A DNA stretch of 64,000 nt from Mizuhopecten yessoensis (lineage: Eukaryota). The stretch covers positions 276,334 through 340,333 of the forward strand of contig NW_018408727.1 of assembly GCF_002113885.1 (NCBI RefSeq). The letters run 5' to 3'. Made by a program: the position numbers and the translations under genes. Under the pieces are notes generated by a model that worked only from the letters and a program-made list of their open reading frames with translations, was not told the DNA's origin and ran no database searches. Positions 1-64,000 of this stretch are shown one piece after another (position 1 is the stretch's first letter; the number at the start of each line of letters is the position of its first letter).

Positions 1-310
1 ACTATACATCACTGTCACGTTGCACGACAACGGTAATAGAAAAAAATGGACCACATTTAAATTGAAATAGTCTCTCAGTTTCTTTGAATATGTTGTGGAA
101 TCATCATCCTTAAAAGATTCGGAATTGTCGGGAAATGTTATAGTTCTGCGGCCGGAATCTTATTATAAATACTGTTCATTTTCCTAATGCTCCAATGGAC
201 TAGTGGTAGTCCATGTCGCCAGAATGGTCCTGCCAACCAATTGACTACGGTCACGCCAGTGAAATGATGTTTCTGGTATTTCTCTACATTGTTCGACATT
301 CAAACTTCCT

Positions 311-745
311 CTACATCCCTGCCTGGAACAGAAAGTCTCCGAGCTTCATCACCTGTTCGTTACACTCCGACGCCACAGCGCGAGAGTCGTTTACACATAA
401 AATAAGCAGGGACTGGGTTCGACACACGGTGCAGCCGTACTCTTCTGCCCGGGCGTAGATACCCTGTTTTCCGTCCGCCAGTCGGACGTCGTAATGCCGA
501 CCACAGACGGTCACGCCGTTCCTAACAACCAAATCGGGATACAATACTCCCTCGGCAATGTGGCTCAACTCACACGCTTGGATCTTAAAGTTTTCCGTGC
601 CTATGATCCGCCTCTTGGTTCGGCGGTCAAATATGGCCATCTGACACGAGTTGGCCTCCACGATGTTTTCCAGCACATAGTCTTCCCAAATCTTCAGGAG
701 ATACTCCTCCTTGAGTGATATACTGTCTATTCGTTGTAGCTCCAT
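311..745 (-). CDS. Profilin family protein, divergent, intronless (144 aa)
   Basis: Has the profilin N-terminal W-x-x-Y motif (IWEDYV), the central NGVTVCGRHY strand (compare NGxxxxGxKY), GIYAR...GCTVCRTQSLLIL beta strands and the C-terminal helix VMKLGDFLFQAGM (compare vekLgDYLxxxGY). Confidence 0.85.
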   Translation of the reverse strand: MELQRIDSISLKEEYLLKIWEDYVLENIVEANSCQMAIFDRRTKRRIIGTENFKIQACELSHIAEGVLYPDLVVRNGVTVCGRHYDVRLADGKQGIYARAEEYGCTVCRTQSLLILCVNDSRAVASECNEQVMKLGDFLFQAGM

Positions 746-2971
746 ATTAGTCTGACAGTTAACTCCTGTCTACAGAGATAAAGTGTCACCTGCTACTATC
801 AACATACCGCTCGTGTGTGTGTACTAAGCCAAATTCTACCCCGTCAACCGTGCTAGGGCTTACAGGTAATTAATAGACTCGTATATATTGAACAGCAATC
901 AATGTGTGGGAATCTCGCGTTTAAACACATGACAATAAGCTTTCATGACCTAACAGGTTACCGTATTTATCACACAAAATAATCAATTAATATTTGGAAT
1001 TGTCCCACTAAATGATGGGTCGATGTTTAAGCTAGGAGATAAAGCCATGTGTATGTCGACGTGAAGTGGGATAGTTATTTCTCAGTAGCGGTCATGCAAA
1101 CACTCAGAGTGTTAGAGGGGGTCAGTCGTAACCTGTATCATATGCATTATTTATATTTCCTATCAATGAAATCCATTAGGTGAAGTCATTCGTTACCTGG
1201 AACACATTGTTTTATTTACAATACAAAGCCAGCAGACATGTGCTCTATTAAAACCGTCTTGTTTGTTCACTTGTTTGCGATTACTAAATAAATGCTGAAC
1301 ATAACTAAAGTAGCATACGTCCTTTTGATATTCTCGCGTTATCGTCCTACGATAAGTAAGAAATATTAACTTGAAAAATAATTAATGAGTCACGTTTTGT
1401 ATTTACGTCTTTGACTACACAATAGTATATGTACAAATTCTAGAGAAATACATGAACATTTTGATGTCACAAGCTAATTCACGAGACATTCGAATAGACA
1501 GTAGATTGTCTCATGTTATTCAGTGTTTTACATCAAGTTAATTATAATAATCGTGTGGCCATCAGGTAGTGGTGTCAAGCAAAAGGCAGTTCTATTTTTT
1601 ATACGAATTAAACTTCCGACTCTTATATAAAATCAGGAAATTATTTTTTTCTTTCGGAGATAAGCACAACCAAAATATTAAGAGAAAAAAATGATAAAAA
1701 GCGATTGTGATGTGTTTGCTATAATTTTAACTTTTTTAACAGAACCAAATTTAATACCAACAGTACCGATTTATTAATAAAATTATAAACGATTAACTAA
1801 ACCAAGGTGACCGAATGCAGGATAGACAGCCATCGGTTATCGACGGTTCTGATATCATTTAATAGTTTCATGTAATTTATTACTGGCATTAAAAGGCAGT
1901 AGGAAAAAATACAATATTAGAAAAGATGATACATCGAAACAAAAGGGAAATGTTCCAATGACCTCCAGCAAACTAAGTAAATTGTGCAATGATAATACAA
2001 TCAAATGCTTCCTAGTAATTCTTACTACATAAAGAACTAATTGTATCCATATAGCTATGGTCCTGGTGAAACAAAATTACTGTATAATAACAAGACGGTA
2101 CATGGCTAATGATGTCTTAACTTCTAAGTAGTACAACTTGATCACTTTTGAATGGTGTCTTGTTTGATAGAAAACACAACACTGTTCATATGTATTAGTT
2201 TGATTCTAGCTGTGTTAGTCTTACGTGGTCCTGAACGGTTTATAACTATACAATATATGATGGCAACAAACTTTGCAAACAGTTGATATCTTAGGTCTGG
2301 CATGAAAACTGCTCTATATATATATAATGCAGGTAAAAACATTCTAGGGCAGAGAAATATTGTCCATTAGAGTGAAAAAGAAAAAGAATGTTCTCTTGCA
2401 TCTTGGAGATTATATAAATTCGACATGTTGCGTGCAATTTGAGTATTCATACTAGTTAACACATTTGTTTCAATGGCTTGTTCCAAGTGTGAGAGCGACT
2501 TCTTATAACATATCCATCGTAATTTAAACTATGCATTGTTCAGATGGTTGTCTTGTGTGTTTTTAGTTAATACCCAATATGTCTATTTCCAGATAAAAGA
2601 TAGGAATAGTAGCAGTATTGAAAGTATGTTGTATATGTTCAAACATCACTTCGTTGAAATATAGGTAATTGAGGAGAGATGTATGACGTGTTAAATGTAT
2701 AAGAAAATCAAATGTCTGGGAAATATCAGTATTATTTTTGTTTGTTTTAAAACATAACGTTGTTTCCCTATGGTTGGAACATGTATTTTTCTTATCATTC
2801 GGCCCCTAAGACGATTCCCCAATATAACATACATAGCCCGTACAAGATAACATTGTGTTCTTTTCAGCTGTCAAAGTTAACAAAGTCAACATTAGTAAGA
2901 CCGTTACTTTAGCACATATGTCTGTATATGCGACCGATACGGTTATCTGGGGTATTGTACTCTTCACATTT

Positions 2972-4170
2972 ACGACACGTACAGCTTACACAGGTAAATA
3001 TATAGACACATAGACGACACGTAAATATACCGACACTACCGTGACACATATACGACACGTACAGCTTACACATGTAAGTATATAGACAAATAGACAACAC
3101 GTAAATATACATACAAACACTACTTATACACACGTTAACATACAAACACTACTTTAACACACGTTAATATACAAACACTACTTTGACACACGTTAATATA
3201 CAAACACTACTTTGACACACGTTAATATACAAACACTACTTTGACACACGTTAATATACAAACACTACTTAGACACACGTTAATATACAAACACTACTTT
3301 GACACACGTTAATATACAAACACTACTTTGACACACGTTAATATACAAACACTACTTTGACACACGTTAATATACAAACACTACTTATACACACGTTAAT
3401 ATACAAACACTACTTTGACACACGTTAACATACAAACACTACTTTGACATACGTTAATATACAAACACTACTTTGACACACGTTAATATACAAACACTAC
3501 TTTGACACACGTTAATATACAAACACTACTTATACACACGTTAACATACAAACACTACTTTGACACACGTTAACATACAAACACTACTTTGACATACGTT
3601 AATATACAAACACTACTTTGACATACGTTAATATACAAACACTACTTTGACACACGTTAATATACAAACACTACTTTGACACACGTTAATATACAAACAC
3701 TACTTATACACACGTTAACATACAAACACTACTTTGACACACGTTAATATACAAACACTACTTTGACATACGTTAATATACAAACACTACTTTGACACAC
3801 GTTAATATACAAACACTACTTTGACACACGTTAATATACAAACACTACTTTGACACACGTTAATATACAAACACTACTTTGACACACGTTAATATACAAA
3901 CACTACTTTGACACACGTTAATATACAAACACTACTTTGACACACGTTAATATACAAACACTACTTATACACAAGTTAATATACAAACACTACTTTGACA
4001 CACGTTAATATACAAACACTNGCATAAACGACACGTACAGCTTACACAGGTAAGTATATAGACAAATAGACGACACGTAAATATACCGACACTACCGTGA
4101 CGCATATACGACACTTACATCTTACACTGGTAAGTATCTAGACACATAGACGACACGTTAATATACCGAA
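2972..4170. repeat. Composite tandem repeat: 80-bp units flanking about 31 copies of a 29-bp unit (acaaacactactttgacacacgttaatat)
   Basis: 80-bp period seen at 2972/3052 and again at 4028-4170. The 29-bp array runs about 3112-4020 and ends at an n. Confidence 0.95.
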
Positions 4171-4624
4171 TGCTGAAACCTGACCGAATTAACTATATTT
4201 CCAATATCATAACAACGTTTTTTGTATACATGTACCTAAAGGCATGAATTATTATGATTTGTGCTTTCAAATGATTATTGGTGTATATGGTAGTTGCGGT
4301 TTACATGGAATCACATCTGTAAAGAATTTTAATACATTTTATATATACATGATTTTTATACATTCTAATTTTCACGTGTTATGTAATTATGTTAATATTT
4401 ATATTGCGTAAACGAGTGTAGTATATATACTAGTAGACATACGTATTTATTGATATCAACACATATTTCAGACTTTGGCATTTATAATGTTTTAGCATGT
4501 GCTTAATATTTTTTAATTTAGTTTGTCGTTAAATATCAATATATATATATAAACAACGTGAGTGTTCTTCAAGCAGCGACCAAAATAATATCCTTGTATT
4601 TTATGCAAATCATGTTGTTGTTAT

Positions 4625-4840
4625 ATGTATATATATATATATAGAATAAAAACAAAAAATTCCAGATCGTCCGCATGATCTGGAATTTTTTGTTTTTATT
4701 CTATATTTTCCTTCGCAAGGACTTATTTATTTATTATCTACTATATATATATATATATATNAATTAACGACCGACTAAAAAACTATTGATAAAGCGATTA
4801 GTTTTTTAGTCGGTCGTTAATTTTATATATATATATATAG
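4625..4840. repeat. (TA)n microsatellites enclosing two near-perfect hairpins
   Basis: Arms at 4639-4668 and 4677-4706 (atatagaataaaaacaaaaaattccagatc and its reverse complement), and a second hairpin at 4762-4822 (aattaacgaccgactaaaaaacta...tagttttttagtcggtcgttaatt). An n lies at 4761. Confidence 0.85.
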
Positions 4841-4981
4841 TATATCATTCATTCTTGAAAATATATACAGACTTACCTTTTAGTTTTTGTCATATATATA
4901 TATCGTAAACTACTAACTTATTGTTTAACTTTTGTGTTATTCTCAACGTCTATATAGTAAGATACAAGATGTTTAATTATA

Positions 4982-5056
4982 ACATATATACATCACGGTA
5001 ACATATATACATCACGGTAACATATATACATCACGGTAACATATATACATCACGGC
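4982..5056. repeat. 19-bp minisatellite x4 (acatatatacatcacggta)
   Basis: Read directly from the sequence. Confidence 0.9.
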
Positions 5057-6121
5057 CTTCTTATGATATATGCATCTCTCATTTGGAAATGTATACAATG
5101 TAAAACCAGTCATAAATATTTATGTAAGTCATCTCAATAATACACTCAATATAACCACTATTACAAATCACTGTAAATATTTCTGAAGATAAAATCAACA
5201 AGACGATACCTAGGTGTCCACAAAACCCTTATTGGAACCCAAAATTGTGAACACTGTGGTAAAATATGAACTAAGGTAAAACTAACGCGATTAATAAATG
5301 AAACTTCGGCCTTCATATCACCCAAAGAGACAGAAATTTCGAAGGGAGGACATGATGGCGACCGTAAAACTTTCTTCAATATGCATATTTTGAAACCCTG
5401 TGCTGTAGATTTGGCCGTCACCAATCCGCATTTGTTATAAAACTATTTCTACATATGATAATCTAACAGACACTTCTAGCACTAATTACTAAAAGTTGAC
5501 TGAAATATGTTTTTCCGGATAATTCTTACATTAACTATCTTTATTCGTTCGTATTAAAAAAAACACTTTTACTATTTTATTACATGAATTCCTTATAAAG
5601 CATGATAAATAAGGCTGAAGTTAACAAGCAGCATCATAAAAGAGGCTAAATCAAAACAGGGAACAAGATTGAGCTTATTTTTAGACGATTCGGAATATTA
5701 GTCGTTGTTATTAATTCACAAGCAAAATATTGATAAATCGATTTGTTCTTCCAAGAAAGAGGCGGAACATTGCAAAAATTAAAAGTTTCGAATCTATACA
5801 CAAACTCATATCATCTTAAAGTGAATGATAAAATATTAATTCATAGACTTCATAAATAACTATTGCAACTGCCATTTTGAGTCCTCTCTGAATTACCTCC
5901 CTTATAATGGTTTTAACTCTAAGAAATCTACATAACAACATAACATAATCAACATGAACAGGAATATTCTGAATGGGAAAAAAGTGATGGGTTCTGATGG
6001 TATCTTACCCCAAAGTATAAATTAACAACTAAATACTTAGTGCAATTAGACCTACGTTAATTCTTTTTTCAATTTACACATCATTATACTATAAAACAAT
6101 CAGGATTTCAACCTAGATGAC

Positions 6122-6188
6122 TCAATTATATATCAATTATATATCAATTATATATCAATTGTTATATCAATTATATATCAATTATATA
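6122..6188. repeat. 11-bp repeat (tcaattatata)n
   Basis: Read directly; about 6 copies. Confidence 0.85.
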
Positions 6189-7751
6189 AATCCGTAGACA
6201 TATTTATCATAAGCTCTCATTTAGACAACAACAAAAAAAGACTTGCGATTAGTTTTCTGTGATCTTAGTAATGCATGTGACGATGTATAGCAGTTAGTTC
6301 TTTTTATTAACATGACTTGGATTGTGTGACAGAAAACAGATCGCAGACTTTTGAAGATTATAAATCTAACATGACCCACACACAACAGATGATTCTCAAA
6401 AATATCATTTTGGCGATTTTTTATCAATGATATCATAAGCAATGAAAAGGTATCAAACTTTTGCAGATAATACTTTGCAGAAAAACGACAAATACTCTGA
6501 AGCTACTCCTGATATACTTGATGTTTATCTCTGAAATCACTATCAGCGTTAAACAAGGTCAGATTTCTTTTAATCAAGGTACAACTGTTGCAGTAAGCAT
6601 GCACTCTTAAACAATCCCCTTACTCTTGAAATTAGTAACATAATCTTAGTTAACAACTTGAATCTTGCCAGTATTTAGGCGGAACAGTTAACAGGGAATC
6701 TAGATTTGGTTTAAACATATTTGTATTGTCTTGGAATTGACAAAATGGATTGGGCACAAGTTCGTACAGCTTAATTAAGCCCTCTCCTAACTTGTATACA
6801 TTTTACGTACATCATAGCTGTCTTAACATGTACATTTCAATAAAAAAAAATGAATTAACAAAATAAAAATAAGAAACAAATTTAGCTTTAATGCACGTAG
6901 GTTGTTATAGAAACATACTCTGTAACACTTTATGTTTTTAATACTACCAACAATAGAACATTTTAAGAAACAGCCTAATTCATAATCTTATCTTTCGACA
7001 AACTGTTTAAATTAAAATTATGCATATCATAACTGGTCTGAGGAGAGGTATACATCTCATCAAATGCTAACTAACAGTATGCGTAAACACAAATAGAAAC
7101 GTTAGAATCCAGAAACAACATCTCCAAAACAGGCATTTATGTTTAAGGTTATCAATAAACACTTGCATATCGCGACAATATCATTCAACAATTCCTGAAT
7201 GTAATATAAACAATACTTACACGTTTAAATGTTTATTGGAAGAAATATCCAAAGTACATCCAGGAAGAACTTATGGACAGTGGTCGGTTTATTACCTATT
7301 TTGTAATTCTGATTTTCATGTGAATATCATATTTATCTTAATACAAACACGTTCTGGAGAAATATTTGCCATTATACATTTATTGTGTATTATAAAATGC
7401 ATAGATATATAATATTTCAATGTGAATTATATGAGTACGTTACCGTATACGTAATGTAAATGTAAATGTGTTTTTATACAAAATTAAAAAAGAGATTTTC
7501 TGAATGCGATATTTTCACTGTTTCAAAAGCAATTCTAGACGTACACTTAATAACTTCTTTCAATCGGATGCCGAATCAAACTTTTTAAGCATATATGGAG
7601 AACCGATAGAAAATACAATCCTGCTCTTTACTGCATATACTGTCCTTGATTGTCTAAGATCATGTTCAAAATCTAAATATGGATTATACATCGTGATTTA
7701 TTTTGCATGCTTGAACAATTTCGTTATTGCACAAGTAAATGTCATGCTTGT

Positions 7752-7950
7752 AGAACATGCTGGAATAGTCTGGAAAGTATCCCACTGGAAATCTAGGTCA
7801 GTCCCTCTCGGTGTACCTTTGTGTTGACCTAAGGTGTATAAACAGAGTACGAGAGTTCCCGAACGTATGTAAACAATTACAAATCCTCGTGAAGGTTCTA
7901 GCTTCCTTAGCTAGAACCGTCTAGAATGTTCTTCTGACAGTGTATATAAA
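7752..7950 (+). promoter_or_regulatory. HSP70 promoter: heat-shock elements and TATA box
   Basis: nGAAn arrays: aGAAcatgctgGAAtagtctgGAAa (7752-7776), TTCccGAA (about 7856), tGAAggTTCt (7890), aGAAccgtctaGAAtgTTCt (7913-7932). TATATAAA at 7943-7950. Confidence 0.8.
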
Positions 7951-8152
7951 CCTGTGTGTGATCAGTTTGTTAGCATTCCTGGATACGAACCCGGCACTAC
8001 AGTACAAGATACCTGACAGAGGTTGTAGCCATACTTAAGGGGCGCTGTAGCCTGAACACATACTGCCATACACAGTTTTTGTCCTATTTCTACTTTCGTT
8101 TTAACGAAATATAGATTGCCAGACGATTTAACATCATATATACAATAACGAG

Positions 8153-10051
8153 ATGACTTCGGCGATTGGAATAGATTTGGGGACCACATACTCGTGTGTG
8201 GGTGTGTTCCAGCACGGTAAGGTGGAAATTATAGCAAACGAACAGGGTAACAGAACCACGCCCAGTTTCGTTGCCTTTTCGGATACGGAAAGACTGATCG
8301 GAGAAGCGGCGAAAAACCAGGTGTCCATGAATCCTGAAAACACTATATTTGATGCGAAAAGGCTCATTGGACGAAAGTTCGATGACCAGCACGTGCAGTC
8401 GGACATGAAGCATTGGTCATTTAAGGTAGTTAATTGTGGCGGTAAACCTAAGTTACAGGTGCAATGTAAAGGCGAGACGAAGCAATTTAACCCGGAGGAG
8501 GTGAGCTCCATGGTGCTGACAAAACTGAAGGAAACAGCTGAGGCGTATCTGGGTAAAAAGGTCAAAGATGCGGTCATAACGGTACCAGCTTACTTCAACG
8601 ACGCTCAGAGGCAAGCGACAAAGGACGCTGGTTTCATCGCCGGACTTAATGTCCTCAGGATTGTCAACGAGCCCACAGCCGCCGCTCTGGCATATGGCTT
8701 GGACAAAAATTTGAAAGGTGAGAAAAATGTTCTCATCTTCGATCTTGGAGGAGGGACGTTCGACGTGTCTGTTTTGACCATTGACGAGGGTTCCATGTTC
8801 GAGGTGAGATCGACTGCCGGGGATACCCATCTGGGCGGGGAGGATTTCGACAACAGGATCGTCAGCCATTTCATGCAGGAGTTCAAGAGGAAAAACGGTA
8901 AGGACATGAGTCAGAACAGTAGGGCAGTCAGGAGACTGCGCACGGCATGCGAACGCGCCAAGAGGACACTGTCGAGCAGCAGTCAGGCCTACCTGGAAAT
9001 AGACGCTTTGTTTGACGGTATTGACTTCAATGGTAAGCTCACAAGGGCAAGGTTTGAGGACTTATGCAACGATTTATTCCGTGCCACTTTGCACCCTGTA
9101 GAAAAGGCGCTCATAGATTCAAAAATAGATAAATCAAGGATTCATGAAGTTATCCTCGTAGGAGGCTCGACACGCATACCGAAGATTCAGAAACTGCTCG
9201 AAGAATTCATGAATGGGAAAAAACTAAACAAATCCATTAATCCTGATGAAGCAGTGGCGTATGGTGCTGCTGTCCAGGCCGCCATTCTTACTGGTGACAA
9301 AAGTGACCTCATCAAGGATGTTCTTCTCATGGACGTGACTCCTCTATCACTGGGAATAGAAACAGCCGGAGGCGTGATGACAAACCTAATAGACCGAAAC
9401 ACGACCGTTCCGACAAAGACGTCCAAAACATTCACCACGTACTCGGACAATCAGCAAGGCGTCAACATAAAAGTGTTCGAGGGGGAACGCGTCATGACCA
9501 GGGACAACAACCGTCTGGGGACTTTTGAACTTGTCGGCATCCCTCCAGCTCCACGGGGCGTGCCTCAGATTGAAGTCCAGTTCGACATCGATGCCAGTGG
9601 TATCCTGAACATCACGGCTGAAGAGAAGAGCAGTGGTAAAACTAATACTATTACCATCACCAACGACCAAGAACGGCTCAGCAAGGAGGACATCGAGAAG
9701 ATGGTCTCCGACGCCGAAAAGTACAAAGAAGAGGACAACAAACAAAGACAGAGAGTTTCCGCAAGGAATCAACTTGAAAATTACGTTTTAAGCGTCAAAA
9801 CAGCGATAGGTAACGCGGGCGATAAAGTGTCGTCTGAAGACAGGGCTGTCGTCAGTCAAAGCTGCGATGAACACATAAAGTGGCTGGATTCTAACACAAC
9901 TGCAGAGGTAGAGGAATTCGAGTACAAACTGAAGGAGTTTCAGAGACTGTGCACACCAATCATGACCAAACTTCACGGAGGCGCCCAACAGGGTGACAGT
10001 GGTGAATCCCAAAATAGCTACAGTGGCCCCATAATAGACGAAATGGATTAA
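8153..10051 (+). CDS. HSP70: Heat shock protein 70, cytosolic inducible type, intronless (632 aa)
   Basis: Signatures [22 protein letters not shown] and [22 protein letters not shown] carries the extra Ser typical of inducible invertebrate HSP70. No GGMP repeats. C-terminus GPIIDEMD. HSEs upstream. Confidence 0.98.
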
Positions 10052-11524
10052 ACACGTCAGTGTACAACCACTGTACAGAACTGTGGACCAAGGCACTCAA
10101 TCAAAAAGGTCAATTTAACAATAACATTGAGTTGCTATATGGTTGTAGCAATATCATTTTTGTTGTATTTTGCTATAATTTTGTTTCTATTTTATTGTTA
10201 TTTTCATTGATTTTGAAAATGTTGTTTTCTATAATTATTGCATAAAGGGTTTTTAAATATAACATCAGGTATTTTTAAATATATAAATTATTCATCGACA
10301 AAATAATGTTTCTGAAATGAATAATATATTTGGCTGACATAATGTATTGCCTCTCCCCCTCCCACCTAACTCCCCTTCCCATTTTGCCATTTTAATGATT
10401 TTACTGATATACAATTTCATAATTCAGCTGGAGAAAAAAAAATGTTAAATTGCATCTGGGAAATGCGAGGGTTTCGCTCTCGATATGGCAATATCTGGAG
10501 TTTTGAGGATAGCCTTATGAACGCCAGATCAGTCTAGAGGAGGTCAAACACGGCTCGACTATTAAAGCATGTCATGTGTATGACGTGGTAAACGGGAACA
10601 AAATATATAGTATTAAACAAGGATAAAATCAGACCTCAAATTAGATACAAAAAAAAAGAAAAAAAACATATTCTGAAGGTCACTGCTTTTGTACCTTAAT
10701 TGTTTTGACTTGTTAAATTGCCTCTGCGATATTTGATTGTCATTTCTTAACTGTCTTTGTAATTACCTGCATGTTGTTGTATATCCTAGTTATTACTTAT
10801 TGCATCAAATGTTTGTCGCAAGAGTAGCACTACTGCGACGTTAAATACAAAAATCGTGCATCTTGTATCTCATATATCTTGTTAGCTTTTCCTTCGTCCA
10901 ATATGACACCCGTCAAATCCTATAAAGCATATCAATGATATCTACTACGACAAATCTTAAACAGATACTGACATTTCATTGTTACACATGTCAAGCAAAC
11001 TTAGCAATTAATACCTTGTAGAGAAATCTTTATTAATATAGGCGATTTCTCATAAAATAATAGAATTATTCCTATCAAATGAGGAGATCCAAAGAACAGA
11101 GATATCTGATTTTACATACTATTTTAAAATATATTACATTTAAAGATATATTCAATTATTTTCGAGATATTTAATTTTCTTTTAAAGATATCTGTATTTA
11201 AGATATGTCTCTAATAATTGTTCGACCTCTCTTTGGGTATTAAATGTTAACATGGCTTACCGAAGTTGCAAATCAAGTCCTGTCGTCCATAAACTTCCTT
11301 CAATCTGCAAACATGGATTATATCCTAGAACGAAACGATGTCTTTGCCATTTTGATTCGCAATAGGTTGTGTTAAAATTATGTGGGTTGTCCACATAATG
11401 AAACTATTTATCATTACACTATTTTATTATATATGAAAAACAATTGTGTATAATGATAAATATTTTTATGACGTCATTATTGTCTCCTTTTATGTTTTTA
11501 TGTTATCAAGATACCAAAATGATA

Positions 11525-11748
11525 TACTGCCTACCGGGAATTTTTCGCTCAGTAAAACTTTCACCCTAGCTTCGCCAGACGGAATAATCAATATTCGCTC
11601 ATTGTTAATTACGCCCTTCACATTTACTTACTATAGTATGCATATTATGTTGTGTACTCATGTTCGCTGTGAGGATAAATTCGCCCTCATTACGGCAGAC
11701 GAAAAAGGCGAAAATTAAACTGCAGCAAAACTTTCCCGGTATACTGTG
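11525..11748. mobile_element. MITE-like element with degenerate terminal inverted repeats
   Basis: Left end tactgcctaccgggaatttttcgc; right end gcaaaactttcccggtatactgtg. Confidence 0.55.
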
Positions 11749-12330
11749 TATCACAGTCTCGAGACACAAGAACAAAATATAAACTCAAAGTCTTTGGAAA
11801 TTACAACAACCGAAACAGAAGACCAGCCAATCCCATCTCCGAAATATAGGAGGGTCCACTCTCGATACACAACAAGTGTAGAGAAAATATGTTCGTTGAT
11901 ATCAGAACTCTTTGGATTTCGAAGATTCACCAAAACAAAAGGACAGATAACGTGAAACAGCCCTCTCCTTCAGGTTTTCGCAGAAGAGTAGGTGTTTTCC
12001 TGTAACTCACCCCGATGTCTAATTCCAATAATTTCCGGGAAATCGGTAGGTTACCATCTGTATTAGACACAGTGACTCAATAAGCTTTTCATAATGGCAG
12101 ACACTCCACTATTTTAGTTTGAAAGCGGGTCATGAAAATCAGTAACAATTCAGAAATGAGCACGGATATCCAAAAAATCGAATTAGAACAATAGAAAAAA
12201 ATGTTTTCAGCTATGATAATAAATTTCTTGAGAAATATGAAACCCGTTTTATGGATGTGTCATGGCGTCCAATCCATCGTCATCTCTTAATCTTATTCCG
12301 TCTTTGCGAATTGGAGAGTTATCTTCTCTT

Positions 12331-12476
12331 GGGAGCAGGTATTGATTGTTACGTCATTGGTTTGAGCAGGGACAGTATATACGTCCCTGGTTTGAGCGAG
12401 AAAATTACGTCGTTTTCTCAAAAATTGATGACGTTACTCTCACAGACAAGTGACGTAACAATCAATACCTGCTCCC
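12331..12476. mobile_element. 146-bp MITE with 26-bp perfect TIRs, containing a nested 23-bp mini-insertion
   Basis: TIRs gggagcaggtattgattgttacgtca / tgacgtaacaatcaatacctgctccc. Inner insert 12367-12389 is flanked by a gtttgag duplication. Confidence 0.85.
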
Positions 12477-13389
12477 TAACTCTGCAATACGCAAAGACGG
12501 AATAGAGTAAATTATAAAATATTTAACAAATATGATAAAATTAATAATAATAATAATAATAAACTTTATTTATTGAGGATACAAAACCTGTTTAGCAAAG
12601 CTAATCTTCCACAGGGTCCTCTAAAATTAGACGAGATAAAAAAAATAGCAAGGGAAAAAAACAACAATTTGCCTTTCTAATGAAATTGTCCACGGAACAG
12701 TTAATGGAATTGATATTTCAGTATCGAAACAGGCAGGACTTACATGAACTTAATAAATCATGAAGAAGTGGAACAATAAAACAATAGTATGAATGCCCTC
12801 ATGCCAACATCCAAAATTCGTTTTGATGAAACTTGGAACAATACGGTATGATGTTGATATTATATCATTTATCAAGGCTCGGCGTAATACAGATTTACAT
12901 AAAATAGTCACGTAAACAAAATGATAATTCTAGGTATCGCAGCATGCAGGAATTACAATGGAAACAATTATTCACAAACTCAAATGACACTGTATTATGG
13001 GAAACATACACTGGATCTGTCAGGAGTATCAAAATAGCGAAACTTCAGTAGTTTCAATTTAGAATGGTTCATCATATCAGCACTACAAACTCGTACGCAT
13101 GTTCGATGGTGATAGGAAAAAAAAGGAAAAACAACTTCTGTAGAATCTTGGGTAGAAATCCTCTCCTCATTCAAAGATGAGCCCCATAGAAATTCCCTTA
13201 CTCTCCGATACTTAACCAGGTAAAATCGTTCTTGTATTAGTTGCTGTTTAACTAGACAATCTAATTATTATCCTAAAATAGTTATATACCATAGCAATGG
13301 GGATATCATTATGTCCGTCCGTAAGTACCGTGAAAAAATACAATGTGCCATTCTGATGAAAAAATCCATGCAGATTTTTTTCAGAAAGG

Positions 13390-13516
13390 CGGGTGGGAGT
13401 GGGGTATGGGGTATAGGTGTGGGGATGAGGTTGTGGGGTATAGGGGTGGGAGTGGGATTGTGTGGTATATGGGGTGGGGGTGGGGTTGTGGGGTATAGGG
13501 GTATAGGGGTGAAGGG
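13390..13516 (+). repeat. G-rich low-complexity repeat (ggggtat/ggggtg), G-quadruplex-prone
   Basis: More than 12 runs of G3-G5 separated by short spacers. Confidence 0.8.
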
Positions 13517-13770
13517 AATGAATGTTACAAGAGCATACCACTAATAGTGCAGCAATCTGTGACCTCTTCCAGTACTGCAATGGCAATAAAACACACGATA
13601 CTAGAGATCAACATCGAACTAAAATACTCGATTAAAACCTGATTAAAAAAAGTAAATTATATAAACCTTTACTAAAATAAGACGATTGATATTAAATTAA
13701 ACAATAGGTTTAAGTTACAAAGCAGGAGCAGAGACATATATAAATACTAATGGTGTTATACGTCTCAGAA

Positions 13771-14005
13771 AGGTTTGGTTTGATTGTATCGGGTTTACCA
13801 ATATTAATAGCTCATAAATGTAAAGACGTACCTCCATGTGTGTAATGGTATGTGTGTTTCCTTGCAATTGGACTAGCGCGAATCTGAAGACTACCATATA
13901 GTGCTACCTCAATGAAATACCATGCCGAAGGTACCCAGAACAGTGTTCCATCCGGTCACATCATTTTGACAACGGGTTGATCAGCTGTTGCTATTACCCC
14001 AAATG
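13771..14005 (-). mobile_element. SINE fragment, same family as 54285-54588
   Basis: Reverse complement matches the core (gttgtcagtataatgtgaccgg...agcactat) and the (aaacc)n tail of the 54.3-kb copy. Confidence 0.75.
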
Positions 14006-14672
14006 CTTTAAACGTTTTGCAGGAAATGAAAAGTTACAAGCAAGTTTATCAGTTTGTTTGTATTTATAACGAAAAAAGTTTCTGGATTTCGCAACATGTA
14101 ACAGGAATGAATACATACATTAATTTACTAGATTGTAATACACTTAATTATAAATACATTGGCATTCACGAAGAAGAAATAAAACATAACTTGAATATAA
14201 TGTATATACAGTATCTAGAATAGCGCTTGACGTAAAGTATCCCTCTTTGTGAAATTTCATGTTTTTTTTAGTTTTGTTTTTGTTTTTGTATTTCATGAGT
14301 CGAATAATAAATTTATGTGTGCTGTGACCCATATCAGTATTACATATGTGTTTTTCAGACATTTGTAACGAACCCCTGTGATACACCCTTGTATTGACAG
14401 ACGATCGAGGCAAGAATTTACAGTTATCTCCCTTGTTATTTCAATTTTTGATTTTTGTAATTCTTAAAAAAAAACTGTTGTTATGTACGTTAGATTATGG
14501 CTCAAGGTGTTTTAAATTAATTTTGTGAAATTTCACACGACATTTTTTTGAAGATATAAAAATGACATGAAAGTAGATTGTTTCGGTTTCCCTGTTTCTT
14601 GCCACAATCCGGAGTTCTTGACTTGAACCAGTTTTAGTTTTAGTCCATTCTGAAAATGTAAACTCATCTGTC

Positions 14673-14682
14673 TGGCGCCAAA
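14673..14682 (-). promoter_or_regulatory. Putative E2F site (TTTGGCGCCA) in the likely SMC6 promoter
   Basis: Matches TTTSSCGC, about 750 bp upstream of the SMC6 ATG. The first coding exon begins at an acceptor (15417-15418), which implies an upstream non-coding exon. Confidence 0.3.
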
Positions 14683-15100
14683 CGACAGAAGTAGAACTGT
14701 TCATTTTCATCAAATGACGGCAATGACAAGACTCTGAACACGTAAAGTTTACATCAATTTAATTTCGAAATTCTATTTATGTTGAGCATGTTCCTATCAA
14801 ACAATGAAGTTTAATATGAAATAGCATTGGCTATTCCTGTTGAGAAATGGCGATCCAGATTATATTAGCAGTAGAAAGAATCAAATACAGGAATACTGTT
14901 GTATTGTTATTGGTTTTGTTCACATAACAGCCGCCACTGGTTACTTGTACACGTCTTCAGTGCTATGTTTCATGCGTGAGGACCCCTGTATGTGGCATGT
15001 GTTTAAACAAGAAAATGTATTGCAAAACTTCCTGGTTTTCACACGGAGAATATTCAAAATTAAAGCTTACAGAAAGAGACTCTCAGAAGTTTCAAAAATA

Positions 15101-15188
15101 TAGCAGACGATCACATGTCCGCCTCAAGTTCAGAGGTCCTAGGTTTGAGTTCTGGTCTATCCGTTCATTTCTCTTTCCCCATGTTACA
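15101..15188 (+). mobile_element. Degenerate solo LTR of the tRNA-like mini-LTR element at 51925-52304
   Basis: gaggtcctaggtttgagttctggtctatccgt...catgttaca resembles the 3' half and TGTTACA end of those LTRs. Confidence 0.5.
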
Positions 15189-15430
15189 TCATTATTTTTC
15201 ACTAATATACCAAGCCTTCTAAAAGCAGCTAGGTTTCCTTCAGCTCTGGCGCAGCACCTGGATCTTTTAAAATGTTGGCTGATTATATATATCTGGTAAA
15301 CTCAGTCTATGGTTACTGAGAGCATGCAACAGAAGTGTACGTGCTGTTGAGAATATTTTGGTTTATAAAACACACAAGATGTTCATTTATTTTTTAATTT
15401 TCAATATATTTTATGCAGGAAAAAACAAAT

Positions 15431-18400
15431 ATGTCAAAGCGTAAGGCAAGCAATGATGGAGGAGGAGAAAAGATCCCACGGAAGCGACAGGTTGTTGAGT
15501 CGGATGAAGATGAAATGGAGCAGAGCCAGGACATGGACCTGACCTGCCGAGCTGACTTTGATAAATCCTCGGTAAAATGGGGCTTGCGCTTATTTTGGTA
15601 GTCGAATTATTCTGACGTTGTATCGACTTTTTTATATCGGTCTGTCGTCGATTAATGTCAGAACTCTGGCCCTCTCTAATATGCAGGAAATAAGCGACCC
15701 GCGCCTGGGTCGTTCTTCAAACTGATATTTTAGAAACAAATCTTCAATTTCACACACATGTTGATCATGGAACGAAAGATCTATTCTTTATGCACTAGGT
15801 TGTATCAATAACATGTTTCAAAGACCATTACGATCAGTATTTTACAGCGTTTTCTATACAAACCAATGTTTTAAATGGAAATAAGGGCATGAGCAATGTC
15901 GCATTACTTGACAAGATCTCGCCTTACCGAAGGTATTTCCTAAGTTTATCGTGTGGGCCGTCAAGATTTTAGTCACGTGGCATTAGAAGGCGGGGCTATC
16001 TAAAAACGTAAAGTAAAACAGAGTAAGTCTGAAAAATCAGTGATTGCATTGGTTGTTTGAGGCATGTAATTTGTGTTCATCTTGTGCATAAATAATAGAT
16101 CTTTCGATCCATGTGGGACATGTGGGTGAAAGTGACGATTTGTTTCTAAAATATCAGTTTGAAGAGCGAACAAGGCGCGGGTTGCTTATTTCCCGCATAC
16201 TATAGTAGGCTGGAGTTCTGACGTTAATCGACGACAGGCCGATATAAAAAAAAGTCGATAAAACGTCAGAATAATTGGACTAGATGCTTATGTGGTTTAT
16301 CTGGATAAAAGTCATGTAGGATTAAAGTTATCAGTTACTGGATACATTTTATTTGAGAGCCCCTTCTTTGTCTCCACAGGGAGAAGCAGATATTGGTATT
16401 GTGGAAAAGATTAACCTACGGAACTTCATGTGTCACCATCGACTAGATATCACCCTGGGACCACATGTCAATTTCCTCATGGGACGAAATGGAAGTAAGT
16501 CATGTACATGTATATCCGCAAGTTTAGACGTTAATTTATTTTTAAATATCAAGCTTGCAAATTGTACAATTTTTCTGAAATAAATATAAACAAATGCATG
16601 ACTTTATATGTAGTGATGTATAAGGTTATATTGGTTTTCTTGTTGCAACAGAGTATATATATTCCTGACTTTGTTCTGTTCAGGTGGCAAAAGTGCAGTG
16701 ATCACTGCTTTAGTGGTTGGGCTCGGTGGGAAGGCTAATGTCACGAGTAGGGGAAACACTATCAAGAGTTTCATTAAAACTGGAAAACAGTAAGTAGTCC
16801 TACAGACAGATAGGCCACTGTCTACAGAATAACGGAGCGTACATTAATTTACAGTGATGTCATATTTAAGGAATAAATACCACACAATCACTGTATGAAT
16901 GATTTTCATGTGTACATGAAAAGCTTTAACATTTCAAAGTTTCTCTATCTTGAATCACAAATTATCAAATGATTTCAGATCTTCATGTACCTCATCTTCA
17001 AAGAGTGTCATGATCAGCTAGTTATTTGTTTGGTTATAATTGCTAATTCACTGAATAAATAAATACTTTATCCTTTTCAGAGATGAAGTATTTATTAAAT
17101 TCAATACTCATCATTTTACTCTTGCCCAGCCAGCAGACAAGAGCGTTAATTTGATGTTTATTAGTGTTTGTAACACTTGCATATATATATAATAAACTTG
17201 ACTCTTCTCCAAGACTTTTTGTATACACGATTAAACATTCAAAACAGCAAAACTTAAAATAAAAATATCTTGCAATTATTGATTTAAAAATGTATCTGTC
17301 ATTGTCCTTATCATGATTTCAAATTGTCGTATCGTGAAGCCTGATTCAGGCACTTAATTGAATCGTCACATATTATATAAATTTGTAAATGCTGATATTC
17401 ACAGGACTGCAGAAGTGATGATAAAGTTGAGGAATCGTGGTCCAGATGCTTACAAACATGAAGAGTATGGCAACTCTATCATAGTGGAGCGCAAGTTTGC
17501 CAGGGATGGTGGAAGTCATTATAGACTGAAATCTGAAGATGGTGAGTCGACGTCTCTGTCACAGTATATCTCGCAATTCAAATATTCGTAATGTTTTAGT
17601 TCACAGCTGTTGTACAACCTATACAAATGTATTATGATTTGACCTCTTGGCGACACTTTTCACAAAGAAATCAGAAACCAGGGCATAACAAACAATGTAT
17701 AAAAACAGGCTTACACAAAATTTTGATCAGTAGTTTTAGGATTTTTAAAACACAACTTCGTAAAAAAAATCAGCTGAGAATCAGAAAATACTAATATTAT
17801 AGAAAATGTAAATCACAACAGTTAAGCTTGAAGCTGATTTTGTATTTCTGTTTCCATTTTCCATTAAAATACAATATTGGATTGTTGTTTTGATATGGAT
17901 AGTTCTTAATATGAGATTAATTATGAACGTACTACTTATACCATTCTGCCTCGTTGAACTAACAAGTGACCGATTGCAGTGAGGGCCTCCCTTCACTATT
18001 TACACTGAATGGTCAGAATTGTCAGCCTTTAGTTTAGATGCACTAATTTATAGATAAATTCACAATGTTAACACGAAACAACAGTGTTATTTGGCTCTAA
18101 ATCATGTCATTAAAATTCATCAATTTTCAGCAGAGAGGTGGTGGCTATTGATTAGTTTGGGGGCCAAAACAAATGTTTGTTGTGTTCCATGGTGTTGTGC
18201 TCAAGGTCAGGGTCAGTTACTGCAAAGTATGCATTGTTAGTGTTTGTGTAGGGAGATGATTGCTCAGGTTGTAAGGTCACTGATAAAGAAGCCTTTTCGT
18301 TGTGTAGTTGGACAGTCAGACTGATTACTACGATCTGATTGTATGAAATGTAATAATGGTTTATGTTCTGTTATGTAGGTCGAGTGATATCACAGAAGCG

Positions 18401-21400
18401 TGAAGATTTGACTTACATTCTGGACCAATTTAACATTCAAGTTGACAATCCGGTATCAATCCTTAATCAGGACACAAGTAGAAACTTCCTCAACTCCAAA
18501 AGTCCTCACGACAAATACAAGGTAGGTTTGGACAAAAGTTGTAACTTCAGCTCTGAAAGTCCTTTTATTGATTACAAAGTAAGTATGGTCAGCCAAACTT
18601 CCTCATCTCCGAAAGTCCTCATAACAACTCATAAAGTCATGACAATCTGGACTTCTTCAGCTCCAAAAGTCCTTATGACTAGTACTAGTGAGGTATAGAC
18701 ACAAATCATATCTTCCTCATCGAAGGACTCGGGTAATAAAGAACTTGAACTTGATCCTCATTCCCAAAATCCTTGGTATTAAGTTCAATAGCTACCCTGG
18801 CAGTTTGTACACTTCAGTTCCAAGTGACTTCATACATATTTTGTTATTACAGTGCACCGTTATGTTAATTCATTCTCTGAATATTTTGGTTTAAATGTTT
18901 ATATTCAATTATTAGTACATTTCAATAGGACAGTCAAGTGTCACTGAAATGGTGTCTTAGACATTTGTATTAGTCTCACTTCAAAGAAAATCAACAAATA
19001 TTAATTGTGTGACACAGTTTGGAACAAAAAGTGTTTTCGTAAACCAAAAAATATTGCTACTTGACCTTATAGAAATATTGAGTGCCAGCAGATATATATT
19101 GAGACAGTGTTTCTAAGCAATTTTATCAATATGGATGGTAGATTTGTAACAAAACAGTATTTGTTGTTAAACAGTTTTTCCTGAAGGCTACTCAGCTGGA
19201 ACAAATGAAGATGGACTATTCTATGGCCAACGAACAGAAGGAAATTACCCGTGAAATCATAGAAAAAAAAGAACAGGTAAAACCAATGGCTTTCAAACGA
19301 AACCGCTTTCTTATTATTTTATTGTGCAATTATTTTTTTTTAGCCCTACTGTTGTATTGAACTGGTATTTGGTTTTACAAAAAGGAAATTGATTTCAGAT
19401 GTTTAAAAAGTGTTTTAATGTTTTGTCAGTTGTTAAAGAAAATTATAGATAGCAGGCAGATGTCAATGAAACGTGACTAATTTTAAAACAATTTCATATT
19501 GTTATAATGTAATTGTACAGTGTACAAAAAAGTAGGTTGCAGATAATTTTCACTTTACTTAAACAGGATTTTTGTCCTTTTTTTAAATTTCTCCATTGGA
19601 AAGTAGAAAAAAATTACTTGCATTTGTTAAGAGTGATAACATTGTAAATATTACAGTCTCTGCCAATACTAGAGAGGGAGGTACTCGATTGGGAACAAAA
19701 GTACAAATCTCTGACAGCTATCAAGGAACTGCAGAACAAGATCAAAGAGCTCAAGGACAGTATGGCCTGGGCCTTTGTCATGGAGAAAGAGAGAGTAAGT
19801 TGTTGGTTTTTGCCTAGTCTGGCCCTTGGCAATGGAGAAGAAAAATGTTAATTGAGAGCTTCAGTCTAGCTTAAGCCTTTGTCATGGAGGAAGCTTTAAG
19901 GTATATTCTTCTGTTTAGCCTTAGGTTTAGGTTTTGTTATGGAGGAAAGGGGAAATTGTTAGTTTTAGTCTAGTCTGGGTCATTGCCAGTTTTAGGCTTC
20001 AGTCTAGTCTAAACCATTGTCATGTAGGAAACATTAAGTTATGGGCGTTTTGATAAATATATACAATTTTGAGAAACACAATAAGGTCACGAAGGTTCAC
20101 ACAGTATAACATTGGTAAACAATAGGTGTGCTATGGGAGAGAAATATGTCATAGCAAAAGATAGGAGTGTTTCCTCAGCTTTCCTTAGCAGAAGATATAA
20201 AAGAATATGCTCAATTCTGTAGGCGGTCCTTGATATTGCAGTGGGATGAAGATGGTTTGGTTTGGTTTGTTTGTGTCTTCCCTCCTTTCAACAGCTATAA
20301 TCATTTAAGGATATGCCAGATTTTGATGGTCGAGAAAAGCCAGAGTACCCAGAGAAAAACACCGACCTTTGGCCAGTGGGGAAAAAGAAGGTCATATGTT
20401 TCCCTTGAACCTAGAGGGAATATGATATGGGCTTCAATTTGGTCCAAAATTTTGGAAAAGGAGACAGTTGTGTGTTACAGAGTTGCCATGGAGAAGTACA
20501 AATTAGTAGCCTTCAGTTGGTCTTGGACTTTTGTCATGTTTTGATTTCATCATACAGGAGTTAAAAAGAGGAGTTTCATTTTGGTGACAATGTTTAAAGC
20601 TACCATTGGAAGTGTGGAATCATTACTGATACATTGTATATGTGGGCTTTCCGGTCAATATATCATATTCTTTAACTCCTTTACTCAGATGGTTATACAT
20701 ATACATCATATAAAAATGTTTCTGTTGTATATTAATTTTATTTAAACCTGTTGTAGGGCCTCCAGCCACTGACGAAGGAGCTACAACAGGAAGAGAGCAG
20801 GCTACCCAAGTTTATACAGAAGGTGGATGAGGCAAAGGTAACTATAGTGCCTTACGCAATGGATTTGTCACAAAATCCTTAAGAGTAACAGCTGAAGGTT
20901 TCATATTTAAATAACTGTTGAAATGATCTTCATAATTAAAATGAAATTTATCTAGACACTACCGAAGAATGTTTTCTTAAAAAAAAAAAGTAAAATATTA
21001 TTCAGCTGTTTTAACACATTGAACCAGATGCACATCATAGACTGTGTTTCAGTGTGTAGATGATAATTAAGCTAGAACTTAGAACTGGTTGATTTATTGA
21101 AAGAGTCACTCTGTCGTCACTATGTGATACTTGTATCCATGTTACAATATGTATTTTTGCTTACTGTGAACAATATGTATTTTTGCTTACTGTGAACAAA
21201 GTGGTTGTGAACCCATTAGATGGTACAGTTTCATATGTTGTCTAAACTTTTCCTTGATAAACTACGACGTAGGACTGAAGTCATGAAGTTTGACTCGTAA
21301 TTTGTTAGGGCAGAGGAGTATTGAGTTTGTTCAAATGAATTACCGTTATTTACTTTCAAGGTCAGTAGCCAAAAGTGTCAAAGACTTACTCAATTCTTAT

Positions 21401-24400
21401 ACCAAACGATGCAGCACAAAGTAATAAATATTTGTCATGTGACTTTCTGGGTTGAAGCACTATTGAGCTCGTTCTAAGGACTGGGTTGAAGCACTATTGA
21501 GCTCGTTCTAAGGACTGGGTCGAAGCACTATTGAGCTCGTTCTAAGGACTGGGTTGAAGCACTATTGAGCTCGTTTTAAGTAATGATCTTGATTATATGA
21601 AAGTCAGAGGGATCAAATAACAAATGTATTGAAACTTCAACAACTTGTTCAAATTTGTGAGGCCTAGAATAGTGATGATGTGTTGGAATGAGTTTCCCTA
21701 TCAGTGTCACAAAAATTGATATGTTCAAAAGGAAAAGTGCATAGATGAAGGATTCAAGCATTGTACATGACATTGTATCCATACTACCAATCAATTGTAT
21801 AATTCATGTTTCCAGACCAAGGTGGACAAGTGTGTTCAGCGACAGAAGGACATCCAAGAGCAGCTTAAGACAATGAGTGATGAGGTACAGGACCTCAAGC
21901 CAACATACGACTCGGCTAAGAAAGAGGTCAACGAAAAAAAAGGGGTGGCCAGAAATTCACAAAACGATCTCAAGAAGGTTGAGAGCTATTTGAGGAAGGT
22001 ACAAAAAGACAGAACTCTCCTTCAAGAAAAGATCAAGGAGATTCAGAAAAGGTAAGAATGATATTGGCATCTTTAACATTTATGTGACTACATGTATTAT
22101 CTTGTGCTGGTTGTTATGTAATTTAATTCCAAGAGGAAGTTAGACATTAAAGATTTGTTTCATTTCCTTGTCTTTCCACCTTATATACCATTGTGTGATT
22201 GACTAAACACAATTACCACTAGTTCTTAACCCCAAAATCCCAATGAAAGGTTCACTCTTTACCAGACTCGTGTTAGCTACTCTACATGAGGTACTTCGAT
22301 AACAGTTCCTACATATTTACATTATTGCTAGATGTTTTGTTTGACATCAGAACTATCCTCTCGATGTCAATGTCTGTTGTTCTGATGTGCAATGGAACTA
22401 TACAAATATATGTCAAAAAGTACAAAATGCTTCAACTTTCCTAGCCGTAATGACGATGTTGTCTTATATCTGTGACCAGTGCCCAGCGTGATTACGAGTC
22501 GGAGAGGAAGACGAGGGAGTCAAAGATAAAGCGTAAGGAAGACGAGGTCGATGACTGGAAAGCACAACTGGCGACAACAGAACACCAGCAGGCCCAGTAC
22601 CGAAGTGCTATCTCCCAGGCCAAACAGAACGAATACACACTCCAGTCAGTATTATGTGGTTAAGGTTTTCAGACCAACTTAAGTTTTTTACAAATACTAA
22701 AAAATGATTATATGTAGCAACAAAAAGTGAAATGTACCAAATTCCTTTATCATTATTTTCTAGCATTTTATTGTAAAATTGGTAGAAAGTTTACGAAATA
22801 AAAGAAACATAGTTGTTACTAGTTATAACTTGAAAAAATGTTATTTTCTGAACCACTTCATGTCCTTATACTAGGGTAAACTACAGAATTCTAGATCAGT
22901 AATTTATGTATTAACCTTTGTCAGTTATTTTAGACTTTATAATCAACAAATACCTCAAATCAATACATGTATCACAATTTTCTAAAATCACTAACTTAAC
23001 CCTTGTCCCAGAACTGAGCAACAGACTATAGAAACAAGGGCGAGGCAGATCAAGAAGGACTTACAGAACCTTTGTGAAGCCAAGAAGGACAACATCCGCC
23101 GGTTTGGGGCCTACATGCCTACACTGCTACAGCACATCGAGGAGCGCTGTCGTCGCCATCAGTTTCACCGCCGACCAGTCGGCCCAATAGGTGAACAATC
23201 CATTTGTACAGTTGTTTTGTAGTGTGAGAAAAAGTACCAACAATATGCTCCAGTGTAATGTTACTTATAAAGAAGCTAATATGATATTTATGTTTCATCA
23301 GGATTTTTATAATGTTTTTACTCCCTATTAGAAGGAGGTACCTATTGTTCTGTGATTTTCTAGGTTTGTTGGTATACTATGCATCAGTTTACTTCTAATG
23401 GAGTTCAATGAGGTTTCAAAAGGTGACATTGTGTTAAAAATACCACAATTTTGTGTATACAAGATGCAACATTTTGCAGACAATTTTGTTGCTGGATTAT
23501 GGTGACAGATATTGATGATTTCAAAATGAGGATATATTATAGCGATGTGAAATTGTACTCAAACTTGTTTTGTGTTTAGATAGAAAAAAACACATATGTA
23601 GTGCGGTGTTAGATATCTGGTAAGATTGTTATGATCGAATTGTCAGGGAAAGAAAGTGATGTATACCATATATTACTTTTGTCAAGCCCAGGAGGTAAAA
23701 TACTTCAAAAATAGAACAGGTGTGAGCTTGTAACTGATAAAGGTGAGAACATGCACCTAACATAGGTGTGGACTTGTAACTTACAAGTAAGATTGATTTA
23801 TCACAGAGTACATTTTTTGGTAAAAAAGAGTTAGTTGGGCATATATATTTGAAAAAAAAAATCAAAAAATTGTTCTGTGAGTTTTATTTATAATTAAGAT
23901 AGATATATCTTTTTTTAACAAAGATAAAAAAAAGAAATGAAACAAAGATCAATTATGTATGGATTTCTTTTTTACTTCAGGTTCGTGTTTCAAGTTAACA
24001 GACATGGAGTGGGCATTTGCTGTAGAGCGGTGCCTGGGAAACCTTATACATGCATTTTGCTGTCACGACCACCATGATGAGGCAATTTTGGAGAAGATCT
24101 TTGACGATGTTTGTCCTGAGCGACAGCGGCCATCCATTATTGTCTCTGCTTTCAAGGTATGAAATAAGATTTTTATATAATTTTACAATGTTCTTCTAGT
24201 ACTTGTTACAGACGTATTGGTCCATGTTGGCATCGAGATGTGTCTGATATTTGTTGTTTCGATCCAAGGAAATTAATTTGCTCTCACATTTCAAGAGTCA
24301 TACACAGTCTAATAGGCATTGAAAAATACATGAATTCTTGAAGGAGAATTGAAAAAAGCTTGCATGTCATTTTTGGTAATAAGAATGTACTGAGAAATTT

Positions 24401-27400
24401 TACGGCATTTTTTGCCTTCCCAACACTCTTCACTTGAAATATATGAACATTGCAGTTTCAGCAATTTTTATTGAGGAGGGGTTATTAATCAACCTGTTCC
24501 TAGTACAATTTTAGATAAATATGTTGGTGTAACCCTAAGCAAAGCCTGGTGGGGTGAAATAGATTGTTTTTTTTCTGGAATACCTGATTAAAAGATTATG
24601 TGCATCAGATTGTTAAATGTGGACATTACTAACGTCAGCCTGTTTCCTTTTCAGGACCAAAAGCATAATGTTAGCCGAGGAGTAAGTAACATGTTACAAT
24701 GAAAAATATTTTCCTGAAAAAACATAAATATAGAGATATTTAACACTGTGCATGCACTTAACATTATTATTTCTTAATTAGTACATGGAAAATTATAACA
24801 TTTTTATGAAACATTGTTTATATATCAAGCTAGTGGTCCAGAAGTAATATTTTCACTTGTTTCTTTATATGTTACAATGACATAGAAACAAGTTGTAAAA
24901 TTATCCTTATTTGATATTTCTAGAGGACAACTGAATGACTGTTAGTGATACTTTTATTTAACCCTGTACAAATATTGAGCCAGTGGAATAGTTAATGCTT
25001 TAATGTGTTATTTTTATGTTAACTTGAAAACAAGTGGCAAATTTACCAATTGAAATCTTTCGAAAGTCTGTTAAGATATATTTACACAATATATTGTTAT
25101 ATGTTATCTACACACTGTTTGAAGTCTCTTCAGTGAAACTTATTTGCTTTAAATGTACATGAAACTGTGTGTGATTTTCATCTCAATGGTGGGTATAGGG
25201 GATAATGACAAAGGTTAAGGTTGAAATGAAGTTATCAGCTCTGAATTCGCAGTAGTTACATGTATTTATTGTGTCAGGGTTACCTTATGTATGTATATAA
25301 ACAAGTGAACACTTGTATGTTGTAGCGGGTGACCGGGACCCAGTACAAGGCTGTGGTTGATGTGCTGGAAATCACTGACCCTGTCACTTTTAACTGCCTC
25401 ATTGATCAGGTAATACAGTGTTACAGTGACAGGTGTGTTAACTCGCCTAGTCAAAGGCCAAACCAGGTAATACAGTGTTACAGTGATAAGTGTGTTAACT
25501 CACCGAGTCAAAGGCCAATCCAGGTAATACTGTGTTACAGGGACAAGTGTGTTCACTCACCTAGACAAAAGCCAATCCAGGATACTGTGTTACAGTGACA
25601 AGTATGTTAACTCGCCTAGTCAAAGGCCAATCCAGGTTATGCTGTGTTACAGTGACAAGTGTGTTAACTCGCCTAGTCAAAGGCCAATCCAGGTAATACT
25701 GTGTTACAGTGACAAGTGTGTTCACTCACCTAGACAAAAGCCAATCCAGGTTATACTGTGTTACAGTGACTAGTGTGTTAACTCACCTAGTCAAAGGCCA
25801 ATCCAGGTAATACTGTGTTACAGTGACAAGGGCGTTAACTCACCTAGTCAAAGGCCAATCCAGGTAATATAGTGTTACAGTGACCAGTGTGTTAATTCAC
25901 CTAGTCAAAGGCCAATCCAGGTAATACAGTGTTACAGTGACAGTGTGTTAACTCACCTAGTCAAAGGTCAATCCAGGTAATACTGTGTTACAGTGACTAG
26001 TGTGTTAACTCACCTAGTCAAAGGCCAATCCAGGTTATACTGTGGCGTTTTGTCAACTGTTTTTTTAAGGATCCCTGTACCACTGCCAAAAACTGTAATT
26101 GAGGGTTGAAAACTTGTTTTTTCAGCAGGACTAATAATTCATCTCTGTAAAGCAAACCATAACTTAAAGGACTTCTATGAGAAGTGATAAAGATTAAATT
26201 ATTAAAATATAATTAACAACAGGGTTCTGAATGTAAAAAGAAAATCAACGGGGTTAGACTCAGAATTGAACCTTGAACTAGAGATTGTTGTATTATCACT
26301 CTAACCAATAGAGCTACCTCGTCAACGGAAGTGTCCTGGCCCAACTGTGCTACAGTTATATACAAACGAAAGTTAGGGGGAGGTTACTGTTTATAGGGAA
26401 AATCCACAGGAACAGGTGGGTAATAGTGGTTAATAGTTAGATTTAACTGGATATTATAAGAAACATCCCTTTGCCAAAGAAATTCAATCATGAATTAAGA
26501 AAAGGAAGTTACCCTTCTTTTGATGATTGAAGATTTTTTTTTAACTTAAGCTGTGGAACAGGGGCCAGGTCCTGTAATTACAAACTCATTTTTATTCAGG
26601 CTCATCATTGAACTCTTGTTTTATGTTGTAGAGGGGAGTAGAATGCATTCTCCTTATCAAAGACAACAGGATTGCTCGTGATGTAATGGATCCTGATAAA
26701 AGGCCAGGACCACCTAAGTTCTGCAGAGAGGTGATTATTTATTTTACAAAACATGTTTATGTACACAGTTGACCTGATTTAACAGTGTACAGTTATAAAT
26801 GGAGTGTATGCTGGTGTCGGACCTGATGTAACAGAATTAATTTACAAATGGCCTTGAGCCAGCAGCATACGCTATATTAGATCAAAATGCAGGCCTAGTC
26901 CACAAGAGAGCAATAGTCTGGGCTAAGGTTCCAACAAATCTTTTGCTGCCCGAAAAAAAAAAGTAAAAGCTTTGTATTAAAAAAAAACTGCTTTCACTAC
27001 TATAGGATACTCGTGTTGTTTGTCAAAAAATCCATTGTTATTCTTGCAGGTAATTGCTGCAATGTTGATGTCGAATTTAACATGTCAACATATAAAAAGG
27101 ACATGTAACAAGAAAATCTGCAAAATGTCATCACACTTTTACCTACAGTAGACTAACTGTCCCTTTCTGGTCATCTTTTCACCATTTTGGACTGGTCAAC
27201 AGTGCACTTTCTGTTTAGAAAGTAGAAGCATTGTAAACATTGTGTAATTTTACTATAAAAATGGAGTATTTTGTAAATACATGTATATAACAAATGTATG
27301 ATATATGCTAACAGGCATTTACCGCAGACGGCGACCAGCTGTACTGTCACCCCTCCCTCCGGTACTACTCCTCCAGGGGTGGTCGTGCCCGCTTCCTCTC

Positions 27401-30400
27401 CACCAATGTGGAGGAGGAAATCTCCCGACACAAAGAGGAGCTTCAGTCTCTGGAAAACGAGATCGCAACCATAGATCGTCAGAGAGACAAATTCACTAGG
27501 GAAATACATTCTAACAAAGTAGAGAGCAACAAGACAGAAACACAGCTGACCAAGATTGGACATAAAGTCAGAATACTCACTGATGTAAGTACAGTCAGAA
27601 GTTAATACGAAAATTCAGAGAATTATTTTGTAAATTTTGATGAAATTTCATGCTAATTGAAAGAAAGCCCTGTTAAAATTTATTCATGTTTGTTTTCCAT
27701 TCATTGATCTGATGGACTGTTTTCTTGTCCCACAGGAAATCCAGGATCTGAAAAGTATCGAGGATCCAGAACCTGTGGATGTCGAAACTCTGGTAAGGCT
27801 TTTCGCCTATTTCCTCTGGGTATGAGTTGTATATGCCTGTGGAAGAATCGAGTCTGTCAGGACTGGTATGAAAGGTATAAATCTTTTTATGTATCAAGTC
27901 AGTATGGATTGGTGCGAGTTATGTATGCCTATTGAAATGTCCATATGATACAGTGATTTTTGTTTTTGGCTCATTTTTCAGCCTAAAATAGTCTGCTTCT
28001 TCTAGCAAAAATAAAAAAATAATTCAACTTCCACCGAAAAAGGAGTATTTTCCAAATTTCAATGAAAATATTGTGATATTTTCCCCAATTGAAATACTAA
28101 AATAGGTACAGATTTGTAAAATTTAGATAAAAAGAGCAGTGGTACACGTTGGCTTGAGTTCTTGTATAACTTTTGATAGTTCACTTGGTAATGATAAATA
28201 TGAGCTGTGTATGTCTATCACTGCGTTTTCTTGGCCTGGTTTGAGATTAGTACCTGTTATGTTATGTAGGAAGAGGAGGTGCAGACCATGAACGACCAGA
28301 TTCAGATTCATGAAGAACAGCGCGCGGATAAGAACCAGAAACATGAACAGTGTAAGCAAGAACTGGAACATGTAGAGAAAAAGTTCAAAGAGGTGGAACA
28401 TCAGATGAGGTCAATGGCAGAAGGGGCAGACCCGCTGAAGGTAATGTGAACAAAAGTTAGCCAGTGGGTATTTCAGTCTAAATATAAGGTGAACAACCTG
28501 ATCAATGGGTGTTCCTGTCTAAATATAAGATGAAAACCCAACCAATTGGTATTTTGATGGCATTTCATTGATATCAACTTCGGCATAGTTTGTGACTAAT
28601 CGGAGTTGGAATATACTATTATTTAATAAACATCCATCATGATTTAGGTGGAATACCAGGATACATTAAGCTTTGACAGAAACTTTATCATGATGCCTTC
28701 ACTTAAATTTAAATTGGTGATAAGTATAGTATGTACTGAAATCAAAACTGAAAATATCAAGGAAAAAAAGCATGTGCTTAAATTGAAAATGATCACTACC
28801 ATAAAACATACGCCAACTCATACATCTATTTCTACACAATTAACTGTTATTTAAGTTATGAAGTCTAGAGAATCTTGAATTCTTTTTAATTATGTTTCCT
28901 TAATTTAGATACTGTCTAACTTTATACAGTATCGAACATGATCCTTTAATTAGGAAAAATGTCATACCTGTCATGTTCATTATTTGGGTTTTAGGATGAA
29001 TTGGGACATGCCCAAAATGAAATTGAGCAATCGAAATCCCACAAGAAGCATTACGAGCAGAAATTAAAGGAGCAGGAGCGTAAAGTAATAGACCAGAAGA
29101 GGAAAGTAGAAATGCTGCAGAAGGAAATAGAGGTAACATGGCATGCTGACAAAAATACTTTGTGTTGACAGAATCATTTTGTGTTGACAGAATCATTGTT
29201 GACAGAATCATTTTGTGTTGACCATGGTTCGCACAGAAATGAAAAGTGCTTGAAATTTGATCCCTGGGATGAAAAGTGCTTGAATTTCATAAAAAGACTA
29301 AATTCCCTTGAAAAGTGCTTGAATTCCTTAATTTTGTGCTTGAATTTGTAAAAACCTAGCTTAAATTTCATTGAAAGAGTCATAGAATAAAAATATAAAT
29401 CACATTTCCCGAAAATATTGACAAGTCGTTGTTGTAAACAAAATAAAAATGACGTAGCGCTAAAATAGCAGTCGAATGAGACCGGAACATTTGTCAGAGG
29501 GCATTTAGTTGTAGTTGCACCGGGCACTTTCGGATAGCTTCATCTATTTTCATCGAGTATCGCATGTATATTCGGAACATACATCCGGGGAATNTTTGAC
29601 AGAATCATTTTGTGTTCACAGAATCATTTTGTGTTCACAGAATCATTTTGTGTTGACAGAATCATTTCATGTTCACAGAATCATTTTGTGTTGACAGAAT
29701 TATTTTGTGTTGACAGAATCATTTTGTGCTGACAGAATCATGTAGTGCAGTCGTCAATACCATATCTATTGTAAAGTCTTGAAACTCAAAACATTGACAG
29801 AGTTATCTTGTACTGTATTGACAGAATGACACGACCAAGGCACAGCAGATCTGTCCAAGGAAGGCCAATATGCGGAGGTCGGTACAGAACCTGGAGAGTG
29901 AAATCAATCAGATCACCAAACGCATTAAAGTAGAGGAGAAGAGGTAGGACCCTTCACACAATTAAACTCAAACTTTTCCCATTTCGCTAAAGTTTCATGT
30001 TGTAGAATTGGCTGCAGAAATAAATTGTATGCTATAGACTAAGCGATATGTAAATTTAACATTGAAGTATGTTTTTGACACTATGTTTAAGGATAAGAAA
30101 TGTTGCCTGTTACGACGGTGTATACCCTTAGAATTTGTCAGTAGTGGTGTCTTGTGGTACATGAGCTGAACATTCACTGCTCTTAATTTTCTAACTCTCT
30201 TATCTCAAACTTCCAGATATTTGAAAAACTTGTGTCACTCAACTTTAAGACTGTGAAGTTTTAATTTAATTCTGTAATTGAAACTTGACTTGGATTCCTT
30301 CAAAGCTGTGGTTTAGTTTGGAAAAAACTTAAATTAGAAAGATTGATATATTATGTAATACTACAACAGTTATATGTAAACAGTTAATTCCACACTTGGA

Positions 30401-33176
30401 GATAAACTCTTGTGAATGCTTATAATACTAAGCGCCTTAAACTGCTGAGGTAAGATCAGGGCTAGACATTAAAGGTAGCTCCTTAATCTGAGACTGGTGA
30501 AATCTCCAGCTGGACTAGGGGTTCTATAAAAAAAAACACTGGCCTGATTGACTAGTCAAAATTTGATTTTGCCCATCTTGTTGAACAATATTGGGTTAGT
30601 GGAATTTGCACATGAACTAGTAAACATTTGAAACTATACGCACTACTCTTTTGAATAGTAGTATTCGATAATAAATTTTAGCCCTGAAGATGTTATTAAA
30701 AATTAACCCTGTTTATGATATTTACAGCCATGGGAATCCTACCGAGATAACTAAAACATACTTTGAGAAGAAAGGCTCATACAAGAAGATCAGGGACGAA
30801 GTCAAACAATTTAAAAGATTCATGGATGTAAGCTATGTTATAAAATACTTCAATCATTCAGCACTGCTGTTAATTATAAAAATTAAAAAATTATAACTTC
30901 CCACTTTGAATCATGTATAGTATTAGTAATTTATCATTTCGATATTTCTAAAGCAATTATTTAATTAACATCATGACCATTGAAATTAAAGTCATATTTC
31001 TAAAGCAATTATTTAATTAACATCATGACCATTGCAATTATTAGAAAATTTCTACACATCAACCTTTTAATCAATATTGTGAGTTATACAAATTGTATTA
31101 GCATTGAATAGACAGTTGAAAGTAACGGAATAACATGTTACCAGTTTGATCAAAGTACAGGATGATGATGATAAAAATCGTACATGTTTTACAGCATTTA
31201 GAAAAAGTGATGGTCCAGCGACAGCAGCAGTACTCGGAGTTCAGGAAGTTAATCGCCTTGAGGGCCAAATACTTCTTTATCATATTACTCAGCAATCGAA
31301 AGTACAACGGCAAGATGACCTTCAACCACCCGAGAGAGACATTGGACATTTCAGTAAGTGTGTTACTACATTACACCCAGGGGTGAGGTTATAGTCAAGA
31401 GAGACTCTGAGCTCAGTAAGTCAGTCCTCTGTATAACATCACACTACTTCAGTGGAAATAATAAACACCAAACATCTCAGTTAGCCTGATGTCAATTCAT
31501 CGCTCACAAAGGCAGAGAAAATAGTCAGGGAGACATCAAACATTTCAATATGTCTCAGTTCAGTACCAAATGATACACAAAGCCAGAGAAAATAGTCAGG
31601 GAGACATCAAACATTTCAATATGTCTCGGTTCAGTACCACATCACACACAAAGGCAGAGAAAATAGTCAAGGAGACACCACACAGGGCAGAGAAAATAGT
31701 TTCTGGCTTCAGTAAGACATCACATGAAAGGGCAGAGATAATAGCTGATGGAACTGTTATTTGACAGGTTTATTTTGGCCTTTTTCTGTGTAAAATGAAT
31801 AGATTCACAATAATAATTTTACAAGTTTGAATGTAACTTGAGATGATTAGTTGTGAGTTTTATGTTGTTAACTTATACAGGTGCAGCCTAACACATCTGA
31901 TGGAGATGGAGCCAAGGATATGAGGTCCCTGTCGGGAGGAGAGCGATCCTTCTCCACGGTCTGCTTCATCCTGGCTCTCTGGGATGCCATGGAGTCCCCC
32001 TTCCGCTGTCTTGATGAGTTTGATGTCTTCATGGTGAGTGTGGCTAAATTATATTGGTATTTAAATGACGTTTGGCCAAATACTCGCCAAAACAAGTCCA
32101 TAATTAGCACCCATGGTGCTTTAAAAATTGATTTAGAGGGGAGGATTAGGGTAATAAAATGTGAGTTATGATATTCACTGAAGGACAAAAATATTCCAAT
32201 GTGGCTGCAGGTTTTGAAATCAAATGTTTCATCTGCTTCACAGGAATTTCAGCCATGATCACTTGACCTAAATCCCTGCTTTAAAGTGTAATTTCTACCA
32301 ATCATTGACTGGGTTTGGTCAGGAGGGAGGGAGAGGGATTCAATATAATTTCATTTCCTCCTGAAAAAGAGTGAGGGGCACTAATTAGGTATAGCAAATC
32401 TCTGTTCTGTGGTTTTCGCTGTAATATGGGTTTTCTCTCCTTAGGACATGGTGAACCGGCGTATTTCTATGGATCTGATGCTGAAAGTAGCCAAGCAGCA
32501 GCTACATAGACAGTTTATCTTCCTCACCCCACAGAACATGAGGTAAGATGTAGCGTTCAATGTGACATGTGATACAATTTCTGTATTAAAATTGAATGGT
32601 CATGTACTGACACATACATTTTGTAATTTTGAAGAGTAAATGAACATAGATGGCAGCATGTATGTTTTCTTAAGGATCCCCATACCACTGCCAAAACTGT
32701 AAGTTAAGTGTGATGAATTATTTCTGAAAAGCTAAACCATACCTTGTAGGACTTTAATGAGAAATAATTGAGATGACATCCACAAAATATAATCAACAAA
32801 TGTTCTGAATGTCAAGAAAATCAGAGGGTCTAGGTGGGAATTTGAACCCTGGACTTCAGATTGATATACTATCACCCTTAACAGATTGAACTACCTGGTC
32901 AACAAGAAGGGTCCTGGCACAACTCTCTAAACGGAAGTTAAGGGGAGGTTACTGTAAAAACACAATGCAGGGGGACAGGCATCCTACGTACCGGTATTCA
33001 ATATTATAGCATTTTGAGATTAGGAAATATCTTATATTGACTTCCTTTTGCTTGTCAGTGAGTTGGGGATCAAGATGAAGGGGTTGAATATCTTCCGTAT
33101 GCCAGACCCTGACCGAGGACAGGATGTGCTACCGTTTGAGCCGTTATCTAGACAACAGGAGGAGGAAGACGATTGA
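15431..33176 (+). CDS. SMC6: Structural maintenance of chromosomes protein 6 (25 coding exons, 1103 aa)
   Basis: Exons, all GT-AG and phase-consistent: 15431-15571, 16380-16494, 16684-16789, 17405-17541, 18379-18521, 19175-19276, 19657-19794, 20757-20837, 21816-22051, 22480-22644, 23012-23190, 23981-24156, 24655-24681, 25326-25409, 26632-26730, 27315-27584, 27736-27792, 28270-28440, 28995-29132, 29825-29943, 30728-30827, 31195-31353, 31881-32033, 32445-32542, 33059-33176 (3312 nt). Motifs: NFMCH, Walker [31 protein letters not shown], hinge PVGPIG, signature LSGGERSF, Walker B/D-loop [18 protein letters not shown]. Confidence 0.96.
15601..16280. mobile_element. 680-bp foldback/MITE with roughly 200-bp TIRs and TA flanks, in the first SMC6 coding intron
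   Basis: 15601-15800 is the imperfect reverse complement of 16080-16280. TA at 15599-15600 and 16281-16282. Confidence 0.88.
20253..20378 (-). mobile_element. SINE 3' fragment
   Basis: (ggttt)n tail followed by caacagctataatcatttaagga and gagtacccagagaaaaacaccgacct. The tail end resembles that of the 54.3-kb SINE, but the core differs. Confidence 0.6.
21447..21575. repeat. 34-bp minisatellite, about 3.8 copies
   Basis: Unit ctgggttgaagcactattgagctcgttctaagga. Confidence 0.92.
25407..26043 (+). repeat. 57-bp tandem repeat (about 11 copies) starting at the SMC6 exon 14 splice donor
   Basis: Unit caggtaatac(a/t)gtgttacagtgacaagtgtgttaactcacctagtcaaaggccaatc. Confidence 0.95.
26069..26416 (-). 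mobile_element. TTAA-flanked TIR element with internal tRNA-like cassette, copy A
   Basis: Terminus ttaa|ggatccctgtaccactgcc. Homologous in reverse orientation to 47245-47566. Confidence 0.75.
29160..29742. repeat. 20-bp minisatellite (tgacagaatcattttgtgt-type) interrupted by a transposon-like insert (about 29223-29593) and an assembly gap
   Basis: The array lies on both sides of the insert. The insert begins catggttcgcacag with internal aaaagtgcttgaatt repeats and is cut at n29594. Confidence 0.8.
31500..31745. repeat. Degenerate tandem repeat of about 70 bp in SMC6 intron 22
   Basis: agagaaaatagtcagggagacatcaaacatttcaatatgtctc is repeated. Confidence 0.7.
32674..32984 (-). mobile_element. 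TTAA-flanked TIR element with tRNA-like cassette, copy B
   Basis: ttaa|ggatccccataccactgcc ... ggggacaggcatcc|ta; internal sequence matches copies A and C. Confidence 0.75.
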
Positions 33177-34581
33177 TTGACAACAAAGGAAAGACAACTC
33201 ATTCAGAACGCAAGGATGCTTATTAACCATAGGTCATTGTTGAAATTGAGACTATGGAAAGTTAAAACATCAAACTCACTCTACAGAAATAAGCTGCAAT
33301 ATATTCTTGTGAAATCAAGATTACATGGATCCTGGATCAAACTTAACTACAATACATGGTGTTGCCAGTGACCTTTTTCATGTGACATTGAAACAAAAGC
33401 AGTCTTAGTGCTAACACAGACTGGGGAAGGTTGTCATTTATATTTGTATCATGGGAGAAATTTCATTTGATATCAGAAACAGAAAGAATTATTCAAGTGT
33501 TGGAGCTAATGTGAAGTCGAATGAAATGAAAAAGTTCAGAGAAGTGGAAAAACTGATATGCATTTGCTTCTCAGTTTATTCATTCGACCAAACTTATTTG
33601 ATGAGAAAAGGCTACATGTCTAAATTCATTCCAGAGTTTTCTCGCTATTTTTTGTATAATGTATGTGCCTTATTTTTGAGGGTGTCAACTGGAGGAGGCA
33701 CGTCTTTCTAGTCAACCTATATAGATTTGTAGATTTAAAGACTTGAATACTTGTGTTCTATCTGGTATAGTATAACCTTGTTTACATTTCCCACTTTTGA
33801 GATGGGAGTGGGAAAGTACGGAAATATCAGGTTCAACACTTTGGAAAATGAAAAAATAAGTTAGTTGTTTTAGAGGCGTCTTGGAATTCAGTTTCATTTT
33901 TATTTTTTTATTTTTAAGGTAAAATACTCTAAACTGGAATACTGTTGGATTTTAGATATATTATTTTAGTTTTCTCATTTTCATTGATGCACAAAAACAC
34001 TTTCAGTTGTGGATATTATTTAAAATGGTGTAGAATAACGAGACATTTCAGTTGTTATTTGTTGATTTTTTTAGAAATAAAGTTACTAAGATAATATATC
34101 AGTTTTGTTGGTTTTCTTGCCTTAGGTATGTTACATGTTGTGTACAAGTAGTTGAACCTTGAGTCTGTGCTGTTTTTTTAAACTTGAACTATGAAACTTT
34201 GATTAAAGTTCATCCCTTTACATTGAAACCTTGACACAATGCCCCTTGTTTACTAATTATACAATGAAATCTTGATATCATGCCCATAGTTTTAAACCAC
34301 TACAGTAAAACCTTGATATAATGCCCCTCATTTATCACTACATACTTGATACAATGCCCTTGTGAATGATTATCAGTATACAGTAAAACCTTGATATCAT
34401 GCCCATAGTTTTAAATCTCTTTACAGTAAAACCTTGATATCATGCCCCATATTTATCACTGCAGTAAATTTTGCAGTATGCTTTTATCTCCCACAGATGA
34501 TGTACAGTGCACTGTCATTAGTTGACTGACCTTGACCTAAAAATCAAAGGCCAAATTAGTGTGAACTTTTCAGTTGTTAAT

Positions 34582-35166
34582 TTTTATACGCCCATCGATA
34601 GACGGGACGTATTATGTTTTCACGTGGGCGGGGGCACACATTAGTTTCCGCTCAATAACTTGAGTAATTTTGAATGGATTCATTTCAAACTTAATAGGAA
34701 GGTTATTACCATGAAAGCTCGGACAAGTTCGATAACCAAAATTACTTGCCAGTTATTGCCGGAGTTATGGCCCTTTGTAGAATTGCCGAAACAGTTTCCG
34801 CTCAATAACTTGAGTAATTTTGAATGGATTCATTTCAAACTTTATAGGATGGTTTATTGCTATGAAAGCTCGGACATTTTCGATAACCAAAATTATTCGC
34901 TTGTTGTTAATGGAGTTATGGCCCTTTGTAGAATTGCCGAAACAGTTTCTGCTCAATAACTTCAGTAATTTTGAATAGATTCATTTCAAACTTCATAGGA
35001 AGGTTCATTTCTATGAAAGCTTGCACAAGTTTGATAACCATTATCCGCCGCTTATTAAGGGGCCCTTTATAGAATTGACGTACAGTTTCTGCTCAATAAC
35101 TTCAGGTGTATTTCTATGAAAGCTTGCAATAACCAAAATCATGTACCGTCTCGTGGAACTCTTGTT
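34582..35166 (+). mobile_element. Non-autonomous Helentron/HINE-like element with internal 150-bp tandem repeats
   Basis: 5' end ttttatacgcccatc...gacgggacgtattatg in a T-rich site. Repeat period is 150-151 bp (34643, 34793, 34944). Confidence 0.7.
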
Positions 35167-35220
35167 AATTGTTAGTATTCTGAAGGCTTCTACATCATAA
35201 CTTTCAAATTGCATTGCAAG

Positions 35221-35910
35221 TGAGCTTATGTCATGGTGCGGCGTCCGTCGTCCATCCGCTTTTCCTTAAAACAACTTCTTCTGAAGAACGTACAGGTCTA
35301 GAGTCATGATATTTGGCTGAAAGCTTCTCGTTGGTAGGAGCCTGACAAAGTTTGGGAATGAAAATGACCATGACCTACTTTCAAGGTCACAGGGGTCAAA
35401 CACTTCAAACGACTTCTGAAGAAGAACTGAAAGGTATCAAATCTTCATATTTGGCTGGTAGCTTTCTGGGATAGAGCCAGACAAAGTTTGAGAATGAAAA
35501 TGACCTTGACCTTTCAAGGTCACAGTGGTCAAATGTGTAAAACGCTTCAAACAACTTCTGAAGAAGAACTGAAAGGTATAGAATCTTCATATTTGGCTGG
35601 TGGTTTCCTGTGATAGAGCCCGACAAAGTTTGAGAATGAAAATTACCTTGACCTTCTTTCAAGGTTTCAGGTATCAAATTTGTCAAACACTTCAAATGAC
35701 TTCAAATGACTTCTTCTGAAGAACTGAAAGGTATAAATTCTTCATATTTGGCTGGTTTCTTCCTGTGATAGAGCCCGACAAAGTGAGAAAAAAGAAAATG
35801 ACCTTGACCTACCTACAAGGTCACACGTGTCAAATATGTCAAACAATTAAATGACTGCTATGACTTCTTAAATATTCAGGTGAGCAATACAGGCCCTCTA
35901 GGCCTCTTGT
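35221..35910 (+). mobile_element. HINE/CvA-like element with internal satellite of about 140-155 bp (tgaccttgacc...tcaaggtca)
   Basis: Has a cgtccgtcgtcc microsatellite-like block, 4 internal repeats and a 3' end caggtgagcaatacaggccctctaggcctcttgt with a short palindrome. Confidence 0.75.
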
Positions 35911-37047
35911 ATATATTATCTAATTTAAAAAGTTGAAATTTCCTCTAAAAACCGATATATATTTAAGAGTAAGTTGATTTCGACAGAGCAGGGCAAAGAA
36001 TATTCACTAATATGGAGAGACTTATCTGGAAATGATGACAAAATAAAAAATATCTGAAAAAGCTTTTATTTCAAAACAAATTTATTGCAATTAATATAAA
36101 AGCACCCACTTAAAAAAGTTGGCAGAATCTAAAAAATTCTGTTATCAACATGCATGTACAATGTATTCGATAAATTGGACAAAAACTAAATTGGCTTTGA
36201 AAGGAAAACAACTTTATACCCTTTGCTGTCCTTTACAGAATACTGTGAACTGTAATATGTCCATCCCGAGACTTTTTCAAACTTACTCAGTATTGAATTT
36301 GCAATATATACTCACTGGCACAACTATCTTTATAATATAAATGTTTACATTGCAGATTGTCTTTTCTTGGGTTCATCAGATGATGAAAAATAAAATTGAG
36401 GTGGGGACTAAACCATAAAATTGCCTCCCGAACATGTTTTCATCGGAAAACTCAAATGGTGACTCCCTGTCCAGAATGTCATCTTGTCTTCTTGTCTTGG
36501 ATTTCTCAAATCCCGACAAATAAACAGGACTACAAACTACAACATTTCCTTCCAAGCTGGAATTCTCAAATGATGACACTAGACTTGTTCACCAATTCAC
36601 GAGGACTTAATCGGTGGGAGTCACCCACATGTTAATAATTGTTTTGTAAGCGCTGGTTCAGGATCAGCTTCATGGAGACGTAAATCTCATAGTCATTGGC
36701 TACATTTCAATGCACACTTTAAAAGAGTATGCCAAACCGAGGTCAGAAAAGCAAACTTTTTAACTGTTATGACATTTTGAAACACTTTTTCATGAATTCA
36801 AAAACTAAGTTGGCTCACTTAGATGGTAATCCTGTATATATTGCATTCACATTTGATATTCTAATTAGATGACAATGTTAGGATACTTTTCCTGTCTTTT
36901 CGAAAAAACACATCAGTAAATATCTGAATGGAAGAGGTGACCATTAATATTGCACTATCTTGCATCGGGTCATAAATGCACAATTGGGATGGAAAATTTC
37001 TAAATTTCCACTTATTCTGATAATCATCTCTTTATGGTAAGGGCTGG

Positions 37048-40000
37048 TCAGCCTGGTTCACTCTTGATAGAAGGGGAAGTTCGGTCATCGGGTTCATCGG
37101 TTTGGTCAGTTACATCATCCTGACTAGGTTCCAGTGGGGACAAAGTCACACCTTCCATGGAAATGTCGAAGCTGATGGGACGTTTGCTGACTTTGCTGGG
37201 TAGCACCACCTCTGACTCCGGGATACCCTCTGTAATGTAAGAGACATCAGTAAGCATTAGACTAGACTTAATCGCACCCATCTTTTGTAATGATAGTTCA
37301 CACACTTCCACCTTCTAAGATGTTGTTAATCCAAGCTTATCCTCTATAACAACATTTTTTTCACACCCTTCACAGGTTTGTCTCCTATTAAGGCTGAGGA
37401 AGATCAGCTTGCAGAGGGAGTGCGCATGACAGGACGGACAGGTAGCTGCTTTCTTACGACGCTCCGGTGAATATGAACATTTTGATGATTTCTGAACTAT
37501 TTTAATCATACTTTGTCACATATTTTAGCAAATGTGTATTTCTGTGGTACCTGTAACGCAGTGGACCCGATATGAACTCTATGTAAAACATATATATGGG
37601 TAGAAAACGTAAAGGTAGAAACTCGGACANAGAATAGCATGAGCTAAATTGTGACGACATCAGAATTAAATGATTTAATGTAAATATTATACAAAATATA
37701 TCTATGCACCACTTGTGCTTTTGCTTATAAACATGCCAGATTACTAATGGGGGATTGGGGCTGAAAAAATAGGAAATCATCATTCCTTATCTTGGAGTGT
37801 AATGGAGAAATCTCTAACCCTCTTCTCAGTGGTGGTTTTGATGACTAACCCACAGGTTATACAACAAAAATCACCTCTCGGGTTGGAGATTTTCTCCATC
37901 ACACCCTGAAGGTAGGAAATGATTTTATTGATTCACACCCATCTACTAGTATATTGACAATCTGACTCACACCACCTTCTGATAAGGCAGTATCTCACCC
38001 GTATCGTCCGACATATCCTACCTTCTCTTGCTATTTTCTTCACCTCCTTCCTGCGGTTGGCAAACCAGTTTAGCACCATGTGTGGAGTCACCTTCTCTCT
38101 ATCATGAAGGGAACGATGTCCTGGAAACCAACAAAGCATATATATTTATATAGAATATTACATGTAGAGTCGAGCACAAAAGTCAAGTATCCATATTAAT
38201 GTTACTCTGAAGAAAACCTAATTATGTTGTGCTGTAGAGTTGAAACGGGATCTTACATTGCACAACAAAGAAATTAAATTGGTCACATAACCAGGGTTGC
38301 CAAAGTCTCACGGTGCGAGACAAAATCTCGTGCTGAGACATCCTAGCTCGCGCATTCAAAAATGTTTTCCCCCCATCTCGCATGATGCTGTCAAAAGTCT
38401 CGCATATTGGAAAGCCCAGTGGAGGGAGATCTCCCACACTGGGCTACTAAGAAACTGGCAACCCTAACAGTCTAAGGGACATTAGTTTGACTTTGAAAAT
38501 GTTGCTCATTAACATACACCAACCAGAAAGAGTTGCTGTGAACAACCTACCCATGTTACTGACAGCCATATTACACATGTGAGAGATGGCTTCACGTTGT
38601 TCATGGGAAGGATAGGCATTCTCATTGAAGCAGGTTTCCAGCACCTCAAGGTGTTTTTCTCGGAAGGTGAAGCGTTCTCGTCGTTGATGGGGGATGAAGA
38701 TTTCCTGACCGTCTGGCAGTTTCACTTTTTGACTAATCATTGGAAGAGCACCTATAATATACAAGATAAAGAACAAAACTATTGCATACCTGACGTCTAA
38801 ATGGACAATTTCCCCATATTTGAGTAGTTTTCTCTTTGTGTCATTGTCCAACAGCATCCAATGTTTCCATTTCTTGTCAATATTTTCTACCTAACTGAAA
38901 ACCATTTCAACAGCAACAGCAGTTCAATTCTCTGTAGAAAGAGTGACATCATTTATTGACGGGAAAACAAATTAGATGTGAGCATGAGATTTCTTTCCCT
39001 CAAAAAAACCCAACATGATTATCATTTCTCCGCAATGAATCAACCTGTGAAGTATTGGAGCAAACAGGTATGTCCTAATATTTTCTGAGGAGTTCTGATT
39101 TATTTCCGATTGTCCTCCGCAGTTTTGATTACATTATACCCCCCTGCTGTTCAATCTAGATTTCTTAGTGCTAATGCCAATTTAATTTACTCACCTGATT
39201 GTGTGCTGCCTGGAGAGGATGAAGTTGGTTGAGGTGGGGAATTAGACACGGTTTTCTTGTAGGTGAGGTACCAGGCAAAGACACTCTGCATACAGTGTTG
39301 AGGAATACCACTGTATTCTCCCTGTAAAAACTGGGTAGTAGTGGCAAAAGTTTGGCCTGAAACCATACAACAAAGCAGTGTTACATATTTCTGCTTGCAC
39401 ACTAAGGTATGTTATATGATTACTAAAGTTGAACTATATTTTAATTTTAATACAATTGACTCAATGGCCTTACACCTTAAGGTAATAGGTTTGTGTCACC
39501 ATTTCTCAAAAGAATTTCTTCAAATTTTGTAGTTATATTGCGTTGGAGTAAAGAAAATGTTCTGCCTCAAAAAAAGTATAGGTTGTCAGAATTTTAAGGA
39601 TTTTAAATGGAAATTTATGTAAAAAGGAGTGAATATTGAAGAAAAAAAATGAAAGACACAATTATTTGCAAAATAATGTCAATAAAAATGATACTGCAAT
39701 AGATAAGTATTGCATTAATGTATATCAATTTAACAAATGCTGAAATTGTGTTAAATAAATTATCTATAAAGGATAAAAAATTGACATTTTATAATAAAAC
39801 CATATACACATAATAATTGCATGTAGGAGTTATCTTTCTTGAAAAACTTCCTAGTAGTGAAATAGGTAGCCGGTTTCCTGAAGTACAGAAAAAATGGACA
39901 CATGTGACTCATTGATAAAAAACCAACTGAATTAATGCCTGGATTGCTTTGAAATACTTTAATATTGAGAGAACACACTGTTCTGTCAATAATAAACATA

Positions 40001-41362
40001 CAATATTCATCAGTTTAAGATTAAACATTAGAATATGCGGACATTGTGATACTGTCTCGATCCTACATTGGATTTTCAACTAGGGATGTACTTCCTATTT
40101 CCGTTTATCGATACATGTAAAAGTTGCTCACATTTTATAGAAGTAACATGTACAAACATGCACATTAAAGGTACCAAACTTATAATTATAACCAATTACA
40201 ACGAGGACCTTCTTTTCAGTAAATACCCATCATAACTACCCATCTATAAGGATGTATTCCTCTGTGAATATGAAAGCCCTGGTACCAACTCAACCCCTAT
40301 AGTAAATAACCACTTGTCATGTTGTGGCCTTAGTAAATGTTAACACCCTGGTACTAATCCTTCCCTTCTAGTAAATAACCTAGTGTACATGTTGAGGCCC
40401 CTCCCACGTCTTGCAATGTACCTACCTGTCATCGAGGCGATCTGTCCCAGCTGTATGTTGTACTGACTCACAAACCAGCGAACCTCATCCCCAGCTTTCT
40501 GGACACCTTGCCTGTGAAAGTCAGAAACATATGGGATGTTGATAGAAAAAATGCATACATTTTATTTTGTGGTTGTCTATTATGTATTGAAAGTATTTTC
40601 AGAACAATTTATCTATATATATACATGCATCAATACCATTGTTTTCTGCTTCTTCTATTGGTTGCATAGGATAAATGATCTATTTGATTAAATAAAAATA
40701 AAATTTGGTTTAAAAGAGTTACATCATTGTTGATATTGAGGAGTGAACAGAAAAAATACCTACTTTAAAAATTCTCGTAGCTCGGTGGCAATTTCTTCAG
40801 AGATGTTTGATGCAGATGCTGAGCTGGTGTTGCTATTTTCCTCATCAATAACACAAGTAACGGTGTTGTCTATGTCGTCAACAAGGTCTATTGTTTCAGT
40901 GCGTGGTCGCTTAGGGGCCTGACGTTCAGGGAATGCTGGTTGAGAGTGTATACGGGTATTTGCTGTCATCGACACTGGGTACACTGGATTAGGGACTGGA
41001 TGAGATCGGAAGTTGGGGACGTTGTGTTGATGGGAGGCAGGGACATTATTTGCCTGTGTGGATGACAGTGAGGAATGATCACCTTGGCCTATTATCGAAC
41101 CAGGGTGACTTGTCCTGGCGATTGTGGACACTGGTGTACGAGGATGGGAGGGTTCATGGGTGTGGTTACGGACCGGCACAGCTGGCTGAGACAGGGACAC
41201 TGGCACGCTATACAGCAGTCCTAACTCATTGTCTAAACGGTCAAACGAATCAAACGCCTGAGCCACCTCCTCCTTGGTAATACCGCTGTTCCTCAGCCTC
41301 CGTATCAACTCAATCTGCTCTATGGAGAACATTTGTCGGCCACCCCCAACACGCCCTGACAT
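37048..41362 (-). CDS. HMBOX1: HNF-class homeobox protein, HMBOX1-like (6 coding exons, 442 aa)
   Basis: Exons (minus strand): 41362-40764, 40511-40426, 39356-39195, 38751-38551, 38120-38022, 37229-37048 (1329 nt, phase-consistent). N-terminal FSIEQIELIRRLRNSGITKEEV matches the HMBOX1/HNF1 N-domain. POU-like region EVRWFVSQYNIQLGQIASMTG...FAWYLTYK. Extended homeodomain RRERFTF...NENAYP...REKVTPHMVLNWFANRRKE. The symbol is family-level; orthology is unproven. Confidence 0.85.
37771..37928. mobile_element. Small foldback MITE
   Basis: aaatcat...gtgtaatggagaaatctctaaccc pairs with gggttggagattttctccatcacac...atgatttt. Confidence 0.6.
38292..38466. mobile_element. 175-bp hAT-like MITE
   Basis: TIRs cagggttgcca / tggcaacccta. 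No clear TSD. Confidence 0.6.
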
Positions 41363-41421
41363 TGTCCCTACAGCTCACTGGCTGTATAGCTGCCGCACAG
41401 CCCTAGGGCTCTCTGTGTTAA

Positions 41422-43076
41422 CTGAAATCAGTATTTTAATGAGACACATATCATGATATCTGAATTAAACACATACCGACATATTATTTCATTGGCTAAA
41501 TGTCATGTTGACATGGTATTCAAAATTTATTATGATAACAATACACATACATATACAAGTATGTGTGTGCAGGCACACACCAAATTACAATATGCATTTT
41601 AAATGGAAAATCTTCTATAATTTTCTAATGATTATTTATTGTACATAATTAATATAAAAATATATTAAGTTGAAAAAGTATTTCATTTCTCAAAGACGCA
41701 TGGCATACATTATAATAATGTCAATTTTTTCTTTTTCTAGATTGTATTTTTTTCCAAATATTCAGCATTCTTATATTTTTTCCAATGAACAAATTTTGGG
41801 GAAATTAAAAAATATAATTTAAACTAATTTTATTTTAACCGAGGACAGAACACGTATATTTATGTTCCATTTGGAAGAGCACTATGCTTATTATCATTAT
41901 CAGTACGGTTCAGGCTCTTTATTTTTCTAAAATTGCTCATTATTGCTGATACAAACATACAATAAAAAAATCCATTGTTTGGGTTAACGTTTAACGTTGT
42001 TCGCGGTCGGTGACACCTCGTCTGTGCACTCATCTCTTTGTTTGATATCTGTGGTAATAATTACCGGTTACTAACCTGCCGTGAAACACCTAGCTGCAAT
42101 ACTCCTCATTCCTCCTGCATACTTCTGATTCAGGTTAACTTTAATTACTGATCTATTAAAAGACAAAAAACGACTTAACCACGAAAACCTAGTTAGGCGT
42201 CTCCATCTTGAATCTCATTACCGAACACGTTGACATGCAAAACGAGGTTATCCACGCTTCGTTGATTTTCTAACACGTGGTTAGCTTTGTTGACATCGGG
42301 CTTACCAATGTTCGGTCACTCAGATTAACACAACGTATAAATTACTGGTGTATTATTTAGTACGCATTGTAACAACTCAGTAAATCTTCAGCCTGATGAT
42401 TGGCTAAGAATGACACGTCTCGTTGATCACGGTCATACAGCGGTTAGACATGATCGAGCAGCTTGTTTATTGCACTCCAAAACCATGTGATAACGAGGGA
42501 GGTACATGGAACAGCGTATACAATATATGTTTACAATTGAGATACGATTTTTGGGACAAAGTAACGAACGAAATGTATATTTCGAATAATATGATATAAA
42601 TTATTCATATTTGGAACTGTTAAGGTAACATAAACAGAACTAATGGTGTTAGAATTAATTTAAAAATAAATCGCTGGAGAATAACGGAATAGCCAAATTT
42701 CTTTAGCTTAAGCGACCTTATTGTTTGGTTTCTATGTGCTCGAAAAAAACGTGATCGGTGACGGAAATGTCTAATTGGAACTTCTCTTGAGTGTAATAAG
42801 TGCAGAAGACCAAATTGCAGCAACAAATCGAAGGAAATATCAATAATCTGACGCTACCAATGGTGTATTCAATGACAGCGTGCAGGTAATCCGATGTCAT
42901 GATGATCAGCGCGATTGCTTTCCGAGATGAACTGGGGAGTCGGTATGATTAAGCGACCATACCATGTCTCGGGACTCGTGCAGGCATGCTGGTAAAAGAT
43001 CCAGGTAGTTTTCTATAAAACAAAGGCAGACTTACAAACACACATAACAAGGTGATTGTTATCATAATACTTAATC
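41422..43076. promoter_or_regulatory. Divergent intergenic region between the HMBOX1-like and TIR-SAM genes, probably a bidirectional promoter
   Basis: The start codons are head-to-head and 1.7 kb apart. The region is relatively CpG-rich and free of obvious repeats around 42000-43000. Confidence 0.45.
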
Positions 43077-46000
43077 ATGAATACAGAACAGTTAGATGTG
43101 ATTGAAAATTCCGTGACTGTGGAAATCAAAGACAAGACAGAAGACATCAACCAGTTTGACTCTGTGTCGAATGTGCGTTCTCAACCGGATAGGTCTAGAG
43201 ACATGCTAGCAAAACAGGCTCTAAAGGATTCAACCAACACACAACACATGGACAGTAACAAGCGAGTCGAGGGAGGAGGCACCACATACAGCCAGGAAAT
43301 GGTACCACATATGGCTCCCCCTCAAAAAATGAAAAAAGTGAAGAGGGGTATATTTATTTCCTATTCCCCTGATGCTGGGTTTGTAGAGAGAAAGTTTGTG
43401 GTAGACACAGTGCGGCAGCTGAAGGAAAACAATCTTGCAGAGGATATTTGGTTTGATAAGGATGAAAAAAATACTGACAGCCCTGTGTGGTTCTCTCTCC
43501 GCATGGAGGCAGTGGAAAAATGTCGGGCTTCCATTCTCTTCTTCTCCCCAAGTTACTTTTCATGTCCTGTGTCGATGTACGAAAGTAAAACACTTCTACA
43601 AAGACGAAGACAAGATCCACACTCAGTAGCCATATTTCCAATCATCTTTTCACCTTTAGACAACACAGATATTCCTAAAGACTATTTCTTATTAATTAAA
43701 CATGCTGTAGATTTAAGTAAGGACCATTTCAAAAAGAGTCTAGCTGAGAAAACGTCAGTTGTGATAGGAGGCATTATGGAAGAACTAGAAAAATATGCCT
43801 CCATGAACATACCTCCCACACCTGTGACTCCCCCTGACACGGAATTCACAGAGGAGTACAAAAAGAAGAAGATTTGCCAATGGGGTGCTAGTGACCTACA
43901 GGAATGGCTCTTCAATTTGGGAATAAAGGAGTTTTATCGCCAGAGTTTGGCTGAAAATATGGTGGATGGATTTCTTCTAATGTCGCTGACGGACCACGAC
44001 ATGATACAACATCTAGGAATTGACAGTCGCGTTGTCCGCAAAAAAATCATGCAGCAGATTCTTATCACCCTGGACTCGGAACACAAACAAAAGGTCAACT
44101 GGCACCTACGAGCTCGCGCTTTACGAGCCAAACCTGATGTCATCTACCTGGTGTATGATCCGGCTGATGTCAGACTTGCACAAAATATCAAAGCTGACCT
44201 CAAAAAGAAAAATCTGCAGGTAAGGAATAAACCATACAAACAGATGATATACACATACATGGACTTGTTACTTCAGCGTGTGGTTCAATTTCACAGATCA
44301 TTATTTTCAAATTTAAAAATCTATGCCGTTACAACACATACATACAAGTATACGAAAGCTTGGCACACTGAGTGGAGCTGTCTGTTACCTGTGCATGTGT
44401 CTCTCACAGCAGGGACCATATTTCATTGATCTTTTAATAAATCATACACTGTTCTCTATCCTGTTATAGCAGTGCTGGTAAAAAACTTGTAGAAGAGGTT
44501 ATCTTAATTTAGTTTCTGTAAAATAAAGTTTACTGGAAACACAAGTCTGACATCTCAATCTTAACTTGAGAAAAACGGTCAAAAGACTGCGATAAAAGTC
44601 ACAATCTCTGACTAACTATAACAGTCAACAAACTGACAAATAATAACAGTCACAGTCTGACAAACTATAACAGTCACAAATTGATGAACTATAGCAGTCG
44701 ACAAACTGACTAACTTTAACAGTTATAGACTGACAAACTATAACAGTCACAGTCTGACAAACTATAACAGTCACAGACTGACAAATTATAACAGTCACAA
44801 ACTGATGAACTATAACAGTCGACAAACTGACCAATTATAACAGTCGAGAAACTGACAAATCATAACAGTCACAGATTGACAAATTAAAACACTCACAGTC
44901 TGACAAACTATAACAGTCACAAATTGATGAACTATAACAGTCATAAATTGATGAACTATAACAGTCGACAAACTGACAAATTATAACAGTCGACAAACTG
45001 ACAAATTATAACAGGCGACAAACTGGCAAATTATAACAGTCACAAACTGTTAAACTATATCAGTCACATATACTGACAAACTATAACAGTCCCACAGATT
45101 GACAAACTGTAACAGACACAGATTGACAAACTATAACAGTCACATACTGACAAACTATAACAGGCGACAAACTGGCAAATTATAACAGTCACAAACTGTT
45201 AAACTATATCAGTCACATATACTGACAAACTATAACAGTCCCACAGATTGACAAACTGTAACAGTCACATACTGACAAACTGTAACAGTCACATACTGAC
45301 AAACTGTAACAGTCCACAGATTGACAAACTATAACAGTCACATACTGACCAACTATAACAGTCACAGATTGACAAACTGTAACAGACACAGATTGACAAA
45401 CTATAACTGTCACATACTGACAAACTATAACAGACACAGATTGACAAACTGTAATAGTCACAGATTGACAAACTATAACAGTCACAGACTAACAAACTAT
45501 AACAGTCACAGATTGACAAACTATAACAGTCCAAAGATTGACAAACTATTGGTTGAAGGATTACTCAGTGTAGTTTGGATGCCTAAATCATATGGATTGA
45601 CCGAAACTGAAGACGCCATTGTTTTATTATGTATATCATTTTACGCTAGTCACTCCTCATATCACATTTGAATCAATATAAAACAACAGGTGGCTTAGCC
45701 TATCATAGTTTGTACCACCTACTTCTATTTGTACTGTGGATTTTACAGAGATTTACAGCCTTGTCTCGTGATATATCTCTTTGTTGTAAATTTGCAAAAG
45801 GCACAAAATAAAATGATTTAAAGTTTAAAAAAATATTTTTCAACATGAAAACATAATTAGTTTTGAGAAATATGTACCTTTTGAGTTTCACAATTTGTAA
45901 ATGGGTGCAAGTTAAAATCTCATATCCTGTCATAAACAAAGTTGGCATTCAAATCAGCAGTGAAGTTTTTTGCTCAGTTTTACTGCCGAATACAGGCTGT

Positions 46001-49000
46001 TTTCCCCTTGCTTAAAAGTGTCTTATTTTCCCAAAATGACCAAAAACTGATGAATATTTTCCCAATTTGAATAAAATTAATGCTTCATTTTCCCAATTCA
46101 TAAAGAAACTGGCTGTTGTAAAATTTTGGTAACAAAAACACTGATAAGATATAAATTGCTCTGTTGGGAACTCTCCTATATCAAGTTATTAGCTCACCAA
46201 GGTCACTTAGAGCAGTGATATTTGGCCAGGTAGCATGCTGAGATGAAAAGATATCATGTTCATTCAAATGAATGACCTTGACCAAGTATAGCTTCTAGGT
46301 CACATGGGTCAAATGAGTTAAAAACTTTAAACAACTTCCTCTGAATAGTAAAGAGGCTTAGGATGATGTTAATTGACCAGCAGCATGCTTAAATGAAGAG
46401 CAATCAAGTTTGTGTAAATTAATGACCTTGACCCATTTTCAAGGTCACATGCTTCTATTGTGAATGACTTCTTGAGAATAAAAAAGAACCCTACTAGGGT
46501 GATGATGTTTGGTCATTAGCATGCATGCAAAGATGAAGGGCTATCAAGTTTGTTCAAATAAATGACCTTGACCCCATTTCTAGGTCACAGGGGTCAAATT
46601 TGTTGTTGTCAAAATTGTAGAATCCTAGTGACCATGGGCAGTCTGGATTATAGAATTACAGATATCATAAAAAGTGATCAATAAAAATATTCAGTTGATT
46701 GTAACATCCAATCCAATTTCCTGACACACACAACAGTATTTAACGACAAATCTCAGACAATCTCCTGCTGTTTCAAGGTTATATACATTTGATGGTTTCC
46801 ACTTGGGTAATTCACATGTGTGTTAGATTTTTTTCTCATATTTTCGCTCTTGCTTCACATAAAAAAAACACAGGAGAAAAGGTATCAATAAATTACTTGT
46901 GTTACAAACATGATCTTCAATAGAAAACAATTAAACACTGTAGGATAAATACACTATATTATTATGAGTTGCAAAAATGTGTCTCAATGTATTTCATATA
47001 AAACTGCTGCACACTCGTAACTACATACCTAAGTTAATTTTTACCATTTCTTTAGTACATATTTGACTATGATACTGTTATAATTATTGTTTAGTGACTA
47101 AAAATTTATGCAAATATACCATATAACTGTTATACCCATATTTTGAACCCATTATTCATGTTTCATATTTTTCTACAAAATTTTAAAAAAAGTCTTCTTC
47201 TCCAGAACTATTAATAGGGTCTGATATTTTTTTTTTCCTTACCAAGATCCCTGTCCCAATGCATTATGGTTTTTCCCTTTAACTTCCGTTTGAATAAAAC
47301 TGTAGCACAACTGGGCCAGGACAGTTCCGTTGACAAGGTAGCTCAATCGGTTAGAGCGATAGTAGAACAATCTGAAGTCAGGAGTTTGAATCCCTGTCTA
47401 GCCCCGCTGATTTCACTCCAACACTATTGTTGATTATGTTTTGTTCATTTCATCTTTATTATTTCTCATAAAAGTCCTGCAGAAATGGTTTACCAAAGCT
47501 ATAGCAATGCCGTATAAAAGAGTTTCCAATACTTAGTTTCAGTTTTTGGCAGTGGTACGGGGATCCTTAAGTCATAGCTTACAAATTGTTCATTGTTTGA
47601 CATAGATTGAAAATTCCCTAAACACATATTCAGCAAAGAAAAGAAGATATTTAATTATCAGGGCCTGGATTATTAATTAACTCATTCACCCCTGAAATTT
47701 CATAATGAACTATTCCAACTTTTGAATTGGAGGAGTTCAAATGTGTCTACAAGGGTGGATGAGTTAGTTAATCAAGGATGTACTTAAGTTTTGATACAAG
47801 GGTGATACTTTGTATTTAATATAAAGGTGACAATAAACATTTGGGTCGGAGATGTGTATATCTAATCAGTAATAGGCCTAGGTGTAATAATACATTGAGA
47901 AAGGTTACATACAGAGAGACGATTTCTATTACCCTGTGTTGAGTATATATTTACACAGAAAATATCTGTCTTCAAACATAATACACCGCTATCTCAAACG
48001 AGAGTATATGTCAGATGTGACAAGTACATGAGAGATTTACTGGGAACGGTTTAAACTTTTAATATAAGGGTTCATATTTTCTAATTTCCACATGGAGGGG
48101 ATCAACTGTGGTCCTTACGTTAAAGAACTCTTGTGTGGCCCCAAGTTGATCACAGTCCGAGTTTAATTTACCATATGTTTGTCACGAATCAGTCGTAAGA
48201 TGTGCTGAAAACATGGAAAGGTACATGCTTTTATATGAGGCCGACAACAGTGTTATTTAGATGTAAAAGTGGTATCCGTCACTTGAGTCTATCAAGCTAA
48301 TCATACCCTATGTAGGACGTCATTGTGATTGCCCATTGATACCTAAAAGGAGTGCCGGACAAAGCAATACTTTTAAGAGACTTATTTTAAGGCCTCTTGG
48401 TGTATTAGCATTAAGACTACATATTTCTTGTATCCTCAGTTTTTGACAGTTTGGTGCGAGTGAAATCTAAAGGAAAATTAACTGTTTGCTAGTTTTGCCC
48501 TTTATTGATTTCAGGTTTTAGGTTTAAGTGGTACAGCTGAAAAGTTTTTTCGGCATGACTAAATTGGCTTTGATAAATCATTTATGAAAAGAAAACCAGA
48601 TGTTGCAGGACTTTTATGAAAAATGATTAAGATGAAATGAACAAAATATAATCAACAACAGTTTTCTTATTGTAAAAACAAATCCCCCAAAAAGGGGGCG
48701 GGGGGGGGGGGGCTTAAGATCTAGATTTGAACCCTGAACTTCACGCTGCTAAACTATCTCTCTAACCAGTGGCGTAGCAAATCATTTTTCCAAGTGTATC
48801 ATCCGTGGTGCGTAGCACCGGAGGAGGGGGAGGATATGGGAGGGGGAGAAAATAGAATTCTACTAGGCCCTAGAAGCAATCTCTCGTATATATTATGGGA
48901 AATACTTTTAGTCTGATTATTTATAAGTAAAGCCTGACTTTTTGTATGAATAATGTTGAATTTTGTAGTTTTTTATTTACATAATTACCTTTCGAGATTT

Positions 49001-52000
49001 TTCAATGTGTATAGACATATTAACACTATACTTTATCGGACTAAAATTTTCAAGAAGATTTTTTTTATTCTTTCCTTTTTTCTGATTATTAAGTCATAAA
49101 AAATAAATTATTGAAAAGATATGATACAGAAAAATCATTAAAATATTTGCTTGAGCATAAAGGCATACATGTAAGCTATGCCACTGCTAACCAATTGAGC
49201 TACCTAGCCGAAGGAAATGTTGTGGTCCCAATTGTTTTACAGGTATATATCCAATCAAAAGTTAAGGGGAGGTTACTGTAGATAGGGAAAAACACAGCGC
49301 AATGGGACACTGGGCTCCTGAAAGAATATTGGAAATAATTTGATGTCTTTATGAATATGGTATGCAGATATCAAATCCTATGTATACATGAACATGTGAT
49401 ATAGCATTGATGGCAAACAAATTTAAGAACATGAGTTTTAAATCCATGTTTTAAATTTTAAAACATTTTTAAAACCTTACAAAAATTTGATGGAGAATTA
49501 ATTGATTGCCAAATGAGTTGGAAGTACACACGATTTTTTTTTTTTATAAAATAAAAAAATTATGATAGTATACATTAAACATACTTGATGTAAACATGCA
49601 TTTTGTGACTTTTTGGTTTTATTTTGTGTCCTCTGACAGAGAAATTGCCCTGTGAACATCAAACTTGCTAACAAATAATTCTATTGATATAGCGAACTAA
49701 TTTCTGAGGCCCACTGGGACTTAGTTTTATTGTATAGAATCTATGTCAAAGGAAAAGTCATTTCATTGAAATGTTTCAACCTTATGTATACAGATCAGTG
49801 ATCATAGCATGTACGTGTTAGATACCTCGATCTGTGTTAAATGCACACAACAGCTAAAGATGGAATTGCTTTCAGTTGGCATTCATAGGAAACATTTGAA
49901 TGCTACCATGAATAATGTTATTGTCAACTGAAAGACGAAAGTACTTTAATATTTAGAATAACAATGAAAAGTATTATATTTTTTCATATTTAATACAAAT
50001 ATATGATTTAATGTATAAAAAGGTCTTTTCTGTAGGGAAATTGACTTATGGTTGGTTTGTTGACCAGTGCACTGCATATTTTTAGATCTTATGTTACTGG
50101 GCTTTGTCATTCATATTTCTATGATTGCCAACTAAAGGTAGCATTATACAATGGCAATGCCATGCAAATATTTAATAAAACGGTAAAGATTTGTACTATT
50201 GTCTTTAATTGAGGCATTGGCTTGGGAAATGAAAATTATATGACAACAAAACTAGACAGATTTCGGAAAAAAGTTCAATTTTCGTTGAAGAATATGATTT
50301 CTATTCTATTTTGAAATATGTTTGTTTTTTTGTCTAACAATATGATAATAATTGCTGAATGAATGGTTGTGGGAAGGTATGATCAGGTTAACAGTGGACC
50401 TGAAGGTCTGTTAGATGATTACACCTCCAAGTGTCAAATCCACGAACTAATCTACCTTAATGCAGGTGAAACATGTGTATAATCCCGTGTTGGTAAGTGT
50501 TCACATGATCCAATAACACGAACCACAGGTCAACTCGACAGAGATTGTAATGAGTTTATTTAACAAAGAATTGTTCACTTTCTACTGGTGTCAGGTCACA
50601 CTGTTGTTCTAGCTGTGTATGCCTGCCATTTCAAGCCTAATTTATCACTTCATGTATTACATGTACGAGTATATGTCACAGATGGATGTTGACAGTTCGG
50701 ATAAATTGTTCGTGGGACAACAGTTCATTCAGATTTTCAATGGGTTTCCGATTTCGTGGATCAACAATCGAAGCTCGCTATGGGGTTATGACATGGGCCT
50801 TTCAGTCGACAATTTTCTTTTCAATGTGCTCTATCAATTTTCTAAATGGTCCTTGATAAACGTTATTGGATATCAATTTCTCAGCCGCGTGTCTTACCTG
50901 TGTAGGCGCCACATGCAGATCAAAGCCAGCCCACAGCTATGGTAGCATAATGTACAAAGTTCAGCTATCAAGCTGTGTAAAATGTAATGTTTTGAATGAC
51001 AAGAATTTTTGAGTGAAGTCAAGGGTGAATTCAGCCACAATTTTTATACTGCAGACACAGAAATTATCTAGTAAAAAATACACCATTACCAATGTATAAA
51101 TATGATGACAAAATTTAAAAGAATCCAATTCAAAAATTCTGAAAACTTCATTAAAAAGATAGGAACGTTCTATGGATATGTATGCTACCTCTTCAATATG
51201 TATTCAGTATTAATTTTCTGGTTTATTGAAACGTGAAGCCATGCCATATGGTTATTGACTACCCACACAGACACGTAATCAAATAAAAAAAGCCAGTGAT
51301 CAAAAAGTTGTCACAAAAGGCTAATTTGATTTTAAAAGATATTACTTGTAAAATGATATTACCCGTAAATAAATTTTACCTGTAAATAGATTTTATCGTT
51401 AAGTGATCTTTACTGGACATTTTCAATGAATAGGTTTATGTGTTATTATCCTAGATAACAGTGATTGAATTTCATCAGTCTGTTATTGAGGATTAATGTA
51501 ATTAGTTTCAGAGATTACCTTTTTTTTTCTTTTTTTCTTTTCCAATTTGACTATTGAAAAATAATACAAAAAAGTAACCTTGTGTTTGTGTTGTAGTAAT
51601 GGGTTTGTATTCCCAATGTTATTGGCTTTAACCCATTCACCCCTTAATTAATATTTCAACTTTACTGACTGGACAAGTCTAGTTTAAACATTTGGGGGTG
51701 AATGAGTTAACAGACTAGTGTGCATAACTCAATCAATTTTTGATGATAAAAGTAACTTTTACTCAAGGTCAAGGTCATCAGAAGATTTCCGAATTATATG
51801 TTACCAGGTACTCACAGAAACTGAAAAATGTATTTAGTATACATGAATTTGATCAATTAAGGATCTCCATACTGCAAATCTTGCAGTGATTTTATTTACT
51901 GACTAATACCAGCTTGTATACTTATGTAGCAGAACTAGACTGGGGAGATCAAAAGGTCGGCGTTGACGACCAGTTAGCTAATTAGTTGAGTGTCCGTCTA

Positions 52001-55000
52001 GAGTTTGGAGGTTCCTGGTTTTGAACCCGCATCTGGCCATGTATTTTTTCCATCTCTTGTAACAGTAGTGCCTGTGACCATGCAACCCTTGTTTCAAGCA
52101 TTGAAACCTAAATATATATACCTGAACCTGGGTTATAAATTATAAGTTATATCTTCGGAGGCTAAGACTGAAAAAAGGAGAGAGGAATGTAGCCGAACTG
52201 GATTGGGTCAGTTGTCGGCATCCAATTGGTAGAGCCTCTGTCTAGAGTTAGGAAGATCCTAGGTTCAAACCCTGGTCTGGCCGTGCTTTTTTAGGATGTT
52301 ACCAGTTTCCTGAATTGTAGATGGATAATGACAACTTAATTGTGTTATGACCTATCTTTTCCTTTATTATAGGTGTTTATTGCAAGAGTCTGTTGTGTGA
52401 GTTATCTCCCCTGTATTGTAGGTGCATGACAAGGGTCATGAGACCTGTGAAAGTAACCCATGTCCTTCTGTCATGAAAGTCCATGCAGGTCATCAGAATC
52501 TATTAGGTTCCTTAAATATCTACAGCTTTTATACGCTGTTGTCAGTATTTCACTACATGTATAAATTTAAGATACTTTTTATCACATAACTCGGAAAACT
52601 TACATTTTGACAAGTTTTAAAGCCAAAATGTAGAGGGCTTATAATCAAACGGAAACAGCCATTTTGTTGGGCCGTTCACAATTTATGATGTCACATCATT
52701 GTCCATATTATGACGTCACAATCAATTTCTGCCTGGCACAGTCAATGAAAAACACTCCAGGGTATATTACACTAGTGACACTTTTATGCAAAAGTATCAC
52801 ACAGGCGAATTCACTGGATAACAGGCCGATTATGTGATAAATAAGTTGAATCATCTTTGTACTGTAGGTGGTTCACCATGACAGCATGAAGCTAGGAAAG
52901 TCCAAGGAAGAATTCCTAAACATCAATGGTCCAGTCATGGCGACTTCGTCCCAAGTTGTTGTGCTCCTGACAGAGGCGTCCACCACCTCTCCGTTTGTCT
53001 TCCACGAGGTCTTGTTTGCAGACTGGCTCGGCAAGAAGCTTGTCACTGCCATGTTTAAAAATGTCTGGACAAACTTCAGGGCCTCACTCAAAGCGGTACT
53101 GGGTAAGTAAGACAAGAGAGATAATTTTAAAGTCAAATAATAATCATACGGAAAATATCGGTCTACGTACGACATTAATAGAGGCATACAGTATTTGTTT
53201 TCATAAAACTTACAACTGGTCAAATATAAGCCCTTCACTGGTAAAAACTGTACTTTCCCAGTGTTAATTTGCCTTACACATTTAATATTTAATATGGTTT
53301 GTTTTGTATTATTGTTCACTGTCATTTGATAAATTCCCCGTCATTGTCGAAGGCGAAAAAGGCAAAAGTTTGTTAAAAACTATGGGAATTTTTTTCTAGT
53401 ATGCAGTGTATGCAAGTATGCAATGTGCAGGGTTTACAATGAATTTAATCTACTGTATTTTTATTTGCTGAAAAGCTGGGGTTGTAGATGATAACTTCTA
53501 ACATGGATAAATACTGAAGTACTTGTATTTAGCTGTTACAGGAGTTGTTGATATATTGACAGGTGAGTGCCCGTCTGTGGACTTTGAGACAAAGATGTAC
53601 AATGAGAGTCTAGATGTATTGGAGCACCACATCAAACCCCTGAGGCGAGTTCCCGGTGTCGTCCTGGAGCAGGCCTATCTCAACAAAATGGCAGAGGGCC
53701 TCAAGCCTCTGGAGGTTCTTGGCACTGTGTCGCCAGGTATAAATTTAACAGAAAGCAAAAGAATAATTGCAGACAGATTTAAAAATCTAAAATTTGAATA
53801 TTCTTATTGACAAGTCTATTCTTAACCCTTTCATCCCTATGTAACTTTAATAAACTCTACCATGCATTGATCTGGACAAGTCCATTAGGGTCTATAGTAG
53901 TGAAAGGGTTAAATATGTTCTTACTTATCAGCATGTCATACCTGTATACAGGTGTTGATCACCAGGACAAAGTGGAGGAGTCATTACCTAATGAGTATTT
54001 GCCTTTAGCCTTGTCCATCTGTCTATATGACAACTTGATAAGACTTAATTCTTACTAATTTAATTTTTACTAATTACTCTGATACAGCACTAGAAGACCA
54101 GAAGTCATAAAACTTCATATGTGGTTACATATTGAGGAGTACGACACCAATAAACCAAATGTAGGTCACTGTGACCTATATTGTCTGCTTGACTAGTTAT
54201 ACACCATGTTTAGCACAATTTCTTATCAGAGTTGGAGTGGGGGTATATGTACTGTATGTTTTAAAAACTTTTCATATTTTTAGTAGATGGTAGTTGTTAT
54301 TCCCTGCGTAATGTTCAGCAATAAGGGGAATGGTAACAACTGGTTCACCAGTTGTCAGTATAATGTGACCGGGCGCAATGCTGTGCTTGGTGCCGTCGGC
54401 ATAGCATTTTCGTTGAGATAGCACTATGAAGTTGGCATCAGATCCGCGCTATCATAAGGAGGCAAGCACACTAACATACCCTGTCTCCTGCATACACACA
54501 CGCAAGCAGGCATACACTACATACACGGAGGCACGTCCTTAAATTACATTAGCTGTTAATAGGACGTTAAACAAAATTAAACCAAACCTCATTTGTCGTA
54601 ATAGTGTTTTTGTGTTTATAAACAGGTGGGGGCCAGTCTCAGTACCATACGGATGGCGAACCTCAGGTATTTATCAGCTACCAGTGGGACATGCAGGTGA
54701 AGGTCCTGGACATCAAACAGATGCTAGAGAACAATGGGCTTCAGTGCTGGGCAGACATAACCATGGCGAGCACCACGCAGCCGCGCGGCCACAGCAGCAA
54801 GAGTAGTCGTAGTAGCGTCACGCTGCTGGAGGTCGGGGGCGAGACGCTGCAGAGCCAGATCCAGCGAAACATGAAGGCATCGGCTGTCGTTGTGTGCTGT
54901 ATCACCCCTAAATACCTCCAGAGTGACAACTGCAAGAAAGACCTTACACTAGCCGAGACATTCAATAAACCCATCATTCCCGTCCTCCTCAGGTTCTCTC

Positions 55001-55146
55001 CCCTTGAGAGTGCCCCGGACCAGGTGCGAAAGATTATCACCAAGTTTAGTTGTGTGGACCTGAGTAACGATCGCCTTTACAAACAGCACATGGCAGTCGT
55101 CCTGGAGAGAGTAAAAAAGTATGTAGTTCCGCGTGGGTACAGCTGA
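43077..55146 (+). CDS. Cytosolic TIR-SAM-TIR-TIR protein (4 coding exons, 690 aa)
   Basis: Exons: 43077-44219, 52868-53102, 53563-53736, 54626-55146 (2073 nt, GT-AG, phase-consistent). TIR1 IFISYS...IWFDKDE...FSPSYFSCPVSMYE. SAM WGASDLQEWLFNLGI...MVDGFLLMSLT...HLGI. TIR2 IYLVYDPAD...VVVLLTEASTTSPFVFHEVLFA. TIR3 VFISYQWD...CWADI...CITPKYLQSDNCKKDLTLAETFNKPIIPV. No signal peptide or TM segment is evident. Confidence 0.88.
44608..45549. repeat. Degenerate 24-bp minisatellite (gacaaactataacagtcacagatt), about 39 copies
   Basis: Read directly; it accounts for the repetitive ORFs at 44625-45671. Confidence 0.93.
46186..46602 (+). mobile_element. Degenerate HINE-like element with tgaccttgacc/aggtcaca satellite units
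   Basis: 5' end ttattagctcacc and three units related to those at 35221-35910. Confidence 0.6.
47245..47566 (+). mobile_element. TIR element with internal tRNA-like cassette (47332-47403), copy C
   Basis: TIRs agatccctgtcccaatgc / gcagtggtacggggatcc|ttaa. A-box-like TAGCTCAATCGGTTAGAGC and B-box-like GAGTTTGAATCC. Confidence 0.8.
47677..47767. mobile_element. Tiny piggyBac-like MITE
   Basis: ttaa|ctcattcacccct ... agggtggatgag|ttag. Confidence 0.65.
48590..49318 (-). mobile_element. tRNA-cassette TIR element, copy D, interrupted by a nested transposon
   Basis: Homology to copies A and B on both sides of 48767-49186. Confidence 0.7.
48767..49186. mobile_element. 420-bp non-autonomous DNA transposon nested in copy D
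   Basis: TIRs cagtggcgtagc / gctatgccactg. Flanking duplication ctaac at 48762-48766 and 49187-49191. Confidence 0.85.
51628..51710. mobile_element. Tiny piggyBac-like MITE
   Basis: ttaa|cccattcacccc ... ggggtgaatgag|ttaa. Confidence 0.75.
51925..52304 (+). mobile_element. Miniature non-autonomous LTR retrotransposon (TRIM) with tRNA-like LTRs
   Basis: LTR1 51925-52064 (TGTAGC...TGTAACA), PBS-like gtagtgcctgtgacc, polypurine tract aaaaaaggagagaggaa, LTR2 52188-52304 (TGTAGC...TGTTACCA). Both LTRs contain A/B-box-like tRNA sequence. Confidence 0.75.
52576..52843. mobile_element. MITE-like element
   Basis: TIRs tttatcacataactcgg / ccgattatgtgataaa. Confidence 0.6.
53822..53912. mobile_element. 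Tiny piggyBac-like MITE
   Basis: ttaa|ccctttca ... tgaaaggg|ttaa. Confidence 0.75.
54285..54588 (+). mobile_element. SINE, 5'-truncated, resembling bivalve Meta-domain SINEs
   Basis: Core gttgtcagtataatgtgaccggg and tail gctgttaataggacgttaaacaaaattaaaccaaacc. A second copy lies inverted at 13771-14005. The family name is from recall. Confidence 0.75.
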
Positions 55147-55673
55147 TTGCTGGTGATATTGACATCAGACTTTCTTGTGATATGTATTTTCTCAACTTTT
55201 TTGTTTAATATAACACACTTTCTTAAAGTGTTGAACCCCAACATTGGACTTTGAACATGATAAAGTATGGAAATACCTTGTAATGCACAAGGAATATGAC
55301 CTTGTACATGTGTGATTTTTACACAATATATTTTCAGATCACTGTCCCGTGAGTAAACACAGGTAAAGAGGTTAACGTAACTAAGATATTTACACAACTA
55401 ATGAGATCTAATTTAATTTCTTTTCACAAAATTGTCACATGATTACAAATAAATGTATATGTTAACAATCTTTTGAAAATATGTCAGATAATTCCCCTTA
55501 CAAGGGTAGATCAGGTGAACCAGTTAAGGTTGAAATACTAAAAGCAATTAAAACAATAAATAACAATAAACTTGACCTATGACCTCAACGGTCGTGGAAA
55601 TTTGAGTTCGGTTTGAAAAATAATACTTTCCTCACTGTTTGAAAACTTTTAACATATAATTTCAGAAGGCATA

Positions 55674-55764
55674 TTAACCCTTTCACCACTATAGACCATA
55701 ATGGACTCATCCAGATGAATGTATGGTAGAGTCTACTCAAGCTACCTAGGGGTGAAAGGGTTAA
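55674..55764. mobile_element. Tiny piggyBac-like MITE, downstream of the TIR gene stop codon (possibly 3' UTR)
   Basis: ttaa|ccctttcacc ... ggtgaaaggg|ttaa. Confidence 0.78.
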
Positions 55765-58700
55765 AGAACAGTGCCATATTAGTAAAACTAGCTCACAGAA
55801 ATATGATTATAATGTTCCGTTGGTTATATGAAGCAAATGCTTTGATGAATGTATGTTAATGGTTTATGATGCCACACTGTCACAAAACCCTACAATGCAA
55901 TGATGTGTGATTGATCTGTACATACATGCACAGCACTGTTTGACACTGTTAATCAGAACTTATCTCTTACTTTAATGCTGTAACATGGTTGTATTATGTG
56001 AAAATGGAATGTACTTCAAGGTCATGGCTGTGATTGTCGTTTTCATATTTCCTAGTGTTTGTAATTTCGATGTGTGAATGCATTGGTATGGATGCGCCGT
56101 GTGTTCACATTGTATGGTTGGTTGCACGGTAAATTTGAATGTGTTGTGCTAGTCTGTAATGTAGGGATGGTATATAGCAATACTCTAGTTTTTTGGATGT
56201 GTTACGGGTGTGATGCGACCTTGGTGAGGAGGTGACGTTGCTAATTAGATTTATTTTTTTGCACAGGGATTGTTTTAGTGTGTACATTTAACGTTGTTAG
56301 ATCATTTAAAATTAATCTATTTTACAAAAAATAAGTTCTGTACTAAAATTGTATCGATTTACATTCTTGGCTGTGGCAATTATGATATTTTTGTTGTCAA
56401 TGGAATGGGTTTATTTTAATTTTTTTGTTATACATATTTTTTACCATATGAAGTACAGTATACCGTACACAAGTATATAAAATACCATTATCCTGCTCAA
56501 TTTCAGTGTTTCCCCAGCATACTGAATTCTGCAATATTTAGCACCAAAACAATTGAAAATTAATTGTTTTGAATGAAATAGAAGCAATTAAAAGCATATA
56601 CCAAAGTCATATATCTGGTATAAATTATCTTAGAAAATCCTGTGAGATAAACACAACAATACTTGGTCAATTACAATGTGCTACAATCATACTTATAATT
56701 ACGATTAAACAATACTAAGTGAAAAGTGTTGTGCACAACGTTATTTACAGAAATAATAAACCACTACATAAACTTGTTTGAGGAAATTTTCTGTTGATTT
56801 TATAGTTTTGTTTGGCATTTATGACTGTATCAAATCAATAAGGGACTCCCAGACAGACTTTCCTGAGCAATAAAAAATAAGCTATTTTTTCAACATTTTT
56901 TTGTAAAAAAATAATCACAGGTAAAAATATTTTTTTTTTTTTTGTAATCACTTTCAAAATAATTTATTTTCTTAGTTGCTAGCTATAAATAATATGTTAA
57001 CAGTATGTGTTTTCCAATAAAAGTGAGAAAAGAGCTAAATATGTATGTACACTTGGTACAATGGAAAGATGTCAGTCCAGACTATTTTATGTATAATAGA
57101 ATCTCATATGTCAGACCTCTTTTGTTTGTGTGTAATTTGGAATCTCAAAAAACAGACCACCTTGAATTGTGCGTAAAGTGAAACCTTGTTAGTCTGGACC
57201 CTTTAGTTTGTATGTAAAGTAGTAACTTGGATGTGAGGCAGCTGATGGTTTGTGTGTTAAATGAAACCTTATGAGTCTGATATGTTTGGTTGGTATGTGA
57301 AGTGGAGCCTTTGGATTGTGTATGAAGACGAACCTCAGAAGTCTGACTAGTTTGGTTTGTGTTATGTGGAACCTCAGAAGTCTGACCTCATTTGTTTGTG
57401 TGTAAAATTTCTTCTAACCCTGACTATTTAAGATTGTGAAAAATCTTGGAATATCAAAATTTATCACTTTAACAAATTATTCGAGGGAAAATGTGTTTTC
57501 ACTCTATTTTCAGTTGCCCCTTGCACGCTTTTCTGCGATTGTTGTTAGTGTATACTAAATCTATGGACGTTCAGGCTCTTTTACATGTATTTAAGTTTAT
57601 TTTTGTATAAGAAAAATATCCACATTTAGTTTTATAATACAAAATGAATTATTAATGAATTAATGATATAATTAGTTCATTGTTTGCTGTACATGTATTT
57701 GACAATTGTTATACAACTGGTGATCTTTAAGTTTTCTAAAAAAAAATCGTTTATAAATCCTGTGTTGCATTTACCAATGCGATTCTATTTTTTGTGGCAG
57801 CAGTTTGCAAGATCTTCCTTAAAATAGAAATATTCTAATGACTGAATAAAATTGCATCATGAATTTATACTTGTAGTACCAATTCAGTCTTTAGACCAAT
57901 ACCATATCAGAAAGAAATTAATGCAAAACATATCAGGGCTAGCAGAGCAGTAGATAAGCCCCCCTCCCCATTTGGCAGAGATATTTAATATTGATGAAAC
58001 TGTTTTAGTAAATAATATCAAAGTTTTAATTGATATACAAAGTATGTGTAAAACACATTGTTTGTGTATAAAGTAAAACTTTGATATTAAGTACATCTAA
58101 ACTTATGAATCTTATTGAAGGTAATATAGTAAATATATATTTCTTTTGTATAAAACTCTGTATTATTGTAAATGGGAAAGCAAATCTAAGTCGAAAGAAA
58201 AGCTGAACAGATAGGAACTCTCCTTCGTTGGAGATACAAAACAGAGCAATGTGACTTTCTACCTTAAGCAACATAGCGATACAATTTCTTATTTTGGCTT
58301 GCTTGAGTGCATTGTTAAATATTGAACCAGTAGATATGTATTTGTGATATTTTATCAAAAAGAAGGAGGCTATAGTCATAAAAAAAAATTGTGTTTATAC
58401 TCAAGTTGTGTGATCATATCATCTTCTTGTAATTTACAGAGATCTTGTAACAAATTCAAAAAGTAAATCACAAACTTAGGAAATATTGACGTTACAGCTC
58501 TCAGTGAAGCACAACAAAAACGGAATAACTTTATGTACTTTGTTTTAATTATTGTAGCATTTGAGATTGATCACAGAATCTGAGTTGTGTTGAGCATGAT
58601 AATGATTTTATGGCTACAGGCCCAGAGCCAAGAATATGTTTTATTAATCAATAATGTGTTGTCAATTTCATGATGTCTTCCACTGTTTTTGTGATAATAT

Positions 58701-59199
58701 TTTTGTGATAGTTATATGTTTTTGTTATATCATTAATGAGAATTTTCAACATGTTATTTACAGGTTATATGTCTCATAATGGCCACCAACTTGGATAATT
58801 GTTTCAAACTCCTATGGATTTTAGGATTGAATTTTGGATGATACAAATAGTATGCTTTGACTGGAAACCTGATAATTGTTGTAAACTTATAAAGACTGTA
58901 TCTTGGACAGAGTTAACCAAAAGTCAGCAAGGCTCACCAAATGTTTACTGTTGAATGGCGTAGGCCTATTTAAGAGCTTCGAGAAAAACCTAACACGAGA
59001 AAACCTAACACGTCTCTTTTTGTGTGTGTGTAAACCACCTGTAATTTCCAAATTTGTTTGGATTATATACAATCGCATTGAGCTTTACATAGTGTGTCAC
59101 TTTAAAATAAATGAATGAAGGGAGATAATGCTGTTTTGGCATTCAACACTTGTGGTTTAAATACAGAAGATTAATAAGAATTTATATGTATATTTTGTA

Positions 59200-60350
59200 C
59201 ATGTGTGTATGAAATTCTTCAATAAATAGGGGATTCCCATTTTATTGTGTGCAAGTGTATTAAACCTTAATTTCAATAGGGAATTGCCTTTGTACTGTGT
59301 ACACGTATAGGAAACCTTCCAATAGAAAGAGGGTTCCCTTTTAGGGGAATGCTCTTGTATTGTGTACAATAATCAAATAGGAGATTCCCCTTGTATTGTT
59401 TACACATATGTGAAACTTTCCAATAAATGGGGGATTCCCCTTGTATTGTTTATGCATATGTGAAACTTTCCAATAAATGGGGGATTCCCCTTGTATGTTG
59501 TACTAATATGTGAAATTTTCCAATAAATTGAGGGGATTCCCCTTGTATTTCGTACACATATGTGAAACTTTCCAATAAATTGGGGATTTCCCTTGTATTT
59601 CGTACACATATGTGAAATTTTCCAATAAATGGGGGGGATTCCCCTTGTATTTCGTACACATATGTGAAACTTTCCAATAAATGGGGGATTCCCCTTGTAT
59701 TTCGTACACATATGTAAAACTTTCCAATAAAAGGGGAATCCCCTTGTATTTCGTACACATATGTGAAACTTTCCAATAAATGGGGGCTCCCCTTGTATTT
59801 TGTACACATATGTGAAACTTTCCAATAGATATGGGATTGCCCTTGTATTGTGTACACATAAGTGAAACTTTCCAAGAAATACCGGATTCCCCTTGTATTG
59901 TGTATATTAAATATAGGGGATTCATGTAAAAGCTATATTTATATATATATAGTTTATAGTGATACTTCTGCTATTGTCTATACCAGTATGAAATATACAA
60001 GGTATATAGGGAATTCCCAATGTATTGTCTACGTGCCATTTTGAATAAATATGGAATTCGACTCATATTGTCTGCACCTGTAAGGAATATAGAAGATAAA
60101 TATTGTGTGAAACGTGAGATAGATAGGGAATTCCCCTCCAATTGTATGTCTTAACGTCTGTGAATTATCCAAGATAAATAGGGAGATTCCCATACGTCTT
60201 TTTACATGTGTGCGAAACGTGAAATAGACAGGGAATTCCACATGTATTGTCTATACGTCTGTGAATTATCCAAGATAAATAGGGGGATTCCCATACTTTG
60301 TTTACGTGTGTGTGAAACGTGAAATAATTTCGACAGGGAATTCTCCATCC
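59200..60350. repeat. 50-bp tandem repeat containing GGGGATTCCCC / GGGAATTCCC motifs
   Basis: Unit gtacacatatgtgaaactttccaataaatgggggattccccttgtatttc. The homogeneous core is 59380-59900, with degenerate flanks. Confidence 0.93.
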
Positions 60351-60839
60351 AATTTATAGAGAATTATTGTGTATGTTGAACAAAAATAAAACCAAATATG
60401 AAATAGACAATTATGTGTGATCATAGACCAGAGTGTTTACTCACCCTCTCCGTATTTTTTGATTGTAAGATATAGGTCTATAGATCTATTTCATTTAGAG
60501 TCAAAATTATTATTATATTACGGTATTCCTGACAATAAAAAAAACTACCAATCTATAAATGATGCATTGGTTTTCATTTGTTGACGAAGAAAACGTATGG
60601 CACATTCACCTTCAATTTTAAAATTGCTCCAAAAATAATGCAGATTTAAAACATCGGTCTCCGCATGTGACGGTGGTTAGTGATTTCGGAAAAGCTACTT
60701 ATATTGCCAGATTGCAATTTCAAACCGTCGGCACTTTCCGTAAACGAAGAAATATCGGAGTATTTTCTTGTTTATAGACTTTATTTAAAAAAAACAACTA
60801 ATAATTTATTTTTTAAGTTCTAAACTAGATGGAGATAAG

Positions 60840-61061
60840 CTAGTAGTAAATTGCAGTTTAGAAATTCTTCTTAAAAACTTGGGAGCTGGTAGCCAGTTTA
60901 TCTTGTTTACAGAAAGTGCGGACTTGAAAAAATACTTGAAAAACAATAGAGCAACGGTTTAAAAGTTATTTGAAGTACACCGGAGCGTTTCCACAAAGGG
61001 GAGTTTATGAGGACGATTTTCTAATGACAGCCAGTGTCAGTTCAGTATAACTTTAACTGTT

Positions 61062-61093
<32 letters not shown>

Positions 61094-61682
61094 TGGCCAC
61101 TTTCTTCTTTTTTAATTAACTGTTATGTGGAGAGAAAGAGAGAGAAATGGGAAAAAAAACACCATTAAGGTGGCCGTTTTCATCTTTAATAAGACTAGCA
61201 ATTAATTGCAAGTTGTCACGAGAACTCAGGAGACCGCATTTCAGACCTTTTCAAACTTCATTTCTGTTCCTTGACGTCTTCTAGGCCTCGTGCTACGCCT
61301 ACGCAACATGCATATATTGTACAATACTGAGTCACTCGTGAAACAGTTAAAAGTAGTATTTTCCGTAGTAGTAAAATGCAGTTGAGAAATTCTTTATAAA
61401 AACGATCTCGTTTACAGTAAGTGCGGACTGTTCCCGATTGAGATTTAAATTTGCATTTTTATATGAGTATAGAAAATGTACTTGAAAAACAATAGAACCA
61501 CGAGTTAAAAGTTATTTGAGGTACAATGGAGCGTTTCCACAAAGGGGAGTTTAAGAGGAAGATTTTCTAATGACAGCCTGTGTCAGTTCAGTGAAACTAT
61601 AACTGTTATGTGTGCATTTCAGACCTTTTCAAACTTCATTTTTCATGTTTTTGTTCCTGGATGAGGTCTGTTAGGCCTCGCA
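60840..61682. repeat. Diverged direct duplication (about 60840-61290 vs 61365-61682); the first copy carries (TG)n(AG)n
   Basis: Shared blocks include ggagcgtttccacaaaggggagttta, gattttctaatgacagcc and gcatttcagaccttttcaaacttcattt. Confidence 0.85.
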
Positions 61683-62254
61683 ACATTGTGAAACAGACGT
61701 TTCCGTCACTACACGATTGGTCCACGAGTATGATATAAAGACCTCTAAGTTACTGTAAGCATGGAATAGTAAGATAAGTCAGTGTTGTAAGAGGTGGGGC
61801 TCCAAAGTGATCCAGATTTTATACAAGGATTACATTATAACTATTGGTAGATACACGAATACCATCATTTTGGGTGACATATTTACCGGAAGTTGATCTT
61901 AACCGATAAAACGTGTAATGTTCTATTAAACACATCAGTTCAGATCCAAATATAGTTTTATGTACTGTAACGAATTCCCAGGTCGCTGTGGGTAATATTG
62001 TTTAGACGTTACTTAGTAAAATATATCGTCCCCAATGATGTACTGGAATGGCTACTATATCCACGTAAAATACATGCCCTTACGCAGGCATGGTTTCTGT
62101 TTCCTCAAAAACAATATGCTTTTTCTAAGCCGTTGTGCCCCGTTTTGCATATTCGTGAGGTTGAGGTCAGGATCGCGCAGATGAATCCAGTTTTTCACGG
62201 ACTATTTTATACGACAGCCCATATCAGCCGTCAAATTACTATTACTACTCTAAA

Positions 62255-64000
62255 GATGCTGTACACACGCGTTTTAACAAACTGTACATGACAGTTTACT
62301 CTTTATTGATGTTGTACCCACGCGTTTTGACAAACTGCATGACAGTTTACTCGTTATTGATGTTGTACGCACGCGTTTTGACAAAATGTACTTGTCAGTT
62401 TACTCTTTATTGATGTTGTACACCCGTGTTTTGACAAACTGTACATGACAGTTTACTATTTATTGATGTTGTACACACGTGTTTTGTCAAACTGTACATG
62501 ACAGTTTACTCTTTATTCATGTTGTACACACGTGTTTTGACAAACCGTACATGACAGTTTACTCTTTATTGATATTCTACGCACGCGTTTCGACAAACTG
62601 ACAGTTTACTCTTTATTGATGATGTACACACGCGTTTTGACAAACTGTACATGACAGATTACTCTTTATTGATGTTGTACACACGCGTTGTGACAAACTG
62701 TACATGACAGTTTACTCTATATTGATGATGTACACACGCGTTTTGAAAAACTGTACATGACAGTTTACTCTTTATTAATGTTGTACACACGCGTTTTGAC
62801 AAACTGTACATGACAGATTACTCTTTATTGATGTTGTACACACGGGTTTTGACAAACTGTACATGACAGTTTACTTTATATTGATGATGTACACACGCGT
62901 TTTGACAAACTGACAGTTTACTCTTTATTGTTGTTGAACACACGTGTTTTGACAAACTGACCGTTTAATCTTTATTGATGTTATACACACGTGTTTTGAC
63001 AAACTATACATGACAGTTTACTCTTTATTAATGTTGTACACACGCGTTTTGACAAACTGACAGTTTACTCTTTATTGATGTTGTCCACACGTGTGTTGAC
63101 AAACTGTACATGACAGTTTACTATTTATTGATGTTGTACACACGCGTTTTGACGAACTGTACATGACAGTTTACTCTTTATTAATGTTGTACACACGCGT
63201 TTTGACAAACTGACAGTTTACTCTTTATTGTTGTTGAACACACGTGTTTTGACAAACTGACAGTTTACTCTTTATTGATGTTGTACGCACGCGTTTTGAC
63301 AAAATGTACTTGTCAGTTTACTCTTTATTGATGTTGTACACACGTGTTTTGACAAACTATACATGACAGTTTACTCTTTATTAATGTTGTACACACGCGT
63401 TTTGACAAACTGCATGACAGTTTACTCGTTATTGATGTTGTACGCACGCGTTTTGACAAACTGTACATGACAGTTTACTTTTTATTGATGTTGTACACAC
63501 GCGTTTTGACAAACTGTACATGACAGTTTACTCTTTATTGGTGTTGTTCACACGTGTTTTGACAAACTGTACATGACAGTTTACTCTTTATTAATGTTGT
63601 ACACACGCGTTTTGAAAAACTGTACATGACAGTTTACTCTTTATTCATGTTGTACACACGTGTTTTGACAAACTGTACATGACAATTTACTCTTTATTGA
63701 TGTTGTACACACGTGTTTTGACAAACTGTACATGACAGTTTACTCTTTATTGATGTTCTACGCACGCGTTTTGACAAACTGACAGTTTACTCTTTATTGA
63801 TGTTGTACACACGCGTTTTGACAAACTGTACATTACAGTTTACTCTTTATTGATGTTGTACACACGTGTTTTGACAAACTGACAGTTTACTCTTTATTGT
63901 TGTTGAACACACGTGTTTTGACAAACTGACAGTTTACTCTTTATTGATGTTGCACACACGTGTTTTGACAAACTGACAGTTTACTCTTTAATGATGTTGT
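62255..64000. repeat. 53-bp satellite with a 47-bp deletion variant, running off the window end
   Basis: Unit gacagtttactctttattgatgttgtacacacgcgttttgacaaact(gtacat). Confidence 0.97.

What the first reader, a model, noticed from the sequence alone, without database searches (positions are those of the whole stretch)
43077..55146. Cytosolic TIR-SAM-TIR-TIR protein: candidate self-assembling NADase / immune effector with a rearranged SARM1-like layout
Seen in sequence: four exons splice into 690 aa with three TIR-fold domains and one SAM domain, and no LRR, TM, death or ARM domain. The ORF track shows only fragments, and TIR2 is split by an 8.6-kb intron. Established knowledge: in SARM1, SAM-driven oligomerisation activates TIR NAD+ hydrolysis, which needs a Glu in helix alphaC; plant and bacterial enzymatic TIRs share this Glu. 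TIR1 (SPSYFSCPVSMYE) and TIR2 (TEASTTSPFVFHE) have Glu at that position. The FISY...W.D...S.xC..EL..A....KPIIPV pattern is closer to TIR_2/bacterial-type enzymatic TIRs than to TLR/MyD88 adaptor TIRs. Inference: this is an invertebrate NAD-consuming or signal-producing module lacking SARM1's autoinhibitory ARM domain. Surveys of bivalve TIR proteins list many cytosolic architectures, so this one may already be catalogued, but I know of no functional characterisation.
Basis: partly seen in the sequence, partly recalled or inferred. Interest (0 to 1): 0.8.

Follow-up and report, generated by a model that had tools for sequence, protein, structure and literature searches.

The report
Conserved SARM1-like TIR-SAM-TIR-TIR gene
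This is a real, expressed scallop gene for a cytosolic protein with three TIR domains and one SARM1-type SAM domain; it belongs to an ancient, single-copy and very conserved invertebrate family that databases already list but nobody has tested, and it may be a second animal NAD-cleaving TIR enzyme besides SARM1.

Summary
Four GT-AG exons (43077-44219, 52868-53102, 53563-53736, 54626-55146) encode 690 residues. Each exon matches the RefSeq protein of Mizuhopecten yessoensis LOC110462547 exactly. Two junctions are seen in RNA reads and contigs. Pfam finds TIR_2 in TIR1 and TIR3, and one SAM. The split middle domain folds as a TIR (Z 15.0 to the SARM1 TIR).

The SAM is specifically SARM1-like (E 4e-15 to SARM1 SAM1; the next family scores 2e-8). 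There is no ARM, death, LRR or membrane segment.

This is not a bivalve novelty. It is a single-copy ortholog group, 52-74% identical across molluscs, annelids, nemerteans, brachiopods, bryozoans, hemichordates, echinoderms and amphioxus. No vertebrate, tunicate, arthropod or nematode member was found.

The helix-C acidic position is an invariant Glu in TIR1 (E169) and TIR2 (E428), but an invariant Asp in TIR3 (D623).

The NADase reading is plausible and untested. TLR2 also has Glu at the position aligned to E169, and fold matches do not separate enzymes from adaptors.

The architecture is already catalogued: an amphioxus TIR-SAM cDNA in 2008, and surveys of conserved invertebrate TIR proteins. 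I found no functional study.

The parts
43077..44219 (+). Exon 1 (residues 1-381): disordered N-terminus, TIR1, SAM, and the first strand and helix of TIR2
   Evidence: The ORF starts at an ATG with an in-frame stop upstream. The donor is GTAAGG at 44220. The translation equals P0001 1-381.
43341..43811 (+). TIR1 (residues 89-245); invariant Glu E169 at 43581-43583
   Evidence: Pfam TIR_2 scores 35.9 bits against a cut-off of 28. pLDDT is 87-97. VIA gives Z 14.5 to the RPP1 TIR over residues 88-246. E169 is invariant in 26 of 26 sequences.
43854..44084 (+). SAM domain (residues 260-336), SARM1 SAM1-like
   Evidence: Pfam SAM_2 scores 31.8 bits and SAM_1 28.4 bits. The profile hits SARM1 SAM1 in the PDB at E 4.1e-15 and C. 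elegans TIR-1 at 1.2e-12; the next family, liprin, scores 2.1e-8.
44124..44219 (+). TIR2, first part (residues 350-381: strand A and helix A)
   Evidence: The AlphaFold models place strand 352-359 and helix 362-377 here.
44220..52867 (+). Intron 1 (8648 bases), which splits TIR2; it holds a 24/149-base tandem array at 44608-45549
   Evidence: GT..AG ends. Tandem Repeats Finder. Many database ORF calls end just past the same point in other species.
52868..53102 (+). Exon 2 (residues 382-459 plus one base): TIR2 strand B, BB loop, strand C, helix C and strand D; invariant Glu E428 at 53006-53008
   Evidence: The translation equals P0001 382-459. An RNA joint lies at its 3' end. S422, F424 and E428 are invariant.
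53563..53736 (+). Exon 3 (residues 460-518): the end of TIR2 plus a very conserved tail (residues 485-515, 53637-53729)
   Evidence: RNA joints lie on both sides. The translation equals P0001 461-517. The tail is 78% identical on average to 25 species.
54626..55146 (+). Exon 4 (residues 518-690 and the stop): linker and TIR3; invariant Asp D623 at 54940-54942; disordered Ser/Arg-rich insert (residues 562-589) at 54757-54840
   Evidence: Pfam TIR_2 scores 62 bits. VIA gives Z 17.0, rmsd 2.2 A over 128 residues, to the SARM1 TIR. In the HMM alignment the Lys-Asp of TIR3 lies on the Lys-Glu(642) of SARM1.
55147..56385 (+). 3' untranslated region, interrupted by a dispersed repeat at about 55674-55840
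   Evidence: RNA contigs of two runs continue to 56385/56388. One contig lacks 87 bases (55673-55759).

Best explanation
The locus is the scallop ortholog of an ancient bilaterian family related to SARM1, with the layout TIR1 - SAM - TIR2 - TIR3.

Shown:
- It is a real, spliced, expressed, single-copy gene for a soluble 690-residue protein with three TIR folds.
- Its SAM domain has SARM1 SAM1 as its nearest solved relative.

Inferred mechanism:
- The SAM domain brings copies together, as in SARM1.
- This lets the TIR domains form the head-to-tail contacts that TIR enzymes need.
- TIR2, the best conserved module, has an invariant Ser-x-Phe-x-x-x-Glu in helix C and an invariant BB loop. It then cleaves NAD+ (or NADP+) to nicotinamide plus ADP-ribose or a cyclic ADP-ribose-type product.
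- TIR1 also keeps the Glu. Its nearest sequence matches are TLR2 and MyD88, so it may be a second catalytic site or the docking TIR that receives an upstream signal.
- TIR3 has invariant Asp and Asn where TIR2 has Glu and Phe, and carries a Ser/Arg-rich disordered insert. It is most likely a non-catalytic partner or regulator of TIR2.
- With no ARM domain, control would come from TIR-TIR contacts, the conserved tail after TIR2, or phosphorylation, rather than from NMN/NAD sensing.

Whether the output serves immunity, stress signalling or cell death is open.
For: Gene model and expression.

Domains.

SARM1 kinship of the SAM.

Acidic position:
- E169, E428 and D623 each lie five residues into helix C of their domain in the model (helices start at 164, 423 and 618).
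- E169 and E428 are invariant in 26 of 26 sequences. D623 is present in 25 of 26; the exception is a frame-shifted isoform.
- The profile-profile alignment puts E428 on D623. The HMM alignment puts D623 on SARM1 E642.

Conservation and copy number:
- TIR2 and its tail are 73-78% identical on average from scallop to echinoderms and amphioxus.
- The gene is single-copy in this genome.
- The family is confined to eight invertebrate phyla.

Background: SARM1 needs E642, SAM-driven oligomerisation and ARM autoinhibition; prokaryotic and plant TIR enzymes need the same Glu; plant TIRs without it act as paired sensors (PMC7282519).
Against: - No activity was measured, and no paper testing this family was found.
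- The Glu is necessary but not sufficient. TLR2, not known as an NADase, has Glu aligned to E169. TLR4 and MyD88 TIRs lack activity (PMC7282519).
- The Trp four residues before the Glu in SARM1 is Phe in TIR2, Val in TIR1 and Asn in TIR3.
- The mapping of E428 onto SARM1 E642 is indirect (E-values 0.014 and weaker). It was not checked by 3-D superposition, because model coordinates cannot be read here.
- Structural Z-scores tie SARM1 with non-enzymatic TIRs.
- There is one SAM, not the tandem pair that builds the SARM1 octamer.
Confidence: 0.45

Rival explanations
1. It is a non-enzymatic adaptor or scaffold. The three TIRs bind the TIR domains of Toll-like receptors, MyD88 or other cytosolic TIR proteins, and the SAM multimerises the platform. 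This tunes Toll/NF-kB-type signalling, much as other novel amphioxus TIR adaptors are reported (from my recollection) to act as negative regulators.
For: The best sequence matches of TIR1 among solved structures are the TLR2 (E 0.0023) and MyD88 (E 0.0035) TIRs. Fold matches include Hydra TRR-2, IL-1RAcP and MyD88 at Z values tied with SARM1. Reviews treat the conserved invertebrate TIR proteins as presumed adaptors (PMC6321704, PMC10279657).
Against: The Glu is invariant in two domains, and TIR2 is extremely conserved, including its BB loop, across about eight phyla. That is more than adaptors usually show. All three domains fit TIR_2 better than the TLR-type model. The SAM is specifically of the SARM1 type.
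Confidence: 0.3
2. It is a catalytic TIR protein with a different chemistry or substrate from SARM1. Possibilities are base exchange, production of a 2'/3'-cyclic ADP-ribose isomer as a second messenger, or nucleic-acid cleavage to 2',3'-cyclic nucleotides as described for plant TIRs. It would work as a signal generator rather than an NAD-depleting executioner.
For: The residue evidence is the same as for the main explanation. The protein is expressed in some unstimulated RNA samples at moderate depth, which fits a regulated signal producer better than a lethal NAD consumer. There are weak matches to ThsB-type bacterial TIR models.
Against: Nothing here separates the possible products. The ThsB matches are far below any family threshold (E 0.001-0.03).
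Confidence: 0.15
3. The gene model is an artefact: separate genes or a pseudogene were stitched together by prediction.
For: Many database entries stop after the exon-1 part.
Against: RNA contigs of 2992 and 3601 bases run from far upstream of exon 2 through exons 3 and 4 into the 3'UTR. Transcript-length contigs of other species (2.5-3.6 kb) encode uninterrupted 673-674-residue orthologs with no gap at the junctions. All frames are open and the splice sites are canonical.
Confidence: 0.01

Closest known systems
SARM1 / C. elegans TIR-1 / Drosophila Ect4 (ARM-SAM-SAM-TIR NAD+ hydrolases)
   Same: The SAM domain is nearest to SARM1 SAM1 (E 4e-15). The TIRs are of the TIR_2 type. The models of TIR2 and TIR3 cover the whole SARM1 TIR (561-700) at Z 15.0 and 17.0. 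Glu sits at the helix-C position in TIR1 and TIR2. The protein is cytosolic.
   Different: There are no ARM repeats, so no NMN/NAD allosteric site. There is one SAM instead of two and three TIRs instead of one, one of them N-terminal to the SAM. TIR3 has Asp for Glu. Sequence identity of the TIRs to SARM1 is only 11-18%. It is a separate ortholog group, absent from the vertebrate, arthropod and nematode proteins returned here.
Conserved invertebrate cytosolic TIR-domain proteins ('ecTIR-DC' classes of Gerdol et al. 2017) and the amphioxus TIR-SAM gene model (Zhang et al. 2008, PMC2575513)
   Same: It is a cytosolic TIR-domain protein conserved among invertebrate phyla and lacking in vertebrates. 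Database names such as 'Bf-TIR-SAM-like protein' tie the family to the amphioxus cDNA.
   Different: I could not read the 2017 survey, so the class number is unknown. Those works catalogue architectures and give no function, no residue analysis and no link of the SAM to SARM1.
Plant sensor/helper TIR pairs and bacterial multi-TIR assemblies (SPARTA TIR-APAZ, Thoeris ThsB)
   Same: Active sites form only when TIRs pack together. Catalytic TIRs work alongside TIRs that have lost the Glu. SPARTA TIRs are among the top structural matches (Z 16.7 and 14.4).
   Different: Here the catalytic-type and degenerate TIRs lie in one polypeptide. No NB-ARC, Argonaute or SIR2 partner is attached. Sequence matches to ThsB models are weak (E 0.001-0.03).

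Membership tests
TIR domain superfamily (Pfam TIR_2, PF13676) | Sequence match above the curated cut-off (28 bits) | tested here: met
   TIR1 scores 35.9 bits and TIR3 62 bits. TIR2 alone scores 21.8 bits, below the cut-off, though the full protein shows three stretches and 106.9 bits.
TIR domain superfamily (Pfam TIR_2, PF13676) | Five-stranded parallel alpha/beta fold matching solved TIR structures, including the split middle domain | tested here: met
   The TIR2 model (pLDDT 80.5) matches the SARM1 TIR with Foldseek E 3.8e-5 and VIA Z 15.0 (127 residues, rmsd 3.3 A). TIR3 reaches Z 17.0 and TIR1 Z 14.5.
SARM1 orthologs | N-terminal autoinhibitory ARM repeats | tested here: not met
   Residues 1-88 are disordered (pLDDT 30-44) and poorly conserved, and there is no Pfam hit.
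SARM1 orthologs | Two tandem SAM domains followed by a single C-terminal TIR | tested here: not met
   There is one SAM (residues 260-336) flanked by TIR1 and followed by TIR2 and TIR3.
SARM1 orthologs | SAM domain of the SARM1 type | tested here: met
   The profile scores E 4.1e-15 against SARM1 SAM1, with a 1e-5 conditional E-value for SAM2 and 2.1e-8 for the next family.
Enzymatic TIR NAD+ hydrolases (functional class) | Glu in helix C at the position of SARM1 E642 | tested here: inconclusive
   E169 and E428 are invariant and sit at the same helix-C offset as D623. D623 aligns to E642 and E428 aligns to D623, but only in weak alignments. TIR3 itself has Asp. No 3-D superposition was possible.
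Enzymatic TIR NAD+ hydrolases (functional class) | Aromatic residue (Trp in SARM1, from the alignment) four residues before the Glu | tested here: inconclusive
   TIR2 has an invariant Phe (F424), TIR1 Val (V165) and TIR3 Asn (N619).
Enzymatic TIR NAD+ hydrolases (functional class) | Glu-dependent cleavage of NAD+ on self-association | not testable with these tools
   This needs recombinant protein and an NAD+ assay.
Conserved invertebrate TIR-DC proteins (Gerdol 2017) | Cytosolic, conserved across invertebrate phyla, no vertebrate homolog | tested here: met
   Named members come from Mollusca, Annelida, Nemertea, Brachiopoda, Bryozoa, Hemichordata, Echinodermata and Cephalochordata. There is no vertebrate among the 59 proteins matching TIR2 or the 120 best matching exon 1. 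The word-based search can miss distant kin.

The most novel reading that the evidence does not exclude
Bilaterians ancestrally had two SAM-TIR NAD+-cleaving enzymes. Besides SARM1 there is this ARM-less family, lost in vertebrates, tunicates and ecdysozoans. In it a catalytic TIR2 and a degenerate TIR3 in the same chain form a built-in composite active site. That site is switched by SAM clustering and by phosphorylation of the TIR3 loop, and it makes a nucleotide second messenger rather than simply draining NAD+.
Probability: 0.25. Interest if true: 0.8.

Novelty: new variant of a known kind. Interest (0 to 1): 0.55.

Why it matters
SARM1 is regarded as the only animal TIR protein with enzymatic activity (PMC7282519). 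It is a drug target in axon degeneration. A second SAM-TIR family kept nearly unchanged for over half a billion years in marine invertebrates would be informative in three ways. It would show how TIR enzymes can be controlled without an ARM sensor. It would give a natural example of catalytic and degenerate TIRs fused in one chain. It would also help to date when animals acquired and lost TIR-based nucleotide signalling. For shellfish immunology it singles out one of the many uncharacterised cytosolic TIR proteins as a conserved core component rather than a lineage-specific expansion. If the protein proves to be a plain adaptor, the finding is a well-annotated but ordinary gene.

Tried and rejected
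- Single-sequence and profile searches of TIR2 against PDB sequences found no TIR. The fold had to be shown by modelling.
- Profile-profile alignments between the three TIRs are weak (E 0.014, 0.046, 0.17). The domains are therefore old duplicates or of separate origin, and only the TIR2-TIR3 alignment spans the helix-C motif.
- I looked for the scallop's own SARM1 with the SAM profile, to obtain a SARM1 sequence by reference. Only the gene itself came back, so there is no direct TIR2-to-SARM1 profile alignment.
- PADLOC and NCBIfam scans gave only sub-threshold ThsB, SAVED-TIR and FxsC hits. They are not used as evidence of membership.
- Literature searches for a functional study, for the 2017 survey, and for named amphioxus adaptors found nothing on this family. 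I dropped a recalled claim about SARM1 SAM interface residues because I could not confirm it.
- The idea of a short TIR1-SAM isoform, prompted by the many 370-480-residue database entries, was set aside. These are most simply ORF calls on genomic contigs that stop after the conserved intron.
The joined protein was studied only as the public entry P0001, returned by the word search, and each exon was checked against it separately.
- The large representative search was not run, because it returns no taxonomy.
Full report
**What is in the sequence**

The window is low-GC eukaryotic DNA. It lies on contig C5400 of a 988-Mb assembly. The long ORF at 43077 runs past a GTAAGG donor at 44220. Three further coding pieces follow, each behind a pyrimidine-rich AG acceptor.

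The four exons are 43077-44219, 52868-53102, 53563-53736 and 54626-55146. They add up to 690 codons. All introns are GT..AG, both split codons read GGT, and an in-frame stop lies upstream of the ATG.

A word search with the exon-1 ORF returned a 690-residue RefSeq protein, P0001: 'uncharacterized protein LOC110462547 isoform X1', Mizuhopecten yessoensis. Each exon translated by itself matches it exactly, at residues 1-381, 382-459, 461-517 and 519-690.

Every analysis of the whole protein used the public entry P0001.

**RNA evidence**

Nineteen public runs hold exon 1. I laid two RNA-contig runs and two raw-read runs on 52000-57000.
- The joints 53102/53563 and 53736/54626 appear in one contig of each contig run and in 6 and 7 raw reads of run X20. 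Run X23 has no reads on the exons.
- The contigs (2992 and 3601 bases) extend about 1504-1511 bases upstream of exon 2, the size of exon 1 plus a 5'UTR. They extend downstream to about 56385, giving a 1.2-kb 3'UTR.
- Indirect support comes from orthologs. Transcript-sized contigs (2.5-3.6 kb) of other species encode uninterrupted 673-674-residue proteins with no gap at that point.

**Domains**

Pfam finds three TIR_2 stretches and one SAM in P0001 and in four distant orthologs. Scanned separately:

| Domain | TIR_2 score (cut-off 28) | TLR-type TIR model |
|---|---|---|
| TIR1 | 35.9 bits | 17.3 bits |
| TIR2 | 21.8 bits | none |
| TIR3 | 62 bits | 14.9 bits |

The middle domain therefore needed a fold test.
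- An AlphaFold model of residues 345-525, built from 26 orthologs, has pLDDT 80.5 and a strand-helix pattern of the TIR type.
- Foldseek's best matches are the SARM1 TIR (E 3.8e-5), SPARTA TIR-APAZ, TLR1 and MyD88.
- VIA-align gives Z 15.0 over 127 residues, covering SARM1 561-700.

In the full-length model (pLDDT 77.7, pTM 0.61):
- TIR3 matches the SARM1 TIR at Z 17.0 (rmsd 2.2 A) and TIR1 matches the RPP1 TIR at Z 14.5.
- Residues 1-88, the linkers and a 28-residue insert in TIR3 (562-589) are disordered.

No ARM, LRR, death or membrane segment is present.

These Z-scores tie enzymatic and non-enzymatic TIRs. They prove the fold, not the subtype.

**Link to SARM1**

The SAM profile hits SARM1 SAM1 at E 4.1e-15 and C. 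elegans TIR-1 at 1.2e-12. The next family, liprin, scores 2.1e-8. This is the strongest evidence that the family is kin to SARM1 rather than a chance domain combination. It is not a SARM1 ortholog: ARM repeats and the second SAM are missing, and there are three TIRs.

**The acidic residue**

In a 26-species alignment, E169 and E428 are invariant. D623 is invariant apart from one frame-shifted isoform. In the model all three sit five residues into helix C of their domain.

An HMM alignment places the Lys-Asp of TIR3 on the Lys-Glu642 of SARM1. A profile-profile alignment places E428 on D623. Both are weak, so the equivalence is inferred and not proven.

At the position four residues upstream, where SARM1 has Trp, TIR2 has an invariant Phe, TIR1 has Val and TIR3 has Asn.

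TLR2 also shows Glu aligned to E169. TLR4 and MyD88 TIRs lack NADase activity (PMC7282519). The Glu is therefore necessary but not sufficient.

**Conservation and distribution**

Identity to the scallop protein is 52-74% over the full length. Mean identity by region is as follows:

| Region | Mean identity to scallop |
|---|---|
| SAM | 77% |
| TIR2 | 73% |
| 31-residue tail after TIR2 | 78% |
| TIR1 | 62% |
| TIR3 | 63-70% |
| N-terminus | 20% |

A search restricted to TIR2 and its tail returned only 59 proteins, all of this family. Named members come from molluscs, annelids, a nemertean, a brachiopod, a bryozoan, hemichordates, echinoderms and amphioxus. None comes from vertebrates, tunicates, arthropods, nematodes or cnidarians. 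The search relies on shared words and can miss distant kin.

In the scallop genome the gene is single-copy. Other TIR hits are at most 40% identical over parts of TIR3, apart from two 37-residue stretches at 54%. One 98% copy of exon 4 sits on a 1.9-kb contig, probably a haplotig.

The neighbours are profilin, an intronless HSP70 and an HNF1-type homeobox gene lying head-to-head. This is not an immune gene cluster.

**Interpretation**

The reading 'SARM1-like layout, candidate NADase' is reasonable but unproven.

My best account is as follows. SAM-mediated clustering activates a catalytic TIR2. TIR3 acts as a degenerate partner, by analogy with plant TIRs that lack the Glu and work with a catalytic helper (PMC7282519). 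TIR1 is either a second catalytic domain or the docking domain.

The main rival is a non-enzymatic adaptor. Reviews assume this role for the conserved invertebrate TIR proteins (PMC6321704, PMC10279657).

**What is known already**

An amphioxus TIR-SAM gene model with cDNA support was reported in 2008 (PMC2575513). Database names ('Bf-TIR-SAM-like') derive from it.

Conserved invertebrate TIR-domain classes lacking vertebrate homologs were defined by Gerdol et al. 2017. That paper is cited in PMC6321704 and PMC8662601 but is not held in the library, so I could not assign a class.

I found no functional or structural study of this family. I rate it a new variant of a known kind: catalogued, uncharacterised, and of moderate interest mainly because of its extreme conservation and its specific kinship to SARM1.

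Noticed in passing
window 59375-59904 and 60104-60326: There are tandem arrays of 50/101-base units whose consensus contains GGGGATTCCCC / GGGAATTCCC, which are NF-kB-like cores. They lie about 3 kb beyond the end of the 3'UTR. This is the subject of the scan's separate note s1-569607.
   Followed up: partly
window 53670-54003, 54338-54671, 55674-55840: Short stretches in introns 2 and 3 and in the 3'UTR have enormous depth in RNA contigs and reads, most of which run on into unrelated sequence. Opposite-strand joints link 53823 with 55673. They look like copies of a highly transcribed dispersed repeat in both orientations. One RNA contig lacks 87 bases at 55673-55759.
   Followed up: no
window 44608-45549: A 24-base unit (38 copies, also periodic at 149 bases) forms a minisatellite inside the 8.6-kb intron. 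It creates the repetitive 'CQSVTVIV'-type ORFs on the minus strand.
   Followed up: no
window 62255-64000: A 53-base tandem repeat with at least 34 copies runs off the end of the window.
   Followed up: no
window 8153-10051 (+), 311-745 (-), 38447-41362 (-): The neighbours are an intronless HSP70 ORF (632 aa, Pfam E 1e-254) in a GC-rich patch, a profilin ORF, and exons of an HNF1-type homeobox gene. The N-terminal exon of the HNF1-type gene lies head-to-head with the TIR-SAM gene, with 1.7 kb between the start codons. A shared promoter region is possible.
   Followed up: partly
window 53637-53729 (residues 485-515) and 54757-54840 (residues 562-589): Two conserved features are unexplained. One is a near-invariant peptide after TIR2 that is modelled with low confidence. 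The other is a disordered Ser/Arg-rich insert in TIR3 with invariant Arg/Ser positions, which suggests a kinase site.
   Followed up: no
G000:C79248:1197-1724 (locus L002): A 1.9-kb contig carries a 98% identical copy of exon 4. It is most likely an unplaced allelic contig rather than a second gene.
   Followed up: no
database hits P0004-P0006, P0010, P0012, P0013, P0020 and others: Dozens of 370-480-residue entries from many species stop just after the exon-1 part. This shows that the intron inside TIR2 is conserved. They could also hide a real TIR1-SAM short isoform.
   Followed up: no
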